Source of the DNA: a virus
Lineage: Duplodnaviria; Heunggongvirae; Uroviricota; Caudoviricetes
Strand: one strand, 5' to 3'
Length of the DNA: 46,663 bases
IMG/VR virus record: IMGVR_UViG_3300012347_000217
Location: 1-46,663 of that record
Part shown: positions 1 to 46,663 of the stretch, piece by piece
Layout: every line of letters starts with the position of its first letter
How positions within the stretch are numbered: position 1 is the stretch's first letter
The notes under the pieces: generated by a model
Databases searched by the model: none
The model's input: the letters and a program-made list of their open reading frames with translations, nothing else
What the model was told of the DNA's origin: nothing
Made by a program: the position numbers and the translations under genes

Positions 1-168
1 CGGTATCGTAGCAGTACCGCTGGTGCTACAGGACGAAGTGGGTTCGAACCCCACAGCCAGGTTCGTTAGTGTGTTTACATATGGTAAAGCGTTCAACCGG
101 TTGCAAACGGAGTCCTGGTGGACAAGTCATCGTAGGTGCTAAAGGGGTTCGATTCCCTGACGCGGATG

Positions 169-294
169 CCATATCAAAGTACGCTAGTATGCTATAGCGA
201 ATCGGGTCGCTCCTGTGGAAGTTATGGCGTATCACTGCCCTGGTTGGGCAAAGCCGGCGACTGCGGTTCAATTCCGTAGCGTACTTTGATATGG
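169..294 (+). ncRNA. tRNA-like RNA closed by a perfect 18-bp stem (CCATAT...ATATGG family)
   Basis: CCATATCAAAGTACGCTA (169-186) is the exact reverse complement of 277-294. T-arm TGCGG-TTCAATT-CCGTA abuts the 3' strand. No canonical anticodon arm. Confidence 0.7.
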
Positions 295-342
295 TAAACA
301 GGAGTAATTAACCTGTCCATATTCGGAAGTCATGACTCCGAA

Positions 343-444
343 GAACTCGTAGTGATGGAAATGGGTAGACATTCCTCCGTTATAGGAGGCGGGAGTTCCG
401 CAAGGCCCCCATGCAGGTTCGATCCCTGCCTACAATGAGTTCCA
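343..444 (+). pseudogene. Degenerate type II (Leu-like) tRNA or tRNA-like RNA
   Basis: Leu-type D loop GGAAATGGGTAGACA, arm CCTCC-GTTATA-GGAGG with a 6-nt loop, long variable arm, T-arm GCAGG-TTCGATC-CCTGC, bulged acceptor GAACTCGTAG/CTAC-AAT-GAGTTC, ends in CCA. Confidence 0.55.
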
Positions 445-560
445 TATAGAAGTATTCTTGGCATAAGTCAAAGCGGGAGAAGAGACCCTAGTGGATGCAT
501 ACGCAAAGGTTTCAGAGCTTGACTCCTCCTAGGCCTGCATTTGAGAGTGCTTCTATATGG
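442..560 (+). ncRNA. Structured RNA closed by a 17-bp stem (CCATAT...ATATGG family)
   Basis: CCATATAGAAGTATTCT (442-458) pairs with AGAGTGCTTCTATATGG (544-560) with 2 G.U pairs. Internal complementarities AGTCAA/TTGACT, CCTAG/CTAGG, ATGCA/TGCAT. Confidence 0.6.
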
Positions 561-633
561 TGCTATAGTTCAGTGGTAGAACACCTCCTTCATACGGAGA
601 CTGTCGGCGGTTCAAGTCCGTCTAGCACTACCA
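559..633 (+). tRNA. trnM: tRNA-Met or Ile2 (CAT)
   Basis: Cloverleaf GGTGCTA/TAGCACT, anticodon loop TTCATAC, T loop TTCAAGT, encoded CCA. Confidence 0.85.
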
Positions 634-797
634 AATATTTTACCGTCCCACTTTAACTCATCCTTGACAAATGGTTTGAGGTCCTTGGTGGGAAATGACA
701 GAGCAAAAGTTTGAACGCACGAATAACTTGCACTTTTAGGAAATGGTCCTTGTGCAACTGCGTATAGAGGAACAACTGCTTCGTCTTCGGTTATCAT
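612..797 (-). CDS. Possible 61-aa antisense protein (MITEDEAVVP...)
   Basis: Internal ATG of the 612..884 ORF. It fills the spacer between two tRNAs and is preceded on the minus strand by CATAAATA. Confidence 0.3.
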   Translation of the reverse strand: MITEDEAVVPLYAVAQGPFPKSASYSCVQTFALSFPTKDLKPFVKDELKWDGKIFGSARRT

Positions 798-808
798 GCA
801 GTATTTAT

Positions 809-883
809 GCCCTAGTAGCTCAGGGGTAGAGCGGCGTCTTGATAAGGCGTAGGTCCGTGGTTCGAAACCACGCTGGGGTACCA
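809..883 (+). tRNA. trnI: tRNA-Ile (GAT)
   Basis: GCCCTAG/CTGGGGT acceptor, loop TTGATAA, TTCGAAA, CCA. Confidence 0.92.
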
Positions 884-887
884 CTTA

Positions 888-895
888 CTAAATAG
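888..895 (+). promoter_or_regulatory. T4-type late-promoter-like ACTAAATA
   Basis: Variant of the T4 late consensus TATAAATA just before the ATG at 900. The same motif precedes the genes at 4843 and 25861. Confidence 0.45.
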
Positions 896-899
896 TTTT

Positions 900-1484
900 A
901 TGGATTCCACATTCGAATATTTTTTTCAAGCAGAGCCATCTAAATCAATGCCCATGTACGCATTGTACGATGTTATGGACAAGCATTTTATGCTGCAATC
1001 AACTGACTACACAGTGTTGCACAAATTAATGATTGCCATGCGCTCTAAGACAAATTTAGAAATGGCAGTGCTTCCTTATAAAGCCGACATGTCTAATGCA
1101 AACATTGAAAAATTCTATATTAAGAATCTACATCCTAAATGGATGGGCGATCTGGTAAACTTTTATAAACAGCCTGATCCCGAAAAGCATCTTGCTAAAT
1201 GGGCAATTGTAGACCCTGAGATGCAAATTGAGTTGACTCAAACACACTTTGATTCATACAAAACTGATTTACAGAAACAATTGTTCTTTTTTTACTATTG
1301 TTTGAGCTTTTTAAAGAAGCACCCATCCGACTTGGTAGAAAAACTAATCACTAACAGTATCTGGTATAGTAAGAACTATAGCGAGGTCGTTGATTGTCTA
1401 CTAAACTCAGTAGCGATACACTCGCAGCAGGATAGGGCAATGTTCCACAAGTTCCTTACACAGACTGGACTATTTTATGAATAA
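900..1484 (+). CDS. Hypothetical protein, coupled to the downstream AsnB-like gene
   Basis: 194-aa ORF; ATGA overlap region with 1477. Confidence 0.75.
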   Translation: MDSTFEYFFQAEPSKSMPMYALYDVMDKHFMLQSTDYTVLHKLMIAMRSKTNLEMAVLPYKADMSNANIEKFYIKNLHPKWMGDLVNFYKQPDPEKHLAKWAIVDPEMQIELTQTHFDSYKTDLQKQLFFFYYCLSFLKKHPSDLVEKLITNSIWYSKNYSEVVDCLLNSVAIHSQQDRAMFHKFLTQTGLFYE

Positions 1485-2679
1485 AATGTTGTTCGTTGAT
1501 CATGTGTTATTAGGAGTAGCTGATACTCAGCTTTATCGTAACGAAATTTACAAAGACTACATGTCCTTGTATCGAAGATTTCCTCCCCCTCCTGGAACCG
1601 AGTTTATGGTCCCGAGGAATATGCCATTGGGGATCAAGAATCCCTGGGGAATAACCGAAAGCAATTTTAAACTTCCTGAATATCGTCAAGTGTCATTTAA
1701 TGATGCAGCTGATTCATTTGGGCAGTCTATTGTTGCGGAAATTGATCAGGGCAAGCAGGTATATATCTGCTGGTCTGGTGGAATTGATAGTACTTGTGCC
1801 GCAGTAAGTGTGCTTAAATTCTTACAGGACAGGCACACAGATCAAGTTACAATAGTAATGTCTGATCGCAGTATACAGGAAAATCCTCAGTTCTATGCAC
1901 AGCATCTGCAGAAATTTAACAGACTAGAATTTAGTCCTTATATGTTTGCAGACATAGATATCAAGAACGCACTGGTGCTTGATGGCGAAGGTGGCGACCA
2001 AATGTTTGGTTCGAGCCTGGCTAATTTTGTGTTCTCGGCGCACCCGGATAAAATCCATGTTCCGTGGCGAACTCAGGTAAATTTTATTACCAAGTTGCTA
2101 CGCAAGCCCTGGGACACTACACAGACATGGAATACATTTTATAACATGGTAGTGGACAGCATTGATTCGTCTGCTCCAGTTGAGACCCTGCAAGACTTTT
2201 TCTGGTGGTTGAACTTTAATTTCAAATTTGATGCAGTAATGACTAGAACGTTACTGTATTACGGAGAAGCAGTACCTGACTGTGATTTTGGGCATTTTGC
2301 TCAGCACTCAAGTCGGCGACTATTTGCAGATAAATTGATGCAGCAGTGGGCTATGTCGGCAGACTCTAACGAAAAGACTCAAGGCGGCAAAAATATCAAA
2401 TTGCCAGCAAAAAAGTATATCTACGAGTTTGATAAAAATGAATACTACTACCGGGAAAAACGCAAAGAGTTAAGTACTCCGATGTTTAATCGCAAATACT
2501 TTGGACTTGACGCAGACTACCAGAGATATAGTCTTGACGACAGGGCTACTCGGCAGAAACTGCGAGAATTATTTTATCCCAATGCAACAGGAAAAATTCC
2601 CTTTGTTGAGGATATAAGTATTCCACACACTGAGCTTATTGCAAATTTTTGGAAAGCGGTCCCGAACACAAAGATGTAA
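1477..2679 (+). CDS. Asparagine-synthase-like PP-loop (adenine nucleotide alpha hydrolase) protein without a glutaminase domain
   Basis: CWSGGIDST PP-loop and LDGEGGDQMFG (compare AsnB SGEGADELFG). Confidence 0.75.
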   Translation: MNKMLFVDHVLLGVADTQLYRNEIYKDYMSLYRRFPPPPGTEFMVPRNMPLGIKNPWGITESNFKLPEYRQVSFNDAADSFGQSIVAEIDQGKQVYICWSGGIDSTCAAVSVLKFLQDRHTDQVTIVMSDRSIQENPQFYAQHLQKFNRLEFSPYMFADIDIKNALVLDGEGGDQMFGSSLANFVFSAHPDKIHVPWRTQVNFITKLLRKPWDTTQTWNTFYNMVVDSIDSSAPVETLQDFFWWLNFNFKFDAVMTRTLLYYGEAVPDCDFGHFAQHSSRRLFADKLMQQWAMSADSNEKTQGGKNIKLPAKKYIYEFDKNEYYYREKRKELSTPMFNRKYFGLDADYQRYSLDDRATRQKLRELFYPNATGKIPFVEDISIPHTELIANFWKAVPNTKM

Positions 2680-2682
2680 TAG

Positions 2683-3216
2683 TTAACCAATTACATCTTT
2701 AAATAGTTCGACTGTTTTGGCCATTGTTATTCTCTTGCCGGATTCTTGCATTAATACAATACTCAAACACCACCGCGGGGTTAGAGGGTTTATGATGTTA
2801 TGAGGTACGCCAACTTGAACTATACTTGGAAACTTAACAGATTGCCGGTGAACTTCGGTAACTTCGGAGTGGTTAAATCCAACATAGCGTGTGCCAATTG
2901 TTGAAGCCGCTGCGGTTTTTACAACACCGGGATTGGCAGAGTACCAACACATGCAGCTTTGGTCGCCGCCCCATATAAAGTTAAGTTTGGTATAGTTGCC
3001 CCCGGCATTGTCAATGTGGATGGGAATTACGCCGCCTGGGCTGGTGTAAAAAAGCTCAGCCAGACCAATTTTTACACCATGCTGCATAAGGAATTGAACT
3101 AACTCAGGATGTAGGTCGCCTAGCGGAATGCGTTGGTGCCATATAGTTTTGTAGGTATTAACATCCTTTATCAGTGGTGTTAACTTTACGTTTAAATCTA
3201 CACAATAATCATTCAT
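2683..3216 (-). CDS. Cupin/Fe(II)-oxygenase-like hypothetical protein
   Basis: IPIHID...VGVPHNI HxD...H pattern in a beta-rich 177-aa ORF. Confidence 0.6.
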   Translation of the reverse strand: MNDYCVDLNVKLTPLIKDVNTYKTIWHQRIPLGDLHPELVQFLMQHGVKIGLAELFYTSPGGVIPIHIDNAGGNYTKLNFIWGGDQSCMCWYSANPGVVKTAAASTIGTRYVGFNHSEVTEVHRQSVKFPSIVQVGVPHNIINPLTPRWCLSIVLMQESGKRITMAKTVELFKDVIG

Positions 3217-3223
3217 AAAGTAG

Positions 3224-3252
3224 TTGACACATAAAGAAATATGCCATACAAT
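3224..3252 (+). promoter_or_regulatory. sigma70 promoter P1 of the tRNA array
   Basis: TTGACA(3224)-17 nt-TACAAT(3247). Confidence 0.85.
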
Positions 3253-3292
3253 AGATACTTAGTTAGAAATTAACTAGGAGCTATAAAAGCAG

Positions 3293-3321
3293 TTGACACA
3301 TAAAGAAATCATTGCTATAAT
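3293..3321 (+). promoter_or_regulatory. sigma70 promoter P2 of the tRNA array
   Basis: TTGACA(3293)-17 nt-TATAAT(3316), perfect consensus. Shares AGTTGACACATAAAGAAAT with P1. Confidence 0.9.
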
Positions 3322-3347
3322 AGCTACATGTTAAGAAATTAACAAAC

Positions 3348-3358
3348 GTTCTTTAAAA
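3348..3358 (+). promoter_or_regulatory. rrn-type boxA antitermination-like element
   Basis: GTTCTTTAAAA after promoter P2 and a small hairpin (TGTTAAGAAATTAACA). Confidence 0.6.
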
Positions 3359-3394
3359 ATTTGTTTTGAATCAAAATAAATTTCTAAATAACTG

Positions 3395-3423
3395 TTGACA
3401 GCAAATGAAATGTTTGCTACAAT
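3395..3423 (+). promoter_or_regulatory. sigma70 promoter P3 of the tRNA array
   Basis: TTGACA(3395)-17 nt-TACAAT(3418) with an AT-rich upstream tract. Confidence 0.85.
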
Positions 3424-3457
3424 AGAAGCTTAGTTAGACATTGTGCTAACTGACAAA

Positions 3458-3468
3458 GTTCTTTAAAA
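3458..3468 (+). promoter_or_regulatory. rrn-type boxA antitermination-like element
   Basis: Second GTTCTTTAAAA, after P3 and hairpin TTAGTTAG...CTAACTGA. Confidence 0.6.
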
Positions 3469-3505
3469 CTGATAACGTATAAGAAGTTCTTATACACATA
3501 CACAC

Positions 3506-3594
3506 AAATGCTTAGGCCAGGCAGATGTAGCGGATTACAGCCCGATAGCTTTCGGGTAGGCAGGTTCAATTCCTGTGAGTGCGTTTAGATATGG
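3506..3594 (+). ncRNA. tRNA-like leader RNA (T-arm, ends in ATATGG)
   Basis: T-arm GCAGG-TTCAATT-CCTGT, hairpin CCCGA/TCGGG, acceptor-like AAATGC/GCGTTT. Confidence 0.45.
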
Positions 3595-3601
3595 TTATTA
3601 T

Positions 3602-3678
3602 GGGTTTGTAGTTTAGCGGCTAAAACATCACGCTTTTAACGTGTAAGACCGTGAGTTCGAATCTCACCAGACCCACCA
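3602..3678 (+). tRNA. trnK: tRNA-Lys (TTT)
   Basis: GGGTTTG/CAGACCC, loop CTTTTAA, TTCGAAT, CCA. Confidence 0.92.
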
Positions 3679-3684
3679 AGTTTT

Positions 3685-3742
3685 AGAATCCATTCAGCAA
3701 TAAAAAAATACTTCGTCTATAGTAAAAAAGCGGATTCTGTTG
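3685..3742 (+). ncRNA. CAGCAA-scaffold RNA copy 1
   Basis: AGAATCC/GGATTCT stem, ATTCAGCAA, A-rich linkers around a small hairpin, tail GTTG. Confidence 0.7.
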
Positions 3743-3749
3743 TTATTAT

Positions 3750-3826
3750 GCCCCCTTACTCCAATTGGTAGAGAGAGCGGTCTTAGAAGCCGTAAAGTCT
3801 CAGTTCGAATCTGAGAGAGGGCACCA
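3750..3826 (+). tRNA. trnL: tRNA-Leu (TAG), short variable loop
   Basis: GCGGT-CTTAGAA-GCCGT, 5-nt variable region, TTCGAAT, A73, CCA. Confidence 0.85.
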
Positions 3827-3875
3827 AATCTCGCCTTGATTGATGGCGTACAATGAGATAAATTATCAATCGACT

Positions 3876-3950
3876 GGTCTTAAAGTGTTCATGGACGCAC
3901 GTAGCACTGTCACTGCTAAAGAAGGGGATCGTTACCCCTTAAGACCGCCA
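3876..3950 (+). tRNA. trnD: tRNA-Asp (GTC)
   Basis: GGTCTTA/TAAGACC, loop CTGTCAC, G73, atypical T loop ATCGTTA. Confidence 0.85.
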
Positions 3951-3957
3951 AGATTTT

Positions 3958-4031
3958 ATCCGGTTAGCTCAAAGGTAGAGCACTGGCTTGATAAGCCATA
4001 GACAGAGGATCGTTACCTCTACCGGATACCA
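3958..4031 (+). tRNA. trnI: tRNA-Ile (GAT), second copy
   Basis: ATCCGGT/ACCGGAT, loop TTGATAA, T loop ATCGTTA, CCA. Confidence 0.85.
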
Positions 4032-4035
4032 GTTT

Positions 4036-4136
4036 AGAATAGGTTCAGCAAAAATTTACACATGCGAATGGTTCGCAATTTTCATTCAAAGAAAACTTTG
4101 TGGGTTCAATTCCCACTGTAAAAAAACTATTCTGCT
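4036..4136 (+). ncRNA. CAGCAA-scaffold RNA copy 2, enclosing a full cloverleaf with anticodon TCA
   Basis: AGAATAG/CTATTCT stem. Inside: TTTACA/TGTAAA, TGCG-AATGGTT-CGCA, TTTTC-ATTCAAA-GAAAA, GTGGG-TTCAATT-CCCAC. No CCA. Confidence 0.75.
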
Positions 4137-4143
4137 ATATAAT

Positions 4144-4229
4144 GGAGATGCCGCCGTAATGGTATGGCAAGGGACTGTAAATCCCCCGCTCTTCGGAGCT
4201 AATAGGTTCGATCCCTATCATCTCCACCA
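4144..4229 (+). tRNA. trnY: tRNA-Tyr (GTA)
   Basis: GGAGATG/CATCTCC, loop CTGTAAA, long variable arm, CCA. Confidence 0.92.
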
Positions 4230-4233
4230 ATTT

Positions 4234-4308
4234 GGGCTGTTAGTGATAATGGTAGCACAGGGCGTTTGCAACGCTTTAGCAGGAGTTCGATTCTCCTACG
4301 GTCCACCA
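4234..4308 (+). tRNA. trnA: tRNA-Ala (TGC)
   Basis: G3.U70 pair, loop TTTGCAA, CCA. Confidence 0.92.
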
Positions 4309-4315
4309 AGTTTTT

Positions 4316-4389
4316 GCCCCATTAGTTAAATGGTAGAACATCGGTTTTGTAATCCGAGGATAGCAGTTCGATTCTGTTATGGGGCACCA
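4316..4389 (+). tRNA. trnT: tRNA-Thr (TGT)
   Basis: GCCCCAT/ATGGGGC, loop TTTGTAA, CCA. Confidence 0.92.
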
Positions 4390-4491
4390 AGTTTAGTAGA
4401 ATGTATGGGTTGACCACAACGCCACGTGCCAAGGTAAGACATTCGAAGTGTAAGTAGCAGGTTTGGTCATGCTTACACACTAATTAGTTAT

Positions 4492-4565
4492 GCGGGATTA
4501 GTTTAATGGTAAAACTACAGATTTCCAATCTGTTGTTGAGAGTTCGATTCTCTCATCCCGCTCCA
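4492..4565 (+). tRNA. trnG: tRNA-Gly (TCC)
   Basis: GCGGGAT/ATCCCGC, loop TTTCCAA, U73, CCA. Confidence 0.92.
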
Positions 4566-4570
4566 GTTAT

Positions 4571-4637
4571 GCGTTGAAGTATGAACTGCACGAAGTACCC
4601 CTTCGTGATGCCTGTAGAAATCAGGCTCGACGCTCCA
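4571..4637 (+). ncRNA. D-armless tRNA-like RNA with a Gly-type acceptor end
   Basis: GCGTTGA/TCGACGC-T-CCA, 11-nt D replacement loop, CACGAAG/CTTCGTG arm, GCCTG-TAGAAAT-CAGGC. Confidence 0.65.
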
Positions 4638-4642
4638 GTTAT

Positions 4643-4716
4643 CTCGGATTAGTTTAGTGGTAAAACTCGTGGTTTGGGACCATGGGTCGGAAGTTCGATT
4701 CTTCCATCCGAGACCA
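4643..4716 (+). tRNA. trnP: tRNA-Pro (TGG)
   Basis: CTCGGAT/ATCCGAG, loop TTTGGGA, CCA. Confidence 0.92.
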
Positions 4717-4721
4717 GTTTT

Positions 4722-4787
4722 AGAATCCATTCAGCAAAACAAAACATTTCAAAACTTTTATCTTTGAAAAGAAAAACGGATTCTGCT
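4722..4787 (+). ncRNA. CAGCAA-scaffold RNA copy 3 with a Lys(TTT)-like anticodon loop
   Basis: AGAATCC/GGATTCT; inner TTTCAAA-a-CTTTTAT-c-TTTGAAA; tail GCT. Confidence 0.7.
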
Positions 4788-4842
4788 ATTTTGAATATTC
4801 ATTTTTACTAAATAAAAGTATAACAACTTCAGTTAATCGAAA

Positions 4843-5178
4843 ATGAATAAATGCAATTATCACCTATGTAACAATGAGACTAAAACAAAGTTCTGTTGTG
4901 TTAAGTGTAAAAATAAATTTCACGTTATCAAACGTAGAAATGTCTTAAAAGAAGAAGCCATCAAATATAAAGGTGGTAAATGCGAAGTCTGTGGATATGA
5001 TAAATGTGGTTCTGCTTTAGAATTTCATCATAAAGATCCTACAGAAAAAGATTTCGGTATCTCACAGGACGGTAATACTAGACCTTGGGAAACAGTGAAA
5101 TCTGAATTAGATAAATGTATCATGTTGTGTGCAAATTGTCATAGAGAAGAACATGAGAGATTGAGAAATATTCCCTAA
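4843..5178 (+). CDS. HNH endonuclease (zinc-binding)
   Basis: CEVCGY...LEFHH...LCANCHREEH; the stop codon overlaps the 5' end of tRNA-Asn. Confidence 0.85.
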   Translation: MNKCNYHLCNNETKTKFCCVKCKNKFHVIKRRNVLKEEAIKYKGGKCEVCGYDKCGSALEFHHKDPTEKDFGISQDGNTRPWETVKSELDKCIMLCANCHREEHERLRNIP

Positions 5179-5246
5179 TAGCTCAGTGGTAGAGCAAAGC
5201 ACTGTTAATGCTTGGGTCGGAGGTTCGAGCCCTCCTTGGGGAGCCA
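5172..5246 (+). tRNA. trnN: tRNA-Asn (GTT)
   Basis: TCCCTAA/TTGGGGA, loop CTGTTAA, G73, CCA. Confidence 0.92.
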
Positions 5247-5251
5247 ATTAT

Positions 5252-5329
5252 TGTGGTAGAGCAAGCATGGTGTAGGCGCTTCGCTGTTAACGAAGAATGA
5301 GCTAGGTTCGATCCCTAGTACCACAGCCA
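5252..5329 (+). tRNA. trnN: tRNA-Asn (GTT), divergent second copy
   Basis: TGTGGTA/TACCACA, loop CTGTTAA, G73, CCA. Confidence 0.88.
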
Positions 5330-5333
5330 GTTA

Positions 5334-5394
5334 AGAATCGGTTCAGCAAACATATAGCTAACTTTGGATGTCTAGCGACAAAAACGATTCTGTT
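5334..5394 (+). ncRNA. CAGCAA-scaffold RNA copy 4
   Basis: AGAATCG/CGATTCT; inner imperfect hairpin around CTTTGGA (Gln TTG-like loop); tail GTT. Confidence 0.68.
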
Positions 5395-5401
5395 ATATAA
5401 T

Positions 5402-5477
5402 GGTTCAGTAGCATAGCGACTAATGCAACACCTTCATACGGTGTCTATCGTGAGTTTGAGTCTCACCTGAACTACCA
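5402..5477 (+). tRNA. trnM: tRNA-Met or Ile2 (CAT)
   Basis: GGTTCAG/CTGAACT, loop TTCATAC, T loop TTTGAGT, CCA. Confidence 0.82.
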
Positions 5478-5483
5478 ATTAAT

Positions 5484-5560
5484 CCGTCTGTAGCACAACT
5501 GAATAATGTCCTGGTCTACGAAGCCATGGGGTGGGGGTTTGAATCCCTCCGGACGGACCA
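5484..5560 (+). tRNA. trnR: tRNA-Arg (ACG)
   Basis: CCGTCTG/CGGACGG, loop CTACGAA, T loop TTTGAAT, CCA. Confidence 0.85.
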
Positions 5561-5577
5561 ACTAATAATCACTTACT

Positions 5578-6195
5578 ATGAATTACATAAAAGAAATATT
5601 TGATCCAGTAAATGAGCAACATGCAAAAGACATTTGTTTATCTCCTGATAGAAATGATCCTAAGAAGTTTCAAAAAGAAACTGATTTTCTGATTAAGTTT
5701 TTACATGACAATGGTTATGCTACACCAGAAAAAGATATTGCTGATTTTGGTTGTGGTGTTGGACGTGTAAGTAAGCAACTGATTGAACAGTTAAAATGTA
5801 AGGTTGTTGGGTTTGATATCTCTAAGAAGATGATACATACAGCAATCAATTATATCGAGAATGATGATTTCGACTTTTACCATTATGGTGTGAGTGTCGA
5901 AAACAAATGCAAAATTAAATTTGATACAGTAATCGCTTCTTTGGTTCTCCAGCATAGCGAACACCCTATATACGATATCAATTTTATCGACAGTATTATG
6001 AAACCTAATGGTGTATTAGTATTAGTCAATGAGAAGGAGCGTTATGTTCCTACTGAGATTGTAGATGGTGCCGTAAAATGGCATGATGATGGTATTGTTA
6101 TAGTAGATGAAGTGTCGAAGGTATTTGACCTAGTCGGTGAATACAACTACTATACAAGACCTGATAAATGTTTAACAGTTTGGAGAAAAAGATGA
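5578..6195 (+). CDS. Class I SAM-dependent methyltransferase
   Basis: IADFGCGVGR motif I, VGFDIS, FDTVIASLVLQH. Confidence 0.88.
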   Translation: MNYIKEIFDPVNEQHAKDICLSPDRNDPKKFQKETDFLIKFLHDNGYATPEKDIADFGCGVGRVSKQLIEQLKCKVVGFDISKKMIHTAINYIENDDFDFYHYGVSVENKCKIKFDTVIASLVLQHSEHPIYDINFIDSIMKPNGVLVLVNEKERYVPTEIVDGAVKWHDDGIVIVDEVSKVFDLVGEYNYYTRPDKCLTVWRKR

Positions 6196-6359
6196 GTGAT
6201 GGTGGAAAAGGTTCTAGTCCTCGACCATTTAGTATTTCACAGCAGGAGTATGACAATCGCTGGGACAATATTTTTAGTCGTGACTTGAAAGATGAGAAAG
6301 AAGATAAAGTGACACGTAACAATGAGGAAACTCAAGAGGTGTTAAATCAGAATAAATGA
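6192..6359 (+). CDS. Small hypothetical phage protein (MSDGGKGSSPRP...)
   Basis: Internal ATG of the 6168 ORF, ATGA-coupled to the methyltransferase stop. Confidence 0.65.
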   Translation: MSDGGKGSSPRPFSISQQEYDNRWDNIFSRDLKDEKEDKVTRNNEETQEVLNQNK

Positions 6360-6434
6360 GTCGGTAGTTCCAATTGGCAGAACGGCGGATTCCAAATCCG
6401 TTAGTTGGGGGTTCGAGTCCCTCCCGGCTCGCCA
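6358..6434 (+). tRNA. trnW: tRNA-Trp (CCA)
   Basis: GAGTCGG/CCGGCTC, loop TTCCAAA, G73, CCA. Confidence 0.92.
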
Positions 6435-6454
6435 TAATTAGAAAGGTGATTGAT

Positions 6455-6943
6455 ATGAGTAAATTCGACATTCAAGAAGTTAAGCAGTTCATTTTGGATC
6501 AAGGTCCAGATACACGTGTTTATCTTGGTGCTGACTCTGAGCGAATCAGAGTAAACGGTGTATGGTATGCCGACTATGCACTTGCTGTCGTTGTTCATAT
6601 CGACGGCCGCCACGGTTGTAAAATCTTCGGATATGTTCACCGTGAAATTGATTATGACCACAAGAAAAGTAAACCTGCTATGCGTCTGATGACAGAAGTA
6701 TACAAGGTTTCAGAATTGTTCCACGAAATGCAAGATGTATTGGAAGACCGTCATGTTGAAGTCCACCTAGACTTGAACAAAAACGAAATTCATGGTTCTT
6801 CATGTGTGGTACAGCAAGCGATTGGCTATATAAAGGGCACATGTAACATGACCCCAATGGTCAAGCCAAATGCACCGGCTGCTTCTTTCTGTGCAGACAG
6901 ATTGAAACGTATTCTTGCAGAACAAGAATTGTTGGCAGCGTAA
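6455..6943 (+). CDS. RNase H-like YkuK/DUF458-family protein
   Basis: Start at MSKFDIQ after AAGGTG; YLGADS, RLMTEV, EVHLD, AASFCADR acidic motifs. The ORF-track start at 6374 lies inside tRNA-Trp. Confidence 0.75.
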   Translation: MSKFDIQEVKQFILDQGPDTRVYLGADSERIRVNGVWYADYALAVVVHIDGRHGCKIFGYVHREIDYDHKKSKPAMRLMTEVYKVSELFHEMQDVLEDRHVEVHLDLNKNEIHGSSCVVQQAIGYIKGTCNMTPMVKPNAPAASFCADRLKRILAEQELLAA

Positions 6944-7013
6944 AGAGTTTGTTCGAACTAGCAGGAGTGCTTCCGTTCTCGTCCTGCGAATATAAAAAAT
7001 ATAACGGAGCCAT

Positions 7014-7087
7014 GCGGGTATGATGTAAAGGTAGCCTGTGACCTTGCCAAGGTTAGTGTGGGAGTTCGATTCTCCCTACCCGCTCCA
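7014..7087 (+). tRNA. trnG: tRNA-Gly (GCC)
   Basis: GCGGGTA/TACCCGC, loop TTGCCAA, U73, CCA. Confidence 0.92.
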
Positions 7088-7107
7088 CATTTTATGAAAG
7101 TTTTAGT

Positions 7108-7350
7108 ATGACGTATATTCCATTGAACGGCAACGTAATCGTTGAACGTGTTGCACCAGTTAAAGTATCTTCTGGTGGTATCATCTTGCAATCATCCGTT
7201 GAACCTGATAAAGCAAAAGTTATTGCTACTGCATCAGATGAAGTTAAGATTGATGACTTGCTATTGATTAATTGGAATAAGTGTGCTAAGATTGGTGAAG
7301 ACACCTTCCGTATTCATATTACGGACTGCATTGCTGTCTTCACAGAATAA
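7108..7350 (+). CDS. groES: GroES-like co-chaperonin
   Basis: PLNGNVIVER...SSGGIILQ...AKVIA pattern, 80 aa. Confidence 0.85.
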   Translation: MTYIPLNGNVIVERVAPVKVSSGGIILQSSVEPDKAKVIATASDEVKIDDLLLINWNKCAKIGEDTFRIHITDCIAVFTE

Positions 7351-7351
7351 T

Positions 7352-7426
7352 GCCTTGTTAACTCAGCGGTAGAGTGTCTCCCTTACAAGGAGAAGGTCGG
7401 CGGTTCGATCCCGTCACAAGGTACCA
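7352..7426 (+). tRNA. trnV: tRNA-Val (TAC)
   Basis: GCCTTGT/ACAAGGT, loop CTTACAA, CCA. Confidence 0.92.
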
Positions 7427-7430
7427 ACAT

Positions 7431-7504
7431 GCTCTTATAGTACAGTGACAGTACATACCCTTGGTACGGGTAGGACCTGAGTTTGATTCTCGGTAAGAGC
7501 ACCA
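7431..7504 (+). tRNA. trnT: tRNA-Thr (GGT)
   Basis: GCTCTTA/TAAGAGC, loop TTGGTAC, T loop TTTGATT, CCA. Confidence 0.88.
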
Positions 7505-7516
7505 AGATTTCTTAGT

Positions 7517-7589
7517 GTTGGCCATCGCCAAGTGGTAAGGCCGAAGGTTGTGATTCTTCTATGCGTGGGTTCGATCCCCACTGGTCAAC
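7517..7589 (+). tRNA. trnH: tRNA-His (GTG), CCA not encoded
   Basis: G-1:C73 extended acceptor GTTGGCCA/TGGTCAAC, loop TTGTGAT; followed by CCT. Confidence 0.85.
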
Positions 7590-7605
7590 CCTAAGAAATT
7601 TTAAT

Positions 7606-7681
7606 GCCTTTGTAGCTCAGGTGGTAGAGCAGTAGACTGAAAATCTATGTGTCGGCGGTTCGACTCCGTCCAAAGGCACCA
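7606..7681 (+). tRNA. trnF: tRNA-Phe (GAA)
   Basis: GCCTTTG/CAAAGGC, loop CTGAAAA, CCA. Confidence 0.93.
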
Positions 7682-7805
7682 TATATAAACTCTCTGAGTG
7701 ACTACACTGGAGTACATCAAGTAAGAGCAAAGTCGACCACGCTCCGAACGTTGCCAGGAAGTAGGGTCACCGTGGATTCAAGTACCGCAGAGAGTTTTTA
7801 TATGG
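7679..7805 (+). ncRNA. Structured RNA closed by an 18-position stem (CCATAT...ATATGG family)
   Basis: 7679-7696 pairs with 7788-7805 with one mismatch; internal GTGAC/GTCAC and CTGG/CCAG helices; degenerate T-arm-like segment. Confidence 0.65.
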
Positions 7806-7878
7806 GCAGTAAACTTTGACGATGAAGTCCGGCCTCTTAAGCCGAGAGAAGACAGTTTGAATCTGTCACCGCCCACCA
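7804..7878 (+). tRNA. trnK: tRNA-Lys (CTT)
   Basis: GGGCAGT/ACCGCCC, loop CTCTTAA, T loop TTTGAAT, CCA. Confidence 0.82.
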
Positions 7879-7883
7879 ATTTT

Positions 7884-8011
7884 GGGAACGTGATGTAATG
7901 GTAGCATAGCATAGCAAAAAGTCAATTCTGTAAAGAATTGTTTCCGCAACACCTATAGCTCTAACTCTGTAAAAGTTCTTGTGCGTGGTTCGAATCCCGC
8001 CGTTCCCACCA
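7884..8011 (+). ncRNA. tRNA-Tyr(GTA)-like RNA with a 53-nt extra arm between the D and anticodon arms
   Basis: GGGAACG/CGTTCCC-A-CCA, D arm, insert 7910-7962, AACT-CTGTAAA-AGTT, T loop TTCGAAT. Confidence 0.65.
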
Positions 8012-8016
8012 ATTTT

Positions 8017-8112
8017 AGGATGACTACAGCAAACAATTTTTAAGGTTCGATTCCTTATTTTGCCACCAAAACTCGGCAGAGTCGCTCATCGGGAGCACCA
8101 AATCATCCTGCT
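8017..8112 (+). ncRNA. CAGCAA-scaffold RNA copy 5: circularly permuted tRNA mimic (YrlA Y-RNA-like)
   Basis: AGGATGA/TCATCCT stem, then T-arm, loop-closed acceptor TTTTGCC-ACCAAAACTC-GGCAGAG, then D-arm GCTC-ATCGG-GAGC. Confidence 0.75.
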
Positions 8113-8119
8113 ATTCAAT

Positions 8120-8196
8120 GCCCTCGTAGCCCAATTGGTAGAGGCAGCAGTTTCAAACACTGTACAGTGTGAGTTCGAATCTCACCGTGGGCACCA
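8120..8196 (+). tRNA. trnL: tRNA-Leu (CAA), short variable loop
   Basis: GCAGT-TTCAAAC-ACTGT, 5-nt variable region, A73, CCA. Confidence 0.82.
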
Positions 8197-8208
8197 TCGG
8201 AGATATAA

Positions 8209-8373
8209 ATGAAATCACCAGTACAACGTGGAGTTCCAGGTAATGTAAAAATGCGTGGAAGAAAAACAAAACTAATGTCTTGCTTATGTTGCGAAATGAT
8301 TAATTTCAAATGGTCTGAACGTTGGAAAGAAGCAAAGAAAGAAATTTCTGGTAACAATACAAAAGAGTATTGA
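8209..8373 (+). CDS. 54-aa basic hypothetical protein (MKSPVQRGVPG...)
   Basis: GGAG ribosome-binding site at about 8199, open frame to TGA at 8371; shorter than any ORF in the track. Confidence 0.55.
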   Translation: MKSPVQRGVPGNVKMRGRKTKLMSCLCCEMINFKWSERWKEAKKEISGNNTKEY

Positions 8374-8398
8374 CATATTACACTTAATTTGATACAAT
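8370..8398 (+). promoter_or_regulatory. sigma70 promoter
   Basis: TTGACA-17 nt-TACAAT, upstream of scaffold copy 6, the oxygenase, scaffold copy 7 and the TROVE-like gene. Confidence 0.85.
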
Positions 8399-8426
8399 TG
8401 CGTCATCGTGATTGTTAAAGAGTTTT

Positions 8427-8612
8427 AGAATAGGTTCAGCAAAACATGTTTAACGGGTAGCAATACCCGCTACGAATCGCTGATATCTTTTTCCAATAGC
8501 TGGAGCCTGTATGGGCTTTGAAGGTTATTCGAATGCCTAACGGCAAGGATATCAGATAAGTGAGTTTCGATTTCTCACTGACAGAAACAAAAAGAAGAAA
8601 ACTATTCTGCTG
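8427..8612 (+). ncRNA. CAGCAA-scaffold RNA copy 6 with a large multi-hairpin cargo
   Basis: AGAATAG/CTATTCT; CGGGTA-GCAA-TACCCG, CTGATATC/GATATCAG multibranch, T-arm-like GTGAG/CTCAC; tail GCTG. Confidence 0.7.
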
Positions 8613-8637
8613 ATTGTAGGTTAACTTGAGGAGTTTA

Positions 8638-9228
8638 ATGAATATCATCACTAACAAGACACCATTCGAATATATTGTAATTGATGATATGTATTCGGAA
8701 GATGAACTCAAATTAATTTGGCGTGAAATTGATTTCTTGACACCTAAGATGAAAACACCTGCTCAAACAGGTTCAGCTATTGATGCATCAAACAACAGTT
8801 ACAAAAAGAATGCTAATGGATTATTTTTGGATGCTGTATATTCGGATCGTAGTGTGTCAGATTTACTGACATTGAACCGAAAATTGTTTGATGAAGAAAT
8901 TATCAATGAAGGTAAGAAATTACATCCAATTTTTGGATTCATGGATTTTTGTAACAGTGATACGACATTGTTAAATCATTATACGAATGGTGGCTATTAT
9001 GCACCACATAGAGATGTAGCAGTGTTATCTTCGGTAACATTCTTTATTGATGATGTGGGATTTACTGGAGGCCAATTCGAATTTACTGATTATAATGTTC
9101 AGATTGAACAGAAGAATAATAGAACTGTACTTTTTCCAAGTACCGTGAGACACTCTGTAACACAAGTTCAGGTCCCACATAATGGAAAAGGTCGCTATTC
9201 GATGGCACAATTTTTGATGATGAAATAA
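8638..9228 (+). CDS. 2OG-Fe(II) oxygenase (prolyl-hydroxylase-like)
   Basis: HRD...H...RYS motifs; GAGGAG ribosome-binding site before ATG 8638. Confidence 0.85.
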   Translation: MNIITNKTPFEYIVIDDMYSEDELKLIWREIDFLTPKMKTPAQTGSAIDASNNSYKKNANGLFLDAVYSDRSVSDLLTLNRKLFDEEIINEGKKLHPIFGFMDFCNSDTTLLNHYTNGGYYAPHRDVAVLSSVTFFIDDVGFTGGQFEFTDYNVQIEQKNNRTVLFPSTVRHSVTQVQVPHNGKGRYSMAQFLMMK

Positions 9229-9255
9229 AAGAATATAACTATTCTGTGGATTTTT

Positions 9256-9319
9256 AGGTTAAGTTCAGCAAATAAAAAGCATTCAACTTGTAATTGAAAA
9301 CGCAAAAATTAACCTGTTG
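9256..9319 (+). ncRNA. CAGCAA-scaffold RNA copy 7 with a Thr(TGT) anticodon stem-loop, in the leader of the TROVE-like gene
   Basis: AGGTTAA/TTAACCT; inner TTCAA-CTTGTAA-TTGAA; tail GTTG; AAGGAG follows at 9326. Confidence 0.72.
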
Positions 9320-9337
9320 TTTTAAAAGGAGTATATT

Positions 9338-10768
9338 ATGACAACATTTGTAGAAGCCGTGAAGAACCAAGAAGCCCGTACCACTAACGGTATGAAGGCA
9401 CGTAAGTCGACCGCTAACGCTGTGGTTGATTTGTATTACAATGCGGGTGCATCCCGTGGTAAAAACATTCTGCCAGCATTTACTGCTGCTTATGTTGAAA
9501 ACAAAGAGTTGGCACTCCGTGTTGCCGCATGGCTACGTGACGCACGTGGTGGTGCTGGTGAACGCAAGTTGTTCCGTGATATTCTAGTACACCTAGAAAA
9601 TACCGATCCAGATGCCGCTTTGGCATTGCTGGCAAAAGTACCTGAACTTGGCCGTTGGGACGATATCTTCGTCTTCAAGACCAAGTTTATGAAAGATGCT
9701 GCATACACACTATTGGGTGACGCTCTGCGTGAACGCAATGGTTTGGCAGCTAAGTGGACTCCTCGCCAAGGTCCAGTTGCGGCAGAAATCCGTACATTCT
9801 TCGGAATGTCACCAAAGTTCTACCGTAAGTCTTTGGTCAATATGACCAATGTTGTTGAAACACAAATGTGTGCGAAGGATTGGAACTCAATCAACTTCTC
9901 TCACGTTCCATCTGTTGCAGCAGCACGTTACAAGAAGGCATTTAACCGTAACACAACAGCATACGCAACATATGTTGCAGCACTTGTAAAAGGTGATGTT
10001 GCTGGTGTTAAAGTGAATGCTGGCGCAGTTTACCCATATGATGTATTGAAGGGTCGTATCGGCTCTTACCGTACATCATACGATAAGACTGAAATGGACT
10101 TGATCCAAAAGCAATGGGAAGCACTACCAAACTTCGTTGGTGATGCAAGCATCCTACCATTGGTTGACACCTCTGGTTCTATGACTTGCCCAGCAGGTGG
10201 TTACCAATCCAAGTCAGGCTTGTCCTGCATGGAAGTTGCAGTCTCATTGGGATTGTACTTGGCTGATAAGAACAAGGGTGCGTTCAAGGACACATTCTTG
10301 ACCTTCTCATCTAAGCCTCGTCTGTTGCACTTGAAGGGCAATATCAACGAGAAGATTGCTCAAATGTGTACCGGTGAAGTTGCTAATACCAACCTCAACG
10401 CCGCATTGGATAAGATTCTTGAAGTGGCAGTACAGCACAAAGTAGCTCAAGCAGATATGCCAGCTATGTTGTTGATCCTGTCAGATATGCAATTTGATGG
10501 TGCTGTTGGTGGTCGTGATGACTCTGCAATGGAAATGATTGCACGTAAGTACAATGCAGCGGGTTACACCGTTCCAAAGGTGACTTACTGGAACTTGAAC
10601 GCTGCTTATGGCAACGCTCCAGTGAAGTTTGACACACATGGTACTGCATTGGTGTCTGGGTTCTCGCCAGCCGTGGTTAAGCCATTGCTTGCTGCTGACC
10701 TAGAAGTCTTCACACCAGAATCTGTGATGATGAAAACCATCATGGATGACCGTTACAAAGTCTTGTAA
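9338..10768 (+). CDS. TROVE/DUF2828-like helical domain plus vWA domain (Ro60-like RNA-binding protein candidate)
   Basis: Helical N-terminus with RDARGGAGER and GRWDD; C-terminal vWA MIDAS LVDTSGSM and ILSDMQFD; 476 aa; strong ribosome-binding site. Confidence 0.7.
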   Translation: MTTFVEAVKNQEARTTNGMKARKSTANAVVDLYYNAGASRGKNILPAFTAAYVENKELALRVAAWLRDARGGAGERKLFRDILVHLENTDPDAALALLAKVPELGRWDDIFVFKTKFMKDAAYTLLGDALRERNGLAAKWTPRQGPVAAEIRTFFGMSPKFYRKSLVNMTNVVETQMCAKDWNSINFSHVPSVAAARYKKAFNRNTTAYATYVAALVKGDVAGVKVNAGAVYPYDVLKGRIGSYRTSYDKTEMDLIQKQWEALPNFVGDASILPLVDTSGSMTCPAGGYQSKSGLSCMEVAVSLGLYLADKNKGAFKDTFLTFSSKPRLLHLKGNINEKIAQMCTGEVANTNLNAALDKILEVAVQHKVAQADMPAMLLILSDMQFDGAVGGRDDSAMEMIARKYNAAGYTVPKVTYWNLNAAYGNAPVKFDTHGTALVSGFSPAVVKPLLAADLEVFTPESVMMKTIMDDRYKVL

Positions 10769-10773
10769 CGCCT

Positions 10774-10800
10774 ATGAGGATTCGAAAGAGTCCTCATTTT
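10774..10800 (+). terminator. Intrinsic terminator-like hairpin
   Basis: ATGAGGATTC-GAAA-GAGTCCTCAT-TTT just after the stop codon. Confidence 0.65.
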
Positions 10801-10920
10801 AGAATACATTAATTTGGTGCTAATAAACGAGATAACACCATTTGTGACAAGAAGTTGCTGTCAAAGACGATAAATTCCTTCTCAGGATTTGCAACAGTCG
10901 GATAATGTATTCTAAAATGA
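10794..10920. ncRNA. Structured element closed by an 18-bp perfect inverted repeat
   Basis: TCATTTTAGAATACATTA / TAATGTATTCTAAAATGA enclosing three hairpins. Confidence 0.5.
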
Positions 10921-10922
10921 AT

Positions 10923-11006
10923 GCGGGTATGATGAAATTGGTAGTACATAGGAGACTTAAAATCTCCCGCTTCGGCGTCCCGGTTCGAGTCCGGGTGCCC
11001 GCACCA
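10923..11006 (+). tRNA. trnL: tRNA-Leu (TAA), long variable arm
   Basis: GCGGGTA/TGCCCGC, GGAGA-CTTAAAA-TCTCC, CCA. Confidence 0.92.
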
Positions 11007-11012
11007 GATGAT

Positions 11013-11087
11013 GCCTTGGTAGCTTAATGGTAAAGCAGGGAACTCATAATTCCTTGAGTGGGAGTTCAATTCTCTCCCAAGGCACCA
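11013..11087 (+). tRNA. trnM: tRNA-Met/Ile2 (CAT)
   Basis: GCCTTGG/CCAAGGC, loop CTCATAA, CCA. Confidence 0.9.
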
Positions 11088-11100
11088 TATAAATAATTAT

Positions 11101-11174
11101 TGCGGATTAGTGAAACGGTATCACAAAGGACTCATAATCCTTAATTCCTTGTTCGAATCTTGGGTCCGCAACCA
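11101..11174 (+). tRNA. trnM: tRNA-Met/Ile2 (CAT) with a weak T stem
   Basis: TGCGGAT/GTCCGCA, loop CTCATAA, T stem CCTTG/CTTGG with two U.U mismatches. Confidence 0.75.
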
Positions 11175-11175
11175 A

Positions 11176-11715
11176 TTAAAACCAGAGCCACAGTCCTTGT
11201 GATAGTAGGAATGAACCAATTCCACCAACAACGACAGATGCCCAAAACATTGGCATCGACACGGCTAAGATAGATGCAGACAGCAATACAATACTTAATT
11301 GGAATGCTGTACCAGCAAATGTCAACCACGGAGTATGCTTCTTAGCAGCATCACGGTCAGCTTCAAGTTTGTGAGCCTTGGCCATCAACTCCTTCTTACC
11401 CTCACCCTTTGCAGGATCAGATTCATAGCGGTCAATCTTCGCTTGCAACTGTTCCACACGCTTCTTATCTCCACGCACATACGCATCGTCCTGTTGACCT
11501 TCTGCAATAGATTGTTTGATAGACTTCGCCTGATAGAAGTTCCAAGTATCATTTGCCTTTATGGTATTTGTGAGAATAGATGAACTAAACCCATTACCGA
11601 TATAGGTATTAACGGCAAGCAAAGCAGCAACCACAGTGATGACCCATCCCGCTTTGTCTTTGATTTGTGCTTCTCTTTCGCTTCTACTAAGAGGCTTTTT
11701 AATTTCTTCTGTCAT
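11176..11715 (-). CDS. DUF4337-like membrane protein
   Basis: Two hydrophobic segments flanking a coiled coil; W..YQAKSIK motif. Confidence 0.75.
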   Translation of the reverse strand: MTEEIKKPLSRSEREAQIKDKAGWVITVVAALLAVNTYIGNGFSSSILTNTIKANDTWNFYQAKSIKQSIAEGQQDDAYVRGDKKRVEQLQAKIDRYESDPAKGEGKKELMAKAHKLEADRDAAKKHTPWLTFAGTAFQLSIVLLSASILAVSMPMFWASVVVGGIGSFLLSQGLWLWF

Positions 11716-11738
11716 AATTCACTCCTTTATTTACGTAT

Positions 11739-11888
11739 TTATTTGACGAATACCAGAACTTTCGCTATACCTACGATGACACCAATAATCAGCAACAAAA
11801 TTATTGCACTGAAAGTCATAACTAAACCTGCCGCAAGTATTACACTATATTCTAGTAATTTATCCCATTTCTTTTTTAATGTTGGCAT
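11739..11888 (-). CDS. Small membrane protein (MPTLKKKW...)
   Basis: Internal ATG coupled (TAATG) to the upstream stop; one long hydrophobic segment. Confidence 0.6.
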   Translation of the reverse strand: MPTLKKKWDKLLEYSVILAAGLVMTFSAIILLLIIGVIVGIAKVLVFVK

Positions 11889-12670
11889 TATCTTCCTGTC
11901 CAAACCTTTGGAGCAGCCTCTATTCTTCGTTGTTCTTCCGTTTTGGGTATCCAACCGTAACCTAATTGTGGATACTTACTGATTCTATCTTCTACTACCA
12001 TAGCAAAAAACATTCCAATAGAACTACAAAATAACAAAGCACCGATACCTATGGCCATTTCTGTTCTCAATTTCACGAGGCGTTTCTTCTTGCGTAATTT
12101 TTCAGCATGGTCACTTCTCATCTTTTTGGAGATAAGAACTCGTTGTGTTTCACCCATGTGTTTCATCATGGCTTCTACTTCTGTATACAGAGCACCTAAT
12201 TCAGGTGGTGACTGATACACCATAAGTTCACGTAGGTCGACCGACATTTGTTCAAGTTGCTTACGCATCAATACACGTTGCAACGCACGTTTACCCAAAG
12301 ATGCTTCACCAGTATAAACTTCATTTTCTGCTCGGCGTTCTTCCTCTTCCATGATAGCCAAGCACTTGTAGAAGTTGTCGTAGTAAGCACCTAGATGTTC
12401 ACCAATTTCACGGTAAATACCTTCATGCTCACCTGTGTTTGCTTTCTTGTTAAGCTCGACAACCTTATTCTTTTCTTGAATGAACTGGTTACGTTGTTCT
12501 ACTGTGGCTGGTTTTTCTGGTGGATGAAGCTTTTTAAACTGGTCGTCGAGATCCTTGAGTACGTCCTTGACCTCACCGGCCGCACCCTTGATATCCTTAT
12601 AGAGCTTGCATCCCGCTTTGACGGCAGACACCGCACCATTGGCTAAAGCAAATAGCGTTAACGGATCCAT
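11888..12670 (-). CDS. Hypothetical coiled-coil membrane protein
   Basis: 260-aa ORF with a C-terminal transmembrane segment. Confidence 0.8.
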   Translation of the reverse strand: MDPLTLFALANGAVSAVKAGCKLYKDIKGAAGEVKDVLKDLDDQFKKLHPPEKPATVEQRNQFIQEKNKVVELNKKANTGEHEGIYREIGEHLGAYYDNFYKCLAIMEEEERRAENEVYTGEASLGKRALQRVLMRKQLEQMSVDLRELMVYQSPPELGALYTEVEAMMKHMGETQRVLISKKMRSDHAEKLRKKKRLVKLRTEMAIGIGALLFCSSIGMFFAMVVEDRISKYPQLGYGWIPKTEEQRRIEAAPKVWTGR

Positions 12671-12807
12671 TAAAGACCTCGGGGAGTGTGTGGTTTCGTC
12701 GAATCAGTGACGTATGATATAGCCATAACAAAAAGTACCACCACAGGTGACTTTTTGAGCATTTTGTATTCCAGTATTGATATAGGTCAATGTTTAGTAT
12801 TTAGGTA

Positions 12808-12836
12808 TTGACACATATATAAAACTCGTGTATAAT
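12808..12836 (+). promoter_or_regulatory. sigma70 promoter for the DNA polymerase operon
   Basis: TTGACA-17 nt-TATAAT, perfect consensus. Confidence 0.9.
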
Positions 12837-12862
12837 AACAAAATCTATTTCTAGGAGAAAAT

Positions 12863-13174
12863 ATGTCGATTTTAGGTATGAAATTAGCAACTGGTGAAGA
12901 AATCATTGCTGATGTAACAAATTCTGGCGATAACCGCTTCAAATTAACAAATTCTGTGAAGATTAATCTGATTCCCTCCACAGTCCCCAATGCACCACCA
13001 TCCCTAGGTTTCGTACCATTCCCAGAGTATGCCGAAGAAGAAGGTCGTACTTTGGTTATCGAACCGTTGCATGTTGTGTATCATTACACACCAGAAGCTA
13101 ACCTGATTGCTAACTATCAAAAGATGGTCGCTGGTGAAACTTCTTCTGCAACCTCTCAACTCATCATGGGCTAA
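12863..13174 (+). CDS. Hypothetical protein (small beta-barrel-like)
   Basis: AGGAG ribosome-binding site; KLATGEEIIA pattern common in T4-like phages. Confidence 0.8.
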   Translation: MSILGMKLATGEEIIADVTNSGDNRFKLTNSVKINLIPSTVPNAPPSLGFVPFPEYAEEEGRTLVIEPLHVVYHYTPEANLIANYQKMVAGETSSATSQLIMG

Positions 13175-15703
13175 ATGAACAATAAATTTTATACGAACGT
13201 ACAAGCTGTCGGTAACAATATTCTTTATCGAGGTATTGTTGACGGTAAGCGAGTGAAGGCTAAGATTCCATATCAACCCTCACTGTTTGAAACTTCCAAG
13301 GTCGCAACAGAGTTTAAATCTCTGACCGGTGAATACCTACGTGAAATGCAATTCGATAAGATGAGTGATGCTCGTGCATACTCTCGTCAGTTCGAAGGTG
13401 TGTCTGGTAAAACCATCTATGGTAACACACGTTTCGAATACACTTATATTGCTGGCCAACACAAACGAATGATTGATTGGGACTTCACGCAAGTCTCGAT
13501 TGGTATCATTGATATTGAGGTTGGTTCAGAGAACGGCTTCCCTGATCCATACAAAGCTGAACAACCAGTGACTGCGATTGCTCTCAAGTATATCGGCGGT
13601 CATATGTTCGTTTTCGGTTGCGGTGACTATGTGACCAAAGGTAAAGAACGTTACATGAAGTGTAATGATGAAGCACATCTACTCAAGATGTTCCTCAAAC
13701 TATGGAATGAAAAGTGTCCTGATGCCTTGACTGGCTGGAACACCAAGTTCTTCGACGTACCATATCTTGTTAACCGTATTCGTAAGATTCTCGGTGAAGA
13801 TGAAGTCAAGAAGTTGTCACCATGGGGCATGATTAAAGAACGTAAGACTCACGTAATGAACCGTGAGCAGATTGTGTATGAACTCGTCGGTGTTGGTGAC
13901 TTAGATTACCTTGAACTGTACAAGTGGTATTCACCTAACGGTAAGTCACAAGAATCATACAAGCTGGACAACATTGCAAACGTCGAACTCGGTAAGAAGA
14001 AGTTGTCTTATGATGACTACGATAACTTGCATGATTTGTACAAGCGTAACTTCCAACTCTTTATTGAATACAACATCGTTGACGTTGAATTGATTGAAGA
14101 AATGGATGACAAGTTGAAGTTGCTTGAATTGGCACTTACCTTGGCTTATGATACGAAGACAAACTATGATGACGTATTCGCACAGACACGTATGTGGGAT
14201 GCACTGACTTATAACTACTTGATGAACCAGAACATCATTGTTCCACCAAAAGTCATTCAAGAGAAGTCTGATGCTTTCGAAGGTGCTTATGTGAAAGAAC
14301 CACAAGTTGGTCTACACAACTGGGTTGCATCATTTGACTTGAACTCATTGTATCCTCACTTGATGATGCAGTACAACATTTCACCAGAAACACTGATTGA
14401 ACCTAGAAACTACACAGATAAGATGCGTAGTGTTCTTTCCCAAGGTGTCTCTGTCGAAAGCATGTTGAACAAGAGAGTTGATTTAGATGGACTCGAAGAT
14501 GTGACATTGACTCCTAATGGTCAATTCTTCCGTACTGATGTGCAAGGCTTCTTACCTAAGATGATGGTCGAAATGTATGAAGACCGTAAGAAGTTCAAGA
14601 AGATGATGTTGCAAGCACAACAAGAGTATGAAGATGAGAAAGATGAATCGAAGAAATATGAAATTGAAAAGCGTGTTGCTCGATTTAATAATCTGCAACT
14701 GGCGAAGAAGGTTTCACTCAATAGTGCTTACGGTGCTCTTGGTAGCCAGTATTTTAGGTTTTATGACCTACGAATGGCTCTTGGTGTTACTACTGCTGGT
14801 CAGTTGTCTATCAGGTGGATTGAAGCAAAGATTAACCAATGGATGAACAAAGTTCTCGGTGGTGAAAATACTGACTATGTTATTGCATCTGACACCGATT
14901 CAATCTATCTTCGCATGGGTGAGTTGGTCGACAAGTTTATCAAAGACCAAACTGATAAGCAGAAGGTCATTGCTTTGATGGATCAAATCTGTAAAGATAA
15001 GATTGAGCCACATATCAATAAGTCTTACCAAGAACTTGCCGACTATGTACATGCTTATGCACAGAAGATGCAGATGAAGCGAGAAGGTCTTTCTGACAAA
15101 GGTGTTTGGACTGCCAAGAAGCGTTATATTCTAAACGTATATAACAACGAAGGTGTACAGTATGCTGAACCCCACATGAAGGTCATGGGTCTAGAAATGA
15201 TTAAGTCATCTACACCATCGGCTATCCGTGAGAGAATGAAAGCAACAGTTCAGTTGATGATGACTGGTACAGAAACAGAAGTCCAAGACTACATCGCTAA
15301 CTTTCGTGCTGAGTTCAAGAAGTTGCCACCAGAAGATATCTCGTTCCCACGTGGTGTCAATGGTATCAGAGAATATGGTAACAAGACACACATTTACATC
15401 AAGGGTACTCCAATCCATGTAAAAGGTGCTCTACTATATAATAACTATCTACAAGAAAAAGGTTTGACGAACAAGTATCCTGTTATACAGGATGGTGAAA
15501 AGATTAAGTTCTCTTACCTCAAACGACCAAACCCACTTAAAGACACAGTTATTTCTTTCCCTGGCAGATTGCCACCAGAATTCGAAATCAATGGTTATAT
15601 TGACTATGATATGCAATTTGATAAAGCATTCTTGGAACCAATCAAAAACATCTTGGATTGCATGAACTGGAGCACTGAAAAAGTAAACACTCTTTTCGAC
15701 TAA
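13175..15703 (+). CDS. 43: Family B DNA polymerase (T4 gp43)
   Basis: DIEV exonuclease, DLNSLYP, KVSLNSAYG, SDTDS motifs. Confidence 0.98.
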   Translation: MNNKFYTNVQAVGNNILYRGIVDGKRVKAKIPYQPSLFETSKVATEFKSLTGEYLREMQFDKMSDARAYSRQFEGVSGKTIYGNTRFEYTYIAGQHKRMIDWDFTQVSIGIIDIEVGSENGFPDPYKAEQPVTAIALKYIGGHMFVFGCGDYVTKGKERYMKCNDEAHLLKMFLKLWNEKCPDALTGWNTKFFDVPYLVNRIRKILGEDEVKKLSPWGMIKERKTHVMNREQIVYELVGVGDLDYLELYKWYSPNGKSQESYKLDNIANVELGKKKLSYDDYDNLHDLYKRNFQLFIEYNIVDVELIEEMDDKLKLLELALTLAYDTKTNYDDVFAQTRMWDALTYNYLMNQNIIVPPKVIQEKSDAFEGAYVKEPQVGLHNWVASFDLNSLYPHLMMQYNISPETLIEPRNYTDKMRSVLSQGVSVESMLNKRVDLDGLEDVTLTPNGQFFRTDVQGFLPKMMVEMYEDRKKFKKMMLQAQQEYEDEKDESKKYEIEKRVARFNNLQLAKKVSLNSAYGALGSQYFRFYDLRMALGVTTAGQLSIRWIEAKINQWMNKVLGGENTDYVIASDTDSIYLRMGELVDKFIKDQTDKQKVIALMDQICKDKIEPHINKSYQELADYVHAYAQKMQMKREGLSDKGVWTAKKRYILNVYNNEGVQYAEPHMKVMGLEMIKSSTPSAIRERMKATVQLMMTGTETEVQDYIANFRAEFKKLPPEDISFPRGVNGIREYGNKTHIYIKGTPIHVKGALLYNNYLQEKGLTNKYPVIQDGEKIKFSYLKRPNPLKDTVISFPGRLPPEFEINGYIDYDMQFDKAFLEPIKNILDCMNWSTEKVNTLFD

Positions 15704-15704
15704 A

Positions 15705-16481
15705 ATGTTCAAACTACTAACCTATCTTACCGCATTAGCCCTCTCAGGTATTGCGGAATACTTCTCAATTATTGGTCTAGCAACCATCTTTCCAGGTGCC
15801 TTCTGGCCTGTGGTGATTATGGGTTCAACACTTGGTGTAGCGAAACTTGTCACTGCATCTTGGTTGAAAATAAATTGGCATCATGCACCTAGATTGTTGA
15901 AGTATTACCTGACAACTGCTGTCTTGGTTCTGATGCTGATTACCTCTATGGGTATCTTTGGCTTCCTTTCTAAAGCACACATTGATTCTACGATTGATTC
16001 GGGAATGAATACATCAGAACTGAAAACTCTGACGATGCAGGAAAAGATTGCCAAAGATAGATTGGAATACTTACTTGCAAGAGCAAAGGATCCATCGACC
16101 GCATCGAACAGGTTGGATAAACAAATACAAGAGACACAGAAAGAGTTGCGTGATATCTCACAGAAGAAACTTCCATTACTGAGGGAAGAAACCAAATTGG
16201 TTGCTGAGATTGGTCCAATTAAATATGTGGCCGAACTAATTTATGATGAGAGTGATGACAGTGTAGCCAAAGCGGTTAGACTGGTGATTATGATTATTAT
16301 GTTTGCCTTTGACCCATTGGCTGTGCTATTATTGATAGCAGCAAACTTAACACCGCAAAAGAAAGTTGTGGTTGTAGAAGAAAAAGTCTATGTGCCAGAA
16401 GCAGACGTAGTAGAAATAACTAAAGAAAACTTATATGAAGTGGAAGAGGATACTCACCACGTGGACACGAAGCGACATTAA
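15705..16481 (+). CDS. Hypothetical membrane protein with a coiled coil
   Basis: Several transmembrane segments; 258 aa. Confidence 0.8.
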   Translation: MFKLLTYLTALALSGIAEYFSIIGLATIFPGAFWPVVIMGSTLGVAKLVTASWLKINWHHAPRLLKYYLTTAVLVLMLITSMGIFGFLSKAHIDSTIDSGMNTSELKTLTMQEKIAKDRLEYLLARAKDPSTASNRLDKQIQETQKELRDISQKKLPLLREETKLVAEIGPIKYVAELIYDESDDSVAKAVRLVIMIIMFAFDPLAVLLLIAANLTPQKKVVVVEEKVYVPEADVVEITKENLYEVEEDTHHVDTKRH

Positions 16482-16495
16482 CATACGGAGAATAT

Positions 16496-17548
16496 ATGAG
16501 CATTTTGGATAAAATTAAGAAAAACAGTAGCATCAAAGAATCGGCCATCTTGGCCAAATCGAAGTTCTTTACAAATAAGGATATGATTCCAACATCAATT
16601 CCTATCATTAACGTAGCACTGTCTGGTAAATTGACCGGTGGATTGACACCGGGTCTTACAATGTGGGCAGGCCCATCAAAACACTTTAAGACAGCATTCT
16701 CTTTGTTGATGGCAAAGTCCTATTTGGACAAGTATCCAGAAGCAGCATTGTTGTTCTATGATTCTGAGTTTGGTACACCACAATCATACTTCGATTCGTT
16801 TGGTATTGATACTGAACGAGTACTTCACACTCCCATCACGGATATCGAACAGCTAAAGTTTGACGTTATGCAACAACTTGCACAGTTGGAACGTACTGAC
16901 AAACTCATTATCATTATCGACTCTATCGGTAACTTGGCTTCCAAGAAGGAAGTTGATGATGCACTTGAAGGCAAATCAGTTGCTGATATGTCACGTGCTA
17001 AACAAATCAAGTCTTTGTTCCGTATGGTAACACCACATTTGGCTATCAAAGATATTCCTATGATTGTTGTTAACCACACATACAAGACAATGGAAATGTA
17101 TGCTAAAGATGTGGTTGGCGGCGGCACAGGTTCTTACTACTCAGCCGATAACATTTTCATCTTGGGTCGCCAGCAAGAAAAAGAAGGTACAGAAGTTACC
17201 GGTTACAATTTTATTATCAACGTTGAGAAGTCTCGCTATGTTCGTGAAAAGTCTAAAATTCCTGTCACAGTTTTGCATGATGGTGGCATTAACAAGTGGT
17301 CTGGTCTACTTGCTGTTGCACTCGAATCAGGACACGTTATCAAGCCTAGCAATGGTTGGTATTCAAAAGTAGATATCGAAACTGGTGAAGTTGAAGAAAA
17401 GAAGTATCGTGAAAAAGATACTGACACTAAAGACTTCTGGATTCCAATTCTGAAGCAACAAAGCTTTAACGATTTCATTGAGAACAAATACTGTGTAGCT
17501 CACGGGGATATCATGCAAGAGGAGATTGACGATGAGACAGTTGAGTGA
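16496..17548 (+). CDS. uvsX: UvsX RecA-like recombinase
   Basis: GPSKHFKT Walker A, DSIGNLASKKE, GGTG motifs. Confidence 0.97.
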   Translation: MSILDKIKKNSSIKESAILAKSKFFTNKDMIPTSIPIINVALSGKLTGGLTPGLTMWAGPSKHFKTAFSLLMAKSYLDKYPEAALLFYDSEFGTPQSYFDSFGIDTERVLHTPITDIEQLKFDVMQQLAQLERTDKLIIIIDSIGNLASKKEVDDALEGKSVADMSRAKQIKSLFRMVTPHLAIKDIPMIVVNHTYKTMEMYAKDVVGGGTGSYYSADNIFILGRQQEKEGTEVTGYNFIINVEKSRYVREKSKIPVTVLHDGGINKWSGLLAVALESGHVIKPSNGWYSKVDIETGEVEEKKYREKDTDTKDFWIPILKQQSFNDFIENKYCVAHGDIMQEEIDDETVE

Positions 17549-17864
17549 AGGTAAAGAATGGGAATATATTATTCCCGATGACAAAGGCACCACAATCCAC
17601 CTAAAACTCCTAGGTGGAGACTATGCTGATACTGTATATCAATATGGCAAAGTTAAGTTTGATGAGTCTGAAAATGGTGACGTTTATCTACAATTCGTGT
17701 ATAATATCATAGAGACACCTTTGAACACTAAAGAACTTGAAGCCAGCCAGGACTTTAAGAACTATATCGGTGACATTCTCGTTAACATTATGAGTAAGAA
17801 TATTGAAGAAGGAAATATTGATGAGATTGGAACAGACTATTCTGAGGAATCTGATAAAGAATGA
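17526..17864 (+). CDS. Hypothetical protein at the T4 gene 40 position
   Basis: Lies between uvsX and 41; identity inferred from synteny only. Confidence 0.7.
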   Translation: MTMRQLSEGKEWEYIIPDDKGTTIHLKLLGGDYADTVYQYGKVKFDESENGDVYLQFVYNIIETPLNTKELEASQDFKNYIGDILVNIMSKNIEEGNIDEIGTDYSEESDKE

Positions 17865-19227
17865 AGATTATCTACGTAAGGTCCTCCCCTTTATCAAGGA
17901 AGAGTATTTCACGGACCGCACTGACAGAACAATCTTCTCCGAGATTGTCTCTTTCGCAGACAAATACAATGGCCCTCCAACGGTTGAAGCTATTAACATT
18001 GCGATTGGAGAGAAACGGAATCTTACATCGGAAGAACTCGCTAGTTGTTTTGAATCAACTAAAGAGATTGCATTGCCCTCAGATGAACTCCCAAAGATTG
18101 AGTGGCTCGTCGACAAGACCGAAAAGTTTTGCCAAGAGAAAGCTATCTACAATGCTGTATTGGGTTCCATTTCGATTCTAGATGGTAAAGACCCGACTAA
18201 CGACAAGGGTTCTATTCCCAAGTTGTTGTCTGATGCCTTGGCAATCTCTTTCGATAGTTCTGTTGGTCACGATTACTTAGAAGACTTTGCAGAACGGTTC
18301 GACTTCTACCATCGTGTCGAAGAACGCATTCCGTTTGACCTTGACTACTTCAACAAAATCACTAAAGGTGGTTTACCCAAGAAGACATTGAACATTGCAC
18401 TTGCTGGTACAGGTGTCGGTAAGTCCCTGTTCATGTGTCACGTTGCCGCTGGTTGTATGTCCCAAGGCAAGAATGTCTTGTACATCACAATGGAAATGGC
18501 AGAAGAAAAGATTGCTGAACGTATTGATGCTAACTTGTTGAATGTGGCCGTCGATGATTTGGCTTCACTGTCTCGTGATATGTATGACAAGAAAGTTAAC
18601 CGTATCAAAGAAATGACTACAGGTAAATTGATTGTCAAAGAATATCCAACAGCATCAGCATCTGCAACACATTTCAGGACATTGTTAAATGAACTCAACC
18701 TTAAAAAGAACTTTGTACCTGATATTATTTTTATTGATTATCTCAACATCTGTTGTTCTTCTCGTATCAAAGCCGGAGCCAACGTCAATTCCTACACATA
18801 TGTCAAGGCAATTGCCGAAGAATTGCGAGGTCTTGCAGTTGAAGCAGGAGTACCAATTGTATCTGCTACTCAAACAACAAGAAGTGGTTTTACAAGTTCC
18901 GACCCAGGACTCGAAGACACCAGTGAATCTTTTGGTTTGCCTGCGACCGCTGACTTGATGTTTGCACTCATTTCTTCCGAAGAACTCGAAGCAATGGGCC
19001 AGATTATGGTGAAACAGTTGAAGAATCGTTATTCTGATCCTACACACCACAAACGATTCGTCTTGGGTGTTGACCGTTCTAAGATGAAACTGTATGATGT
19101 TGAACAAGATGCACAAGTCGGTATTTCGGATGCTGGAAGCGGCTATGCACAGAAAGCACCACAACAATTCCAAAAGCCAACTGAGTTTGGCCAGAAGAAG
19201 AAAGATTTCGGAGGGTTTAAAGTATAA
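17821..19227 (+). CDS. 41: Replicative DnaB-like helicase (T4 gp41)
   Basis: AGTGVGKS, IDYL, SESFGLPATAD, KNRY motifs; start taken at MRLEQ. Confidence 0.97.
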   Translation: MRLEQTILRNLIKNEDYLRKVLPFIKEEYFTDRTDRTIFSEIVSFADKYNGPPTVEAINIAIGEKRNLTSEELASCFESTKEIALPSDELPKIEWLVDKTEKFCQEKAIYNAVLGSISILDGKDPTNDKGSIPKLLSDALAISFDSSVGHDYLEDFAERFDFYHRVEERIPFDLDYFNKITKGGLPKKTLNIALAGTGVGKSLFMCHVAAGCMSQGKNVLYITMEMAEEKIAERIDANLLNVAVDDLASLSRDMYDKKVNRIKEMTTGKLIVKEYPTASASATHFRTLLNELNLKKNFVPDIIFIDYLNICCSSRIKAGANVNSYTYVKAIAEELRGLAVEAGVPIVSATQTTRSGFTSSDPGLEDTSESFGLPATADLMFALISSEELEAMGQIMVKQLKNRYSDPTHHKRFVLGVDRSKMKLYDVEQDAQVGISDAGSGYAQKAPQQFQKPTEFGQKKKDFGGFKV

Positions 19228-19523
19228 TGGACATTAAAAGCATTTTAGGTGAGTATGACTCGGCAGATGACTTTGGCTTCTCAGCCATTTCAGAGGCAGA
19301 TTATAACTCGAAACTGAAGCAAGCAGTATCTCAAGCAGAATATGATGCATCTTCACTTACTGCGGATGAATACCAAAAACGTTTATCTGATGTTGAAAAG
19401 TTGATTATCCCCTTCCTGTCACAGATGTTGAAGACTGCGGATAAAGAATACATCTATTGGCCAAATCGTAAGCCAATCATTGAAGCGCAGATTGAAAAGA
19501 TTTTGAAGTTGACACGGAGATAA
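19227..19523 (+). CDS. Hypothetical protein
   Basis: 98-aa ORF coupled to 41; DDFGFSA and YIYWPNR motifs. Confidence 0.8.
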   Translation: MDIKSILGEYDSADDFGFSAISEADYNSKLKQAVSQAEYDASSLTADEYQKRLSDVEKLIIPFLSQMLKTADKEYIYWPNRKPIIEAQIEKILKLTRR

Positions 19524-19524
19524 A

Positions 19525-20256
19525 ATGAAACCATTAGTAACAATCATCACACCAACGACCGGTAATAAACAGCTATATCGTGCTGTCTTGTCGGTCGAAG
19601 AACAAACGTATGATAACATTCAACATTTGGTTGTGATTGATGGACCAGACGGTGCTCGTTCCGCACACGAAATCTTAGAAGGTTCACAAGCAGATATCAT
19701 TGAGCTTCCTTACGCAACAGGTAAAGACCAATACAACGGTCACCGCATCTATGGTGCTATGACCTTTGTGGCTAAGGGTGACTATCTAATCTTCTTGGAC
19801 GAAGACAATTGGTTTGAACCAGACCACGTAGAGAAGTTGGTGGAACAGATTCAGGCTGGTAACCAATGGGCATATTCTCTACGTAAGATTGTTGACCAAG
19901 ACGGAACATACATCTGTAATGATGACTGTGAATCTCTCGGTAAATGGACTTCTATTATCAATGACAACTTCATTGACCTGAATTGCTTTATGATTCACAA
20001 GAAAGATGCCTTGCATTTTGCTCCTCTCTGGTATCGTCGTGCTAGACATCCGGCTGACCAACCAGAAGTTGACCGTTTGTTGTCAGCATTTATGATGCAG
20101 AACTTCCAACGCTTCGATACGACTGGACTATATACAGTAAACTACCGTGTAGCAGCACGTGCTGACTCGGTACAAGATGTATTCTTCATTCGAGGTAATG
20201 AATCTATGAAATTGAAAATGAACGGTGAATATCCATGGCGCAGCAAAAAGATTTAA
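19525..20256 (+). CDS. Glycosyltransferase family 2
   Basis: VTIITPT, VVIDG, FLDED DxD motif. Confidence 0.88.
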   Translation: MKPLVTIITPTTGNKQLYRAVLSVEEQTYDNIQHLVVIDGPDGARSAHEILEGSQADIIELPYATGKDQYNGHRIYGAMTFVAKGDYLIFLDEDNWFEPDHVEKLVEQIQAGNQWAYSLRKIVDQDGTYICNDDCESLGKWTSIINDNFIDLNCFMIHKKDALHFAPLWYRRARHPADQPEVDRLLSAFMMQNFQRFDTTGLYTVNYRVAARADSVQDVFFIRGNESMKLKMNGEYPWRSKKI

Positions 20257-21134
20257 TTATTGGAGCCTTCTCCAACTACACTGAATATGACGTACTCAAA
20301 CCTTGGGTACAGTCAATCAAAGATACTGGTTTTTCTGGTGATATCGTACTGATTGCAGTCGATGCTGGTCAAGAAATTATGCAGAGACTTGTAAAAGAAG
20401 GTGTGTTTGTCATTCAACATAAGAATGTCAACAATGAGCGTATTCATATGCTTCGCTTCTTGCACATCTACAACTACCTCAAACGTAACCAATTTAAATA
20501 TCGTTATGTTATTACGACTGATGTTCGTGATGTGGTCTTTCAATTAAATCCATCACACTATTTGGAAAAGCAAGAGAATTTCCCATATCAGAAAGACTTG
20601 TTGATTCAGTCAGAAGCAATTCTGATTAAAGATGAAAAGTGGAACCGTGACAACATTATCAAAAACTTCGGCGAGTACTTCTACAATGATGTTAAAGATA
20701 GTCCTGTTTATAACGTTGGCATTTTGGCTGGAGAACCTGATTGGGTTCGTGATGCGTGTTTCAACATTTATCAGTTATCATTAAATCGTCCTGATTGGGT
20801 TGCAGACCAAGCTGCCTTCAACGTGATGGTAAATTATCATCCTTGGGTAGACCACATTCATTGTGCCAATCTCGATTCAGCATGGGCCCTCAATGCACAC
20901 GTAACTAATAAGCCTGACCAGTTGCATGAATTTGGTCCGTATTTATTAGAAGAACGACCTCACATGGATTCTGATGGTTTGGTCAAGAATGCCAAAGGTG
21001 TTCCTTTCGTAATTTTGCACCAATATGACCGTGTACCTGAATGGACCGAATATATTTCCAAAAAATATGGAATAATTGATCCGGTTCCAAGCGAAACCGC
21101 TAATGCGCCTAAATACTTCACTTACAAAACGTAA
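20235..21134 (+). CDS. GT-A fold glycosyltransferase-like protein
   Basis: TDVRDV DxxD, NVG, DQAAFN, HQYDR motifs. Confidence 0.75.
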   Translation: MAQQKDLIIGAFSNYTEYDVLKPWVQSIKDTGFSGDIVLIAVDAGQEIMQRLVKEGVFVIQHKNVNNERIHMLRFLHIYNYLKRNQFKYRYVITTDVRDVVFQLNPSHYLEKQENFPYQKDLLIQSEAILIKDEKWNRDNIIKNFGEYFYNDVKDSPVYNVGILAGEPDWVRDACFNIYQLSLNRPDWVADQAAFNVMVNYHPWVDHIHCANLDSAWALNAHVTNKPDQLHEFGPYLLEERPHMDSDGLVKNAKGVPFVILHQYDRVPEWTEYISKKYGIIDPVPSETANAPKYFTYKT

Positions 21135-21137
21135 ATT

Positions 21138-21145
21138 TATAAATA
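21138..21145 (+). promoter_or_regulatory. T4 late promoter consensus
   Basis: Exact TATAAATA upstream of 21153. Confidence 0.5.
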
Positions 21146-21152
21146 TGGGACT

Positions 21153-21986
21153 TTGAATATGAGTAAAATTTCTATTGTCACCGCTTTCTTTGATATTGGT
21201 CGAGGTAACTGGACTACATCAACAGAAAAGAACGGTGGACCACTTCCACACTATCTACAACGTTCAGTAGATAAGTACATTGACCACTTCTCTCGTATGT
21301 GTGAGATTGATACTGAGGTCATTGTTTACACATCACCTGATTTAGCACCACGCTTGGCCGCTATCTCTCCTAAGGTTAAGGTTGTCGAATATGATTACTT
21401 TAACATTCACCAAGAACTCCGTGATAAGATTGAAAAGATTCAGTCGTCACCAGAGTTTATCAAACGCATTAATCCATATCAAGTTCGTAATCCAGAATAT
21501 TGGTCGAAAGACTATGTTGGTGTCACATCACTCAAGGCATTCTTTGTTAAAGATGCTTTTGAACGTGGTCTGATTACTAATGAATGGGCATCATGGGTAG
21601 ATTTCGGTTACTGTCGTGATGATGACCATGTTCCAGCTTCTAAGAAGTGGGAGTATGACTTCACACCAGACAAGATGCACTTCTTTAACTTCATTGAACC
21701 TTCACGCAACCCACAACAAGATATCACTATCGCAGTGTTGAATAATGTTGTCTACATCATTGGTGGTGTTTTCGTTGCACAGAAAGCTCAATGGGATATG
21801 TTGGAAACTTCTATGCATCAAGCATTGCAGTATCTGATGTTGCAGGAACTTGTTGATGATGACCAAGGCTTGTTGTTAATGTCATACTTCCAAAATCCAG
21901 ATAATTATGAATTGCATAAAATGGATCCAAATGCTCCAGTCGAAGATGTGCGTTCTATCTTGAGAAAGTTTAATACACATGAGTAA
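21153..21986 (+). CDS. HtrL/YibB (WlaTC)-family glycosyltransferase-like protein
   Basis: IVTAFFDIGRGNW, PEY, WVDFG, DDDQ motifs. Confidence 0.85.
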   Translation: MNMSKISIVTAFFDIGRGNWTTSTEKNGGPLPHYLQRSVDKYIDHFSRMCEIDTEVIVYTSPDLAPRLAAISPKVKVVEYDYFNIHQELRDKIEKIQSSPEFIKRINPYQVRNPEYWSKDYVGVTSLKAFFVKDAFERGLITNEWASWVDFGYCRDDDHVPASKKWEYDFTPDKMHFFNFIEPSRNPQQDITIAVLNNVVYIIGGVFVAQKAQWDMLETSMHQALQYLMLQELVDDDQGLLLMSYFQNPDNYELHKMDPNAPVEDVRSILRKFNTHE

Positions 21987-23349
21987 ATTGGTTATTTTCG
22001 ATTTGGATGGTGTACTCATTGAATCTCGTGAATTACATTTTGATGCACTCAATGCCGCACTACGTAAAGTGGGTGAAGAATATGTAATCTCACGTGAGGA
22101 GCACCTATCACTATATGATGGTTTGAATACAACACGTAAACTGGAAATGCTGTCTGAACAGAAAGGTTTAGACCGTAAGTATTTCAATCAAGTCTGGAAA
22201 GACAAGCAAACCGCTACATTCGATTTGCTGGCTCAATTTCCAATCAACCACAATGCCGGCTATATAATCTCACAACTTAAACTAAAAGGCTGGAAAGTAG
22301 CAGTTGCTTCGAATTCTATACGAGAGACTGTGCGCATCGCATTGAATGCCATTGGTGTTTTGGGTATGGTCGATTACTATGTGTCGAATGAAGATGTGAA
22401 ACGACCAAAACCTTATCCAGAAATGTACTGGAAATGTATGGTTGCACTCAATGCTCTTCCTAAAGATACTGTTATTGTTGAAGATAGTCATATTGGACGA
22501 CAAGGTGCCATTGATTCTGGTGCCAACTTGTTTCCGATTGAAAATGCAAAAGACTTGAATTCGTTCAGGCTATTTGAGAAACTTGATGAAGTTGAAAGAA
22601 ACCAAACTATGAAAAATATCCCATGGCGTGATAAGAAATTGAATGTATTGATTCCTATGGCTGGCGCAGGCTCACGCTTCGCACAAGCCGGTTACACATT
22701 CCCCAAACCACTAATTGAAGTTCGTGGCAAGCCAATGATCCAAGTCGTCGTTGAGAACTTGAACATCGAAGCAAACTATATCTTCTTGGTTCAACGTGAA
22801 CACTATCAGAAGTATAACCTACAATACTTGCTAAACTTGATTGCACCTAATTGCAAGATTGTTCAAGTTGACGGTATTACAGAAGGTGCTGCTTGCACTA
22901 CCTTGCTTGCTAAAGAGTTCATCGACAATGATGCTCCTTTGGTTATGGCAAACTCTGACCAATATGTGGAGTGGAACTCGAACGAATGTATGTACGCTTT
23001 CTCTGCTGATTCTATTGATGGTGGCATTCTTACATTTGAAGCAACTCATCCTAAATGGTCCTACGCTAAAGTCGGTGAAGACGGATTTGTATCAGAAGTT
23101 GCAGAAAAGAAACCGATTTCTAATACTGCTACAGTCGGCGTATATTATTGGGCTCATGGTTCTGACTACGTTAAGTATGCAGAGCAAATGATTGCTAAGA
23201 ACATTCGTACAAATAATGAATTCTATGTTGCTCCTGTATTCAATGAAGCGATTGGTGATGGTAAGAAGATTCGTGTGAAGAACATTGAACGCATGTGGGG
23301 TATTGGTACTCCCGAAGATTTAAACTACTTTTTGGAGAACAATAAATGA
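21979..23349 (+). CDS. HAD phosphatase fused to a sugar nucleotidyltransferase
   Basis: DLDGV...KP.P...EDS HAD motifs followed by IPMAGAGSRF...PKPL...GIGTPEDL. Confidence 0.9.
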   Translation: MSKLVIFDLDGVLIESRELHFDALNAALRKVGEEYVISREEHLSLYDGLNTTRKLEMLSEQKGLDRKYFNQVWKDKQTATFDLLAQFPINHNAGYIISQLKLKGWKVAVASNSIRETVRIALNAIGVLGMVDYYVSNEDVKRPKPYPEMYWKCMVALNALPKDTVIVEDSHIGRQGAIDSGANLFPIENAKDLNSFRLFEKLDEVERNQTMKNIPWRDKKLNVLIPMAGAGSRFAQAGYTFPKPLIEVRGKPMIQVVVENLNIEANYIFLVQREHYQKYNLQYLLNLIAPNCKIVQVDGITEGAACTTLLAKEFIDNDAPLVMANSDQYVEWNSNECMYAFSADSIDGGILTFEATHPKWSYAKVGEDGFVSEVAEKKPISNTATVGVYYWAHGSDYVKYAEQMIAKNIRTNNEFYVAPVFNEAIGDGKKIRVKNIERMWGIGTPEDLNYFLENNK

Positions 23350-23954
23350 GATATATCCTAGACGTTGGCGCACATTGGGGCCAAGATTCACTACACCTTG
23401 CTAAACAGTATGAAGATGTTACTGTAATTGCTTTTGAGCCAACACCAGAACTAGCACAGAGACTCCGTGACGAGTCTAAAGATTTCGCAGACCGTTATCG
23501 TGTGTACGAAGTTGCTATCTCCGATTTCAACGGCAAAGCAGACTTTCATATGGTTGAAGGTGACACTGGTTCAGCATCACTCAATGAGTTCTCAGACAAC
23601 CTGGATCAGTCCTGGCCTGGTCGTACAGACTTCGTAGTACGTGGCTCTAAAGAAGTGGATGTGTTTCGTTTAGATACATGGTTGCCGGCAAATGCACCAG
23701 AAATTACGACTATCGAACACTTACACATTGATGCTCAAGGTTCAGACTTGGCTGTTCTGCGTGGTCTTGGTGACATGATTAGCATGGTACAAACAGGTGT
23801 TGTTGAAGTGCCTCAAGCACCAGAACTAAGACTATATAAAGGTCAACATACTAAGGAAGATGCTATATCATTTTTAGTATGGAAAGGTTTTGAGATTAGT
23901 AAAGTTACCTCACAGGTGAATGAAGATAATATTTATTTTGAAAGAGCTAAATGA
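23346..23954 (+). CDS. FkbM-family methyltransferase
   Basis: LDVGAHWG, FEP, HIDAQGSD motifs. Confidence 0.9.
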   Translation: MRYILDVGAHWGQDSLHLAKQYEDVTVIAFEPTPELAQRLRDESKDFADRYRVYEVAISDFNGKADFHMVEGDTGSASLNEFSDNLDQSWPGRTDFVVRGSKEVDVFRLDTWLPANAPEITTIEHLHIDAQGSDLAVLRGLGDMISMVQTGVVEVPQAPELRLYKGQHTKEDAISFLVWKGFEISKVTSQVNEDNIYFERAK

Positions 23955-24664
23955 ACGTAGCAGTAATTTTAACAGGACACATGCGTTGCTGGGAACAAGT
24001 ATTCCCCAACTTCAAAGAACGAATCATTGACCGATATAATCCTGATATCTTCATTCACACATGGGAAGATGAAGCATATTGGGATCCACACAGTAAAGCT
24101 GGTATCACCGAAAATGGTCCAACGATTGATTATGAAAAGATTATCGAAACATACAAGCCTGTAGATTTCGTCATGGAAAACTTAGACGACTTCAAAGAAG
24201 GTTTTGAAGAACGTGCTGCCTATTACACAAATCACTACCATGTACCGAAGAATATCATTTCTATGTTGTACAAACTTGGTCAAGGTGTTATGATGATGGA
24301 AGACCATATGTTCCGTACAGGCAAGACATATGACTTGGTCATTCGTGTTCGTCCAGATTTGGTGTTCAATGAGCCTCTACCAGAATTTAGTCCAAACAAG
24401 TTCTATACATTGGGCTACAGAAACCATATGGGACAAGGTACATCTGACATGATTCAAGTTGGTAACTTCTTCACTATGTCTATCTTCTCTAAGATTCTAC
24501 ATCATCTACCGAGCCTGTATCACGAGACTGGTTTGTTGTGTCCACACGTTGTGTCTGAACACTTCATCAAACGACTTGGCTTACCATGGGAAGAGTTTAT
24601 GATTAACAAGACAATCATGCACACACCTTTGGGTGAATATAAAGCGAAAGAATTGTATCAATGA
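23951..24664 (+). CDS. Glycosyltransferase-like hypothetical protein
   Basis: VAVILTGHMR, FIHTW, RVRPD; paralogous in pattern to 25109. Confidence 0.7.
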   Translation: MNVAVILTGHMRCWEQVFPNFKERIIDRYNPDIFIHTWEDEAYWDPHSKAGITENGPTIDYEKIIETYKPVDFVMENLDDFKEGFEERAAYYTNHYHVPKNIISMLYKLGQGVMMMEDHMFRTGKTYDLVIRVRPDLVFNEPLPEFSPNKFYTLGYRNHMGQGTSDMIQVGNFFTMSIFSKILHHLPSLYHETGLLCPHVVSEHFIKRLGLPWEEFMINKTIMHTPLGEYKAKELYQ

Positions 24665-25143
24665 AATATATCGCACATCGTGGTCTGGTAGAAGGACCAA
24701 ATAAAGATTTGGAAAATCGTCCAGAACAAATTAAACGTGTTTTGGATATGGGCTACGATTGCGAAATTGACCTATGGAGAATAGGTCAGAAATGGTTTCT
24801 TGGACACGATGAACCACAATATGAGGTTGACGAGGACTTCGTTAAGATGGATGGACTTTGGATCCACTGTAAGAATTTAGAAGCACTCTACATGTTGACA
24901 ACCTCAACAACATTCTTATACACATTCTTCTGGCACCAGAATGACGATTTCACCTTAACATCTGATGGTTATATTTGGACATATCCAAATAAAGATTTGT
25001 CCAATGTCTCCATTGCTGTTATGCCTGAATTATATCCAGAATACTGGGACTATATAAAGAAGGTCGAAATCGCAGGTGTCTGCACAGATTATGTGGAAAA
25101 AATTAAGAATGAAATTAGCACTATGCCTCTCTGGTCAGCCTAG
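24661..25143 (+). CDS. Glycerophosphodiester phosphodiesterase-like protein
   Basis: IAHRG, EN, EID, HD, HCKN, TD motifs. Confidence 0.85.
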   Translation: MKYIAHRGLVEGPNKDLENRPEQIKRVLDMGYDCEIDLWRIGQKWFLGHDEPQYEVDEDFVKMDGLWIHCKNLEALYMLTTSTTFLYTFFWHQNDDFTLTSDGYIWTYPNKDLSNVSIAVMPELYPEYWDYIKKVEIAGVCTDYVEKIKNEISTMPLWSA

Positions 25144-25822
25144 AAGTTACGCAAAGACATACGAGTACCTCAAACAAAATCTACTTGACGTACATGATGT
25201 AGATATATTCATACACACTTGGAAGCCAAAGGGTGTAGCAAACTATTTACAAATGTACGAGGATTTGAATGCTCTATATCAACCAAAGTATTTGGTGATG
25301 GATGATCCTCTACCCGAGACTGTGAACAATCACATGTTTGTTCCCAATTTATCACATCCAGCAAACTTTGTGACTTCAATGTTCTACTCACTTTATCGTG
25401 CAAATGATTGTCGAGCCAGACACGAAATGACACACGACACCAAGTATGATTTTGTCATTCGCTCCCGCCTAGACTTTGCTTTAAATACTCAGATAGATTT
25501 CGAATCTCTGAGCAAAGATATCGTCTATGTACCAAAAGATGCTGAAGGTGATACACTATTCAATGACCAATTTGCAGTGGCCAGCGTCGATAATATGAAC
25601 TGTTATGCTTCGACTTTCCTAACTATGTCTAGACTATATCAGAGGGGTGTTCCCCTTTGCGGACATAGATTGTTGGAGAATAACCTACATATTAACAATA
25701 TTAAATATTCGCAATTGGATGTCAACCACCCGTTTGTTGATGGTAAATTCAACATAGGAAGACACTCAATTATTCGTGACGATATGACACAATGGGTAGA
25801 TCCTAAAATTTGGGGATACTAA
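25109..25822 (+). CDS. Glycosyltransferase-like hypothetical protein
   Basis: LALCLSGQPR, FIHTW, RSRLD, NDQFA; start at the internal ATG. Confidence 0.7.
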   Translation: MKLALCLSGQPRSYAKTYEYLKQNLLDVHDVDIFIHTWKPKGVANYLQMYEDLNALYQPKYLVMDDPLPETVNNHMFVPNLSHPANFVTSMFYSLYRANDCRARHEMTHDTKYDFVIRSRLDFALNTQIDFESLSKDIVYVPKDAEGDTLFNDQFAVASVDNMNCYASTFLTMSRLYQRGVPLCGHRLLENNLHINNIKYSQLDVNHPFVDGKFNIGRHSIIRDDMTQWVDPKIWGY

Positions 25823-25825
25823 ATA
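25818..25825 (+). promoter_or_regulatory. Late-promoter-like ACTAAATA
   Basis: Upstream of the 25861-32881 block. Confidence 0.45.
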
Positions 25826-25860
25826 ATAGATAGTCGCAGTGTACTATTCAATCTAAAAAT

Positions 25861-27138
25861 ATGAAATCATTTTCCAAAATAAAAGAAGCACACAATAAGC
25901 ATCATGGCATGTTCAAGGCCATATTCGTTTCTGGTGGTCCAGGTTCTGGTAAGGACCTCGTCATCCGTGAGGCTATTACTGAAAAAACTGCCACAGAGAT
26001 AAACGCAACTTTGGCTATCTCTATTCTGAGAGATAAGCATAGACTTTCAGAGCATTCCAAAGATTTTCGCCGTGAAGCTATCCGTAATAGAAGTGCATTG
26101 ATTATCAACGGAACTACAACAGAATATGAAAACATCTGTGCAATCAAAGAAGAACTCGAAGAACTAGGCTACGAAACCATGATGGTATTCGTCAATACAA
26201 GCAACGAGTCCTCACAGAAAAGAAATGCTGGTCTGGAACGCATGTTAGACGAAGAAGTCCGTCTGCAACGCTGGACTATTACCCAACAAATCTCGGAGAT
26301 ATTCAATGAACAATTCTCCAAGTACCTCGAATTTGATAATTCACTAGATTTGAGTGAAGCGACAAAACAACAAAAGATTGAGAAACAGGAAGATATTGCT
26401 ATTATTTCCGAAATGAGCAAGTGGTTCTTCGGTATGCCGATAACCAATGAAATTGCAGAACTATGGTTATATAAGAATAAGAAAATCAATGTTAACTCAA
26501 TATTCGAACAAATAATCAATCGTAAGGAAAACTATGTTTCAGAAAATCAAACAGATAGCTCGTCTGCTATTACCGAAGGATGCGGCTGTGGTTCAGCCAA
26601 GCCAGCCAAGCCAAGAAAGCTCAAGCTCCTTGACAACATCTGTCCAAGTTGCCAGCTCACCAGAAAAGCAGGAAAAGCAGATTCCGTTAAAGACGGAGAC
26701 GTTGCCAGTAACAAAGGTTTCACCTTCGGAACCTACCACGAAGCGCAAACCGTCACCATCCGTCCAGAAATCAAAGTCCCCCGTTTCGAACGAGACAAAG
26801 AAACCGACAAAGCCAAGAAGCTCAAAACCAAGCAAGCCGAAGGTGGTAAAGTCTTAAAGGTTCCGGGTCTAAGTCCAGAGTATGATACTCGTGGCTCAGG
26901 TACAGTATATCCAATGTCTGGTCTAGGTAATGTTACATATAAGGAACAGACAGAGAATAAATACAAGAGTACCGCAGAGGTAACACGCAAATCATTCTCT
27001 AAATTTAGAGTCGAATCAATAGATTCACCTTCCACAGAAATGGGTGTCACTGGCGGACAATACGGTCCTTCCAATAAAGAGCCAATGGGCACTTTGAATA
27101 AGATACCTACCAACCTCAAAAAGAAAACCAAGAATTAA
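25861..27138 (+). CDS. P-loop kinase-like (zeta-toxin/AAA_33-type) domain plus low-complexity tail
   Basis: FVSGGPGSGKD Walker A, IINGT, RN..R lid. Confidence 0.75.
   Translation: MKSFSKIKEAHNKHHGMFKAIFVSGGPGSGKDLVIREAITEKTATEINATLAISILRDKHRLSEHSKDFRREAIRNRSALIINGTTTEYENICAIKEELEELGYETMMVFVNTSNESSQKRNAGLERMLDEEVRLQRWTITQQISEIFNEQFSKYLEFDNSLDLSEATKQQKIEKQEDIAIISEMSKWFFGMPITNEIAELWLYKNKKINVNSIFEQIINRKENYVSENQTDSSSAITEGCGCGSAKPAKPRKLKLLDNICPSCQLTRKAGKADSVKDGDVASNKGFTFGTYHEAQTVTIRPEIKVPRFERDKETDKAKKLKTKQAEGGKVLKVPGLSPEYDTRGSGTVYPMSGLGNVTYKEQTENKYKSTAEVTRKSFSKFRVESIDSPSTEMGVTGGQYGPSNKEPMGTLNKIPTNLKKKTKN
26534..26857 (+). CDS. Possible overprinted Lys/Pro/Ser-rich protein in the +1 frame
   Basis: AAGGA a few nt before the ATG; amphipathic N-terminus MFQKIKQIARLLL; basic tail. 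Confidence 0.4.
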   Translation: MFQKIKQIARLLLPKDAAVVQPSQPSQESSSSLTTSVQVASSPEKQEKQIPLKTETLPVTKVSPSEPTTKRKPSPSVQKSKSPVSNETKKPTKPRSSKPSKPKVVKS

Positions 27139-27149
27139 GCGGAGAAACC

Positions 27150-28958
27150 ATGTTTACTAAAAACGCATTCAACGGCAAAGCCGATCCAGTAGCAGATTCC
27201 ATCAAAGCAATTGCGGAAGCTGATTATGCACTTAAAAAGGAAGCCCTAAAGGGTGGACAAGTTAAGTTGGATAAGAACAAGAATAACAAACTTGATGCGG
27301 ACGATTTCAAAATTCTCCGTGGACAAAAAAAAGTAACTGAAGCTGACGAGAAGCCTCGTTCTGCCGGTTCAGTATTTGACAAAGACGTTGCTAAGTCTTT
27401 TGAAAAGAAGAAGCCTGGAGAGTCAACTGGCCACGAAGCCAAGAAGACCTCTACTGGCACACAGTACACAAAGAAGGCTCCAGCAGAAACTAATGAAAGT
27501 TTCTCGTCTTTCAAAGACAAACTAAAGTCTGGTGCTAAGAAAGTTCTAGCTAAAGTTGGTGGTGGCTCAGATGAAGACCAACGCAAGCGTCTACAAAAGA
27601 ACATGGGTATTCCACAGACTGGTAAGCCAGCTATGGCAAAGCAAAACGAAGAATTTGACCTAGAAGCTATTGATCCAGCTTTGGTTGAAGAATTCATGCA
27701 GACAGAAGAATTCGAACAGTTGGATGAATTGAGCAAGAAGACACTTTCAAGTTATGTCAAAAAATCTTCCGATGATTTGGGATATCATGCTGCTCGTGTT
27801 GCCGGTGGTGTTAAAGATGTGGCACGCCATGGTGGTAAAAACACACCAATCGGAAAAGAATTACAGAAGGATGTTGAAAAATCTGTTCACATCCGAGATA
27901 AACGTTCATCTGGTATTGATAAGGCTGCAACGAAACTTGCTAAAGAGGAAGTTGAGGAGATCAGCGAACTAAAAAAGTCCACGCTGGCGAGCTACGTTAA
28001 GAAAGCGGCTAAAGATTCTGTTGTTCAAGGTTTCGCAATAGGTGATGCAATCAAATCTAAGAACTGGTCTGCTGGTGCGAAAGCTGGCGACAAGTCAAAA
28101 GCTCGTGTCAAGGGTGTAGAGAGAGCAGCAGATAGACTTGCTAAAGAAGAAGTTGAAGAACTTTCTGAACTAAAAAAGTCTACGCTGGCGAGCTACGTGG
28201 GCAAGGCCAAAGATGACATTAAAGACACCGCTGATTCTCGCCGTTCAGGTGACAAAGAAGAAGCTAAGTGGGGTAAAGAACGTTTGGTAAAACGTAATCT
28301 TGGAATGTTCAGTGCTAAAAAACGTTTAGCCAAAGAAGATATTGAATCTGTCGATGAAGGTCAAAAATGGCCAGATACATCTACTTCATTAGCTAAACGC
28401 AGTGCTGTTGCTACAAGTTTAAAAGGTGCTCCATCTAAAGCTGGCCGCACCAGTGGCATGACAGTTGCAACAAGAGTTGAGCCGACAATTACATCCACAA
28501 AAGTTAAAAAGCTTGGTGCAGACCGTCCCGTACCTTCATTTTTGAAGAAAGAAGAAGTTGAGCAAATCGAAGAACTAAGTAAAGGTACTTTATCTAGTTA
28601 CGCAAACAAATCCGCAACTGATGCTGTGGACAATCTTTCGAAAGCACACGATTTCAAATCAATTTCAGATAGAATTAAAGCTAGACCAGCAGGAAAAGTC
28701 GGAGACAATCTGATGGATAGAGCTTCTAAACTTGAGAAGAAGCACCAAGATAAAGCTAACAAGAGAACTGCTGGTTTCATCAAGGCAACTACACGCTTGA
28801 AAAAAGAAGAAGTTGAAACATTGGATGAATTAAATAAAGATACATTGCAATCTTATCAAGATAAAGCCATGAAAACAGCTCCAAGCAAAAATGGAAATTG
28901 GGTAAGCCGTATTAATGGTATCGCAAGATCCGCAGAAAAGTTGAAAAAGAAAGACTAA
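27150..28958 (+). CDS. Repetitive Glu/Lys-rich protein, probable head-internal polyprotein
   Basis: Five EE(V/F)E-x2-EL-xKxTLxSY modules; EF-hand-like DKNKNNKLDADD. Confidence 0.75.
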   Translation: MFTKNAFNGKADPVADSIKAIAEADYALKKEALKGGQVKLDKNKNNKLDADDFKILRGQKKVTEADEKPRSAGSVFDKDVAKSFEKKKPGESTGHEAKKTSTGTQYTKKAPAETNESFSSFKDKLKSGAKKVLAKVGGGSDEDQRKRLQKNMGIPQTGKPAMAKQNEEFDLEAIDPALVEEFMQTEEFEQLDELSKKTLSSYVKKSSDDLGYHAARVAGGVKDVARHGGKNTPIGKELQKDVEKSVHIRDKRSSGIDKAATKLAKEEVEEISELKKSTLASYVKKAAKDSVVQGFAIGDAIKSKNWSAGAKAGDKSKARVKGVERAADRLAKEEVEELSELKKSTLASYVGKAKDDIKDTADSRRSGDKEEAKWGKERLVKRNLGMFSAKKRLAKEDIESVDEGQKWPDTSTSLAKRSAVATSLKGAPSKAGRTSGMTVATRVEPTITSTKVKKLGADRPVPSFLKKEEVEQIEELSKGTLSSYANKSATDAVDNLSKAHDFKSISDRIKARPAGKVGDNLMDRASKLEKKHQDKANKRTAGFIKATTRLKKEEVETLDELNKDTLQSYQDKAMKTAPSKNGNWVSRINGIARSAEKLKKKD

Positions 28959-28959
28959 T

Positions 28960-31188
28960 ATGAGCAAACTTGGTAAAATCGTCAAAGGTGCATTTAAAGC
29001 CAAGAAAGAGTCTGTCATGGGTAAACTTGGGGATGCTCCTTTCGAGGATCCTATGGAACCTTGGTCAGCAAAGTATGACTCTCCTGTTAAGGAAGAAGTC
29101 GAAGACTTGACCGAAGACTCTGTTCTTTATCGCTACATCCGTTCGAAGGGTTACAGTCCAGAACATATGGACTTTGCTCATCGTTCTGCTTTCGCTCGTT
29201 CACGTGCATTTAAGACTTATAAAATCATGCACCAAAAACGTAAAGAGCGTGAAGCACAAGGTGGTATCCACGATATCAAGGTTGCGACCAAAGAAGAAGT
29301 TGGTGCCGCTGCATTGTTTAAAGCCTCCGCTGAAAATGCCAAGGCTAAAATGGATTCTATGAAGGCATCTGCTGCAACTAAAGACTACGAAAAGAAACAG
29401 GTGATGAAGTCTGTCACTAAGGAAGAAGTTGAAGACTTAACAGAAGCCGGTGTCGGTGGTCTGATGAACTTCATTCGTTCTAAAGGTCTAGATCCAACAT
29501 CTATGGATGGCAACCACAAGAAGCATTATTCACGTTCGAGTGAGTATCGTGTATTCAAGACTATGCAACCTGAAGCTGAAGAAGCTAAGGCATTGTACAA
29601 GGAACGTGAGAAAGCCAAAGAAGACAAGAAGAAGCCTAAGAAGGTCAATGAGACTTCCGGCATGGGCGAACGTGGTGATGACTGGAACGAAGAAACTACT
29701 CCAGCAAAAGCCAAGAAGCCTTACACACATGAAGTGATCCATATCAAGTCTGGAAGAGTTATGGGAAAATACACTTCTAGTAGCACTGCACACCGTGGCG
29801 CAGACAAGCACGATAACAACTATGGTGGTTACGCACACGCTGTTCGTCCAATCAAGGAAGCTGTTGACGAAAAAGATACAGTCACTATGGATATTCCATT
29901 GTTGATTCGTGTACTTGAATATGCACGTGAAGATGCCAAGACTGACATGGACTTACATAAAGTTGTTGAGAACCTCATCAACATGCGTGGTGATGGTGCC
30001 TTGTCTATGGAAATGTACAATAAGATTGTTGCTATCAAAGAAGCAATCGAAGAAGCCGATTCCACTTACGGAAAACGTGCCGATTCACTTTTGGCAAAAT
30101 CTCATGCTGCACACAGAGCTGGTGATAAAGAAACTGGCAGTAGAGCACACAAATTGTTCCTAAAAGCTAGAAACAAGAACTGGGCTAAACCTGAAGTTAA
30201 AAAGGAAGTAATTAGACGCCAAGGTGCTTCTATTACCAAAGATTATCAAGATCAAGAAGCAAAACGTGGTGTCGGTAACGTTCGTGACCATGTTGAGGTT
30301 ATCGGCACTGTTGTTGAAGCCGATTCTCTCGAAGAAGGTGTTGTCGATTCTGCTAAAAAAGTATGGAAAGCAATAAGCGACTTCGACAGTTCTTCTCCAA
30401 AATATGATGGCAACACAAAAAGACGCCAAGAATTGCGTAAGAAATTGGTTACACAAAAACAAAAGAAGATGACAGAAGCTGATGAAGCCAAGTATGGTGA
30501 AAAGTATCAAGCTGCTGTTAAACGTGTTGGCCAAAAGGCTGCACAGAAGCCAGTTGATATGAAATCACTTGCTGCTCGTATGCAAGCATCTTATGCAAAA
30601 GATAAGAAGCCACTCAAAGAGTTGAAGAAGCAAGATGATAACCAAGAACTTGACGCACACATTACACGTGAAGAAGTCGAACAACTTTCTGAATTGAGTA
30701 AAGGCACCTTGAAATCGTACATCAGCAAACGTGGCGAAACAATTCATGCTGACAAGGCTGATTCGAATGTTGCTAGAAATAGAGCAGCAGATTTGGAATA
30801 TCGTGGAAAGCAAGCGCAAGCTGATACAAACCATGATGAAGCCGACAGATTACACCAAAGTGCCAGAAAAGGTGCGACGAATGTGACCAAAGCAGCAATC
30901 AAAGTTGCTAAGAAAACCAATGAAGAAGTTGAACAAATTGAAGAAGCTTCTACACGTAAACAGCAGTCTATGAAGTCTGCTCGTATGATTAAATCTCTCT
31001 ACAAGAAGAAATTGAAAGAGAGTACTTATGATTGGGAAAAGGACGACAAAGGCGGTAAAAAGACCACTGCTAAAATCACTGTTAAAGGTGGTACAACTAT
31101 GACGGGCCAGCCTCGTGATACTGTCGAAATTGAACCTATTTTGAAAACTCGTCCAAATAGAGCCGGTGGCATGAAGCCTGAGGCTTAA
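28960..31188 (+). CDS. Repetitive Glu/Lys-rich protein, probable head-internal polyprotein
   Basis: EEVEDLTE and EEVEQLSELSKGTLKSY modules. Confidence 0.75.
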   Translation: MSKLGKIVKGAFKAKKESVMGKLGDAPFEDPMEPWSAKYDSPVKEEVEDLTEDSVLYRYIRSKGYSPEHMDFAHRSAFARSRAFKTYKIMHQKRKEREAQGGIHDIKVATKEEVGAAALFKASAENAKAKMDSMKASAATKDYEKKQVMKSVTKEEVEDLTEAGVGGLMNFIRSKGLDPTSMDGNHKKHYSRSSEYRVFKTMQPEAEEAKALYKEREKAKEDKKKPKKVNETSGMGERGDDWNEETTPAKAKKPYTHEVIHIKSGRVMGKYTSSSTAHRGADKHDNNYGGYAHAVRPIKEAVDEKDTVTMDIPLLIRVLEYAREDAKTDMDLHKVVENLINMRGDGALSMEMYNKIVAIKEAIEEADSTYGKRADSLLAKSHAAHRAGDKETGSRAHKLFLKARNKNWAKPEVKKEVIRRQGASITKDYQDQEAKRGVGNVRDHVEVIGTVVEADSLEEGVVDSAKKVWKAISDFDSSSPKYDGNTKRRQELRKKLVTQKQKKMTEADEAKYGEKYQAAVKRVGQKAAQKPVDMKSLAARMQASYAKDKKPLKELKKQDDNQELDAHITREEVEQLSELSKGTLKSYISKRGETIHADKADSNVARNRAADLEYRGKQAQADTNHDEADRLHQSARKGATNVTKAAIKVAKKTNEEVEQIEEASTRKQQSMKSARMIKSLYKKKLKESTYDWEKDDKGGKKTTAKITVKGGTTMTGQPRDTVEIEPILKTRPNRAGGMKPEA

Positions 31189-31223
31189 TAAATAGTAAAT
31201 AGAATTCTTTTAAGGAGAAAAAA

Positions 31224-31769
31224 ATGTCCTCATGGGGTATGGTAGATTCAAACACAAGCGAGCCATTATGGGCCGCAACGGTTCTTAAAGTTGCACCTAC
31301 AAGTGCCAACGCTAGTATTGTTTTTGGTAATTCCAACGTTTCTGTCGCATTGACAAACGTTGCTGTTGGTGTTTTTGGTGTTGACACACAAGAAACAACT
31401 AACACACAAGTAAGCACAGCAGCTACAAAAATGGCACATGCTGGTTGGGTGATGCGCACAGCAGGTATGGGTGGCGTTGCTACAATTACCGCTAACTCTG
31501 GTGCATATGGTACAAACAGCTTCGTTACATTCTCGAATGGCGGTACAGGTAATACAGCAGCTAACGCTTCTGTGACAGTTAACCAAAACGGTTTAATTAA
31601 TGGTGTAACTATTAATACTAACGGTTTATACTTGACTACACCAACAGCAGTTCCAGTTTCAGGTAATGCAGCATTTACAATCACCATGGGTGGTCGTGCT
31701 AACCGTACTCAATATGAGACTCTAGTTGCTGCTGGTAGCATGGCTGGTGCAAACAGCACTATTAGCTAA
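31224..31769 (+). CDS. Hypothetical Gly/Ala/Thr/Asn-rich (structural-like) protein
   Basis: AAGGAG ribosome-binding site, TAATAAATAG upstream, beta-rich composition. Confidence 0.8.
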   Translation: MSSWGMVDSNTSEPLWAATVLKVAPTSANASIVFGNSNVSVALTNVAVGVFGVDTQETTNTQVSTAATKMAHAGWVMRTAGMGGVATITANSGAYGTNSFVTFSNGGTGNTAANASVTVNQNGLINGVTINTNGLYLTTPTAVPVSGNAAFTITMGGRANRTQYETLVAAGSMAGANSTIS

Positions 31770-31776
31770 TAACTAA

Positions 31777-31796
31777 ATGGGGTAACTCCCATTTTT
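31777..31796 (+). terminator. Short intrinsic terminator-like hairpin
   Basis: ATGGGG-TAAC-TCCCAT-TTTT. Confidence 0.45.
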
Positions 31797-31800
31797 CAAT

Positions 31801-32187
31801 ATGTTCGATGATTTGAATGAAGACAACTTTTTGCTATATGCGGTGAAAGCATATAATTCTCCGCATTGCATAATGAGTGAATTTGAGGGAGACCTTAAAC
31901 GCACGAAATATCTCAAAAGGCTATTTCGTCGCTATAAGATTACCAAGACACTCAAAGAACGGTTGATTTTAAATCATCTAATCTTATTATACAATGTCTT
32001 TGGTGCAGAAGCGGCAACACGAATCCTATTCTATAGGGTGGATGAAGTCGATTATGATGTGCTAAAGACATTCTTGAGTTATTTAAACTATATGCCAGAT
32101 AAAATCACAGGTATAAACGGTAAAGATATACTTTCTTCCGATATACTCGTAGATGTTAATGTGGTAGAAATACTAAGACAGATATGA
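31801..32187 (+). CDS. Conserved T4-like hypothetical protein
   Basis: 128-aa ORF (LNEDNFLLYA...ERLILNH) of a type common in T4-like environmental phages. Confidence 0.8.
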   Translation: MFDDLNEDNFLLYAVKAYNSPHCIMSEFEGDLKRTKYLKRLFRRYKITKTLKERLILNHLILLYNVFGAEAATRILFYRVDEVDYDVLKTFLSYLNYMPDKITGINGKDILSSDILVDVNVVEILRQI

Positions 32188-32570
32188 AAAAGACATTCAA
32201 AGAATTACGTAACAGATGTTGGACCGGTTATAAACCTGTTAAAGGTAAAGAGCCATATTCAGATGATTCGTGTGAAAAAATCAAAGAAGAAGAAACTATT
32301 GATGAATCTGCTGCATGGCAACGTAAAGCTGGTAAAAATCCAGAAGGTGGTTTGAATCGCAAAGGTATTGCCTCATATCGCCGTGAGAATCCAGGTTCAA
32401 AGCTTTCTATGGCTGTAACAACACCTCCATCCAAATTAGATCCAGATTCAAAGTCGGCCAAACGCCGTAAATCATTCTGTGCAAGAATGAGTGGAATGCC
32501 AGGACCTATGAAGGATGAAAAAGGTCGTCCAACAAGAAAAGCACTCTCGTTGAAGAAGTGGAATTGCTAA
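32184..32570 (+). CDS. Basic hypothetical protein
   Basis: AWQRKAGKNPEGGLN...RRKSFCARM motif; ATGA coupling. Confidence 0.8.
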   Translation: MKKTFKELRNRCWTGYKPVKGKEPYSDDSCEKIKEEETIDESAAWQRKAGKNPEGGLNRKGIASYRRENPGSKLSMAVTTPPSKLDPDSKSAKRRKSFCARMSGMPGPMKDEKGRPTRKALSLKKWNC

Positions 32571-32881
32571 TGCAATCATTCAAATATTTCTGTGAACGAG
32601 TTGTTAAGACCGATTCTGGTTATAAACTCGTTTCCAAAACTACAGGTAAAAATCTTGGTACTGCATCTTCTTTGGAAGGTATCAAGAAGCGTGAGCGTGA
32701 AGTTGAATATTTCAAGCACATGAAAGAAGATGGTATGGGTTCTGCTGGACCTGCTAATGCAGTTGGCACAGGTGCCATTGCTGGTACTGGTGAAAAGGGT
32801 GGAGAACCTGGTGTAAATCCAAAACGTAAACGTACTGCTGTTATGAAACCTCTACGCTTACGTTCAATGCCTAAGATGTAA
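32558..32881 (+). CDS. Hypothetical protein
   Basis: 107-aa ORF with KNLGT and IAGTG motifs. Confidence 0.75.
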   Translation: MELLMQSFKYFCERVVKTDSGYKLVSKTTGKNLGTASSLEGIKKREREVEYFKHMKEDGMGSAGPANAVGTGAIAGTGEKGGEPGVNPKRKRTAVMKPLRLRSMPKM

Positions 32882-32882
32882 A

Positions 32883-33290
32883 ATGTGGATATTACAGTGG
32901 TTTCCTAACTGGTTGTTCTATGCAATCTTAATTGCCGGCTTTGCCGGTTTATTGCTTTCCAGATTTGTTCCAGCGTTCTATCGTTCTGCTGTACAAGCAG
33001 CATCTATTGCTGCTTTCACATTTGGTGTATTCATGTCTGGTGGAATCTATGACAATGAAGCATGGAAAGAACGTGTTGCTGAAATGGAAGCCAAGGTAGA
33101 AAAAGCTGCACAGGAATCTAAAGAAGCTAATGCTGCTATTGATGCGAAGATGGAATCATTCCAGAAAGCACAGGCCGAGAAGAAGATTTACATCAAAGAC
33201 TTTATAACCACAGAGATTGTTAAATACAACGAGTCCTGTGAAATCCCTAAAGAATTTATAGAAATTGTTAATAAGGCTGCAACAAAATGA
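32883..33290 (+). CDS. i-spanin (Rz-like) candidate
   Basis: N-terminal transmembrane segments plus coiled coil, upstream of a lipoprotein, endolysin and holin. Confidence 0.6.
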   Translation: MWILQWFPNWLFYAILIAGFAGLLLSRFVPAFYRSAVQAASIAAFTFGVFMSGGIYDNEAWKERVAEMEAKVEKAAQESKEANAAIDAKMESFQKAQAEKKIYIKDFITTEIVKYNESCEIPKEFIEIVNKAATK

Positions 33291-33457
33291 TTAATGCGTC
33301 CGAACTACATAAAATGTATCAAGCATGGCAACAAGGTAACGAACACTATGCTAAAGATTGGTCTTATTTTGTAGAATGGGCGGCAAGAATTATGGGTACA
33401 TCAGGTGATGTGGTACTGAGAGAATTACAGAAACACTATTGGTTTAAACAGGAATGA
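33287..33457 (+). CDS. 56-aa hypothetical protein (MINASELHKM...)
   Basis: ATGA overlaps with the genes on both sides. Confidence 0.65.
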   Translation: MINASELHKMYQAWQQGNEHYAKDWSYFVEWAARIMGTSGDVVLRELQKHYWFKQE

Positions 33458-33711
33458 AATATCTTATTTTAGTATTAGCATTGGCAGGTTGTTCAACTAC
33501 AGTTCCGGTAACTGCTAGATTTCCTGATGCGCCTAAATATGCCAACGAGGCATGTTCCCCGTTAAAGAAGTTAAATGATAATGCAAAGTTAAGTGACGTA
33601 GCTACCTCCGTCACCGACAACTATTCGACATATTATGATTGTGCTGCGAAAAATGATGCTTGGATTGAATGGTATCAGGTACAAAAACAAATATTCGAAA
33701 GTGTAAAATAA
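33454..33711 (+). CDS. o-spanin (Rz1-like) lipoprotein
   Basis: Signal peptide with lipobox LAGC; Pro-rich mature region. Confidence 0.7.
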   Translation: MKYLILVLALAGCSTTVPVTARFPDAPKYANEACSPLKKLNDNAKLSDVATSVTDNYSTYYDCAAKNDAWIEWYQVQKQIFESVK

Positions 33712-34334
33712 TGGAATTGTCAAAAGAACAACTAAAACAACTAATTCCCAAGAACCCTTATGTAGACCACTGGTACGAGGCTCTGTCTCAATTACTACCA
33801 GACTATGAGATTAATACTCCACAACGTATTGCTGCTTTCATTGCACAATGCGCACACGAGTCTGGTGGATTCACTGCTCTCAAAGAGAACTTGAATTACA
33901 AGCCAGCAACGCTACGTAAGATTTTCCCTAAGTATTTCCCAACAGACGAACTCGCTGCTGCATATTGCTCTATGCCTAATAAGCAAGAAGCTATTGCTAA
34001 CCGTGTGTATGCAAACCGTATGGGTAACGGTGACGAACATTCCGGTGACGGTTACAAGTATTGTGGTCGTGGTTTGATTCAGTTGACCGGTAAAGACAAC
34101 TATTCATGGTTTGCTGCATCGTTGGAGATTACTCCAGAAGAAGCATCAGAATACCTAGGCACTTTCGAAGGTGCTGCACAATCAGCTTGCTGGTTCTGGG
34201 AATCAAACAATCTAAACCAGTGGGCAGACAAGGGTGATATCCTTACACTGACTAAGAGAATCAACGGCGGTACTATTGGACTTGAAGACCGTATTAAACA
34301 TTATGAACACGCATTACATGTTTTAGGAGTTTAA
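33711..34334 (+). CDS. Glycoside hydrolase family 19 endolysin
   Basis: AQCAHESGGF, GRGLIQLTG, TKRINGG motifs; start at MELSK. Confidence 0.93.
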   Translation: MELSKEQLKQLIPKNPYVDHWYEALSQLLPDYEINTPQRIAAFIAQCAHESGGFTALKENLNYKPATLRKIFPKYFPTDELAAAYCSMPNKQEAIANRVYANRMGNGDEHSGDGYKYCGRGLIQLTGKDNYSWFAASLEITPEEASEYLGTFEGAAQSACWFWESNNLNQWADKGDILTLTKRINGGTIGLEDRIKHYEHALHVLGV

Positions 34335-34335
34335 T

Positions 34336-34809
34336 ATGGCAGAAGAAATCAAAGTAGAAGAAAAAGCACAAGAAGATTGGATGACCAAGAAATGGCGTCC
34401 AATGATGGCAATGATGTATATGATTTGCTGTCTATGTGACTTCGCATTGTTCCCAATCATGTTTACTGTTGTACAGTTCTGGGAAGTTCAAGCGGCCAAC
34501 GATGCATTCCGTCAATGGGTTCCAATTACATTACAGGGTGGTGGTTTGTTCCACGTAGCCATGGGTGGTGTATTGGGTGTAACCGCATACGGTAGAACAC
34601 AAGAGAAACTTGGTGGTGCAACAACTCCAGCAGTTGCAACTCCAACACTCACAACGGCAACTCCAGTAGTTCCCGTACAAACACCAGTAGTCGCACCTGC
34701 GCCAGCTCCAGTAGTTGTTGCACAAGCACCTACATACAGTGTAGCACCGGTTGTAGCCGGATTCGGTGGCAAAGCAGCACCTCCTCCAGCACCACAACCA
34801 GAAATTTAA
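34336..34809 (+). CDS. Holin (3TM/GTA-holin-like) with a Pro/Ala-rich tail
   Basis: KWRPMM...transmembrane...GVTAYGRTQEK pattern next to the endolysin. Confidence 0.75.
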   Translation: MAEEIKVEEKAQEDWMTKKWRPMMAMMYMICCLCDFALFPIMFTVVQFWEVQAANDAFRQWVPITLQGGGLFHVAMGGVLGVTAYGRTQEKLGGATTPAVATPTLTTATPVVPVQTPVVAPAPAPVVVAQAPTYSVAPVVAGFGGKAAPPPAPQPEI

Positions 34810-34818
34810 GGAAGTACC

Positions 34819-35010
34819 ATGACAAAAACCATCATAGCATACATTGCAATCCTATTCACATTTTTTTCATCTTTGGCATATGCAGAAGCAGAAACCAAGA
34901 AGTCATGCGTAACACAAAAAGACGCAAAGACTGGTAAAGAAAAAGAAGTCTGTAAGACTATCAAAGTTCACAAGAAACTTGAAGTTCCCGAAGACAAGAA
35001 AAAGAAATGA
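34819..35010 (+). CDS. Small secreted/membrane hypothetical protein
   Basis: Signal peptide, two Cys, Lys-rich. Confidence 0.7.
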   Translation: MTKTIIAYIAILFTFFSSLAYAEAETKKSCVTQKDAKTGKEKEVCKTIKVHKKLEVPEDKKKK

Positions 35011-35444
35011 GTGCTGAGTCAGATTGCATCGAAATGAAAGTTGATGTTGGTGTCTTAAAGGAACAAGTTAAGACACTAACTCAGCTTTGCGATAAGATGG
35101 ACAAAGTCATCGAACGACTTATGGATAACAACGACCGTATGGTCAATCAAATCTACGATGACATGGACAAAAGAAAAAGCAGCACCAATGAGGATGTAAA
35201 AGAACTACATTCTAGAATTACCACTGTGGATAGAAATCTCGGTGATAAGCTGGAGTTGACTGAGCGTAGGATTATGGATGAGATTAAATCCCTCAAAGCT
35301 CAAATCACAGAACACAATGCTAAAGAAGACAGTGAACTGAAGAAGATTATGGAGTGGAAGTGGATGGCAGCAGGTGGTATTATTGTCATCGCATGGTTGC
35401 TTTCTAACGTAAAATTTGATACAATACTGAAACTACTCCTTTAA
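35007..35444 (+). CDS. Coiled-coil protein with a C-terminal transmembrane helix
   Basis: 145 aa, ATGA coupling. Confidence 0.75.
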   Translation: MSAESDCIEMKVDVGVLKEQVKTLTQLCDKMDKVIERLMDNNDRMVNQIYDDMDKRKSSTNEDVKELHSRITTVDRNLGDKLELTERRIMDEIKSLKAQITEHNAKEDSELKKIMEWKWMAAGGIIVIAWLLSNVKFDTILKLLL

Positions 35445-35459
35445 CTCTATAAGTTCGTT

Positions 35460-36497
35460 ATGTCTGTTTTCATTGATAGAAAATATTTGAAGCTACTCTC
35501 CCCAAAACTAAACAGGTTCTCCCAGAAAAAGGACGACCTGTTTAATTTTCGGTGCCCATTTTGTGGCGATTCTCAAAAGAATTTACTCAAAGCACGAGGG
35601 TACGTATACCGCAAGAAGAATGACTACTTCTACAAGTGTCAGAACTGTGGTGTTGGGCACACGATGTATAACCTCATTAACCTGATTGATTCCAATTTGG
35701 TGAAAGAGTATGCACTCGAACGTTATGCTAACGGTGAAACTGGTAGTCAGAACTACCCAAAAGCCGAAGTCAAAAAGGCTGAACAGGCCAAATTTACATT
35801 TGAAGCACCTGTTTTCAAGAAAAAGCCCACAATCAATCTCCCCAAAATCATAGACCTCGATATGGATCACTATGCAGCTCAATATTGCATAGGACGAAAA
35901 CTGCCTTTAGATACATATAATAATCTATACTATGCAGAAGATTTCAAAGCATTCGTGGATGAGCTATTGCCTGACCATGGAAAAGAACTCAAAGAAGATG
36001 ATCCTCGTTTGATTATTCCTTTCTTTGACCGTGATGGTTCCCTATTGGCAATTCAAGGTCGAGCATTGCGTGATTCCAAAATTAGATATATAACTATCAA
36101 ACTTGCGGAAGAGAGCATCAAAATCTATGGTTTGAATACCGTGAATGTCGAAGATAAGGTTTATGTGTTCGAGGGTCCCATTGATTCACTCTTTATCAAA
36201 AATGCAGTGGCAACGGCAGATGCGAACCTCAGAAATGCAGTGAATTATATTTCCAAGGACAAGCTGGTCTTGGTATTTGATAATGAACCACGCAACAAAG
36301 ATATCTGTAAAATTATGGATAAGGCCATTGAAGAACACTTCAACATTTGCATCTGGCCGGAAATGATGCAAGAGAAAGATATTAATGATATGATTATCAA
36401 CGGATTCACATCAGATGAAATCACCGATATCATTGATAAGAATACATTTGTCAACCTACGTGCAAAGATGGAGTTTATACAATGGAAAAAGGTGTAA
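35460..36497 (+). CDS. 61: DNA primase (T4 gp61)
   Basis: CPFCGD...CQNC zinc finger; EGPIDS and DNE TOPRIM motifs. Confidence 0.95.
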   Translation: MSVFIDRKYLKLLSPKLNRFSQKKDDLFNFRCPFCGDSQKNLLKARGYVYRKKNDYFYKCQNCGVGHTMYNLINLIDSNLVKEYALERYANGETGSQNYPKAEVKKAEQAKFTFEAPVFKKKPTINLPKIIDLDMDHYAAQYCIGRKLPLDTYNNLYYAEDFKAFVDELLPDHGKELKEDDPRLIIPFFDRDGSLLAIQGRALRDSKIRYITIKLAEESIKIYGLNTVNVEDKVYVFEGPIDSLFIKNAVATADANLRNAVNYISKDKLVLVFDNEPRNKDICKIMDKAIEEHFNICIWPEMMQEKDINDMIINGFTSDEITDIIDKNTFVNLRAKMEFIQWKKV

Positions 36498-36718
36498 AAG
36501 GTGATGTTCGAAGCATCCTAGTAAGTGAGTATGAACAAGGCCGTAAGGCTTTGGTATATAAAGAGATTGCCGAAAGTGAAGCATGTAAATGCTCCTGCTA
36601 TTCGATTGAATTTTATGAGGATGGCATTAAGAAGCTTCCACTAATGATGCATGGTGCAACATTAGAGCAAGTGGAAAATATGGCTGAAAATTGGGTATTA
36701 ACAGGAAATATAGAATGA
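36482..36718 (+). CDS. Hypothetical protein
   Basis: 78-aa ORF ending AENWVL. Confidence 0.6.
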   Translation: MEKGVKGDVRSILVSEYEQGRKALVYKEIAESEACKCSCYSIEFYEDGIKKLPLMMHGATLEQVENMAENWVLTGNIE

Positions 36719-37383
36719 ATGTAAAATTAATTAACTATTCGCAAAGTCCCGATGGGATGAATTTGCTTGAACAAGTCGCATATGCAGCACGTGTATCGAA
36801 TCCGGCTAATCAAGGTAACCTAGATACTTCCGAGAAGTTGGTACGTTACCTCATCAAGAACCAGCATTGGTCACCTTTGGAGATGGTTTCGGTCTGTTTG
36901 GAGATTAACACGACACGAGACATTGCACGACAAATCCTACGACACCGCTCATTCTCTTTCCAAGAGTTTTCCCAGCGGTACGCACGTGCGGATGACCTAG
37001 GTTTCGTATTGCGTGAAGCACGACTACAGGATACCAAGAACCGTCAAAACTCCGTTGAAATGGACATGTCAACTGACCAAGAACGTCAGATTGCATACCA
37101 ATGGGAAAATCTGCAAAACGACTTGCTATTGCGTACACGTGATGTTTATACATGGGCGTTAGATAAGGGTATTGCAAAAGAACAGGCTCGTGCAGTTCTA
37201 CCAGAAGGTAACACTAAGTCTCGTATGTACATGAACGGAACCTTGCGTTCTTGGGTTCACTATATACAACTCAGATCCGCAAATGGTACACAGAAAGAGC
37301 ATCGTGAAATTGCGGTGGAATGTTCAGATGTGATTGAAACAGTTTTCCCAATGATTAAGGAGTTTACAAATGAACAGCCATGA
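36715..37383 (+). CDS. thyX: FAD-dependent thymidylate synthase
   Basis: HWSPLE, RHRSFSFQEFSQRY, QKEHR motifs. Confidence 0.96.
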   Translation: MNVKLINYSQSPDGMNLLEQVAYAARVSNPANQGNLDTSEKLVRYLIKNQHWSPLEMVSVCLEINTTRDIARQILRHRSFSFQEFSQRYARADDLGFVLREARLQDTKNRQNSVEMDMSTDQERQIAYQWENLQNDLLLRTRDVYTWALDKGIAKEQARAVLPEGNTKSRMYMNGTLRSWVHYIQLRSANGTQKEHREIAVECSDVIETVFPMIKEFTNEQP

Positions 37384-37732
37384 TGATGTAGCAAAATTTA
37401 TGTATGCATGTGACCAGAACGCAAGCGATTTTGGTCCCCAAGCAAACTTGTATTTAAAATTGATTGAAGAAGAATACAAAGAATTACAATATGCATTTGG
37501 TAATAGAGATATGGTCGAGATTGCAGATGCCTGTGCGGATTTGAAATGGGTTATCGAGGGACTTGAACATACATTGAAAATTCCTCAACAAGCAGTTTGG
37601 GATGAAGTTGCACGTAGCAATTTGGCAAAGATTGATAGTGATACCGGTAAAGTGATTAAACGAGCAGATGGTAAAGTATTGAAACCTGATGGATGGACTC
37701 CACCAGATATTGCAAGCATTTTAAGAAAATAA
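37370..37732 (+). CDS. MazG-like/PRA-PH nucleotide pyrophosphohydrolase
   Basis: EEYKEL...EIADACAD...SNLAK...GKVLKP. Confidence 0.85.
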   Translation: MNSHDDVAKFMYACDQNASDFGPQANLYLKLIEEEYKELQYAFGNRDMVEIADACADLKWVIEGLEHTLKIPQQAVWDEVARSNLAKIDSDTGKVIKRADGKVLKPDGWTPPDIASILRK

Positions 37733-37746
37733 TAATAAGGAAAAAT

Positions 37747-39558
37747 ATGGATAACATGGGAATTAAAATAGACTATTCGAGGGACTCATTGTTCGATGAG
37801 TTGGGCTTGAAACGTCTAAAAGAATCCTACATGCGGGAAGAAGAAAATTCACCGCAAGAAAGATTCGCTTTTGTATCGGCCGCATTTGGTTCCAATCCGG
37901 AACATGCACAACGTTTGTACGATTATTCGTCTAAACATTGGTTGTCTTACTCGACACCGATTCTTTCTTTCGGACGTTCTAAGAAAGGTTTACCAATCTC
38001 ATGTTTTCTAAACTTCATCGAAGATACTGCGGAGGGTCTAGTTGATAACCTTAGCGAAACTAACTGGCTTAGCATGTTTGGTGGCGGCGTTGGCATTGGT
38101 TTTGGTATACGCAGTGCTGATGACAAGTCTACTGGTGTCATGCCACACCTTAAAATTTATGACGCAAGTAGCTTGGCTTATCGCCAAGGTCGCACTCGTC
38201 GTGGCTCTTATGCTGCTTATCTGGACATATCTCACCCTGATATCTTACCTTTCCTAGAAATGCGTAAACCTACAGGTGACCCTAATGTGCGTTGCCTGAA
38301 CATGCACCACGGTATTAATATTCCAGATGCATTCATGGAAATCATCGAGCGTTGTATGGTTGATCCGGAAGCCAAGGATGACTGGGATTTGATTGATCCG
38401 AAGTCTGGTGAGGTCCGTGAGACAGTATCAGCTAAACACCTGTGGCAGATGATCCTAGAGCTTCGTATGCATACTGGTGAACCATACTTGCATTTCATTG
38501 ATACAAGTAACCGTATGTTACCTCAACACTTGAAGGACTTGGGTTTCAAAGTACACCAATCCAATCTGTGTTCTGAAATTATTTTACCAACTAACAAAGA
38601 CCGTACTGCTGTATGTTGCTTGTCTAGTTTGAACTTGGAGACTTATGATGAGTGGAAAGATGAAAAGCTATTCCTTAAAGACGTTGCTGAAATGTTGGAC
38701 AACGTATTACAGTATTTTATTGATAATGCTCCTGATGCTATCGCACGAGCTAGGTACTCTGCACAACGTGAGCGTAGCATTGGGGTGGGGGCTCTTGGGT
38801 TTCATGCTTACCTTCAGCGTAACAATGTTGCTTTCGAAGGTGTCATGGCGAAAGTTCTTAACAACAAAATCTTCAAACACATAAAAGAGGGGCTAGATGA
38901 GGCTAATCAAATTCTTGGAACAGAACGAGGGGAAGCTCCTGATGCTGTCGGCACTGGCAAGCGTTTCAGTCTTACTATGGCTATTGCTCCAAATGCTTCT
39001 TCGTCTATCATCTTACGAAATACTAGCCCTAGTACTGAGCCTTACCGTGCTAACGCTTACCGTCAAGACACTCTATCGGGCGCATTTCTAAATAAGAATC
39101 GTTGGTTAGATAAGGTCATCTTCAATCATCTTTCTCCTAGTGGTGCACCACTGACACCAACAGGTGAAGATAAGATGCAAGAGATTTGGTCATCTATCAT
39201 TGCTAACGATGGTTCTGTTCAACATTTGGATTGGATGGACGAGAATACTAAGGAAGTGTTTAAGACTTCGATGGAAATTGACCAACGTTGGGTGATTGAA
39301 CATGCTGCTGACCGTCAACAATATATTGACCAAGCACAATCATTGAATGTGTTCTTCCGTCCAGATTCTAGTATTAAATACATTCATGCTATTCACTTTA
39401 TGGCATGGAAAAAAGGTTTGAAGACTATGTACTACCTACGTTCTGAGAAGATTGGTAAGGCAGATAAAGTCTCTAAGAAAATTGAACGCAAAGTTATGGA
39501 AGAAATCGACATGACGTTGATTGCTCAAGGTAACGATTGCATTGCTTGCGAAGGATAA
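37747..39558 (+). CDS. nrdA: Class I ribonucleotide reductase alpha subunit
   Basis: ISCF, SNLCSEI, APNASSS, TMYY, C-terminal CIAC; start at MDNMG. Confidence 0.96.
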   Translation: MDNMGIKIDYSRDSLFDELGLKRLKESYMREEENSPQERFAFVSAAFGSNPEHAQRLYDYSSKHWLSYSTPILSFGRSKKGLPISCFLNFIEDTAEGLVDNLSETNWLSMFGGGVGIGFGIRSADDKSTGVMPHLKIYDASSLAYRQGRTRRGSYAAYLDISHPDILPFLEMRKPTGDPNVRCLNMHHGINIPDAFMEIIERCMVDPEAKDDWDLIDPKSGEVRETVSAKHLWQMILELRMHTGEPYLHFIDTSNRMLPQHLKDLGFKVHQSNLCSEIILPTNKDRTAVCCLSSLNLETYDEWKDEKLFLKDVAEMLDNVLQYFIDNAPDAIARARYSAQRERSIGVGALGFHAYLQRNNVAFEGVMAKVLNNKIFKHIKEGLDEANQILGTERGEAPDAVGTGKRFSLTMAIAPNASSSIILRNTSPSTEPYRANAYRQDTLSGAFLNKNRWLDKVIFNHLSPSGAPLTPTGEDKMQEIWSSIIANDGSVQHLDWMDENTKEVFKTSMEIDQRWVIEHAADRQQYIDQAQSLNVFFRPDSSIKYIHAIHFMAWKKGLKTMYYLRSEKIGKADKVSKKIERKVMEEIDMTLIAQGNDCIACEG

Positions 39559-39561
39559 CAT

Positions 39562-39807
39562 ATGAGTAAAAGAATTTTAAGATTTACAGCTTCATGGTGC
39601 CAACCATGTAAAGCTTTGGCCATGAACTTAGAATCGGCAGATATCAAAGTGCCGATTGAAGTAATTGATATTGACGTACAATCCGAAACAGCCATGGAAT
39701 ATGGCATTCGTGGTGTACCGACTTTGGTCATGTTGGATGGTAATACGGAAATGAAACGTGTTACTGGTAATAAGACCGTAAAAGAATTGCAGGATTGGGT
39801 AGCATGA
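39562..39807 (+). CDS. Thioredoxin
   Basis: WCQPC active site, GVPTL. Confidence 0.92.
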   Translation: MSKRILRFTASWCQPCKALAMNLESADIKVPIEVIDIDVQSETAMEYGIRGVPTLVMLDGNTEMKRVTGNKTVKELQDWVA

Positions 39808-40790
39808 TTAAAAAAGCTAAATCACGTTTAACGGACGAACGTAGTTCATTTAAGCCGTTTAACTATCCTTGGGCCTACGATGCTTGGCTCAAGCATGAAC
39901 AATCACATTGGCTTCACACCGAAGTTCCAATGTTAGAAGATGAAAAAGATTGGAAGAAAAAACTGTCTAAGGAAGAAAAACAATTCCTTACACACATCTT
40001 CCGCTTCTTCACACAAGGTGATATCGACGTTGCCGGTGGCTATGTCAACAACTATCTACCATACTTCCCTCAACCAGAAGTTCGTATGATGTTGTTAGGC
40101 TTTGCCGCACGTGAAGCGTTGCATATTGCTGCATATTCTCACCTCATCGAAACACTTGGACTTCCAGAAACAGTTTATAACGATTTCATGGAATACAAGG
40201 AGATGAAAGAGAAGCATGACTATGTTCTTGATATTTCCGCACAGAATACAACTAAAGAGAATACTGCTACACACATTGCTGTGTTCTCAGCCTTTACCGA
40301 AGGTATGCAGTTGTTCTCGTCATTCATTATGTTGTTGAACTTCCCTCGTCATGGTAAGATGAAAGGTATGGGTCAAATCGTTACTTGGTCTATTGTTGAT
40401 GAAACTCAACATGCTGAGAATATGATTAAACTATTCCGTACTTACATCGAAGAAAACAAAGAAATTTGGAATGATGAACTCAAAGGTCGCATCTACACCA
40501 TTGCTGAAAGAATGGTTGAGTTGGAAGATAAGTTTATCGACTTGGCTTTCAAAATGGGTGCTATGGAAGACTTGACTTCGGAAGACGTTAAGAAGTACAT
40601 TCGTTACATCGCAGACCGCAGACTCATTTCACTTGGCCTAAAAGGTATCTTTAAGGTTAAGAAGAACCCATTACCATGGGTTGAAGAAATGATTAACGCA
40701 CCAACACACACAAACTTCTTCGAAAACCGTGCAACAGATTATGCCAAAGGCGCAGTAACTGGAAGCTGGGGAGATGTTTGGGCCCACTAA
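39804..40790 (+). CDS. nrdB: Class I ribonucleotide reductase beta subunit
   Basis: EALHIAAY, EG.QLFSSF, DETQH, NFFE...Y motifs. Confidence 0.96.
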   Translation: MIKKAKSRLTDERSSFKPFNYPWAYDAWLKHEQSHWLHTEVPMLEDEKDWKKKLSKEEKQFLTHIFRFFTQGDIDVAGGYVNNYLPYFPQPEVRMMLLGFAAREALHIAAYSHLIETLGLPETVYNDFMEYKEMKEKHDYVLDISAQNTTKENTATHIAVFSAFTEGMQLFSSFIMLLNFPRHGKMKGMGQIVTWSIVDETQHAENMIKLFRTYIEENKEIWNDELKGRIYTIAERMVELEDKFIDLAFKMGAMEDLTSEDVKKYIRYIADRRLISLGLKGIFKVKKNPLPWVEEMINAPTHTNFFENRATDYAKGAVTGSWGDVWAH

Positions 40791-40811
40791 TAAGAATAAT
40801 AAGGGACTAAG

Positions 40812-41000
40812 ATGAAAGATAAATTAATAACAGCGGATTGCATCAATTGTGAATCCACATATGAAATTGCATACGTAGAAGAAATGGTTTCGAATGAGAC
40901 TCCATCGTTTTGTCCATTTTGTGGCGAAAGGGTTGAAGATATTCAAGAAGAATATATAGATCCTGATGAACAAAATGAGAATGAATCGGAATGGGACTAA
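40812..41000 (+). CDS. Small zinc-ribbon protein
   Basis: CINC...CPFC, acidic tail. Confidence 0.75.
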   Translation: MKDKLITADCINCESTYEIAYVEEMVSNETPSFCPFCGERVEDIQEEYIDPDEQNENESEWD

Positions 41001-41428
41001 ACTGGACACACAACGGAAAAGACTTTACAGATGAAGATATTGGTGATAATTATGGATTCGTCTATTTAATCACCAATACTTCTACAGGTAAAAAATATAT
41101 TGGTAAGAAATTCTTCTATTCAATGCGTACTAAAGTATTAAAGGGGAAGAAGAAACGATTTAAAGTTGCATCGGATTGGCAAACTTATTACGGTTCTAAC
41201 ACAGAACTGCAAAATGATGTTAAGATGTTAACTGAGTCGATGTTCACTAGGGAGATTATACACTTATGCAAATCGAAAGGTGAGTGTGGGTATATCGAAG
41301 CTAAGGAACAATTTGACCGTGGCGTATTAGAGTCTAATGATTATTACAATAGTTGGATTATGGTAAGAGTGCGTAAATCACATATAAAGGCATTTAATGA
41401 GCGAATCCTTCCTACAATTAAAGATTAG
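40991..41428 (+). CDS. GIY-YIG nuclease
   Basis: GFVY...YIGKK, YYGS, E, YN motifs. Confidence 0.85.
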   Translation: MGLNWTHNGKDFTDEDIGDNYGFVYLITNTSTGKKYIGKKFFYSMRTKVLKGKKKRFKVASDWQTYYGSNTELQNDVKMLTESMFTREIIHLCKSKGECGYIEAKEQFDRGVLESNDYYNSWIMVRVRKSHIKAFNERILPTIKD

Positions 41429-41765
41429 TGAATTTGACGGTATTAACTTCTATCGTAATGAAGAAAATATCGAAGTAGATTCATTTCAGTACACAGAACC
41501 TTTCGTCAAGCTGGAGGGTTCAGCTATGGGAGATTTGTATGATATCATCATCTTTCCAGAAGATCCACCAAAGATGCCTGAAAGATTTAAAGCTATTCTA
41601 TCATCACCAATACATTACGTAGAGCGTATGGTCAAGGATGGCTTTTTGGGTGTTGTTGCTAAGGCCACAACAACATCAGATGAATTCATGGATGAAGTGG
41701 AAGAACACTTCAATGCCATGGTGGCCATTTATGTTAAACACTATGAGGAAGATGAAGATGAATAA
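41397..41765 (+). CDS. Hypothetical acidic protein
   Basis: 122-aa ORF in operon context. Confidence 0.7.
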   Translation: MSESFLQLKISEFDGINFYRNEENIEVDSFQYTEPFVKLEGSAMGDLYDIIIFPEDPPKMPERFKAILSSPIHYVERMVKDGFLGVVAKATTTSDEFMDEVEEHFNAMVAIYVKHYEEDEDE

Positions 41766-42036
41766 GCACTATGAAATGAAACAAATCTTGCAGAACAACG
41801 TAGCTATGGTAGTTTTTACTAAAGCTGACGGTACAGAACGTGAATTGAAATGTACACTTCTACCTGAATACCTGCCATTTGTGCCGAATGCAGGTCAGCA
41901 ATTATTGCAAGAAGACTTGACAACGAATCAAAATGCGACTACAATATCAGCATGGGACTTGGAAGCAAATGCATGGCGTTCTTTCAGGATTGATTCAGTT
42001 AAAAATATCTACACACATGAGACTAACATCCGTTAA
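41758..42036 (+). CDS. WYL-like/Sm-like small beta-barrel protein
   Basis: FTKADGTER..CT...WD....WRSFR pattern; start at the internal ATG. Confidence 0.75.
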   Translation: MNKHYEMKQILQNNVAMVVFTKADGTERELKCTLLPEYLPFVPNAGQQLLQEDLTTNQNATTISAWDLEANAWRSFRIDSVKNIYTHETNIR

Positions 42037-43105
42037 AGATTATGAGAAAGCTCTTTCAGGAGGCGAACCCTCTTGGAAGAATGGCGAGATTTCACTTACT
42101 CGTGCGCTGAACTGGTACAACTATCATTCGGACACCAAAGAAAGTAAGAAGTTCGCCTTATCATACCTCAAAGAGATTGAGGCACCAGAAAGCGATATTG
42201 AAATTCTTTCCAGGGTTTCAGATGTACATTTTCAGAATCTTGGTTTCGTTTGCCGAATGAAACTTCGTGGTGCACCAATCTCTGAGAGAAATGATATGTG
42301 GATCAAAATCTTCTTTGATACACTAAAAGAATTTCGTGATACATCAGCCTTTAAAGTTGAAGGTGAAGATGTTAAAGTAGTTTCCATCCAAGAGCGTGTA
42401 GCAGATAAGGCACGTGAACATATTGGTGAAATGGAAGCCATGATTGATGAGTGTATCACTGAATCTGTATTCAAGTGGGACTCTTACACATGGATGCAGA
42501 CTGCTAACGTCAAAGGTGCCCACACCAAGTTTATTGTCGAGTTCTTCGAACGCCGCATTTCTGAACTAGAAGAAGCAGTCAAAGGTAAAGATAAAGACCT
42601 TACAGAAGGTTATTCAAACTTCACCAAAGCACAACTGAAAGAGTACATCACTCTATTGAAACATATCTGTTCGGATGCACAAAAGATTGCACATAACTCC
42701 AAACTGATCCGTGCACCTCGTAAGAAGAAGACTAAACCTGCGGATAAGATTGTCTCTAAGTTAAACTATAAGAAAGACGATAATGGGTATAAACTTGCTT
42801 CCATTAATCCTGTTGACATTGTGGGTTGTTCTCAACTTTGGGTATTTAATACCAAGACCAGAAAGCTCGGTGTCTACAATGCAGACGATTCAGGTGGATT
42901 GAGCGTCAAAGGCTCCACAATCATTAATTACAAACAAGACACTTCTACACAGAAGACTGTACGTAAACCTGAGGTATTGTTACCTGAGGTATTGAAAGCA
43001 GGAAAGATTACCTTACGTAAAGTTCTTTCAGGCATTAATTCAGTTGACCAGGAATTGACAGGACGTATCAATGATGATACAATCCTACTTCGTGTAATTA
43101 AATAA
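42017..43105 (+). CDS. Conserved T4-like hypothetical protein
   Basis: Long ORF, LNWYN...LWVFNTKTRKL...GRIN; start at MRLTS. Confidence 0.8.
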   Translation: MRLTSVKDYEKALSGGEPSWKNGEISLTRALNWYNYHSDTKESKKFALSYLKEIEAPESDIEILSRVSDVHFQNLGFVCRMKLRGAPISERNDMWIKIFFDTLKEFRDTSAFKVEGEDVKVVSIQERVADKAREHIGEMEAMIDECITESVFKWDSYTWMQTANVKGAHTKFIVEFFERRISELEEAVKGKDKDLTEGYSNFTKAQLKEYITLLKHICSDAQKIAHNSKLIRAPRKKKTKPADKIVSKLNYKKDDNGYKLASINPVDIVGCSQLWVFNTKTRKLGVYNADDSGGLSVKGSTIINYKQDTSTQKTVRKPEVLLPEVLKAGKITLRKVLSGINSVDQELTGRINDDTILLRVIK

Positions 43106-43112
43106 GGTTATT

Positions 43113-43958
43113 ATGATTCTAATTGATTTGAACCAGGTTTTACTGGCCTCACTTATGGCCCAAATTGCCGGTCAAAAGAATGTTAAGATTGAAGAAGATT
43201 TGGTTCGACACCTATCACTTAACATTATCCGTGGACATGTACGTATGTTCAAACAGGAATACGGAGAAGTCGTTCTTTGTTGTGACAATAAGGTGTATTG
43301 GCGCAAAGAGTACTTTCCGTTCTACAAAGCTAGCCGCAAGAAGAACCGTGATAAGTCCGACTTGGACTGGAATCTAATCTTCACTATCCTGGCTAAACTG
43401 AAAGAAGAACTCAAAGCAAACTTCCCATATAAAGTCATTGATGTACATCGTGCAGAAGCGGATGATATCATTGGAACATTGGCACCTCGTCATTGTAAAT
43501 CGGAGAAGATTCTGATTATCTCCAGTGACGGTGACTTCTTGCAGTTACAGCAATATGGCAATATCAAGCAATATAACCCAACACAAAAGAAGTTTGTCAT
43601 TTCAAAAGATCCACTTGGTGAATTGAAACTGAAAATTATTGGTGGTGATACTGGTGACGGTATTCCCAACATTATGTCTCCTGGAGACACATTTGTCCGA
43701 GGCATTCGTCAGAAGGTTATGACAGAAGGTCGTTTGACTAAATTTTTGACGGAAGAATATTCCGACTATGATGACACATCGAAATCAGGATTCTCACGAA
43801 ATCAGGTTTTGATTGATTTACGACATATCCCAGAGGATATTAAGGAATCAATTATTCATACATATGATAATACTAAACCTGCTCCACGTTCGAAGCTACT
43901 GACGTACTTCATGGAGAAGAAACTTAAAAACTTAATGGAAGTTATTGGAGAATTTTAA
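43113..43958 (+). CDS. rnh: T4-type RNase H / 5'-3' exonuclease
   Basis: ILIDLNQ, WRK..YK..R, EADD, SSDGDF, GDTGDGIP motifs. Confidence 0.95.
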   Translation: MILIDLNQVLLASLMAQIAGQKNVKIEEDLVRHLSLNIIRGHVRMFKQEYGEVVLCCDNKVYWRKEYFPFYKASRKKNRDKSDLDWNLIFTILAKLKEELKANFPYKVIDVHRAEADDIIGTLAPRHCKSEKILIISSDGDFLQLQQYGNIKQYNPTQKKFVISKDPLGELKLKIIGGDTGDGIPNIMSPGDTFVRGIRQKVMTEGRLTKFLTEEYSDYDDTSKSGFSRNQVLIDLRHIPEDIKESIIHTYDNTKPAPRSKLLTYFMEKKLKNLMEVIGEF

Positions 43959-44383
43959 TGAGAAAAAATATTTATGAGATTTTTGATGAATTTGGTGCTG
44001 CAAAGACCAAACAAGAGAAAATTGAAGTCTTGGCTAAGAACTGGACACCAACGCTGAAACTTGTACTACAATTGGCATATCGTCCAGAAGTACAGTGGAA
44101 GTATAATGCATATCCAGCAGGTTACAAAGTACCTGACACAAAACCAGGAATCTCATACGGTTCTTTGGACATGGACTTGAAACGTCTGTACATGTTCCAA
44201 GAAGGTAATCCAACGGCAGAGAAGTTGGATCCACGTAAGCGTGAAGGCCTGTTGCTATCTTTCTTGGATGCACTGGAACCACGTGAAGCTGATATCGTCA
44301 TCGGTATCTTCAAAAAGGATCTTGGAGTCAAAGGCTTGACCTTCAAGTTTATCAAAGACAATATTCCAGGTGTTCTGGATTAA
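43958..44383 (+). CDS. Hypothetical protein conserved in T4-like phages
   Basis: 141 aa; MRKNIYEIF and EADIV patterns. Confidence 0.8.
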   Translation: MRKNIYEIFDEFGAAKTKQEKIEVLAKNWTPTLKLVLQLAYRPEVQWKYNAYPAGYKVPDTKPGISYGSLDMDLKRLYMFQEGNPTAEKLDPRKREGLLLSFLDALEPREADIVIGIFKKDLGVKGLTFKFIKDNIPGVLD

Positions 44384-44398
44384 TCAACGGAGTAGTAA

Positions 44399-44578
44399 GT
44401 GGCCAAATTTACCGATAAGTATCGTTATTCGGATGAATATGAAGATGTGAGAACATCGAATCGTGATAAGAAACGTAAGAAAATCGACGCACAGCAACGC
44501 AGAACACGAAAGCGTGGCTATGACGACGATAATTATGGATATGAAAATGTAAATAGTCGCTTATACCGAACCAAATAA
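44399..44578 (+). CDS. 59-aa basic hypothetical protein (GTG start)
   Basis: GGAG ribosome-binding site, open frame to TAA at 44576. Confidence 0.55.
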   Translation: MAKFTDKYRYSDEYEDVRTSNRDKKRKKIDAQQRRTRKRGYDDDNYGYENVNSRLYRTK

Positions 44579-44607
44579 TTGACATTGCTTCAACTTTGTG
44601 ATAAAAT
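44579..44607 (+). promoter_or_regulatory. sigma70 promoter
   Basis: TTGACA-17 nt-TAAAAT. Confidence 0.8.
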
Positions 44608-44616
44608 AGCTTCATT

Positions 44617-44745
44617 ATGAAAATCAAGCTACCCGTTACAAAGCCAGTCTGTCGTACACCAATCAAACCGGTGCAAAAACACAAAACAGACAAAGATTAT
44701 GTTCGCAAACCTAAACACCCGTTGAAGGAAAAGCATGTTAGTTGA
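44617..44745 (+). CDS. 42-aa basic peptide
   Basis: First ORF after the promoter; overlaps the next start. Confidence 0.4.
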   Translation: MKIKLPVTKPVCRTPIKPVQKHKTDKDYVRKPKHPLKEKHVS

Positions 44746-46663
44746 AGCAAAATCAAATTTGGCCAAATTAATGGCATCAGAAAACCTTTTCGTTGAACAA
44801 CGGAACGTGGAAACTGCATATTTTGACTTAAAAAGTCGAATTTTGACTATTCCTGTACTCAACGGAAAGCTTTCCCCTGAACTTTATGACCTTTTGCTCG
44901 GTCATGAAGTCGGCCATGCACTCGAAACGCCTGAAAAAGGCTGGCATGACTCAATTATTGACCTCGGAGTCAATAAATCAATTCTCAACGTGTGTGAAGA
45001 CGCACGTATCGAGAAGAAAATCAAGCGCAAATTCCCTGGAATTCGTATTTCCTTCGTAAAAGGCTACAAAGAGCTTACGGAGATGGATTTCTTTGGCATC
45101 AAAGACAAAGACCTCAACAAACTCAACTTAATTGACCGTATCAATCTGCATACAAAGTGTGGAGCAACACTCGGAATCGAATTCGGTGCTGAGGAAACTG
45201 TTTTGTTGCATGAAGTTGAGACAACAGAGACATTCGAAGAGGTTGTTATCGTCGCCAAGAAGATTCAAGACTTGATGAAGGCTGATTTAGACAAGAAAAA
45301 AGAACAGCAAGAACAAGGCAAAGAGAAAAAGAAGCTTACCATCATTATAGAAAAAGGTGGTAAAGAGTCCGGCCAAGGTAATCAAGAAGAACTTAACATA
45401 GATGAATACGATGAAGTCGAGGTCATCGAAGTTGACGCATCAGAAGAAGGTGATGGTGAAGAATCGAAAGAAACGACAACTTCATCTGGACAAGAAGGTT
45501 CAACCGAATCAGATACTGACAAATCATTCCGTAAACGTGAAAAAGAGTTGTTCTCGGAAGAAGCTGGTAAAAACCTAATCTATAACAACATTCCAGAAGT
45601 CGATTTGGAAAACATTATTGTTCCTTACAAAAAGGTATATTCTACAATAAAGAGCTGTAATTCAAATGCAGTTATCGACATTGCCAAGATGAAACAGGAA
45701 TTCAATAAATTCCGTCTAGAGTCAAACAAGGTTGTTTCATACTTGGTTAAAGAGTTTGAAATGCGTAAGAACGCAGAACAGCAAGCCAGAGTTCAAGTTG
45801 CCAAAACTGGTGAATTGAACATGAACAAGTTATATGACTACAAGTTCACTGATGATATTTTCCGTAGAATGTCTAAAGTTCCTAACGGTAAATCCCACGG
45901 TTTGGTTATGTACATCGACTGGTCTGGTTCTATGGGTGATTACATCAATTCTACGGTGAAGCAACTACTCAACCTCTCTATGTTCTGCCGCAAGGTTAAT
46001 ATTCCTTTTGAAGTATATGCTTTCAGTTCACATGCTAAAACTGTTTGTGAGTATCCAAAAGATTGGAAATATAAACCCAAATATGATATACAGAAACCTA
46101 AGACTGGTGATTTGGTAATTGGTCACTTCTCTTTACTGAATCTATTGTCTAGTAAAATGAACAATAACGATTTCACCGAAGCTGCATCATTCCTTTTGAA
46201 TTATGGAACAGCGAGTGGTGCTAAACGATATTGTACTGATTACTATCCTCCAGATTTCTTCACCTTGTCTGGTACTCCTTTGAATGAAGCCATCGTTGCG
46301 GCATTTCAAATGGTTCCAAAGTTCAAAGATGAAAACAAACTGGAGATTGTTAATGCAGTATTTTTGACTGACGGTGAAGGTTCTCCGTTGAGCCAGAGAT
46401 TTGGACATCAAAATATGAAAGGTGAACATGCGCTCGAATATGGTGCTACTCCCACAAATTATAATCGTGCATTCTTGCGTGACCCTGTGACACGTGCAAC
46501 GATTGAAATGGACATAAAGATGGTCAATCGTTCAATGTCGGCCCTACAGACTGAACCTTTGCTCCAATTATTGAAGCAACGTTTGGAATGTAACCTGATT
46601 GGATTCTTTGTGTGTAATACACGTGATGCACGTTCTTCTCTGAATGGTTTGTCAAATAAACCA
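44735..46663 (+). CDS. HEXXH metallopeptidase-like domain plus vWA domain (CobT-like), truncated by the window end
   Basis: Reads MLVEAKSNLAKLMASENL...GHEVGH...EDARIE, an acidic linker, then DWSGSM. Absent from the ORF track; no stop was noticed before the window end. Confidence 0.8.
   Translation, partial: MLVEAKSNLAKLMASENLFVEQRNVETAYFDLKSRILTIPVLNGKLSPELYDLLLGHEVGHALETPEKGWHDSIIDLGVNKSILNVCEDARIEKKIKRKFPGIRISFVKGYKELTEMDFFGIKDKDLNKLNLIDRINLHTKCGATLGIEFGAEETVLLHEVETTETFEEVVIVAKKIQDLMKADLDKKKEQQEQGKEKKKLTIIIEKGGKESGQGNQEELNIDEYDEVEVIEVDASEEGDGEESKETTTSSGQEGSTESDTDKSFRKREKELFSEEAGKNLIYNNIPEVDLENIIVPYKKVYSTIKSCNSNAVIDIAKMKQEFNKFRLESNKVVSYLVKEFEMRKNAEQQARVQVAKTGELNMNKLYDYKFTDDIFRRMSKVPNGKSHGLVMYIDWSGSMGDYINSTVKQLLNLSMFCRKVNIPFEVYAFSSHAKTVCEYPKDWKYKPKYDIQKPKTGDLVIGHFSLLNLLSSKMNNNDFTEAASFLLNYGTASGAKRYCTDYYPPDFFTLSGTPLNEAIVAAFQMVPKFKDENKLEIVNAVFLTDGEGSPLSQRFGHQNMKGEHALEYGATPTNYNRAFLRDPVTRATIEMDIKMVNRSMSALQTEPLLQLLKQRLECNLIGFFVCNTRDARSSLNGLSNKP

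What the first reader, a model, noticed from the sequence alone, without database searches (positions are those of the whole stretch)
169..7805. Second ncRNA family: CCATAT...ATATGG long-stem elements that clamp neighbouring tRNA ends
Elements at 169-294 (18/18 bp), 442-560 (17 bp, 2 G.U) and 7679-7805 (17/18) are closed by long stems that start CCATAT and end ATATGG. 3' halves also occur at about 70-84 and 3580-3594. At 7679 the CCA is the 3' end of tRNA-Phe and the final GG is the start of tRNA-Lys. At 442 the CCA ends the Leu-like pseudo-tRNA and the GG starts tRNA-Met. Two or three carry a T-arm next to the stem, like the tmRNA tRNA-like domain. T4 has stable RNAs C and D of unknown function in its tRNA cluster. 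Inference: these are stable ncRNAs, or switches that couple processing of the flanking tRNAs.
Basis: partly seen in the sequence, partly recalled or inferred. Interest (0 to 1): 0.7.

Follow-up and report, generated by a model that had tools for sequence, protein, structure and literature searches.

The report
Conserved RNA hairpins linking phage tRNAs
Between some tRNA genes of this large freshwater phage lie RNA hairpins with a nearly invariant 17-base-pair stem that starts at the CCA end of one tRNA and ends at the first bases of the next, and that holds a different small RNA in almost every copy. The family is abundant in lake phages, I found no description of it, and its function is untested.

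Summary
The window holds four complete long-stem elements: 169-294, 442-560, 7679-7805 and a new one at 10794-10920. It also holds two partial or chimeric copies, at 1-84 and 3500-3594.

Of the 80 loci fetched, 79 are phage tRNA clusters. The helix is exactly 17 bp, with compensatory changes at positions 1, 5, 7, 8 and 11. In the tRNA-sense strand, positions 11, 12, 14 and 16 show 81 G.U against 1 A.C, so this is an RNA structure. Its first CCA is the 3' CCA of the upstream tRNA, and its last GG commonly starts the next tRNA.

The enclosed cargo (34-135 nt, about 50% GC) is hypervariable: 115 elements fall into 92 cargo types.

The neighbouring gene 9338-10768 folds as a Ro60-like ring. However, six complete phage genomes carry the hairpins without that gene, so the family as a whole is not a Ro60 partner. 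Only the CAUUUUGAA sub-type always follows that gene.

My best reading, which is inferred, is a processing stalk in the tRNA precursor that lets host tRNA-maturation enzymes release a stem-capped small RNA. This scan found the same kind of element before on other DNA. I found no published description.

The parts
1..84 (+). 3' part of an element cut by the contig start. It holds cargo with a T-arm (38-54) and the 3' arm 68-84, which ends ATATGG.
   Evidence: Orthologous complete elements are L001:1465-1567 and L052 (reverse strand). The partner 5' arm is at genome 177225 if the circular join is exact.
169..294 (+). Element A. It has an 18-bp helix (169-186/277-294) and a tRNA-like cargo with a T-arm at 262-278 stacked on the helix.
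   Evidence: (dG -60, z -6.9).
442..560 (+). Element B. It has a 17-bp helix with 2 G.U. The CCA at 442-444 ends a tRNA-like module and the GG at 559-560 starts tRNA-Met.
   Evidence: The orthologue in L052 is 84% identical.
3500..3594 (+). Element F, a chimeric copy. Its tRNA-like cargo is 73/76 identical to genome 177234-177309. It has a family 3' arm at 3578-3594 but no matching 5' arm.
   Evidence: The same cargo is closed by three different stems in L177, L178 and at the genome end.
7606..7681 (+). tRNA-Phe, whose 3' CCA (7679-7681) forms helix positions 1-3 of element C.
   Evidence: The same layout occurs in L004, L011, L029 and L037.
7679..7805 (+). Element C. It has a 17-bp helix with a U.U at position 8 and a 93-nt cargo.
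   Evidence: The orthologue L013:320-449 is 88% identical, with two compensatory stem changes.
7804..7875 (+). tRNA-Lys(ctt)-like gene whose first two G (7804-7805) are the last two bases of element C.
   Evidence: Rfam tRNA hit at 32.5 bits. ARAGORN calls tRNA-Lys at this position in relatives.
9338..10768 (+). Ro60-like protein gene (Pfam DUF2828 + DUF7788). This is context: it is linked only to the sub-type of element D.
10794..10920 (+). Element D, of the sub-type with the stem (C/U)CAUUUU(G)AA. It has an 18/18 helix and lies between the Ro60-like gene and tRNA-Leu (10923-11006).

Best explanation
These are parts of the polycistronic tRNA transcript, not DNA signals.

The trailer of one tRNA, beginning with its own CCA, pairs with the leader of the next RNase P substrate to form a 17-bp A/U-rich helix. 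The helix closes off a small, GC-rich cargo RNA.

I infer that host tRNA-maturation enzymes excise the unit. RNase P cuts before the downstream G+1, which sets the 3' end. The 5' side is set either by a cut just after CCA or by a staggered RNase III-type cut inside the helix. Either route frees both tRNAs and leaves a stem-capped small RNA.

On this reading the helix is the conserved handle, serving processing and protection from exonucleases. The cargo is an interchangeable payload whose functions are unknown and probably diverse. Some cargos are tRNA mimics.

Shown here: the structure, the strand, the abutment to tRNA ends, the conservation, and the cargo diversity.

Inferred: transcription as one precursor, the enzymes involved, the stability of the product, and any cargo function.
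For: - **Paired positions.** Helix positions 1-17 are paired in nearly all of 29 elements found by structure and 87 found by pattern. Pairing is lost from position 19.
- **Compensatory changes.** Double changes occur at positions 1, 5, 7, 8 and 11. Orthologues C and L013:320-449 differ by two compensated pairs.
- **Strand.** In tRNA-sense orientation, positions 11, 12, 14 and 16 show G.U 81 against A.C 1. Unrelated stems in the same loci show 19 against 17.
- **tRNA ends.** The CCA is the tRNA 3' end in 13 of 13 tRNA-flanked elements near the window's relatives and in 55 of 92 in the wider scan. The GG is the first two bases of the next tRNA in many cases.
- **tmRNA case.** In the isolate Synechococcus phage BUCT-ZZ01 the same helix ends exactly at the 5' end of a permuted tmRNA, another RNase P substrate.
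- **Phage specificity.** There are 120 or more stretches in IMG/VR against 8 in 596 Gb of prokaryote genomes, all of those on MAG contigs.
- **Cargo.** Cargo GC is 50%, against a 41.7% genome and 26% arms. No cargo of 10-29 nt is seen and only 2 of about 180 elements have a bare loop. Cargo folds slightly better than shuffles (mean z -0.33, p 0.001). Several cargo types recur in unrelated phages with compensated hairpin changes and under different stems.
Against: - There is no direct evidence of expression, RNA ends or stability. Metatranscriptome contigs could not show ends.
- A helix that sequesters CCA and the -1/+1 site should hinder RNase P and 3' trimming, so an extra cut is needed, and that cut is only assumed.
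- At 17-18 bp the helix is short for a classical RNase III site.
- The strong sequence conservation of the helix (A3, U4, U6, A9, A10, A13, A15, U17; A.C at position 8 in 42 of 87; U.G at position 16 in 60 of 87) is more than RNase III needs. It hints at a specific, unidentified binding partner.
- The hypervariable cargo has no shared motif, which is also what unconstrained sequence would look like.
Confidence: 0.45

Rival explanations
1. Processing or insulation only. The helix is a host RNase III-type stalk, or a folding insulator, that separates units of the tRNA precursor. The enclosed sequence is functionless filler, partly decayed tRNA genes.
For: - Cargo is hypervariable even at one orthologous junction. 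At tRNA-Lys(ttt) to tRNA-Met, 11 of 14 contigs carry an element with near-identical family stems but unrelated cargo.
- No common cargo motif was found.
- Two cargo-less hairpins exist.
- T-arm remnants occur in 5 of 29 cargos.
- Similar helices of 18-21 bp with other sequences occur in tRNA arrays of unrelated phages, for example RSP15 at L186:5892-5997. That points to geometry rather than sequence as the requirement.
- The phages encode no RNase III or dsRBD, so a host enzyme would be used.
Against: - Cargo GC is 50% in a 41.7% GC genome.
- There is a floor of about 34 nt, with almost no short loops.
- Cargo types are conserved across distant phages and stem types, with compensated changes.
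- Most tRNA junctions manage with 3-9 nt spacers, so a stalk is not needed for processing.
Confidence: 0.22
2. Y-RNA-like partners of the phage Ro60-like protein. The conserved helix is the binding site of the DUF2828 ring protein encoded at 9338-10768, and the cargos are effector modules, as in bacterial YrlA.
For: - The protein model (pLDDT 92) matches only Ro60/TROVE structures over its full length. The top 12 hits have E 3e-8 to 9e-7 and TM 0.42-0.61. All other hits cover the vWA domain alone.
- A family element starts 21-33 nt after the gene's stop in 26 of 42 related loci.
- The CAUUUUGAA stem sub-type was found 16 of 16 times at that position, including 3 of 3 in a scan blind to the gene.
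- Y RNAs are normally encoded beside Ro60 (Chen et al. 2014, PMC4201824; phiLo Ro60, PMC12135203).
Against: - Six phage records rated 100% complete carry CCAUAU elements but have no DUF2828/DUF7788 gene. Three positive controls ring.
- There is no Rfam YrlA hit on any element.
- The helix has no bulged Ro-binding motif.
- Only 5 of 29 cargos are tRNA-like.
- Distant homologues of the gene often lack such a neighbour.
Confidence: 0.12
3. DNA-level cassettes. The conserved inverted repeats are recombination or mobility sites, comparable to PeSL cassettes of T4-type phages or to hairpin-forming att sites. They shuffle cargo and tRNA genes, and the RNA fold is incidental.
For: - Cargo and stem types are re-assorted between phages and positions.
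- Elements show presence/absence polymorphism at orthologous tRNA junctions. Empty sites include CCA-TAT-GG.
- In this genome a 3.5-kb segment (1-3575) is bounded by direct repeats of one cargo, 73/76 identical with a 55-nt exact run. This leaves one composite and one chimeric element.
Against: - The G.U excess is strand-specific (81:1 at four positions), and arms co-vary rather than both matching a fixed consensus.
- No target-site duplication or linked recombinase was found.
- Copies within a genome are not near-identical.
- The exact fit to tRNA 3' and 5' ends is an RNA-processing feature.
- The 55-nt repeat equals a common assembler k-mer, so the contig break, and possibly the chimeras, may be an assembly effect.
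Confidence: 0.1

Closest known systems
RNase III processing stalks (helices flanking 16S/23S rRNA in rrn operons; phage T7 early-transcript sites)
   Same: A long helix forms between sequences flanking an RNA inside a polycistronic stable-RNA precursor. The pairing is kept by compensatory change, and a host enzyme would do the cutting.
   Different: The helix here is only 17-18 bp and almost perfect, with a strongly conserved sequence. It begins on a tRNA CCA and ends on the next tRNA's G1G2. It encloses a hypervariable 34-135 nt RNA rather than one fixed product. Cleavage is untested.
Bacterial and phage Y RNAs (YrlA, Rfam RF02553; Yrl1/Yrl2 of Thermus phage phiLo) with Ro60
   Same: The 5' and 3' ends form a conserved stem and the upper part is variable. 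Some cargos mimic tRNA. One sub-type is encoded directly beside a Ro60-fold protein gene.
   Different: There is no Rfam hit and no bulged Ro-binding helix, and most cargos are not tRNA-like. The family also occurs in complete phage genomes that lack the Ro60-like gene.
Phage T4 stable RNAs C and D (species 1 and 2) in the tRNA cluster
   Same: They are small non-tRNA RNAs encoded between tRNA genes and released by tRNA processing. rnaC also carries a T-arm.
   Different: T4 rnaC and rnaD have no long closing helix and no sequence similarity to this family.
PeSL cassettes of T4-type phages (Arbiol et al. 2010; cited from my own knowledge, not read here)
   Same: They are short repeated stem-loop cassettes in plastic regions of T4-like genomes, and they are linked to modular shuffling.
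   Different: PeSLs combine a promoter with a terminator hairpin and act on DNA and transcription. The elements here have no promoter, sit on tRNA ends, and show RNA-strand-specific pairing.

Membership tests
Y RNA / YrlA (Rfam RF02553) | Match to the family covariance model | tested here: not met
   cmscan at E<=1 over 1-12000 gives no YrlA hit on any element. The only hit (24 bits, 7538-7661) lies on two tRNAs.
Y RNA / YrlA (Rfam RF02553) | Encoded next to a Ro60 orthologue, on the same strand | tested here: inconclusive
   This is met for element D and its sub-type. It is not met for the family as a whole, because six complete genomes have elements but no Ro60-like gene.
Y RNA / YrlA (Rfam RF02553) | tRNA-like domain with T and D arms | tested here: not met
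   A T-arm is present in 5 of 29 elements.
Y RNA / YrlA (Rfam RF02553) | Binding to Ro60 | not testable with these tools
   This needs a gel shift or co-immunoprecipitation.
RNase III processing stalk | Near-continuous double helix of about two turns formed by flanks of the excised RNA | tested here: inconclusive
   The helix is 17 bp, or 18 with the discriminator base. It is perfect or has a single A.C or U.U at position 8. This is at the lower limit of length.
RNase III processing stalk | Cleavage by RNase III with a 2-nt stagger | not testable with these tools
   No raw RNA reads were available.
MITE-like or terminal-inverted-repeat mobile element | Near-identical copies, target-site duplication, and repeat arms that match a consensus independently of each other | tested here: not met
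   115 elements fall into 92 cargo types. Arms co-vary. The wobble bias is strand-specific. No direct duplication was seen at filled versus empty junctions.
T4 rnaC/rnaD | Sequence or fold similarity | tested here: not met
   Folds of L174:2909-3047 and 3054-3172 show no long terminal helix.
Ro60/TROVE protein (for ORF 9338-10768) | HEAT-repeat ring closed by a vWA domain with a MIDAS motif | tested here: met
   The AF2 model has pTM 0.91. The full-length Foldseek matches are all Ro60/Rsr/phiLo Ro60. D277, S279 and S281 are invariant. Sequence-level similarity is only marginal (E 0.08).

The most novel reading that the evidence does not exclude
The 17-bp helix is a universal handle, read by an as yet unknown host or phage factor. 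It displays a rapidly exchanging library of small structured RNAs made at tRNA-like levels from the tRNA operon. These could be decoys or inhibitors aimed at host RNA-targeting defences or RNA-binding proteins, with the Ro60-like protein using one branch of the family. The conserved arms let cargos be swapped by recombination, so the array would work as a kind of RNA-cassette system for phage counter-defence.
Probability: 0.15. Interest if true: 0.85.

Novelty: new variant of a known kind. Interest (0 to 1): 0.6.

Why it matters
Phage tRNA clusters are usually read as lists of tRNAs. Here a second, abundant class of RNA is built into them with a precise, conserved architecture, in hundreds of uncultured freshwater phages and in at least one cultured cyanophage.

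If the cargos are functional, this is a large unexplored pool of phage small RNAs produced through the host's tRNA-processing route.

If only the helix matters, it shows a new way in which phages organise the maturation of tRNA precursors.

Either way the elements should be annotated, and they explain many 'empty' gaps in phage tRNA arrays. The work also shows that Pfam DUF2828/DUF7788, found in 711 isolate phage records, has the Ro60 fold.

Tried and rejected
- **Rfam.** No family matches any element at E<=1.
- **Near-identity search of the phage collection.** It returned only tRNA matches.
- **Metatranscriptomes.** Four freshwater RNA runs are held only as contigs. They cover parts of the region from relatives, but cannot show RNA ends, strand or level, so they say nothing about the elements.
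- **Ro60 partner for the whole family.** I held this as my leading idea up. I rejected it after finding complete genomes that have elements but no Ro60-like gene.
- **Phage-encoded RNase III or dsRBD.** None found in five complete genomes.
- **Shared cargo motif.** None found. There is only a weak AAAGA/GAGATA enrichment. The CGAA motif stressed for phiLo Yrl RNAs is present in some cargos but was not tested for enrichment.
- **T4 rnaC/rnaD as relatives.** Rejected.
- **Host clue from prokaryote genomes.** There are only 8 hits, all on MAG contigs of mixed taxa that are probably mis-binned phage DNA.
- **Literature.** Searches for DUF2828, phage tRNA-array hairpins and RNase III in phage tRNA clusters found no description. 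The library is incomplete, so this is not proof of novelty.
- **Distant DUF2828 contexts.** These show other stem-closed or CAGCAA-bearing RNAs, but not this helix.


Full report
**What is there**

The window is the first 46.7 kb of a 177,309-bp phage contig rated complete. Its first 11 kb is a tRNA cluster with 24 ARAGORN tRNAs, all on the + strand.

The inverted-repeat scan found a fourth, 10794-10920 (18/18), directly after ORF 9338-10768 and 2 nt before tRNA-Leu.

In the 11.6-kb tRNA region there are five stems of 17 bp or more. One of them is a 21-bp extension of the tRNA-His acceptor stem. Dinucleotide shuffles give a mean of 0.4.

**The two half-elements**

The 3' half at 68-84 belongs to an element cut by the contig ends. 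The genome ends with a tRNA-Glu, a 5' arm CCATATCTAAACGCAT, and a tRNA-like cargo.

That cargo is repeated at 3500-3575: 73 of 76 bases are identical, with a 55-nt exact run that reaches the last base of the contig. The contig break is therefore most likely a repeat-induced assembly break.

Relatives carry the 1-84 cargo as a complete 103-nt element (L001:1465-1567). They carry the repeated cargo closed by three different stems.

If the circular join is exact, this genome has one composite element, and it has one chimeric element at 3500-3594. I could not decide between real recombination and an assembly effect.

**Conservation of the helix**

I used two samples.

- *Ro60-anchored sample.* I fetched forty-six IMG/VR loci with the neighbouring protein. 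They hold 25 further unique elements found by structure alone.
I analysed 80 loci, 79 of which are tRNA clusters. The same pattern gave 8 hits in 596 Gb of prokaryote genomes, all on MAG contigs.

The helix is 17 bp. Positions 1-17 are paired almost always, position 18 in about 70% of elements, and later positions at random.

Compensated double changes occur at positions 1 (C-G/U-A), 5 and 7 (A-U/U-A), 8 and 11.

Oriented by the tRNA strand, positions 11, 12, 14 and 16 show 81 G.U and 1 A.C. Unrelated stems in the same DNA show 19 and 17. The fold is therefore selected in the RNA of the tRNA strand.

Two odd features are conserved: an A.C at position 8 in 42 of 87 elements (otherwise G-C or A-U), and a U.G at position 16 in 60 of 87.

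**Relation to tRNAs**

In all 13 tRNA-flanked elements near the window's relatives, the first CCA is the 3' CCA of an ARAGORN tRNA. This also holds for 55 of 92 elements in the wider sample.

The final GG is often bases 1-2 of the next tRNA: Met, His, Lys, Ala and others. The base before CCA is A in 65 of 87 and the base after GG is U in 65 of 87, which adds an eighteenth pair.

In the cultured Synechococcus phage BUCT-ZZ01 the same helix ends exactly where a permuted tmRNA begins. The 3' arm is thus always the leader of an RNase P substrate.

Its last ten bases resemble the ordinary spacer (A/G)GUUUU(U)AU seen at empty junctions.

Only one to four junctions per cluster carry an element. The other junctions have spacers of 3-9 nt.

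**Cargo**

The enclosed RNA is 34-135 nt long (median 50) and 50% GC. The genome is 41.7% GC and the arms 26%.

One hundred and fifteen unique elements fall into 92 cargo clusters.

At one orthologous junction, tRNA-Lys(ttt) to tRNA-Met, 11 of 14 contigs have an element with near-identical family stems but unrelated cargo.

Conversely, some cargo types recur in unrelated phages, at other junctions and under other stem types, with compensated changes in their hairpins.

No cargos of 10-29 nt were seen, and only 2 of about 180 elements are bare hairpins.

Cargos fold slightly better than shuffles (mean z -0.33, p 0.001). They share no motif. Only 5 of 29 have a T-arm.

**The Ro60-like neighbour**

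ORF 9338-10768 (Pfam DUF2828 + DUF7788) gave a confident model, with pLDDT 92 and pTM 0.91.

Its only full-length structural matches are Ro60 proteins: Xenopus, human, Deinococcus Rsr and Thermus phage phiLo. Sequence profiles reach Ro60 only at E 0.08.

The family is very large. It has 5,791 clusters at 50% identity and occurs in 711 isolate phage records, where RefSeq calls it 'RNA-binding protein'.

Because Y RNAs are encoded beside Ro60 (PMC4201824, PMC12135203), I first read the hairpins as Y-like RNAs. Two facts support this for one sub-type.

- A family element starts 21-33 nt after the stop codon in 26 of 42 loci.
- The stem variant (C/U)CAUUUUGAA was found only at that position, 16 of 16 times, including 3 of 3 in the pattern scan, which was blind to the gene.

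For the family as a whole the idea fails. Six phage records rated 100% complete carry CCAUAU elements and have no DUF2828 or DUF7788 gene, while three positive controls ring.

**Mechanism**

The facts point to an RNA element that is part of the tRNA precursor and whose ends coincide with tRNA processing sites.

RNase P would create its 3' end. The 5' side needs either a cut after CCA or a cut within the helix. Otherwise the upstream tRNA would keep a stable 3' hairpin.

A host RNase III-type cut is the simplest candidate, because the phages encode neither RNase III nor a dsRBD. Helices of 18-21 bp with other sequences also bracket variable RNAs in tRNA arrays of unrelated phages, such as RSP15.

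The composition, the size floor and the recurrence of cargos argue that the payload is more than filler. The sequence conservation of the helix, with its A.C and U.G, suggests a specific reader that I could not identify.

All enzymatic steps are inference.

**Relation to earlier notes of this scan**

After forming my reading I found that follow-up agents had described the same kind of element on other DNA (e1-5374320, e1-5379362, e1-381766, e1-306025). They had also described a second RNA family with a CAGCAA motif beside the Ro60-like gene in this genome (e1-5427353).

My results agree with these notes. They add the exact helix anatomy, the strand test, the link of one sub-type to the Ro60-like gene, and the finding that the family as a whole does not depend on that gene.

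I found no published description, but the paper library is incomplete.

Noticed in passing
window 7504-7602: tRNA-His (7518-7591) sits inside a 21-bp helix formed by its leader and trailer, which extends the acceptor stem. The same arrangement, with compensated changes, is in L014 and L015 at 1061-1160.
   Followed up: partly
window 9338-10768: A Pfam DUF2828/DUF7788 protein has the Ro60 (TROVE ring plus vWA) fold. The family occurs in 711 isolate phage records (Escherichia, Mycobacterium, Salmonella, Vibrio, Listeria, Staphylococcus and others), where it is mostly annotated as hypothetical or 'RNA-binding protein'.
   Followed up: yes
window 1-3575 and genome 177234-177309: A 3.5-kb segment is bounded by direct repeats of one cargo sequence (73/76 identical, 55-nt exact run). 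It holds two elements, tRNA-Met, tRNA-Ile, three ORFs and three strong sigma-70-like promoters at about 3225-3440. This is either recombination at a shared cargo or an assembly effect at a k=55 repeat.
   Followed up: partly
window 3680-3749, 4033-4143, 4717-4800, 5330-5401, 8012-8119, 8421-8625, 9237-9330: A different repeated element has a short AGAAUNN stem, a UUCAGCAA motif, variable cargo and an AUUCUG closing. The CAGCAA motif also appears next to distant DUF2828 genes, at L047 2740-3005, L048 4760-5100 and L184 4340-4640. It is covered by other reports of this scan.
   Followed up: no
L002, L003, L004, L006, L034, L059, L065, L087, L123 (tRNA junctions): A third kind of junction insert is about 48-55 nt long. 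It is a hairpin that carries a conserved GGCGTA(T/C)AATG(T/A)GA(T/C)AAGTAGTGTG core, which looks like a -10 promoter box inside a stem.
   Followed up: no
window 3602-3678: ARAGORN calls a tRNA with anticodon UUA, an ochre suppressor, as the first tRNA after the promoters. The isolate BUCT-ZZ01 has a CUA-anticodon tRNA at L175:4627-4702.
   Followed up: no
window 7884-8011: A tRNA-like gene has normal acceptor, D and T arms but an insert of about 53 nt in place of a normal anticodon arm. It gives only a weak tmRNA hit at 12.7 bits.
   Followed up: no
L175:5660-5781 (Synechococcus phage BUCT-ZZ01, ON615601.1): A cultured freshwater cyanophage carries a family-type helix (CCAUAUUAAAGCAUGC...) that ends exactly at the 5' end of its permuted tmRNA. 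Its tRNA region is annotated only with small hypothetical ORFs.
   Followed up: partly
L186:5892-5997 (Ralstonia phage RSP15, NC_030948.1): An 18/18-bp helix with a different sequence encloses about 70 nt between tRNA-Thr and tRNA-Ile of an Ackermannviridae isolate. A promoter-bearing 15-bp hairpin follows its DUF2828 gene.
   Followed up: no
window 1477-2679, 5578-6195, 6455-6943, 8638-9228: Genes embedded in the tRNA cluster look like RNA-modification or processing enzymes. They include a SAM methyltransferase, an RNase H-like PF04308 protein and a 2OG-Fe(II) oxygenase. There is also a 400-aa ORF with no Pfam hit, in which I read a SGGxDS PP-loop-like motif by eye.
   Followed up: no

What the first reader, a model, noticed from the sequence alone, without database searches (positions are those of the whole stretch)
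3685..9319. Seven-copy covarying RNA scaffold: AG-N5 stem / CAGCAA / variable cargo / G(C,T)T
The closing stems are AGAATCC/GGATTCT (x2), AGAATAG/CTATTCT (x2), AGAATCG/CGATTCT, AGGATGA/TCATCCT and AGGTTAA/TTAACCT. The sequence differs but all pair 7/7, which is compensatory change. Each has a 3-nt spacer then invariant CAGCAA, A-rich linkers, a T-rich 5' flank and a tail TG(C/T)T that can pair with AGCA. Five copies start within about 10 nt of a tRNA-type CCA end, so tRNA processing would release their 5' ends. Copy length ranges from about 60 to 190 nt. I cannot assign it to a named RNA family.
Basis: seen in the sequence. Interest (0 to 1): 0.88.

Follow-up and report, generated by a model that had tools for sequence, protein, structure and literature searches.

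The report
Phage Ro-like protein's handle-bearing small RNAs
The seven repeats are real small-RNA genes that join one constant stem-plus-CAGCAA "handle" to imitations of tRNA parts; the same RNA family sits beside a Ro60-shaped protein gene in very different phages, so they look like an uncatalogued cousin of the Ro60/Y-RNA particle.

Summary
Seven copies on the + strand (3685-9318) each have a perfect 7-bp closing stem, a 3-nt spacer, invariant CAGCAA, A-rich linkers and a G(C/U)U tail. There are none elsewhere in the 177-kb phage genome.

The element is far from private to this phage. I collected 256 distinct copies with 45 different stems. Stem covariation is strong: 100% of cells are paired and 6 of 7 pairs change on both sides.

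The copies track one gene, window 9338-10768 (Pfam DUF2828+DUF7788). Its AlphaFold model matches Ro60/TROVE structures from end to end. In 80 loci fetched through that protein, 224 copies lie on the gene's strand and 0 on the other. The pairing recurs in KVP40, Felix O1-type phages including Bas63, Listeria A511, a mycobacteriophage, a cyanophage and gut-bacterial contigs. T4, T5 and S-PM2 lack the gene and gave no clear RNA match.

The variable cargo imitates tRNA parts: anticodon arms, a D-arm, a rearranged tRNA body and a whole tRNA(UCA).

Best reading: Y-RNA-like partner RNAs of a divergent Ro60. Binding and function are untested. The Bas63 homologue is a published counter-defence gene.

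Rfam has no family for it. The only near match is Dictyostelium Class I RNA, just below threshold. Earlier agents of this scan reported the same family on other DNA.

The parts
3685..3741 (+). Copy 1: stem AGAATCC/GGATTCT, CAGCAA, short hairpin cargo, GTT tail. Starts 6 nt after the CCA of tRNA(UUA).
   Evidence: 64.4 bits with model R1; Rfam RF01414 32.3 bits
4036..4136 (+). Copy 2: stem AGAATAG/CTATTCT. The cargo is a complete cloverleaf tRNA with a UCA anticodon (4054-4124) and no encoded CCA.
   Evidence: (tRNA model 39.6 bits)
4722..4787 (+). Copy 3: stem AGAATCC/GGATTCT. The cargo is a 7-bp hairpin whose loop holds CUUUUAU, like the anticodon loop of tRNA-Lys(UUU).
   Evidence: RF01414 32.9 bits
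5334..5394 (+). Copy 4: stem AGAATCG/CGATTCT. The cargo is a GCUA/UAGC hairpin with a UUGG-containing loop (D-arm-like, my reading). It is conserved in relatives that carry other stems.
8017..8112 (+). Copy 5: stem AGGATGA/TCATCCT. The cargo is a T-arm, an acceptor helix closed by a loop that contains ACCA, then a D-arm. This is a circularly rearranged tRNA body without an anticodon arm (YrlA topology).
   Evidence: the same cargo type occurs in finno, S13, Wilder and an Akkermansia contig
8427..8611 (+). Copy 6: stem AGAATAG/CTATTCT. The cargo is a 139-nt multi-stem region with a T-arm-like hairpin. A strong sigma-70-type promoter at 8370-8398 lies just upstream.
9256..9318 (+). Copy 7: stem AGGTTAA/TTAACCT. 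The cargo is a 5-bp stem with the loop CUUGUAA (anticodon-arm mimic, UGU). It ends 20 nt before the start codon of the Ro-like gene.
   Evidence: 69.8 bits
9338..10768 (+). Gene for a Ro60-like ring protein (Pfam DUF2828 + DUF7788, vWA domain with an invariant MIDAS DxSxS motif). It is the proposed protein partner of the seven RNAs.
3224..3423 (+). Three tandem strong sigma-70-type promoter matches (11-12 of 12) at the head of the tRNA/RNA cluster that holds copies 1-5.
8370..8398 (+). Sigma-70-type promoter match (TTGACA-17-TACAAT with TG). The inferred start is about 20 nt before copy 6, so the 5' arm would be transcribed.

Best explanation
The seven elements are genes for small non-coding RNAs of a large, uncatalogued phage family.

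Each RNA has two modules. The constant 'handle' is a 7-8 bp stem formed by the two ends (sequence free apart from a conserved G:C near its base), a 3-nt spacer, single-stranded CAGCAA, A-rich linkers and a G just after the stem. The variable module copies a piece of tRNA: an anticodon arm, a D-arm, a rearranged tRNA body, or a whole tRNA.

They are transcribed early from sigma-70-type promoters together with the phage tRNAs. They are probably cut out by the enzymes that mature tRNA ends (inferred).

The handle is most likely the docking site for the Ro60-shaped ring protein encoded at 9338-10768. The complex would then be a divergent Ro60/Y-RNA particle (inferred from strict co-occurrence; binding not shown). 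By analogy with Y RNAs, the tRNA-like module would tether or decoy proteins that recognise tRNA, such as host tRNA-cleaving defence nucleases, modification or repair enzymes, or exonucleases. This would serve the phage against host defence (speculative). The one experimental hint is that the Bas63 homologue of the protein counters the Ppl defence system.
For: Structure:
- Of 217 distinct 5' halves (TT-N7-N3-CAGCAA), 161 have a perfect 7-bp Watson-Crick partner followed by GYT within 330 nt. The shuffled-arm control gives 1, and the opposite strand gives 0.
- On 137 distinct model-aligned copies, 100% of 956 cells pair and 6 of 7 pairs change on both sides. The covariation score is 0.635, against 0.146 in shuffles and at most 0.111 for slid partners.

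Link to the protein:
- 74 of 80 loci fetched through the protein alone carry the RNA, with 224 copies on the gene's strand and 0 on the other. The six without have almost no DNA upstream of the gene.
- The model gives 189 hits at E<=0.001 in 1.2 Mb, all on the gene's strand.
- In seven whole cultured-phage genomes, every hit lies on the gene's strand and within about 10 kb of it.
- T4, T5 and S-PM2 lack the gene and have no hit better than E=0.09.
- The same pairing is found in A511, mycobacteriophage Wilder, KVP40, Felix O1-type phages and gut-bacterial contigs.

Protein fold:
- The AF2 model has pLDDT 90.
- The top 13 PDB hits and the top 5 Swiss-Prot hits are all Ro60.

Cargo:
- 75 of 114 short copies have a 5-bp stem with a 7-nt loop carrying U33 and R37, against 8.7 in shuffles.
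- Copy 2 holds a cloverleaf tRNA and copy 5 a rearranged tRNA body.

Transcription:
- Promoter matches lie upstream of the 5' arms.

Function hint:
- Bas63 g130 counters Ppl (PMC11482910). bas63_0130 is 38.6% identical to the window protein and is followed by four handle RNAs.
Against: - No transcript ends, abundance or protein binding have been measured for any member. Co-location does not prove binding.
- The handle differs from the known Ro60-binding motif (GNCGAA / GGUCCGA, PMC4201824), and the stem is short for a Y RNA.
- Copies 1-5 lie 1.2-5.6 kb from the gene, inside the tRNA array, so a role in tRNA-transcript handling cannot be separated from a role with the protein by sequence alone.
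- The Bas63 phenotype was shown for the protein only. How it relates to tRNA mimicry is unknown.
- The anticodon-loop likeness could be partly a composition effect, although the shuffle control argues against this.
Confidence: 0.7

Rival explanations
1. They are cis-acting spacers of the polycistronic tRNA transcript. In this reading they are self-folding insulators or processing and stability signals that help neighbouring tRNAs fold and be cut out, with no link to the Ro-like protein.
For: Five copies start 4-6 nt after a CCA end and four end 8 nt before a tRNA 5' end. In T4-like relatives most copies lie in tRNA arrays.
Against: - In Listeria phage A511, three copies stand in tandem in the leader of the Ro-like gene with no tRNA between them.
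- In mycobacteriophage Wilder, three copies follow the gene before a terminator.
- tRNA-rich phages without the gene (T4, T5, S-PM2) gave no clear match.
- An invariant CAGCAA kept across Gram-negative, Gram-positive and actinobacterial phages points to a specific ligand.
Confidence: 0.08
2. They are cis-regulatory leader elements. The Ro-like protein would bind them on its own mRNA to control its own synthesis, rather than using them as free partner RNAs.
For: Copy 7 ends 20 nt before the start codon. In 24 of 74 related loci the nearest copy ends 10-29 nt before the gene. In A511 all three copies lie in the leader.
Against: Most copies are hundreds to thousands of bases from the gene, among tRNAs. 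In Wilder, Bas63 and finno they lie downstream of the gene. Elaborate tRNA-like cargo is not needed for feedback control.
Confidence: 0.1
3. They are DNA-level features. Either the TAGAAT/TAGGAT in the 5' arm is a -10 box with the CA of CAGCAA at -1/+1, or the inverted repeats are ends of a mobile or recombination cassette.
For: The spacing from T+AGRAT to the A of CAGCAA fits a sigma-70 promoter (my reading). Inverted repeats flanking variable cargo resemble miniature mobile elements.
Against: - The arm varies freely at the supposed -10 positions and is always matched by a distant complement.
- Other clades use AGACC, TGGAC or AAGGC arms that do not resemble -10 boxes.
- A few copies keep the stem through G:U pairs, which works only in RNA of this strand.
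- The strand bias is absolute.
- Strong promoters lie upstream of the arms.
- No target duplications were seen.
Confidence: 0.03

Closest known systems
Bacterial and phage Ro60 (Rsr) with Y RNAs, especially YrlA (Rfam RF02553; Chen et al. 2014, PMC4201824; Thermus phage phiLo Ro60 with Yrl1/Yrl2, PMC12135203)
   Same: - Small RNAs are encoded on the same strand next to a ring-shaped HEAT-repeat plus vWA protein.
- The two RNA ends pair to form a stem beside a short conserved single-stranded motif near the 5' end.
- The second module is variable, and in at least one RNA per genome it is a tRNA body with T-arm, closed acceptor and D-arm in YrlA order (copy 5).
- Several RNAs occur per locus.
   Different: - The protein belongs to Pfam DUF2828/DUF7788, not TROVE, with only 12-16% identity to solved Ro60s.
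- The handle is CAGCAA next to a 7-8 bp stem, not GNCGAA / GGUCCGA in a long bulged helix.
- No copy reaches even a weak score with RF02553.
- There are up to seven copies here.
- Many cargos are bare anticodon arms or whole tRNAs, which are not described for Y RNAs.
- Binding is untested.
Dictyostelium Class I RNAs (Rfam RF01414; Kjellin et al. 2021, PMC7919456)
   Same: - A short covarying stem joins the 5' and 3' ends, with a conserved G at its 5' base and a C-U-G at the 3' end.
- A conserved motif ending in CAGCAA lies at the same distance from the stem (Dictyostelium CCUUACAGCAA; A511 UCUAACAGCAAUUA).
- An A-rich variable interior follows, and sizes are 42-65 nt.
- RF01414 is the only non-tRNA Rfam model that picks the copies out: 32-33 bits in the window, 40.4 and 39.6 bits in relatives, 23 bits in A511.
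   Different: - Every score is below the gathering score of 41.5.
- Class I RNAs are eukaryotic, each with its own promoter element about 60 nt upstream. They bind the RRM protein Rnp1A and were reported as unique to dictyostelids.
- No DUF2828-type protein link is known there, and I could not test it.
- The phage RNAs often carry long tRNA-like cargo.
Stable RNAs of unknown function in phage tRNA clusters (T5 RNAI and RNAIII as annotated in NC_005859; T4 species 1 and 2 RNAs from my own knowledge)
   Same: These are small structured non-tRNA RNAs embedded between phage tRNA genes and presumably released by tRNA processing.
   Different: T4 and T5 lack the DUF2828 gene and gave no hit with the handle model. 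They are a different family.

Membership tests
Rfam RF01414 Dicty_Class_I_RNA | Score at or above the curated gathering score (41.5 bits) | tested here: not met
   Window copies score 32.3 and 32.9 bits. The best relatives score 40.4 and 39.6 bits. A511 copies score 23.1 and 19.6 bits.
Rfam RF01414 Dicty_Class_I_RNA | Short stem joining the 5' and 3' ends, structure conserved but not sequence | tested here: met
Rfam RF01414 Dicty_Class_I_RNA | Conserved 11-nt motif CCUUACAGCAA next to the 5' strand of the stem (PMC7919456) | tested here: inconclusive
   CAGCAA is invariant and at the same distance from the stem. The five positions before it vary (AUU, GUU or UAA spacers). That gives 9 of 11 matches in copies 1 and 3 and in A511.
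Rfam RF01414 Dicty_Class_I_RNA | Own upstream promoter element (DUSE) about 60 nt before the gene, in dictyostelid genomes | tested here: not met
   The copies are phage genes inside polycistronic bacterial-type units driven by sigma-70-type promoters.
Y RNA / YrlA (Rfam RF02553) | Score at or above the gathering score (69 bits) | tested here: not met
   No hit on any copy. The only weak hit in the window (24.2 bits) spans two tRNA genes.
Y RNA / YrlA (Rfam RF02553) | Encoded near a Ro60 orthologue and on the same strand | tested here: met
   Copy 7 lies 20 nt and copy 6 about 730 nt upstream of the gene. Family-wide, 224 copies are on the gene's strand and 0 on the other. The protein is Ro60-like by fold only.
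Y RNA / YrlA (Rfam RF02553) | Conserved Ro60-binding motif GNCGAAN0-1G near the 5' end (PMC4201824) | tested here: not met
   The conserved motif is CAGCAA in all 256 distinct copies.
Y RNA / YrlA (Rfam RF02553) | tRNA-like domain (T-arm, closed acceptor, D-arm) in at least one RNA of the locus | tested here: met
   The copy 5 fold shows it. The same layout is seen in finno, S13, Wilder and an Akkermansia contig.
Y RNA / YrlA (Rfam RF02553) | Physical association with the Ro60 protein | not testable with these tools
   Needs immunoprecipitation or gel-shift experiments.
Ro60 / TROVE proteins (for the gene at 9338-10768) | Match to the Pfam TROVE domain by sequence | tested here: not met
   Only DUF7788 and DUF2828 match at E<=0.01. 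There is no PDB sequence hit at E<=10.
Ro60 / TROVE proteins (for the gene at 9338-10768) | HEAT-repeat ring followed by a vWA domain with a MIDAS motif | tested here: met
   The model has pLDDT 90. It gives full-length Foldseek matches to 1yvr, 2i91, 2nvo and 9l5y at TM 0.38-0.63 and E down to 5e-9. Swiss-Prot Ro60 proteins are the top five hits. D277, S279, S281, T351 and D383 are invariant in 58 sequences.

The most novel reading that the evidence does not exclude
The Class I RNAs of dictyostelid social amoebae, so far regarded as unique to that lineage and of unknown mechanism, may be relatives (by descent or transfer) of this phage handle-RNA family.

Both share a G-N5 stem, CAGCAA at the same distance from it, an A-rich interior and a C-U-G 3' end. 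The Dictyostelium covariance model picks out the phage RNAs and nothing else in the phage DNA that I scanned with it.

If this holds, Class I RNAs might work as partner RNAs of a Ro-like ring protein, and the phage family would give them a mechanism to test.
Probability: 0.15. Interest if true: 0.9.

Novelty: new variant of a known kind. Interest (0 to 1): 0.8.

Why it matters
Ro60 with its Y RNAs is a classic RNA-surveillance particle, and its bacterial and phage roles are still poorly understood. Four points follow from this work.

- **A much larger second branch.** The DUF2828 Ro-like protein family has thousands of members: 5,791 clusters at 50% identity and 711 cultured phage genomes. It has its own RNA partner family, which is not in Rfam and which I did not find in the literature I could search.
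- **A modular build.** The RNAs join one handle to interchangeable tRNA parts, from bare anticodon arms to whole tRNAs. This suggests a display or decoy platform aimed at proteins that read tRNA. That fits the current picture of phage-host conflict over tRNA cleavage.
- **Experimental access.** One family member (Bas63 g130) already has a counter-defence phenotype whose RNA partner was only guessed at. The four candidate RNAs are now named, so the system can be tested directly in E. coli.
- **Annotation.** These RNAs are currently missed, called pseudo-tRNAs, or overlaid with spurious small ORFs.

Tried and rejected
- **Close DNA relatives:** a near-identity search against cultured phages found only tRNA-sized matches.
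- **Rfam at gathering thresholds:** only tRNAs were reported.
- **Exact pattern scan of IMG/VR:** most of the 115 stretches were chance single matches. About 20 carried real arrays.
- **First pairing test that allowed G:U without the tail:** too permissive, with 25% chance hits. I replaced it with stricter tests.
- **Promoter reading (TAGAAT as -10, CA as the start):** considered and rejected. See the rival explanations.
- **Tail pairing with AGCA:** rejected, because the tail is not conserved beyond its G.
- **Five fragmentary contigs with RNAs but no DUF2828 hit:** uninformative, since they are only 4-38% complete.
- **DUF2828 literature search:** only incidental plant and tardigrade mentions.
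- **Search for a Dictyostelium DUF2828 protein:** the AlphaFold cluster search hides organisms, Swiss-Prot shows none, and the Atlas search shows only viral clusters. The question stays open.
- **Papers not available:** the supplements of Chen 2014, the 2020 Annual Review on Ro60 and Avesson 2011 are not held.
- **PF04308 RNase H-like gene as the universal partner:** rejected. It is a neighbour only in T4-like lineages.
- **Complex prediction:** not used, because the partner in question is RNA.

Full report
**What is in the window.** The window is part of a complete 177,309-bp virus record. Earlier notes of this scan describe it as an uncultivated aquatic T4-like phage. Positions 559-11174 on the + strand hold a dense cluster of about 26 tRNA genes mixed with small ORFs.

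Each has these features:
- a T-rich lead-in;
- a 7-nt arm starting with AG;
- three bases of spacer;
- invariant CAGCAA;
- an A-rich stretch, variable cargo, then a second A-rich stretch;
- the perfect complement of the arm;
- a GTT or GCT tail.

Shuffled windows give about one hit under looser rules. The rest of the genome has no further copy. All seven minimum-free-energy folds close with the proposed stem.

**The element is a large family with real covariation.**
- An exact-pattern scan of IMG/VR followed by a structural scan recovered multi-copy arrays in many uncultured phages.
- Among 1,441 CAGCAA sites, 73 had a perfect 7-mer partner plus GYT tail. With shuffled arms the count was 0.
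- In loci fetched without reference to the RNA, 161 of 217 distinct 5' halves had such a partner. The shuffled-arm control gave 1 and the opposite strand gave 0.
- Altogether I collected 256 distinct copies with 45 different arms, 49-260 nt long.
- On a model-derived alignment of 137 distinct copies, every one of 956 cells is a standard pair and six of seven pairs change on both sides. The covariation score is 0.635, against 0.146 for shuffles and at most 0.111 for slid partners. That alignment is fitted to the structure, so the unbiased counts are the primary evidence.
- Only the second pair (G:C) never varies.

**The RNAs follow one protein gene.**
- Copy 7 ends 20 nt before an ORF (9338-10768) that matches Pfam DUF2828 and DUF7788.
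- tblastn showed this gene in 12 of the roughly 20 pattern-derived loci that carry the RNA.
- I then fetched 80 IMG/VR loci through the protein alone. Of these, 74 carry the RNA. There are 224 copies on the gene's strand and none on the other, with 222 upstream and 2 downstream. In the six loci without the RNA, the gene begins within about 420 bases of the start of the fetched DNA.
- The covariance model R1 gives 189 hits at E<=0.001 in 1.2 Mb, all on the gene's strand.

**The pairing spans distant phage groups.** The protein is found in 711 cultured phage records. I checked these:

| Phage or source | Handle RNAs found |
|---|---|
| Synechococcus phage BUCT-ZZ01 | yes |
| Vibrio phages nt-1 and KVP40 | yes |
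| Cronobacter phage S13 | yes |
| Felix O1-type phage finno | four copies |
| Listeria phage A511 | three tandem copies in the leader of gp57 |
| Mycobacterium phage Wilder | three tandem copies between the 'Ro-like RNA binding protein' gene and a terminator |

- In whole-genome searches of these seven phages, every hit lies on the gene's strand within about 10 kb of it.
- T4, T5 and S-PM2 are rich in tRNA genes but lack the protein. They gave nothing better than E=0.09.
- In 80 bacterial and archaeal genome contigs that encode the protein (31-62% identity to the window protein), 123 perfect copies lie on the gene's strand against 17 chance-level hits on the other. Lineage-specific arms such as AAGRCNC occur in gut Clostridia and Akkermansia contigs.

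**What the protein is.**
- No PDB sequence matches it.
- An AlphaFold2 model built on 58 diverse homologues has mean pLDDT 90.
- Its 13 best PDB matches are all Ro60/TROVE structures aligned over the full length: Xenopus, human, Deinococcus Rsr and Thermus phage phiLo.
- The top five Swiss-Prot matches are Ro60 proteins.
- The vWA MIDAS residues are invariant.
- It is therefore a divergent Ro60-like ring protein. Some phage annotations already call it 'Ro-like' or 'RNA-binding protein'.

**What the cargo is.**
- Of 114 short copies, 75 carry a 5-bp stem with a 7-nt loop that has U at position 2 and a purine at position 6, typically CU-NNN-AA. This is the signature of an anticodon loop. Shuffled cargo gives 8.7.
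- In this window, copies 3 and 7 are of this kind.
- Copy 4 carries a conserved 4-bp hairpin with a UUGG-containing loop that I read as D-arm-like.
- Copy 5 holds a T-arm, an acceptor helix closed by a loop containing ACCA, and a D-arm. This is the order found in YrlA.
- Copy 2 encloses a full cloverleaf with anticodon UCA.
- Copy 6 holds a 139-nt multi-stem cargo with a T-arm-like hairpin.
- The rearranged-tRNA cargo recurs in finno, S13, Wilder and an Akkermansia contig.

**Expression.** Three strong sigma-70-type promoter matches precede the cluster (3224-3423). Another (8370-8398) lies just upstream of copy 6. The 5' arms therefore lie inside the predicted transcripts. Release by RNase P and tRNA 3' processing is inferred from the 4-6 nt and 8 nt distances to tRNA ends.

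**Comparison with what is known.**
- The logic matches Ro60 with Y RNAs. Those RNAs are encoded beside the protein gene, are closed by a terminal stem next to a short conserved motif, and include at least one tRNA-like RNA (PMC4201824). Phage phiLo Ro60 binds two upstream Y-like RNAs (PMC12135203).
- The defining features differ, however. The conserved motif is CAGCAA rather than GNCGAA, the copies do not match RF02553, and the protein is not TROVE by sequence.
- The survey by Chen et al. covered only genomes annotated with TROVE proteins, so it would have missed this branch.
- The only non-tRNA Rfam model that recognises the copies is Dictyostelium Class I RNA, at 32-40 bits against a threshold of 41.5. 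That class has the same architecture (PMC7919456). I treat this as a resemblance, not membership.

**Function.**
- A published screen found that gene 130 of phage Bas63 is needed to overcome the Ppl defence system. The authors noted that its product is Ro60-like by structure and lies just upstream of the tRNA genes, and they guessed that some 'tRNAs' might be Y RNAs (PMC11482910).
- Bas63 is Escherichia phage JohannRWettstein.
- Its bas63_0130 is 38.6% identical to the window protein over the full length. Four handle RNAs follow it, and two of them overlap small ORFs annotated on the opposite strand.
- This is the only experimental anchor. It concerns the protein, not the RNAs.

**Limits.** Nothing here shows that the RNAs accumulate, where their ends lie, that the protein binds them, or what the tRNA-like modules engage.

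**Earlier notes of this scan.** Other agents reported the same family on other DNA. I reached the main points independently before reading those notes. I took from them only the lead to the Bas63 paper, and I then checked that paper myself.

Noticed in passing
window 3602-3678: A tRNA gene with anticodon UUA, which would read the UAA stop codon. It scores 65.6 bits with the tRNA model and encodes its CCA end. With the UCA-anticodon cloverleaf inside copy 2, the phage carries two suppressor-type tRNA bodies, although its ORFs read normally under code 11.
   Followed up: partly
window 7886-8013: A tRNA-like gene with a 7-bp acceptor stem, D-arm, T-arm and CCA end, but about 55 extra bases where the anticodon arm should be. 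Neither ARAGORN (with its intron option) nor Rfam calls it.
   Followed up: partly
window 7685-7808: A 124-nt structured region between tRNA-Phe and another tRNA. A 9-bp stem (AACUCUCUG with its complement) closes it, and several hairpins lie inside. It has no CAGCAA and no Rfam match.
   Followed up: partly
window 4566-4642 and 4393-4491: Two more non-tRNA structured spacers. The first folds as a cloverleaf-like RNA with a 7-bp acceptor-type stem followed by UCCA, but it is not recognised as a tRNA.
   Followed up: partly
window 6455-6943: A gene of Pfam PF04308 (RNase H-like). It neighbours the Ro-like gene in 21 of 80 IMG/VR loci and in BUCT-ZZ01, nt-1, S13 and KVP40. It was not found in the fetched Felix O1-type (finno), A511 or Wilder loci, nor in the bacterial contigs. 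It may be a lineage-specific accessory of the system.
   Followed up: partly
L294 2730-3004 (Bas63, MZ501086.1 82748-83022): Two small 'hypothetical protein' ORFs annotated on the minus strand overlap two of the four handle RNAs. They are probably annotation artefacts.
   Followed up: partly
L212 (phage T5, NC_005859 30284-30500): T5 carries annotated stable RNAs of unknown function (RNAI and RNAIII) in its tRNA cluster. They do not match the handle model, so they are a different and still unexplained family.
   Followed up: no
L206 9896-10138 (Cronobacter phage S13): Two oversized 'tRNA' annotations (121 and 113 nt, one labelled tRNA-OTHER) lie a few hundred bases downstream of the Ro-like gene and immediately before a 135-nt handle RNA. 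They may be further tRNA-mimic RNAs.
   Followed up: no

What the first reader, a model, noticed from the sequence alone, without database searches (positions are those of the whole stretch)
4036..4136. Complete cloverleaf with an opal (UCA) anticodon trapped inside the scaffold
4055-4122 folds as a tRNA: 6-bp acceptor, 4-bp D stem, TTTTC-ATTCAAA-GAAAA and a canonical T-arm. It has no CCA and its ends run into the scaffold. It has none of the long extra arm of tRNA-Sec. TGA serves as a normal stop in this window (for example ATGA couplings), so genome recoding is not indicated. It could be a decoy, a conditional opal suppressor after trimming and CCA addition, or a Trp-like variant.
Basis: partly seen in the sequence, partly recalled or inferred. 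Interest (0 to 1): 0.72.

Follow-up and report, generated by a model that had tools for sequence, protein, structure and literature searches.

The report
tRNA mimic in phage handle RNA
The UCA "tRNA" is a real cloverleaf, but it is most likely a non-decoding tRNA look-alike carried inside one of this phage's Ro60/Y-RNA-like small RNAs, because its anticodon differs among close relatives, so it is probably not a stop-codon suppressor.

Summary
Bases 4054-4124 score 39.6 bits on Rfam tRNA (threshold 29). They fold as a cloverleaf with a UCA anticodon, enclosed by an 8-bp outer stem (4035-4042 with 4127-4134).

The opal-suppressor reading does not hold.
- The outer stem plus CAGCAA is a "handle" repeated seven times in this T4-like phage's tRNA array. 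It is present in all 46 related contigs fetched, with heavy compensatory change.
- Handles carry anticodon-arm hairpins, permuted YrlA-like tRNA domains, larger RNAs or, rarely, a whole normal-order cloverleaf as here.
- Among 23 distinct cloverleaf-bearing copies, all four helices covary. The anticodon is UCU in 14, UUU in 4, and UGA, UAU, GAA, CAU and UCA (this window only) in one each.
- Near-identical orthologues differ mainly in the anticodon arm.
- The acceptor is 4-6 bp with uncompensated mismatches, and none has CCA. About 30 of 31 true tRNAs here encode CCA.
- TGA ends 35 of 150 long ORFs, so there is no recoding.

A gene 5 kb downstream (9338-10768, DUF2828+vWA) is predicted to fold like Ro60.

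Best reading: the tRNA-mimic cargo of an undescribed Y-RNA-like family. This scan has already noted that family in at least 95 other genomes, and I found no paper on it.

The parts
4032..4143 (+). Whole inter-tRNA unit (112 nt) between tRNA-Ile(GAU) (ends with CCA at 4031) and tRNA-Tyr (starts 4144). This is the predicted small RNA released by normal tRNA end-processing of its neighbours.
   Evidence: the release by processing is inferred
4035..4042 (+). 5' strand of the handle's closing stem (UAGAAUAG)
   Evidence: Pairs with 4127-4134. The stem covaries across 23 homologues and across 193 handle copies.
4046..4051 (+). Invariant handle motif CAGCAA, followed by an A-rich linker (4052-4054)
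   Evidence: Conserved in all handle copies. It matches the CUUACAGCAA motif of Rfam RF01414 in the empty copies.
4054..4124 (+). tRNA-like cloverleaf: 6-bp acceptor-like stem plus an A:A mismatch, C8, a 4-bp D stem, a 5-bp anticodon stem, loop AUUCAAA (UCA at 4086-4088), a 4-nt variable loop and a canonical T arm. No CCA.
4127..4134 (+). 3' strand of the handle's closing stem (CUAUUCUG), preceded by an A-rich linker (4123-4126)
3685..3738 (+). Sister handle RNA, short cargo
   Evidence: RF01414 32.3 bits
4722..4784 (+). Sister handle RNA, short hairpin cargo
   Evidence: RF01414 32.9 bits
5334..5391 (+). Sister handle RNA, short hairpin cargo
8017..8109 (+). Sister handle RNA with a permuted (T arm, closed acceptor hairpin, D arm) YrlA-like cargo
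8427..8608 (+). Sister handle RNA with a 168-nt structured cargo of unknown kind
9256..9315 (+). Sister handle RNA directly upstream of the Ro60-like gene
9338..10768 (+). Ro60-like protein gene (DUF2828 + DUF7788/vWA with a DxSxS MIDAS motif); presumed protein partner of the handle
   Evidence: Pfam. For the AlphaFold model (pLDDT 73.9), the top 11 Foldseek PDB hits are all Ro60, over the full length, E 4e-8 to 6e-5.
3224..3423 (+). Three tandem consensus sigma-70 promoters that probably drive the tRNA/handle-RNA array starting at 3602
   Evidence: (family D7)

Best explanation
The element is the cargo domain of a small non-coding RNA, not a decoding tRNA. The RNA (about 4032-4143) is transcribed with the phage's early tRNA array. 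It is probably set free when its neighbour tRNAs are processed.

Its two ends form a conserved 'handle': an 8-bp stem, then NUUCAGCAA on the 5' side and an A-run on the 3' side. The handle is most likely the docking site for the phage's Ro60-like ring protein (9338-10768), in the way the terminal helix of a Y RNA docks on Ro60.

The handle presents a complete L-shaped tRNA look-alike. The D arm, T arm and anticodon arm are maintained by selection. The acceptor end is short, unpaired at the top, lacks CCA and runs into the handle, so the RNA cannot be charged.

The anticodon arm is the fastest-changing part of the molecule. UCA is one state, a single base away from the commonest state, UCU. So the triplet is either unconstrained or under diversifying selection.

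Shown here: the fold, the family, the covariation, the anticodon variability, the Ro60-like fold of the neighbouring protein, and the co-occurrence of handle and gene.

Inferred: binding of the handle by that protein, release by tRNA processing, and the purpose of the mimic (tethering or titrating a tRNA-recognising factor).
For: 1. The cloverleaf is real.
2. The handle occurs seven times in this array and 193 times in 46 related contigs. The stem sequence changes but always pairs.
3. There are 23 distinct copies with the same normal-order cloverleaf cargo. 98% of cells are paired versus 78.5% in shuffles, 15 of 22 pairs have double changes, there are 83 compensatory cells versus 19.3, and slid controls give 35-47%.
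4. Anticodons are UCU 14, UUU 4, and UGA, UAU, GAA, CAU and UCA once each, while U33, A37 and A38 are invariant.
5. In the 11-member subfamily closest to the window, 7 of 17 anticodon-arm sites vary, with compensation in the stem. This compares with 1 of 15 in the D arm and 0 of 17 in the T arm.
6. The acceptor is 4-6 bp with uncompensated mismatches, and none has CCA. About 30 of 31 array tRNAs encode CCA, and the phage has no CCA-adding enzyme.
7. Other handles carry anticodon-arm-like hairpins. Of 60 distinct short cargoes, 50 have a stem of at least 4 bp and a 7-nt loop with consensus C-U-NNN-A-A. Others carry YrlA-like permuted tRNA domains.
8. The neighbouring protein is predicted to fold like Ro60.
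9. Handles lie directly upstream of that gene in the relatives. They also lie beside it in the cultured phages Cronobacter S13, Synechococcus BUCT-ZZ01 and Vibrio nt-1. All 3 long contigs found through the RNA alone carry the gene.
10. Canonical tRNA-Arg(UCU) genes with GC-rich 7-bp acceptors and CCA coexist with these copies.
Against: - No expression, processing or binding data exist for any member.
- The window's copy has one of the better acceptor stems in the family (6 bp). M. smegmatis YrlA shows that a Y RNA's tRNA-like domain can be cut by RNase P and receive CCA (PMC4201824), so processing into a tRNA-sized species is not excluded.
- The same array holds a canonical ochre-suppressor-type tRNA(UUA), so suppressor tRNAs do occur in this phage group.
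- The handle lacks the GNCGAA motif of known bacterial Ro60 ligands, and no Rfam Y-RNA model matches it.
- This copy lies 5.2 kb from the Ro60-like gene.
- The D-arm and T-arm invariance in the close subfamily is partly due to how those sequences were retrieved. Each arm was the search key in one of the two scans.
Confidence: 0.72

Rival explanations
1. A conditional opal suppressor. RNase P and 3' trimming free the cloverleaf from the handle, the host CCA-adding enzyme completes it, an aminoacyl-tRNA synthetase charges it, and it reads UGA.
For: - It scores above the Rfam tRNA threshold.
- It has a 6-bp acceptor, an A at the discriminator position, and a 7-nt anticodon loop with U33 and A37.
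- A canonical tRNA(UUA) lies 450 bp upstream, and amber or ochre types occur in relatives.
- M. smegmatis YrlA is cut by RNase P and gains CCA (PMC4201824).
Against: - UCA is found in this phage only. Orthologues with the same body carry UCU, UUU or UGA.
- There is an A1:A72 mismatch and C8 instead of U8.
- The acceptor is not maintained in relatives, and none has CCA.
- The phage has no CCA-adding enzyme, whereas all but one other array tRNA encode CCA.
- TGA ends 23% of long ORFs, and nothing suggests recoding.
- One body with Arg, Lys, Ser and stop anticodons cannot have one consistent synthetase identity (inference).
Confidence: 0.07
2. A decaying tRNA-Arg(UCU) pseudogene that happens to lie between two spacer hairpin arms. 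It has no function of its own, and the hairpin is only an RNA-processing or insulating signal of the tRNA array.
For: - The commonest anticodon is UCU.
- The acceptor is eroded and CCA is lost.
- Five of the seven handles begin right after the CCA of a tRNA.
Against: - The D, anticodon and T helices are kept by compensatory change in 23 distinct sequences from diverged phages.
- U33, A37, A38, G18G19 and the T loop are conserved.
- The bodies are unrelated to the phages' own GC-rich tRNA-Arg(UCU).
- The handle also occurs in closed form inside tRNA-like genes (7882-8014; S13). It also occurs behind its own promoter (8370). A mere spacer signal would not do either.
Confidence: 0.1
3. A working but unorthodox elongator tRNA (ancestrally Arg-UCU). 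Its precursor is held in a hairpin that regulates its maturation, and the anticodon is re-assigned from phage to phage.
For: - ARAGORN at default settings calls the L132 homologue tRNA-Arg(tct).
- That copy has a 7-bp acceptor with one mismatch and U8.
Against: - Most copies have only 3-5 acceptor base pairs.
- There is never a CCA.
- A canonical tRNA-Arg(UCU) coexists in the same arrays.
- Switches to UGA without a long extra arm, and to UCA, make no sense for charging (inference from established synthetase identity rules).
Confidence: 0.05

Closest known systems
Bacterial and phage YrlA Y RNAs bound by Ro60/Rsr (Chen et al. 2014, PMC4201824; Rfam RF02553)
   Same: A small RNA whose paired ends form a protein-docking helix and whose other module mimics tRNA (D arm, T arm, acceptor). 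It is encoded near a Ro60-type ring protein, and several different RNAs occur per genome. Sister copies in this window (8017-8109) have exactly the YrlA order: T arm, closed acceptor, D arm.
   Different: - This element is not permuted. The handle joins at the acceptor end, and a full anticodon arm is present.
- The handle motif is CAGCAA plus an A-run, not GNCGAA.
- No Rfam Y-RNA model matches.
- The protein is DUF2828, with no sequence-level match to TROVE or Ro60 structures.
- Copies are scattered through a tRNA array.
Deinococcus radiodurans Yrn1 (as described in PMC4201824)
   Same: It has the same orientation as the element here: D-like element, then an 'anticodon arm' with a 5-bp stem, then the T arm, all inside the Ro60-binding helix.
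   Different: Yrn1 has a 6-nt loop, an incomplete D arm and no variable loop. Here the cloverleaf is complete enough to pass the Rfam tRNA threshold. No sequence similarity was tested or seen.
Dictyostelid Class I RNAs (Rfam RF01414; PMC7919456)
   Same: A short terminal stem is followed at once by (CUUA)CAGCAA, then an A/U-rich variable middle, an A-run and a 3' UG. The window's empty handles align to the whole model at 32.9 and 32.3 bits.
   Different: - The score is below the gathering score (41.5).
- Class I RNAs come from a eukaryotic host.
- They have no tRNA-like cargo, and their function is also unknown.
- The cloverleaf-bearing copy itself does not match the model.
Phage-encoded suppressor tRNAs (for example the tRNA(UUA) at 3602-3678 of this window)
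   Same: They have an anticodon complementary to a stop codon and lie in a phage tRNA array.
   Different: The true suppressor-type gene here has a 7-bp acceptor, an encoded CCA and 65.6 bits. The UCA element has none of these, and its anticodon is not conserved.
Thermus phage phiLo Ro60 with Yrl1/Yrl2 (PMC12135203; PDB 9L5Y, 9KOP)
   Same: It is the best structural match of the window's protein. It is a phage Ro60 shown to bind phage-encoded Y-like RNAs and to recruit host PNPase.
   Different: Sequence identity is 14-16%. The phiLo RNAs use a CGAA bulge and are not described as carrying tRNA cloverleaves.

Membership tests
Canonical elongator or suppressor tRNA (Rfam RF00005) | Cloverleaf scoring above the family's gathering score | tested here: met
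   39.6 bits versus 29, with a full-length alignment
Canonical elongator or suppressor tRNA (Rfam RF00005) | 7-bp acceptor stem maintained in orthologues | tested here: not met
   6 bp plus A1:A72 here. Relatives have 3-6 bp with uncompensated mismatches.
Canonical elongator or suppressor tRNA (Rfam RF00005) | 3' CCA, either encoded (the rule in this phage) or added | tested here: not met
   CCA is not encoded in any of the 23 homologues. About 30 of 31 array tRNAs encode it. There is no phage CCA-adding enzyme. Addition by the host cannot be tested here.
Canonical elongator or suppressor tRNA (Rfam RF00005) | Anticodon conserved among orthologues | tested here: not met
   UCU 14, UUU 4, and UGA, UAU, GAA, CAU and UCA 1 each. 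Identical bodies carry UCU, UUU, UGA or UCA.
Canonical elongator or suppressor tRNA (Rfam RF00005) | Aminoacylation and decoding | not testable with these tools
   Needs tRNA-seq, acid gels or read-through reporters.
tRNA-Sec | Long extra arm and an extended acceptor/T stack (8+5 or 9+4) | tested here: not met
   4-nt variable loop, 6-bp acceptor, 5-bp T stem
YrlA-type Y RNA (RF02553) | Match to the family model | tested here: not met
   No Y-RNA family is listed at E up to 10 on 4020-4150 or 7990-9340, nor at E up to 0.1 on 1-12000.
YrlA-type Y RNA (RF02553) | Permuted order: T arm, closed acceptor stem-loop, D arm | tested here: not met
   This copy has the normal order D, anticodon arm, T. 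Sister copies such as 8017-8109 do have the permuted order.
YrlA-type Y RNA (RF02553) | Encoded beside a Ro60 orthologue | tested here: inconclusive
   The gene 5.2 kb downstream is predicted to fold like Ro60 but is Pfam DUF2828, not TROVE. Other handle copies abut it.
YrlA-type Y RNA (RF02553) | Bound by Ro60 | not testable with these tools
   Needs RIP or EMSA.
Dictyostelid Class I RNA (RF01414) | Short terminal stem plus the CUUACAGCAA motif, scoring above the gathering score | tested here: inconclusive
   Empty handles score 32.9 and 32.3 bits against a gathering score of 41.5. The cloverleaf-bearing copy has no listed match.

The most novel reading that the evidence does not exclude
The Ro60-like particle of these phages displays a panel of tRNA and anticodon-arm look-alikes. 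Their anticodon triplets are switched under arms-race selection (UCU, UUU, UGA, UCA on one otherwise frozen body). The look-alikes would act as decoys or sensors for host tRNA-targeting defences, such as anticodon nucleases, or for tRNA-modifying enzymes. On this reading the UCA copy is a retargeted decoy, not a translation factor.
Probability: 0.2. Interest if true: 0.85.

Novelty: new variant of a known kind. Interest (0 to 1): 0.6.

Why it matters
It removes a tempting false call: annotation pipelines run at relaxed settings would label this an opal-suppressor or Sec tRNA.

It also adds a distinct architecture to an apparently unpublished family of phage RNAs paired with a Ro60-like protein. 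Here a whole, unpermuted tRNA shape is held by its acceptor end. Its anticodon arm changes while the rest stays fixed.

That pattern gives a concrete, testable handle on what the tRNA-like halves of Y-type RNAs are for, a question still open since they were described in 2014 (PMC4201824). The Ro60-like gene occurs in more than 700 GenBank phage genomes. Three of the cultured phages among them (Cronobacter S13, Vibrio nt-1, Synechococcus BUCT-ZZ01) were checked here and carry handle RNAs beside the gene, so the particle can be studied at the bench.

Tried and rejected
- A scan of viral contigs with the bare 5'-arm pattern gave almost only single chance hits. Relatives were found through the Ro60-like protein instead.
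- DNA similarity to GenBank phages found only generic tRNA and HNH matches.
- phmmer and a 22-sequence profile of the protein found no solved structure by sequence. Only the fold search showed Ro60.
- No Rfam Y_RNA or YrlA match was found.
- ARAGORN at -ps90 found no UCA tRNA on the array strand in any of the 46 relatives.
- Model R1 found no further cloverleaf-type copies in those 46 loci beyond nine. It found none in three cultured phage genomes.
- The phage has neither a CCA-adding enzyme nor RtcB.
- tRNA-Sec and Trp-like readings were rejected. There is no extra arm, and the nearest relatives carry UCU, not CCA.
- I considered a pseudoknot between CAGCA and the conserved 3' UGUUG tail. I set it aside because a 3-nt linker cannot span both helices if the closing stem also forms. 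This is reasoning only and was not tested.
- Literature searches for DUF2828, for YrlA with phage, and for tRNA-mimic decoys gave no description of this family.

Full report
**What is there.** The window is the first 46.6 kb of a complete 177,309-bp virus record. Earlier follow-up notes of this scan call it a T4-like aquatic phage. Its tRNA array wraps around the record's ends.

Between tRNA-Ile(GAU), which ends with CCA at 4031, and a type-II tRNA-Tyr starting at 4144, lies a 112-nt spacer.
- a 6-bp acceptor-like stem (4055-4060/4117-4122)
- a 4-bp D stem
- the anticodon arm UUUUC-AUUCAAA-GAAAA, with UCA at 4086-4088
- a canonical T arm
- no CCA
- an enclosing stem, 4035-4042 with 4127-4134

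Rfam's tRNA model aligns 4054-4124 end to end at 39.6 bits (threshold 29) when the stretch is searched alone. The filters dropped it in the larger scans. ARAGORN finds it only at a relaxed threshold. The minimum-energy fold of 4032-4143 is the outer stem plus the cloverleaf. It departs from a normal tRNA in an A1:A72 mismatch, C8 and the missing CCA.

**The "scaffold".** The flanks are repeated. A 5' arm (UUUUAG-RWUNNN-UWCAGCAA) and a 3' arm (AAAA-NNNAWY-CUGYU) occur seven times on the + strand of the array. The stems differ in sequence (AGAATCC, AGAATAG, AGAATCG, AGGATGA, AGGTTAA) but always pair. Five copies start directly after the CCA of a tRNA.

I fetched 46 related contigs through the neighbouring protein, which is 53-79% identical across them. 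All of them carry the same handle. A simple script picked 193 copies with many further compensated stem variants, and several sit in tandem directly upstream of that protein's gene.

**What the handles carry.** There are three size classes.
- Short copies (50-66 nt). Of 60 distinct short cargoes, 50 hold a hairpin with a stem of at least 4 bp and a 7-nt loop of consensus C-U-NNN-A-A, which is an anticodon-arm shape. The middle triplet differs even between orthologous copies.
- Copies of about 90-120 nt. Most carry a permuted tRNA-like domain: T arm, closed acceptor hairpin, D arm. This is the architecture described for YrlA Y RNAs (PMC4201824). A minority, including this one, carry a normal-order cloverleaf.
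- Long copies, which carry conserved structured RNAs of unknown kind.

The handle also occurs closed by a loop in place of the anticodon arm of a 133-nt CCA-ended tRNA-like gene (7882-8014). The same arrangement occurs in two odd 'tRNA-Ser/tRNA-OTHER' genes of Cronobacter phage S13. This suggests a protein-binding module rather than a processing stem.

**The cloverleaf subfamily.** Pattern scans of the viral and metagenome collections, together with a covariance model (R1), gave 23 distinct handle-plus-cloverleaf sequences. On their alignment:
- 98% of cells pair, against 78.5% after shuffling.
- 15 of 22 pairs show changes on both sides.
- There are 83 compensatory cells, against 19.3 after shuffling.
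- Sliding the partners gives 35-47% paired.

The alignment was fitted to the model, so these counts lean towards the structure. The compensation is nevertheless plain in the raw rows.

The anticodon triplet is UCU in 14, UUU in 4, and UGA, UAU, GAA, CAU and UCA in one each. U33, A37 and A38 never change.

The closest orthologues have the same D arm, T arm and acceptor core as the window. They carry UCU on stem UUUGC/GCAAA or UUUGA/UCAAA, UUU, or UGA on stem UUUCU/AGAAA. In this 11-member subfamily, 7 of 17 anticodon-arm sites vary, against 1 of 15 in the D arm and 0 of 17 in the T arm. Part of that contrast comes from using one arm or the other as the search key. A hand count on the seven distinct sequences retrieved through the T-arm/acceptor pattern alone gives 7 of 17 anticodon-arm sites against 1 of 16 D-arm sites (Fisher p about 0.04).

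Pairs of contigs that are 97-99% identical locally differ at position 35, giving UCU versus UUU, in three separate comparisons. The window's UCA is one substitution (U36 to A) from UCU. It comes with an A32 change and a compensated G30:C40 to U30:A40 change.

Acceptor stems are 3-6 bp with uncompensated mismatches, and none of the 23 has CCA.

**Why it is not a suppressor.**
- About 30 of 31 array tRNAs encode CCA, and this element does not.
- The phage encodes no CCA-adding enzyme.
- Canonical GC-rich tRNA-Arg(UCU) genes coexist with these copies and are unrelated in sequence.
- TGA terminates 35 of 150 long ORFs, and the standard code gives 81% coverage with long ORFs alone, so recoding is not indicated.
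- One RNA body carrying Arg, Lys, Ser, Ile/Met, Phe and stop anticodons cannot have a consistent charging identity. This last point is inferred from established synthetase identity rules.

**The protein partner.** ORF 9338-10768 matches Pfam DUF2828 and DUF7788 and PHROG 850, 'RNA-binding protein'. It has no sequence-level hit in the PDB. An AlphaFold model built from 22 relatives (pLDDT 73.9, pTM 0.72) has Ro60 structures as its top eleven Foldseek hits, over the full length. These include Thermus phage phiLo, D. radiodurans Rsr, and Xenopus and human Ro60 (E 4e-8 to 6e-5, TM 0.36-0.5). vWA/MIDAS domains follow in the ranking.

The gene occurs in 711 GenBank phage records. Handles lie beside it in Cronobacter phage S13, Synechococcus phage BUCT-ZZ01 and Vibrio phage nt-1. 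All three long contigs reached through the RNA alone carry the gene.

The empty handles also align to the whole Rfam model of dictyostelid Class I RNAs, which have a terminal stem, CUUACAGCAA, an A-run and UG. They score 32.9 and 32.3 bits, below the threshold of 41.5.

**How it probably works.** Three consensus sigma-70 promoters at 3224-3423 precede the array, with no convincing terminator before 5600. The element is therefore very likely transcribed with the tRNAs, and 3' maturation of tRNA-Ile and RNase P cleavage at tRNA-Tyr would free it (inferred).

By analogy with Y RNAs, the handle would dock on the Ro60-like ring and the tRNA-shaped cargo would recruit or titrate a tRNA-recognising factor (inferred). 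The pattern of a fixed loop frame with a free or fast-changing triplet fits two possibilities. One is selection for anticodon-loop shape only. The other is diversifying selection, for example as decoys for tRNA-targeting defences. I cannot tell these apart here.

**Known or new.** I found no paper describing DUF2828-associated RNAs or this handle. Published phage Y RNAs belong to TROVE-type Ro60 proteins and use a CGAA motif (PMC4201824, PMC12135203). This scan has already reported the handle/Ro60-like family on this genome and in at least 95 other genomes. What this finding adds is the unpermuted whole-cloverleaf variant and the variability of its anticodon arm.

**Verdict.** The suppressor and Trp-like readings are rejected, and the mimic reading is favoured. 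It is a new variant of a known kind (tRNA-mimicking Y-type RNA).

Noticed in passing
window 3602-3678 (+): A canonical-looking tRNA with the ochre anticodon UUA (65.6 bits, 7-bp acceptor, encoded CCA), although TAA ends 106 of 150 long ORFs. Relatives carry UUA (L130) or amber CUA types (L151, L155, L157, L159). Its role is unexplained.
   Followed up: partly
window 7882-8014 (+): A 133-nt tRNA-like gene (7-bp acceptor, CCA, D and T arms) whose anticodon arm is replaced by a closed form of the handle: A-run, stem CAAUUCU/AGAAUUG capped by a small loop, then UUUCCGCAA. Neither ARAGORN nor Rfam called it. Cronobacter phage S13 has two similar genes annotated tRNA-Ser (121 nt) and tRNA-OTHER (113 nt) at L303 7896-8016 and 8026-8138.
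   Followed up: partly
window 3685-3738, 4722-4784, 5334-5391, 9256-9315, and 60 distinct short copies in L120-L165: Short handle RNAs carry anticodon-arm-like hairpins. The loop consensus is C-U-NNN-A-A. NNN differs between orthologous copies (for example GUU, GUC, GAA, GUA at one syntenic site).
   Followed up: partly
window 8427-8608 (+): A handle RNA with its own promoter (about 8370) and a 168-nt cargo conserved in relatives. Shared blocks are CUGGAGCC..GGCUUUGAAGG and a T-arm-like GUGAGUUUCGAUUUCUCAC. No Rfam match.
   Followed up: no
L120 9399-9617, L121 473-689, L123 5413-5630 and others, directly upstream of the Ro60-like gene: A class of handle RNAs with cargoes of about 200 nt and conserved blocks (GGAGGACCACCGUAAGGUG, CUGGAAAGACAG). 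It is absent from the window itself. Its kind is unknown.
   Followed up: no
window 4723-4785 and 3686-3739: Empty handles align over the full length of Rfam RF01414 (Dictyostelium Class I RNA) at 32.9 and 32.3 bits, sharing the stem, CAGCAA, A-run and UG layout. DUF2828 proteins are also mentioned in papers on eukaryotic genomes, mostly plants.
   Followed up: partly
window 8626-9228 (+), 5578-6195 (+), 6374-6943 (+): Genes interleaved with the RNA array: a 2OG-Fe(II) oxygenase between two handle RNAs just upstream of the Ro60-like gene, a SAM methyltransferase (PHROG 'tRNA methyltransferase') and an RNase H-like PF04308 protein. They may act on RNA.
   Followed up: no
window 4843-5178 (+): A small HNH endonuclease gene inside the tRNA array, abutting tRNA-Asn. 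It has DNA-level matches to HNH genes of many unrelated large phages.
   Followed up: no
window 7804-7878 (+): A weak tRNA (32.5 bits) with anticodon CUU (Lys) and an aberrant D region. ARAGORN missed it.
   Followed up: no
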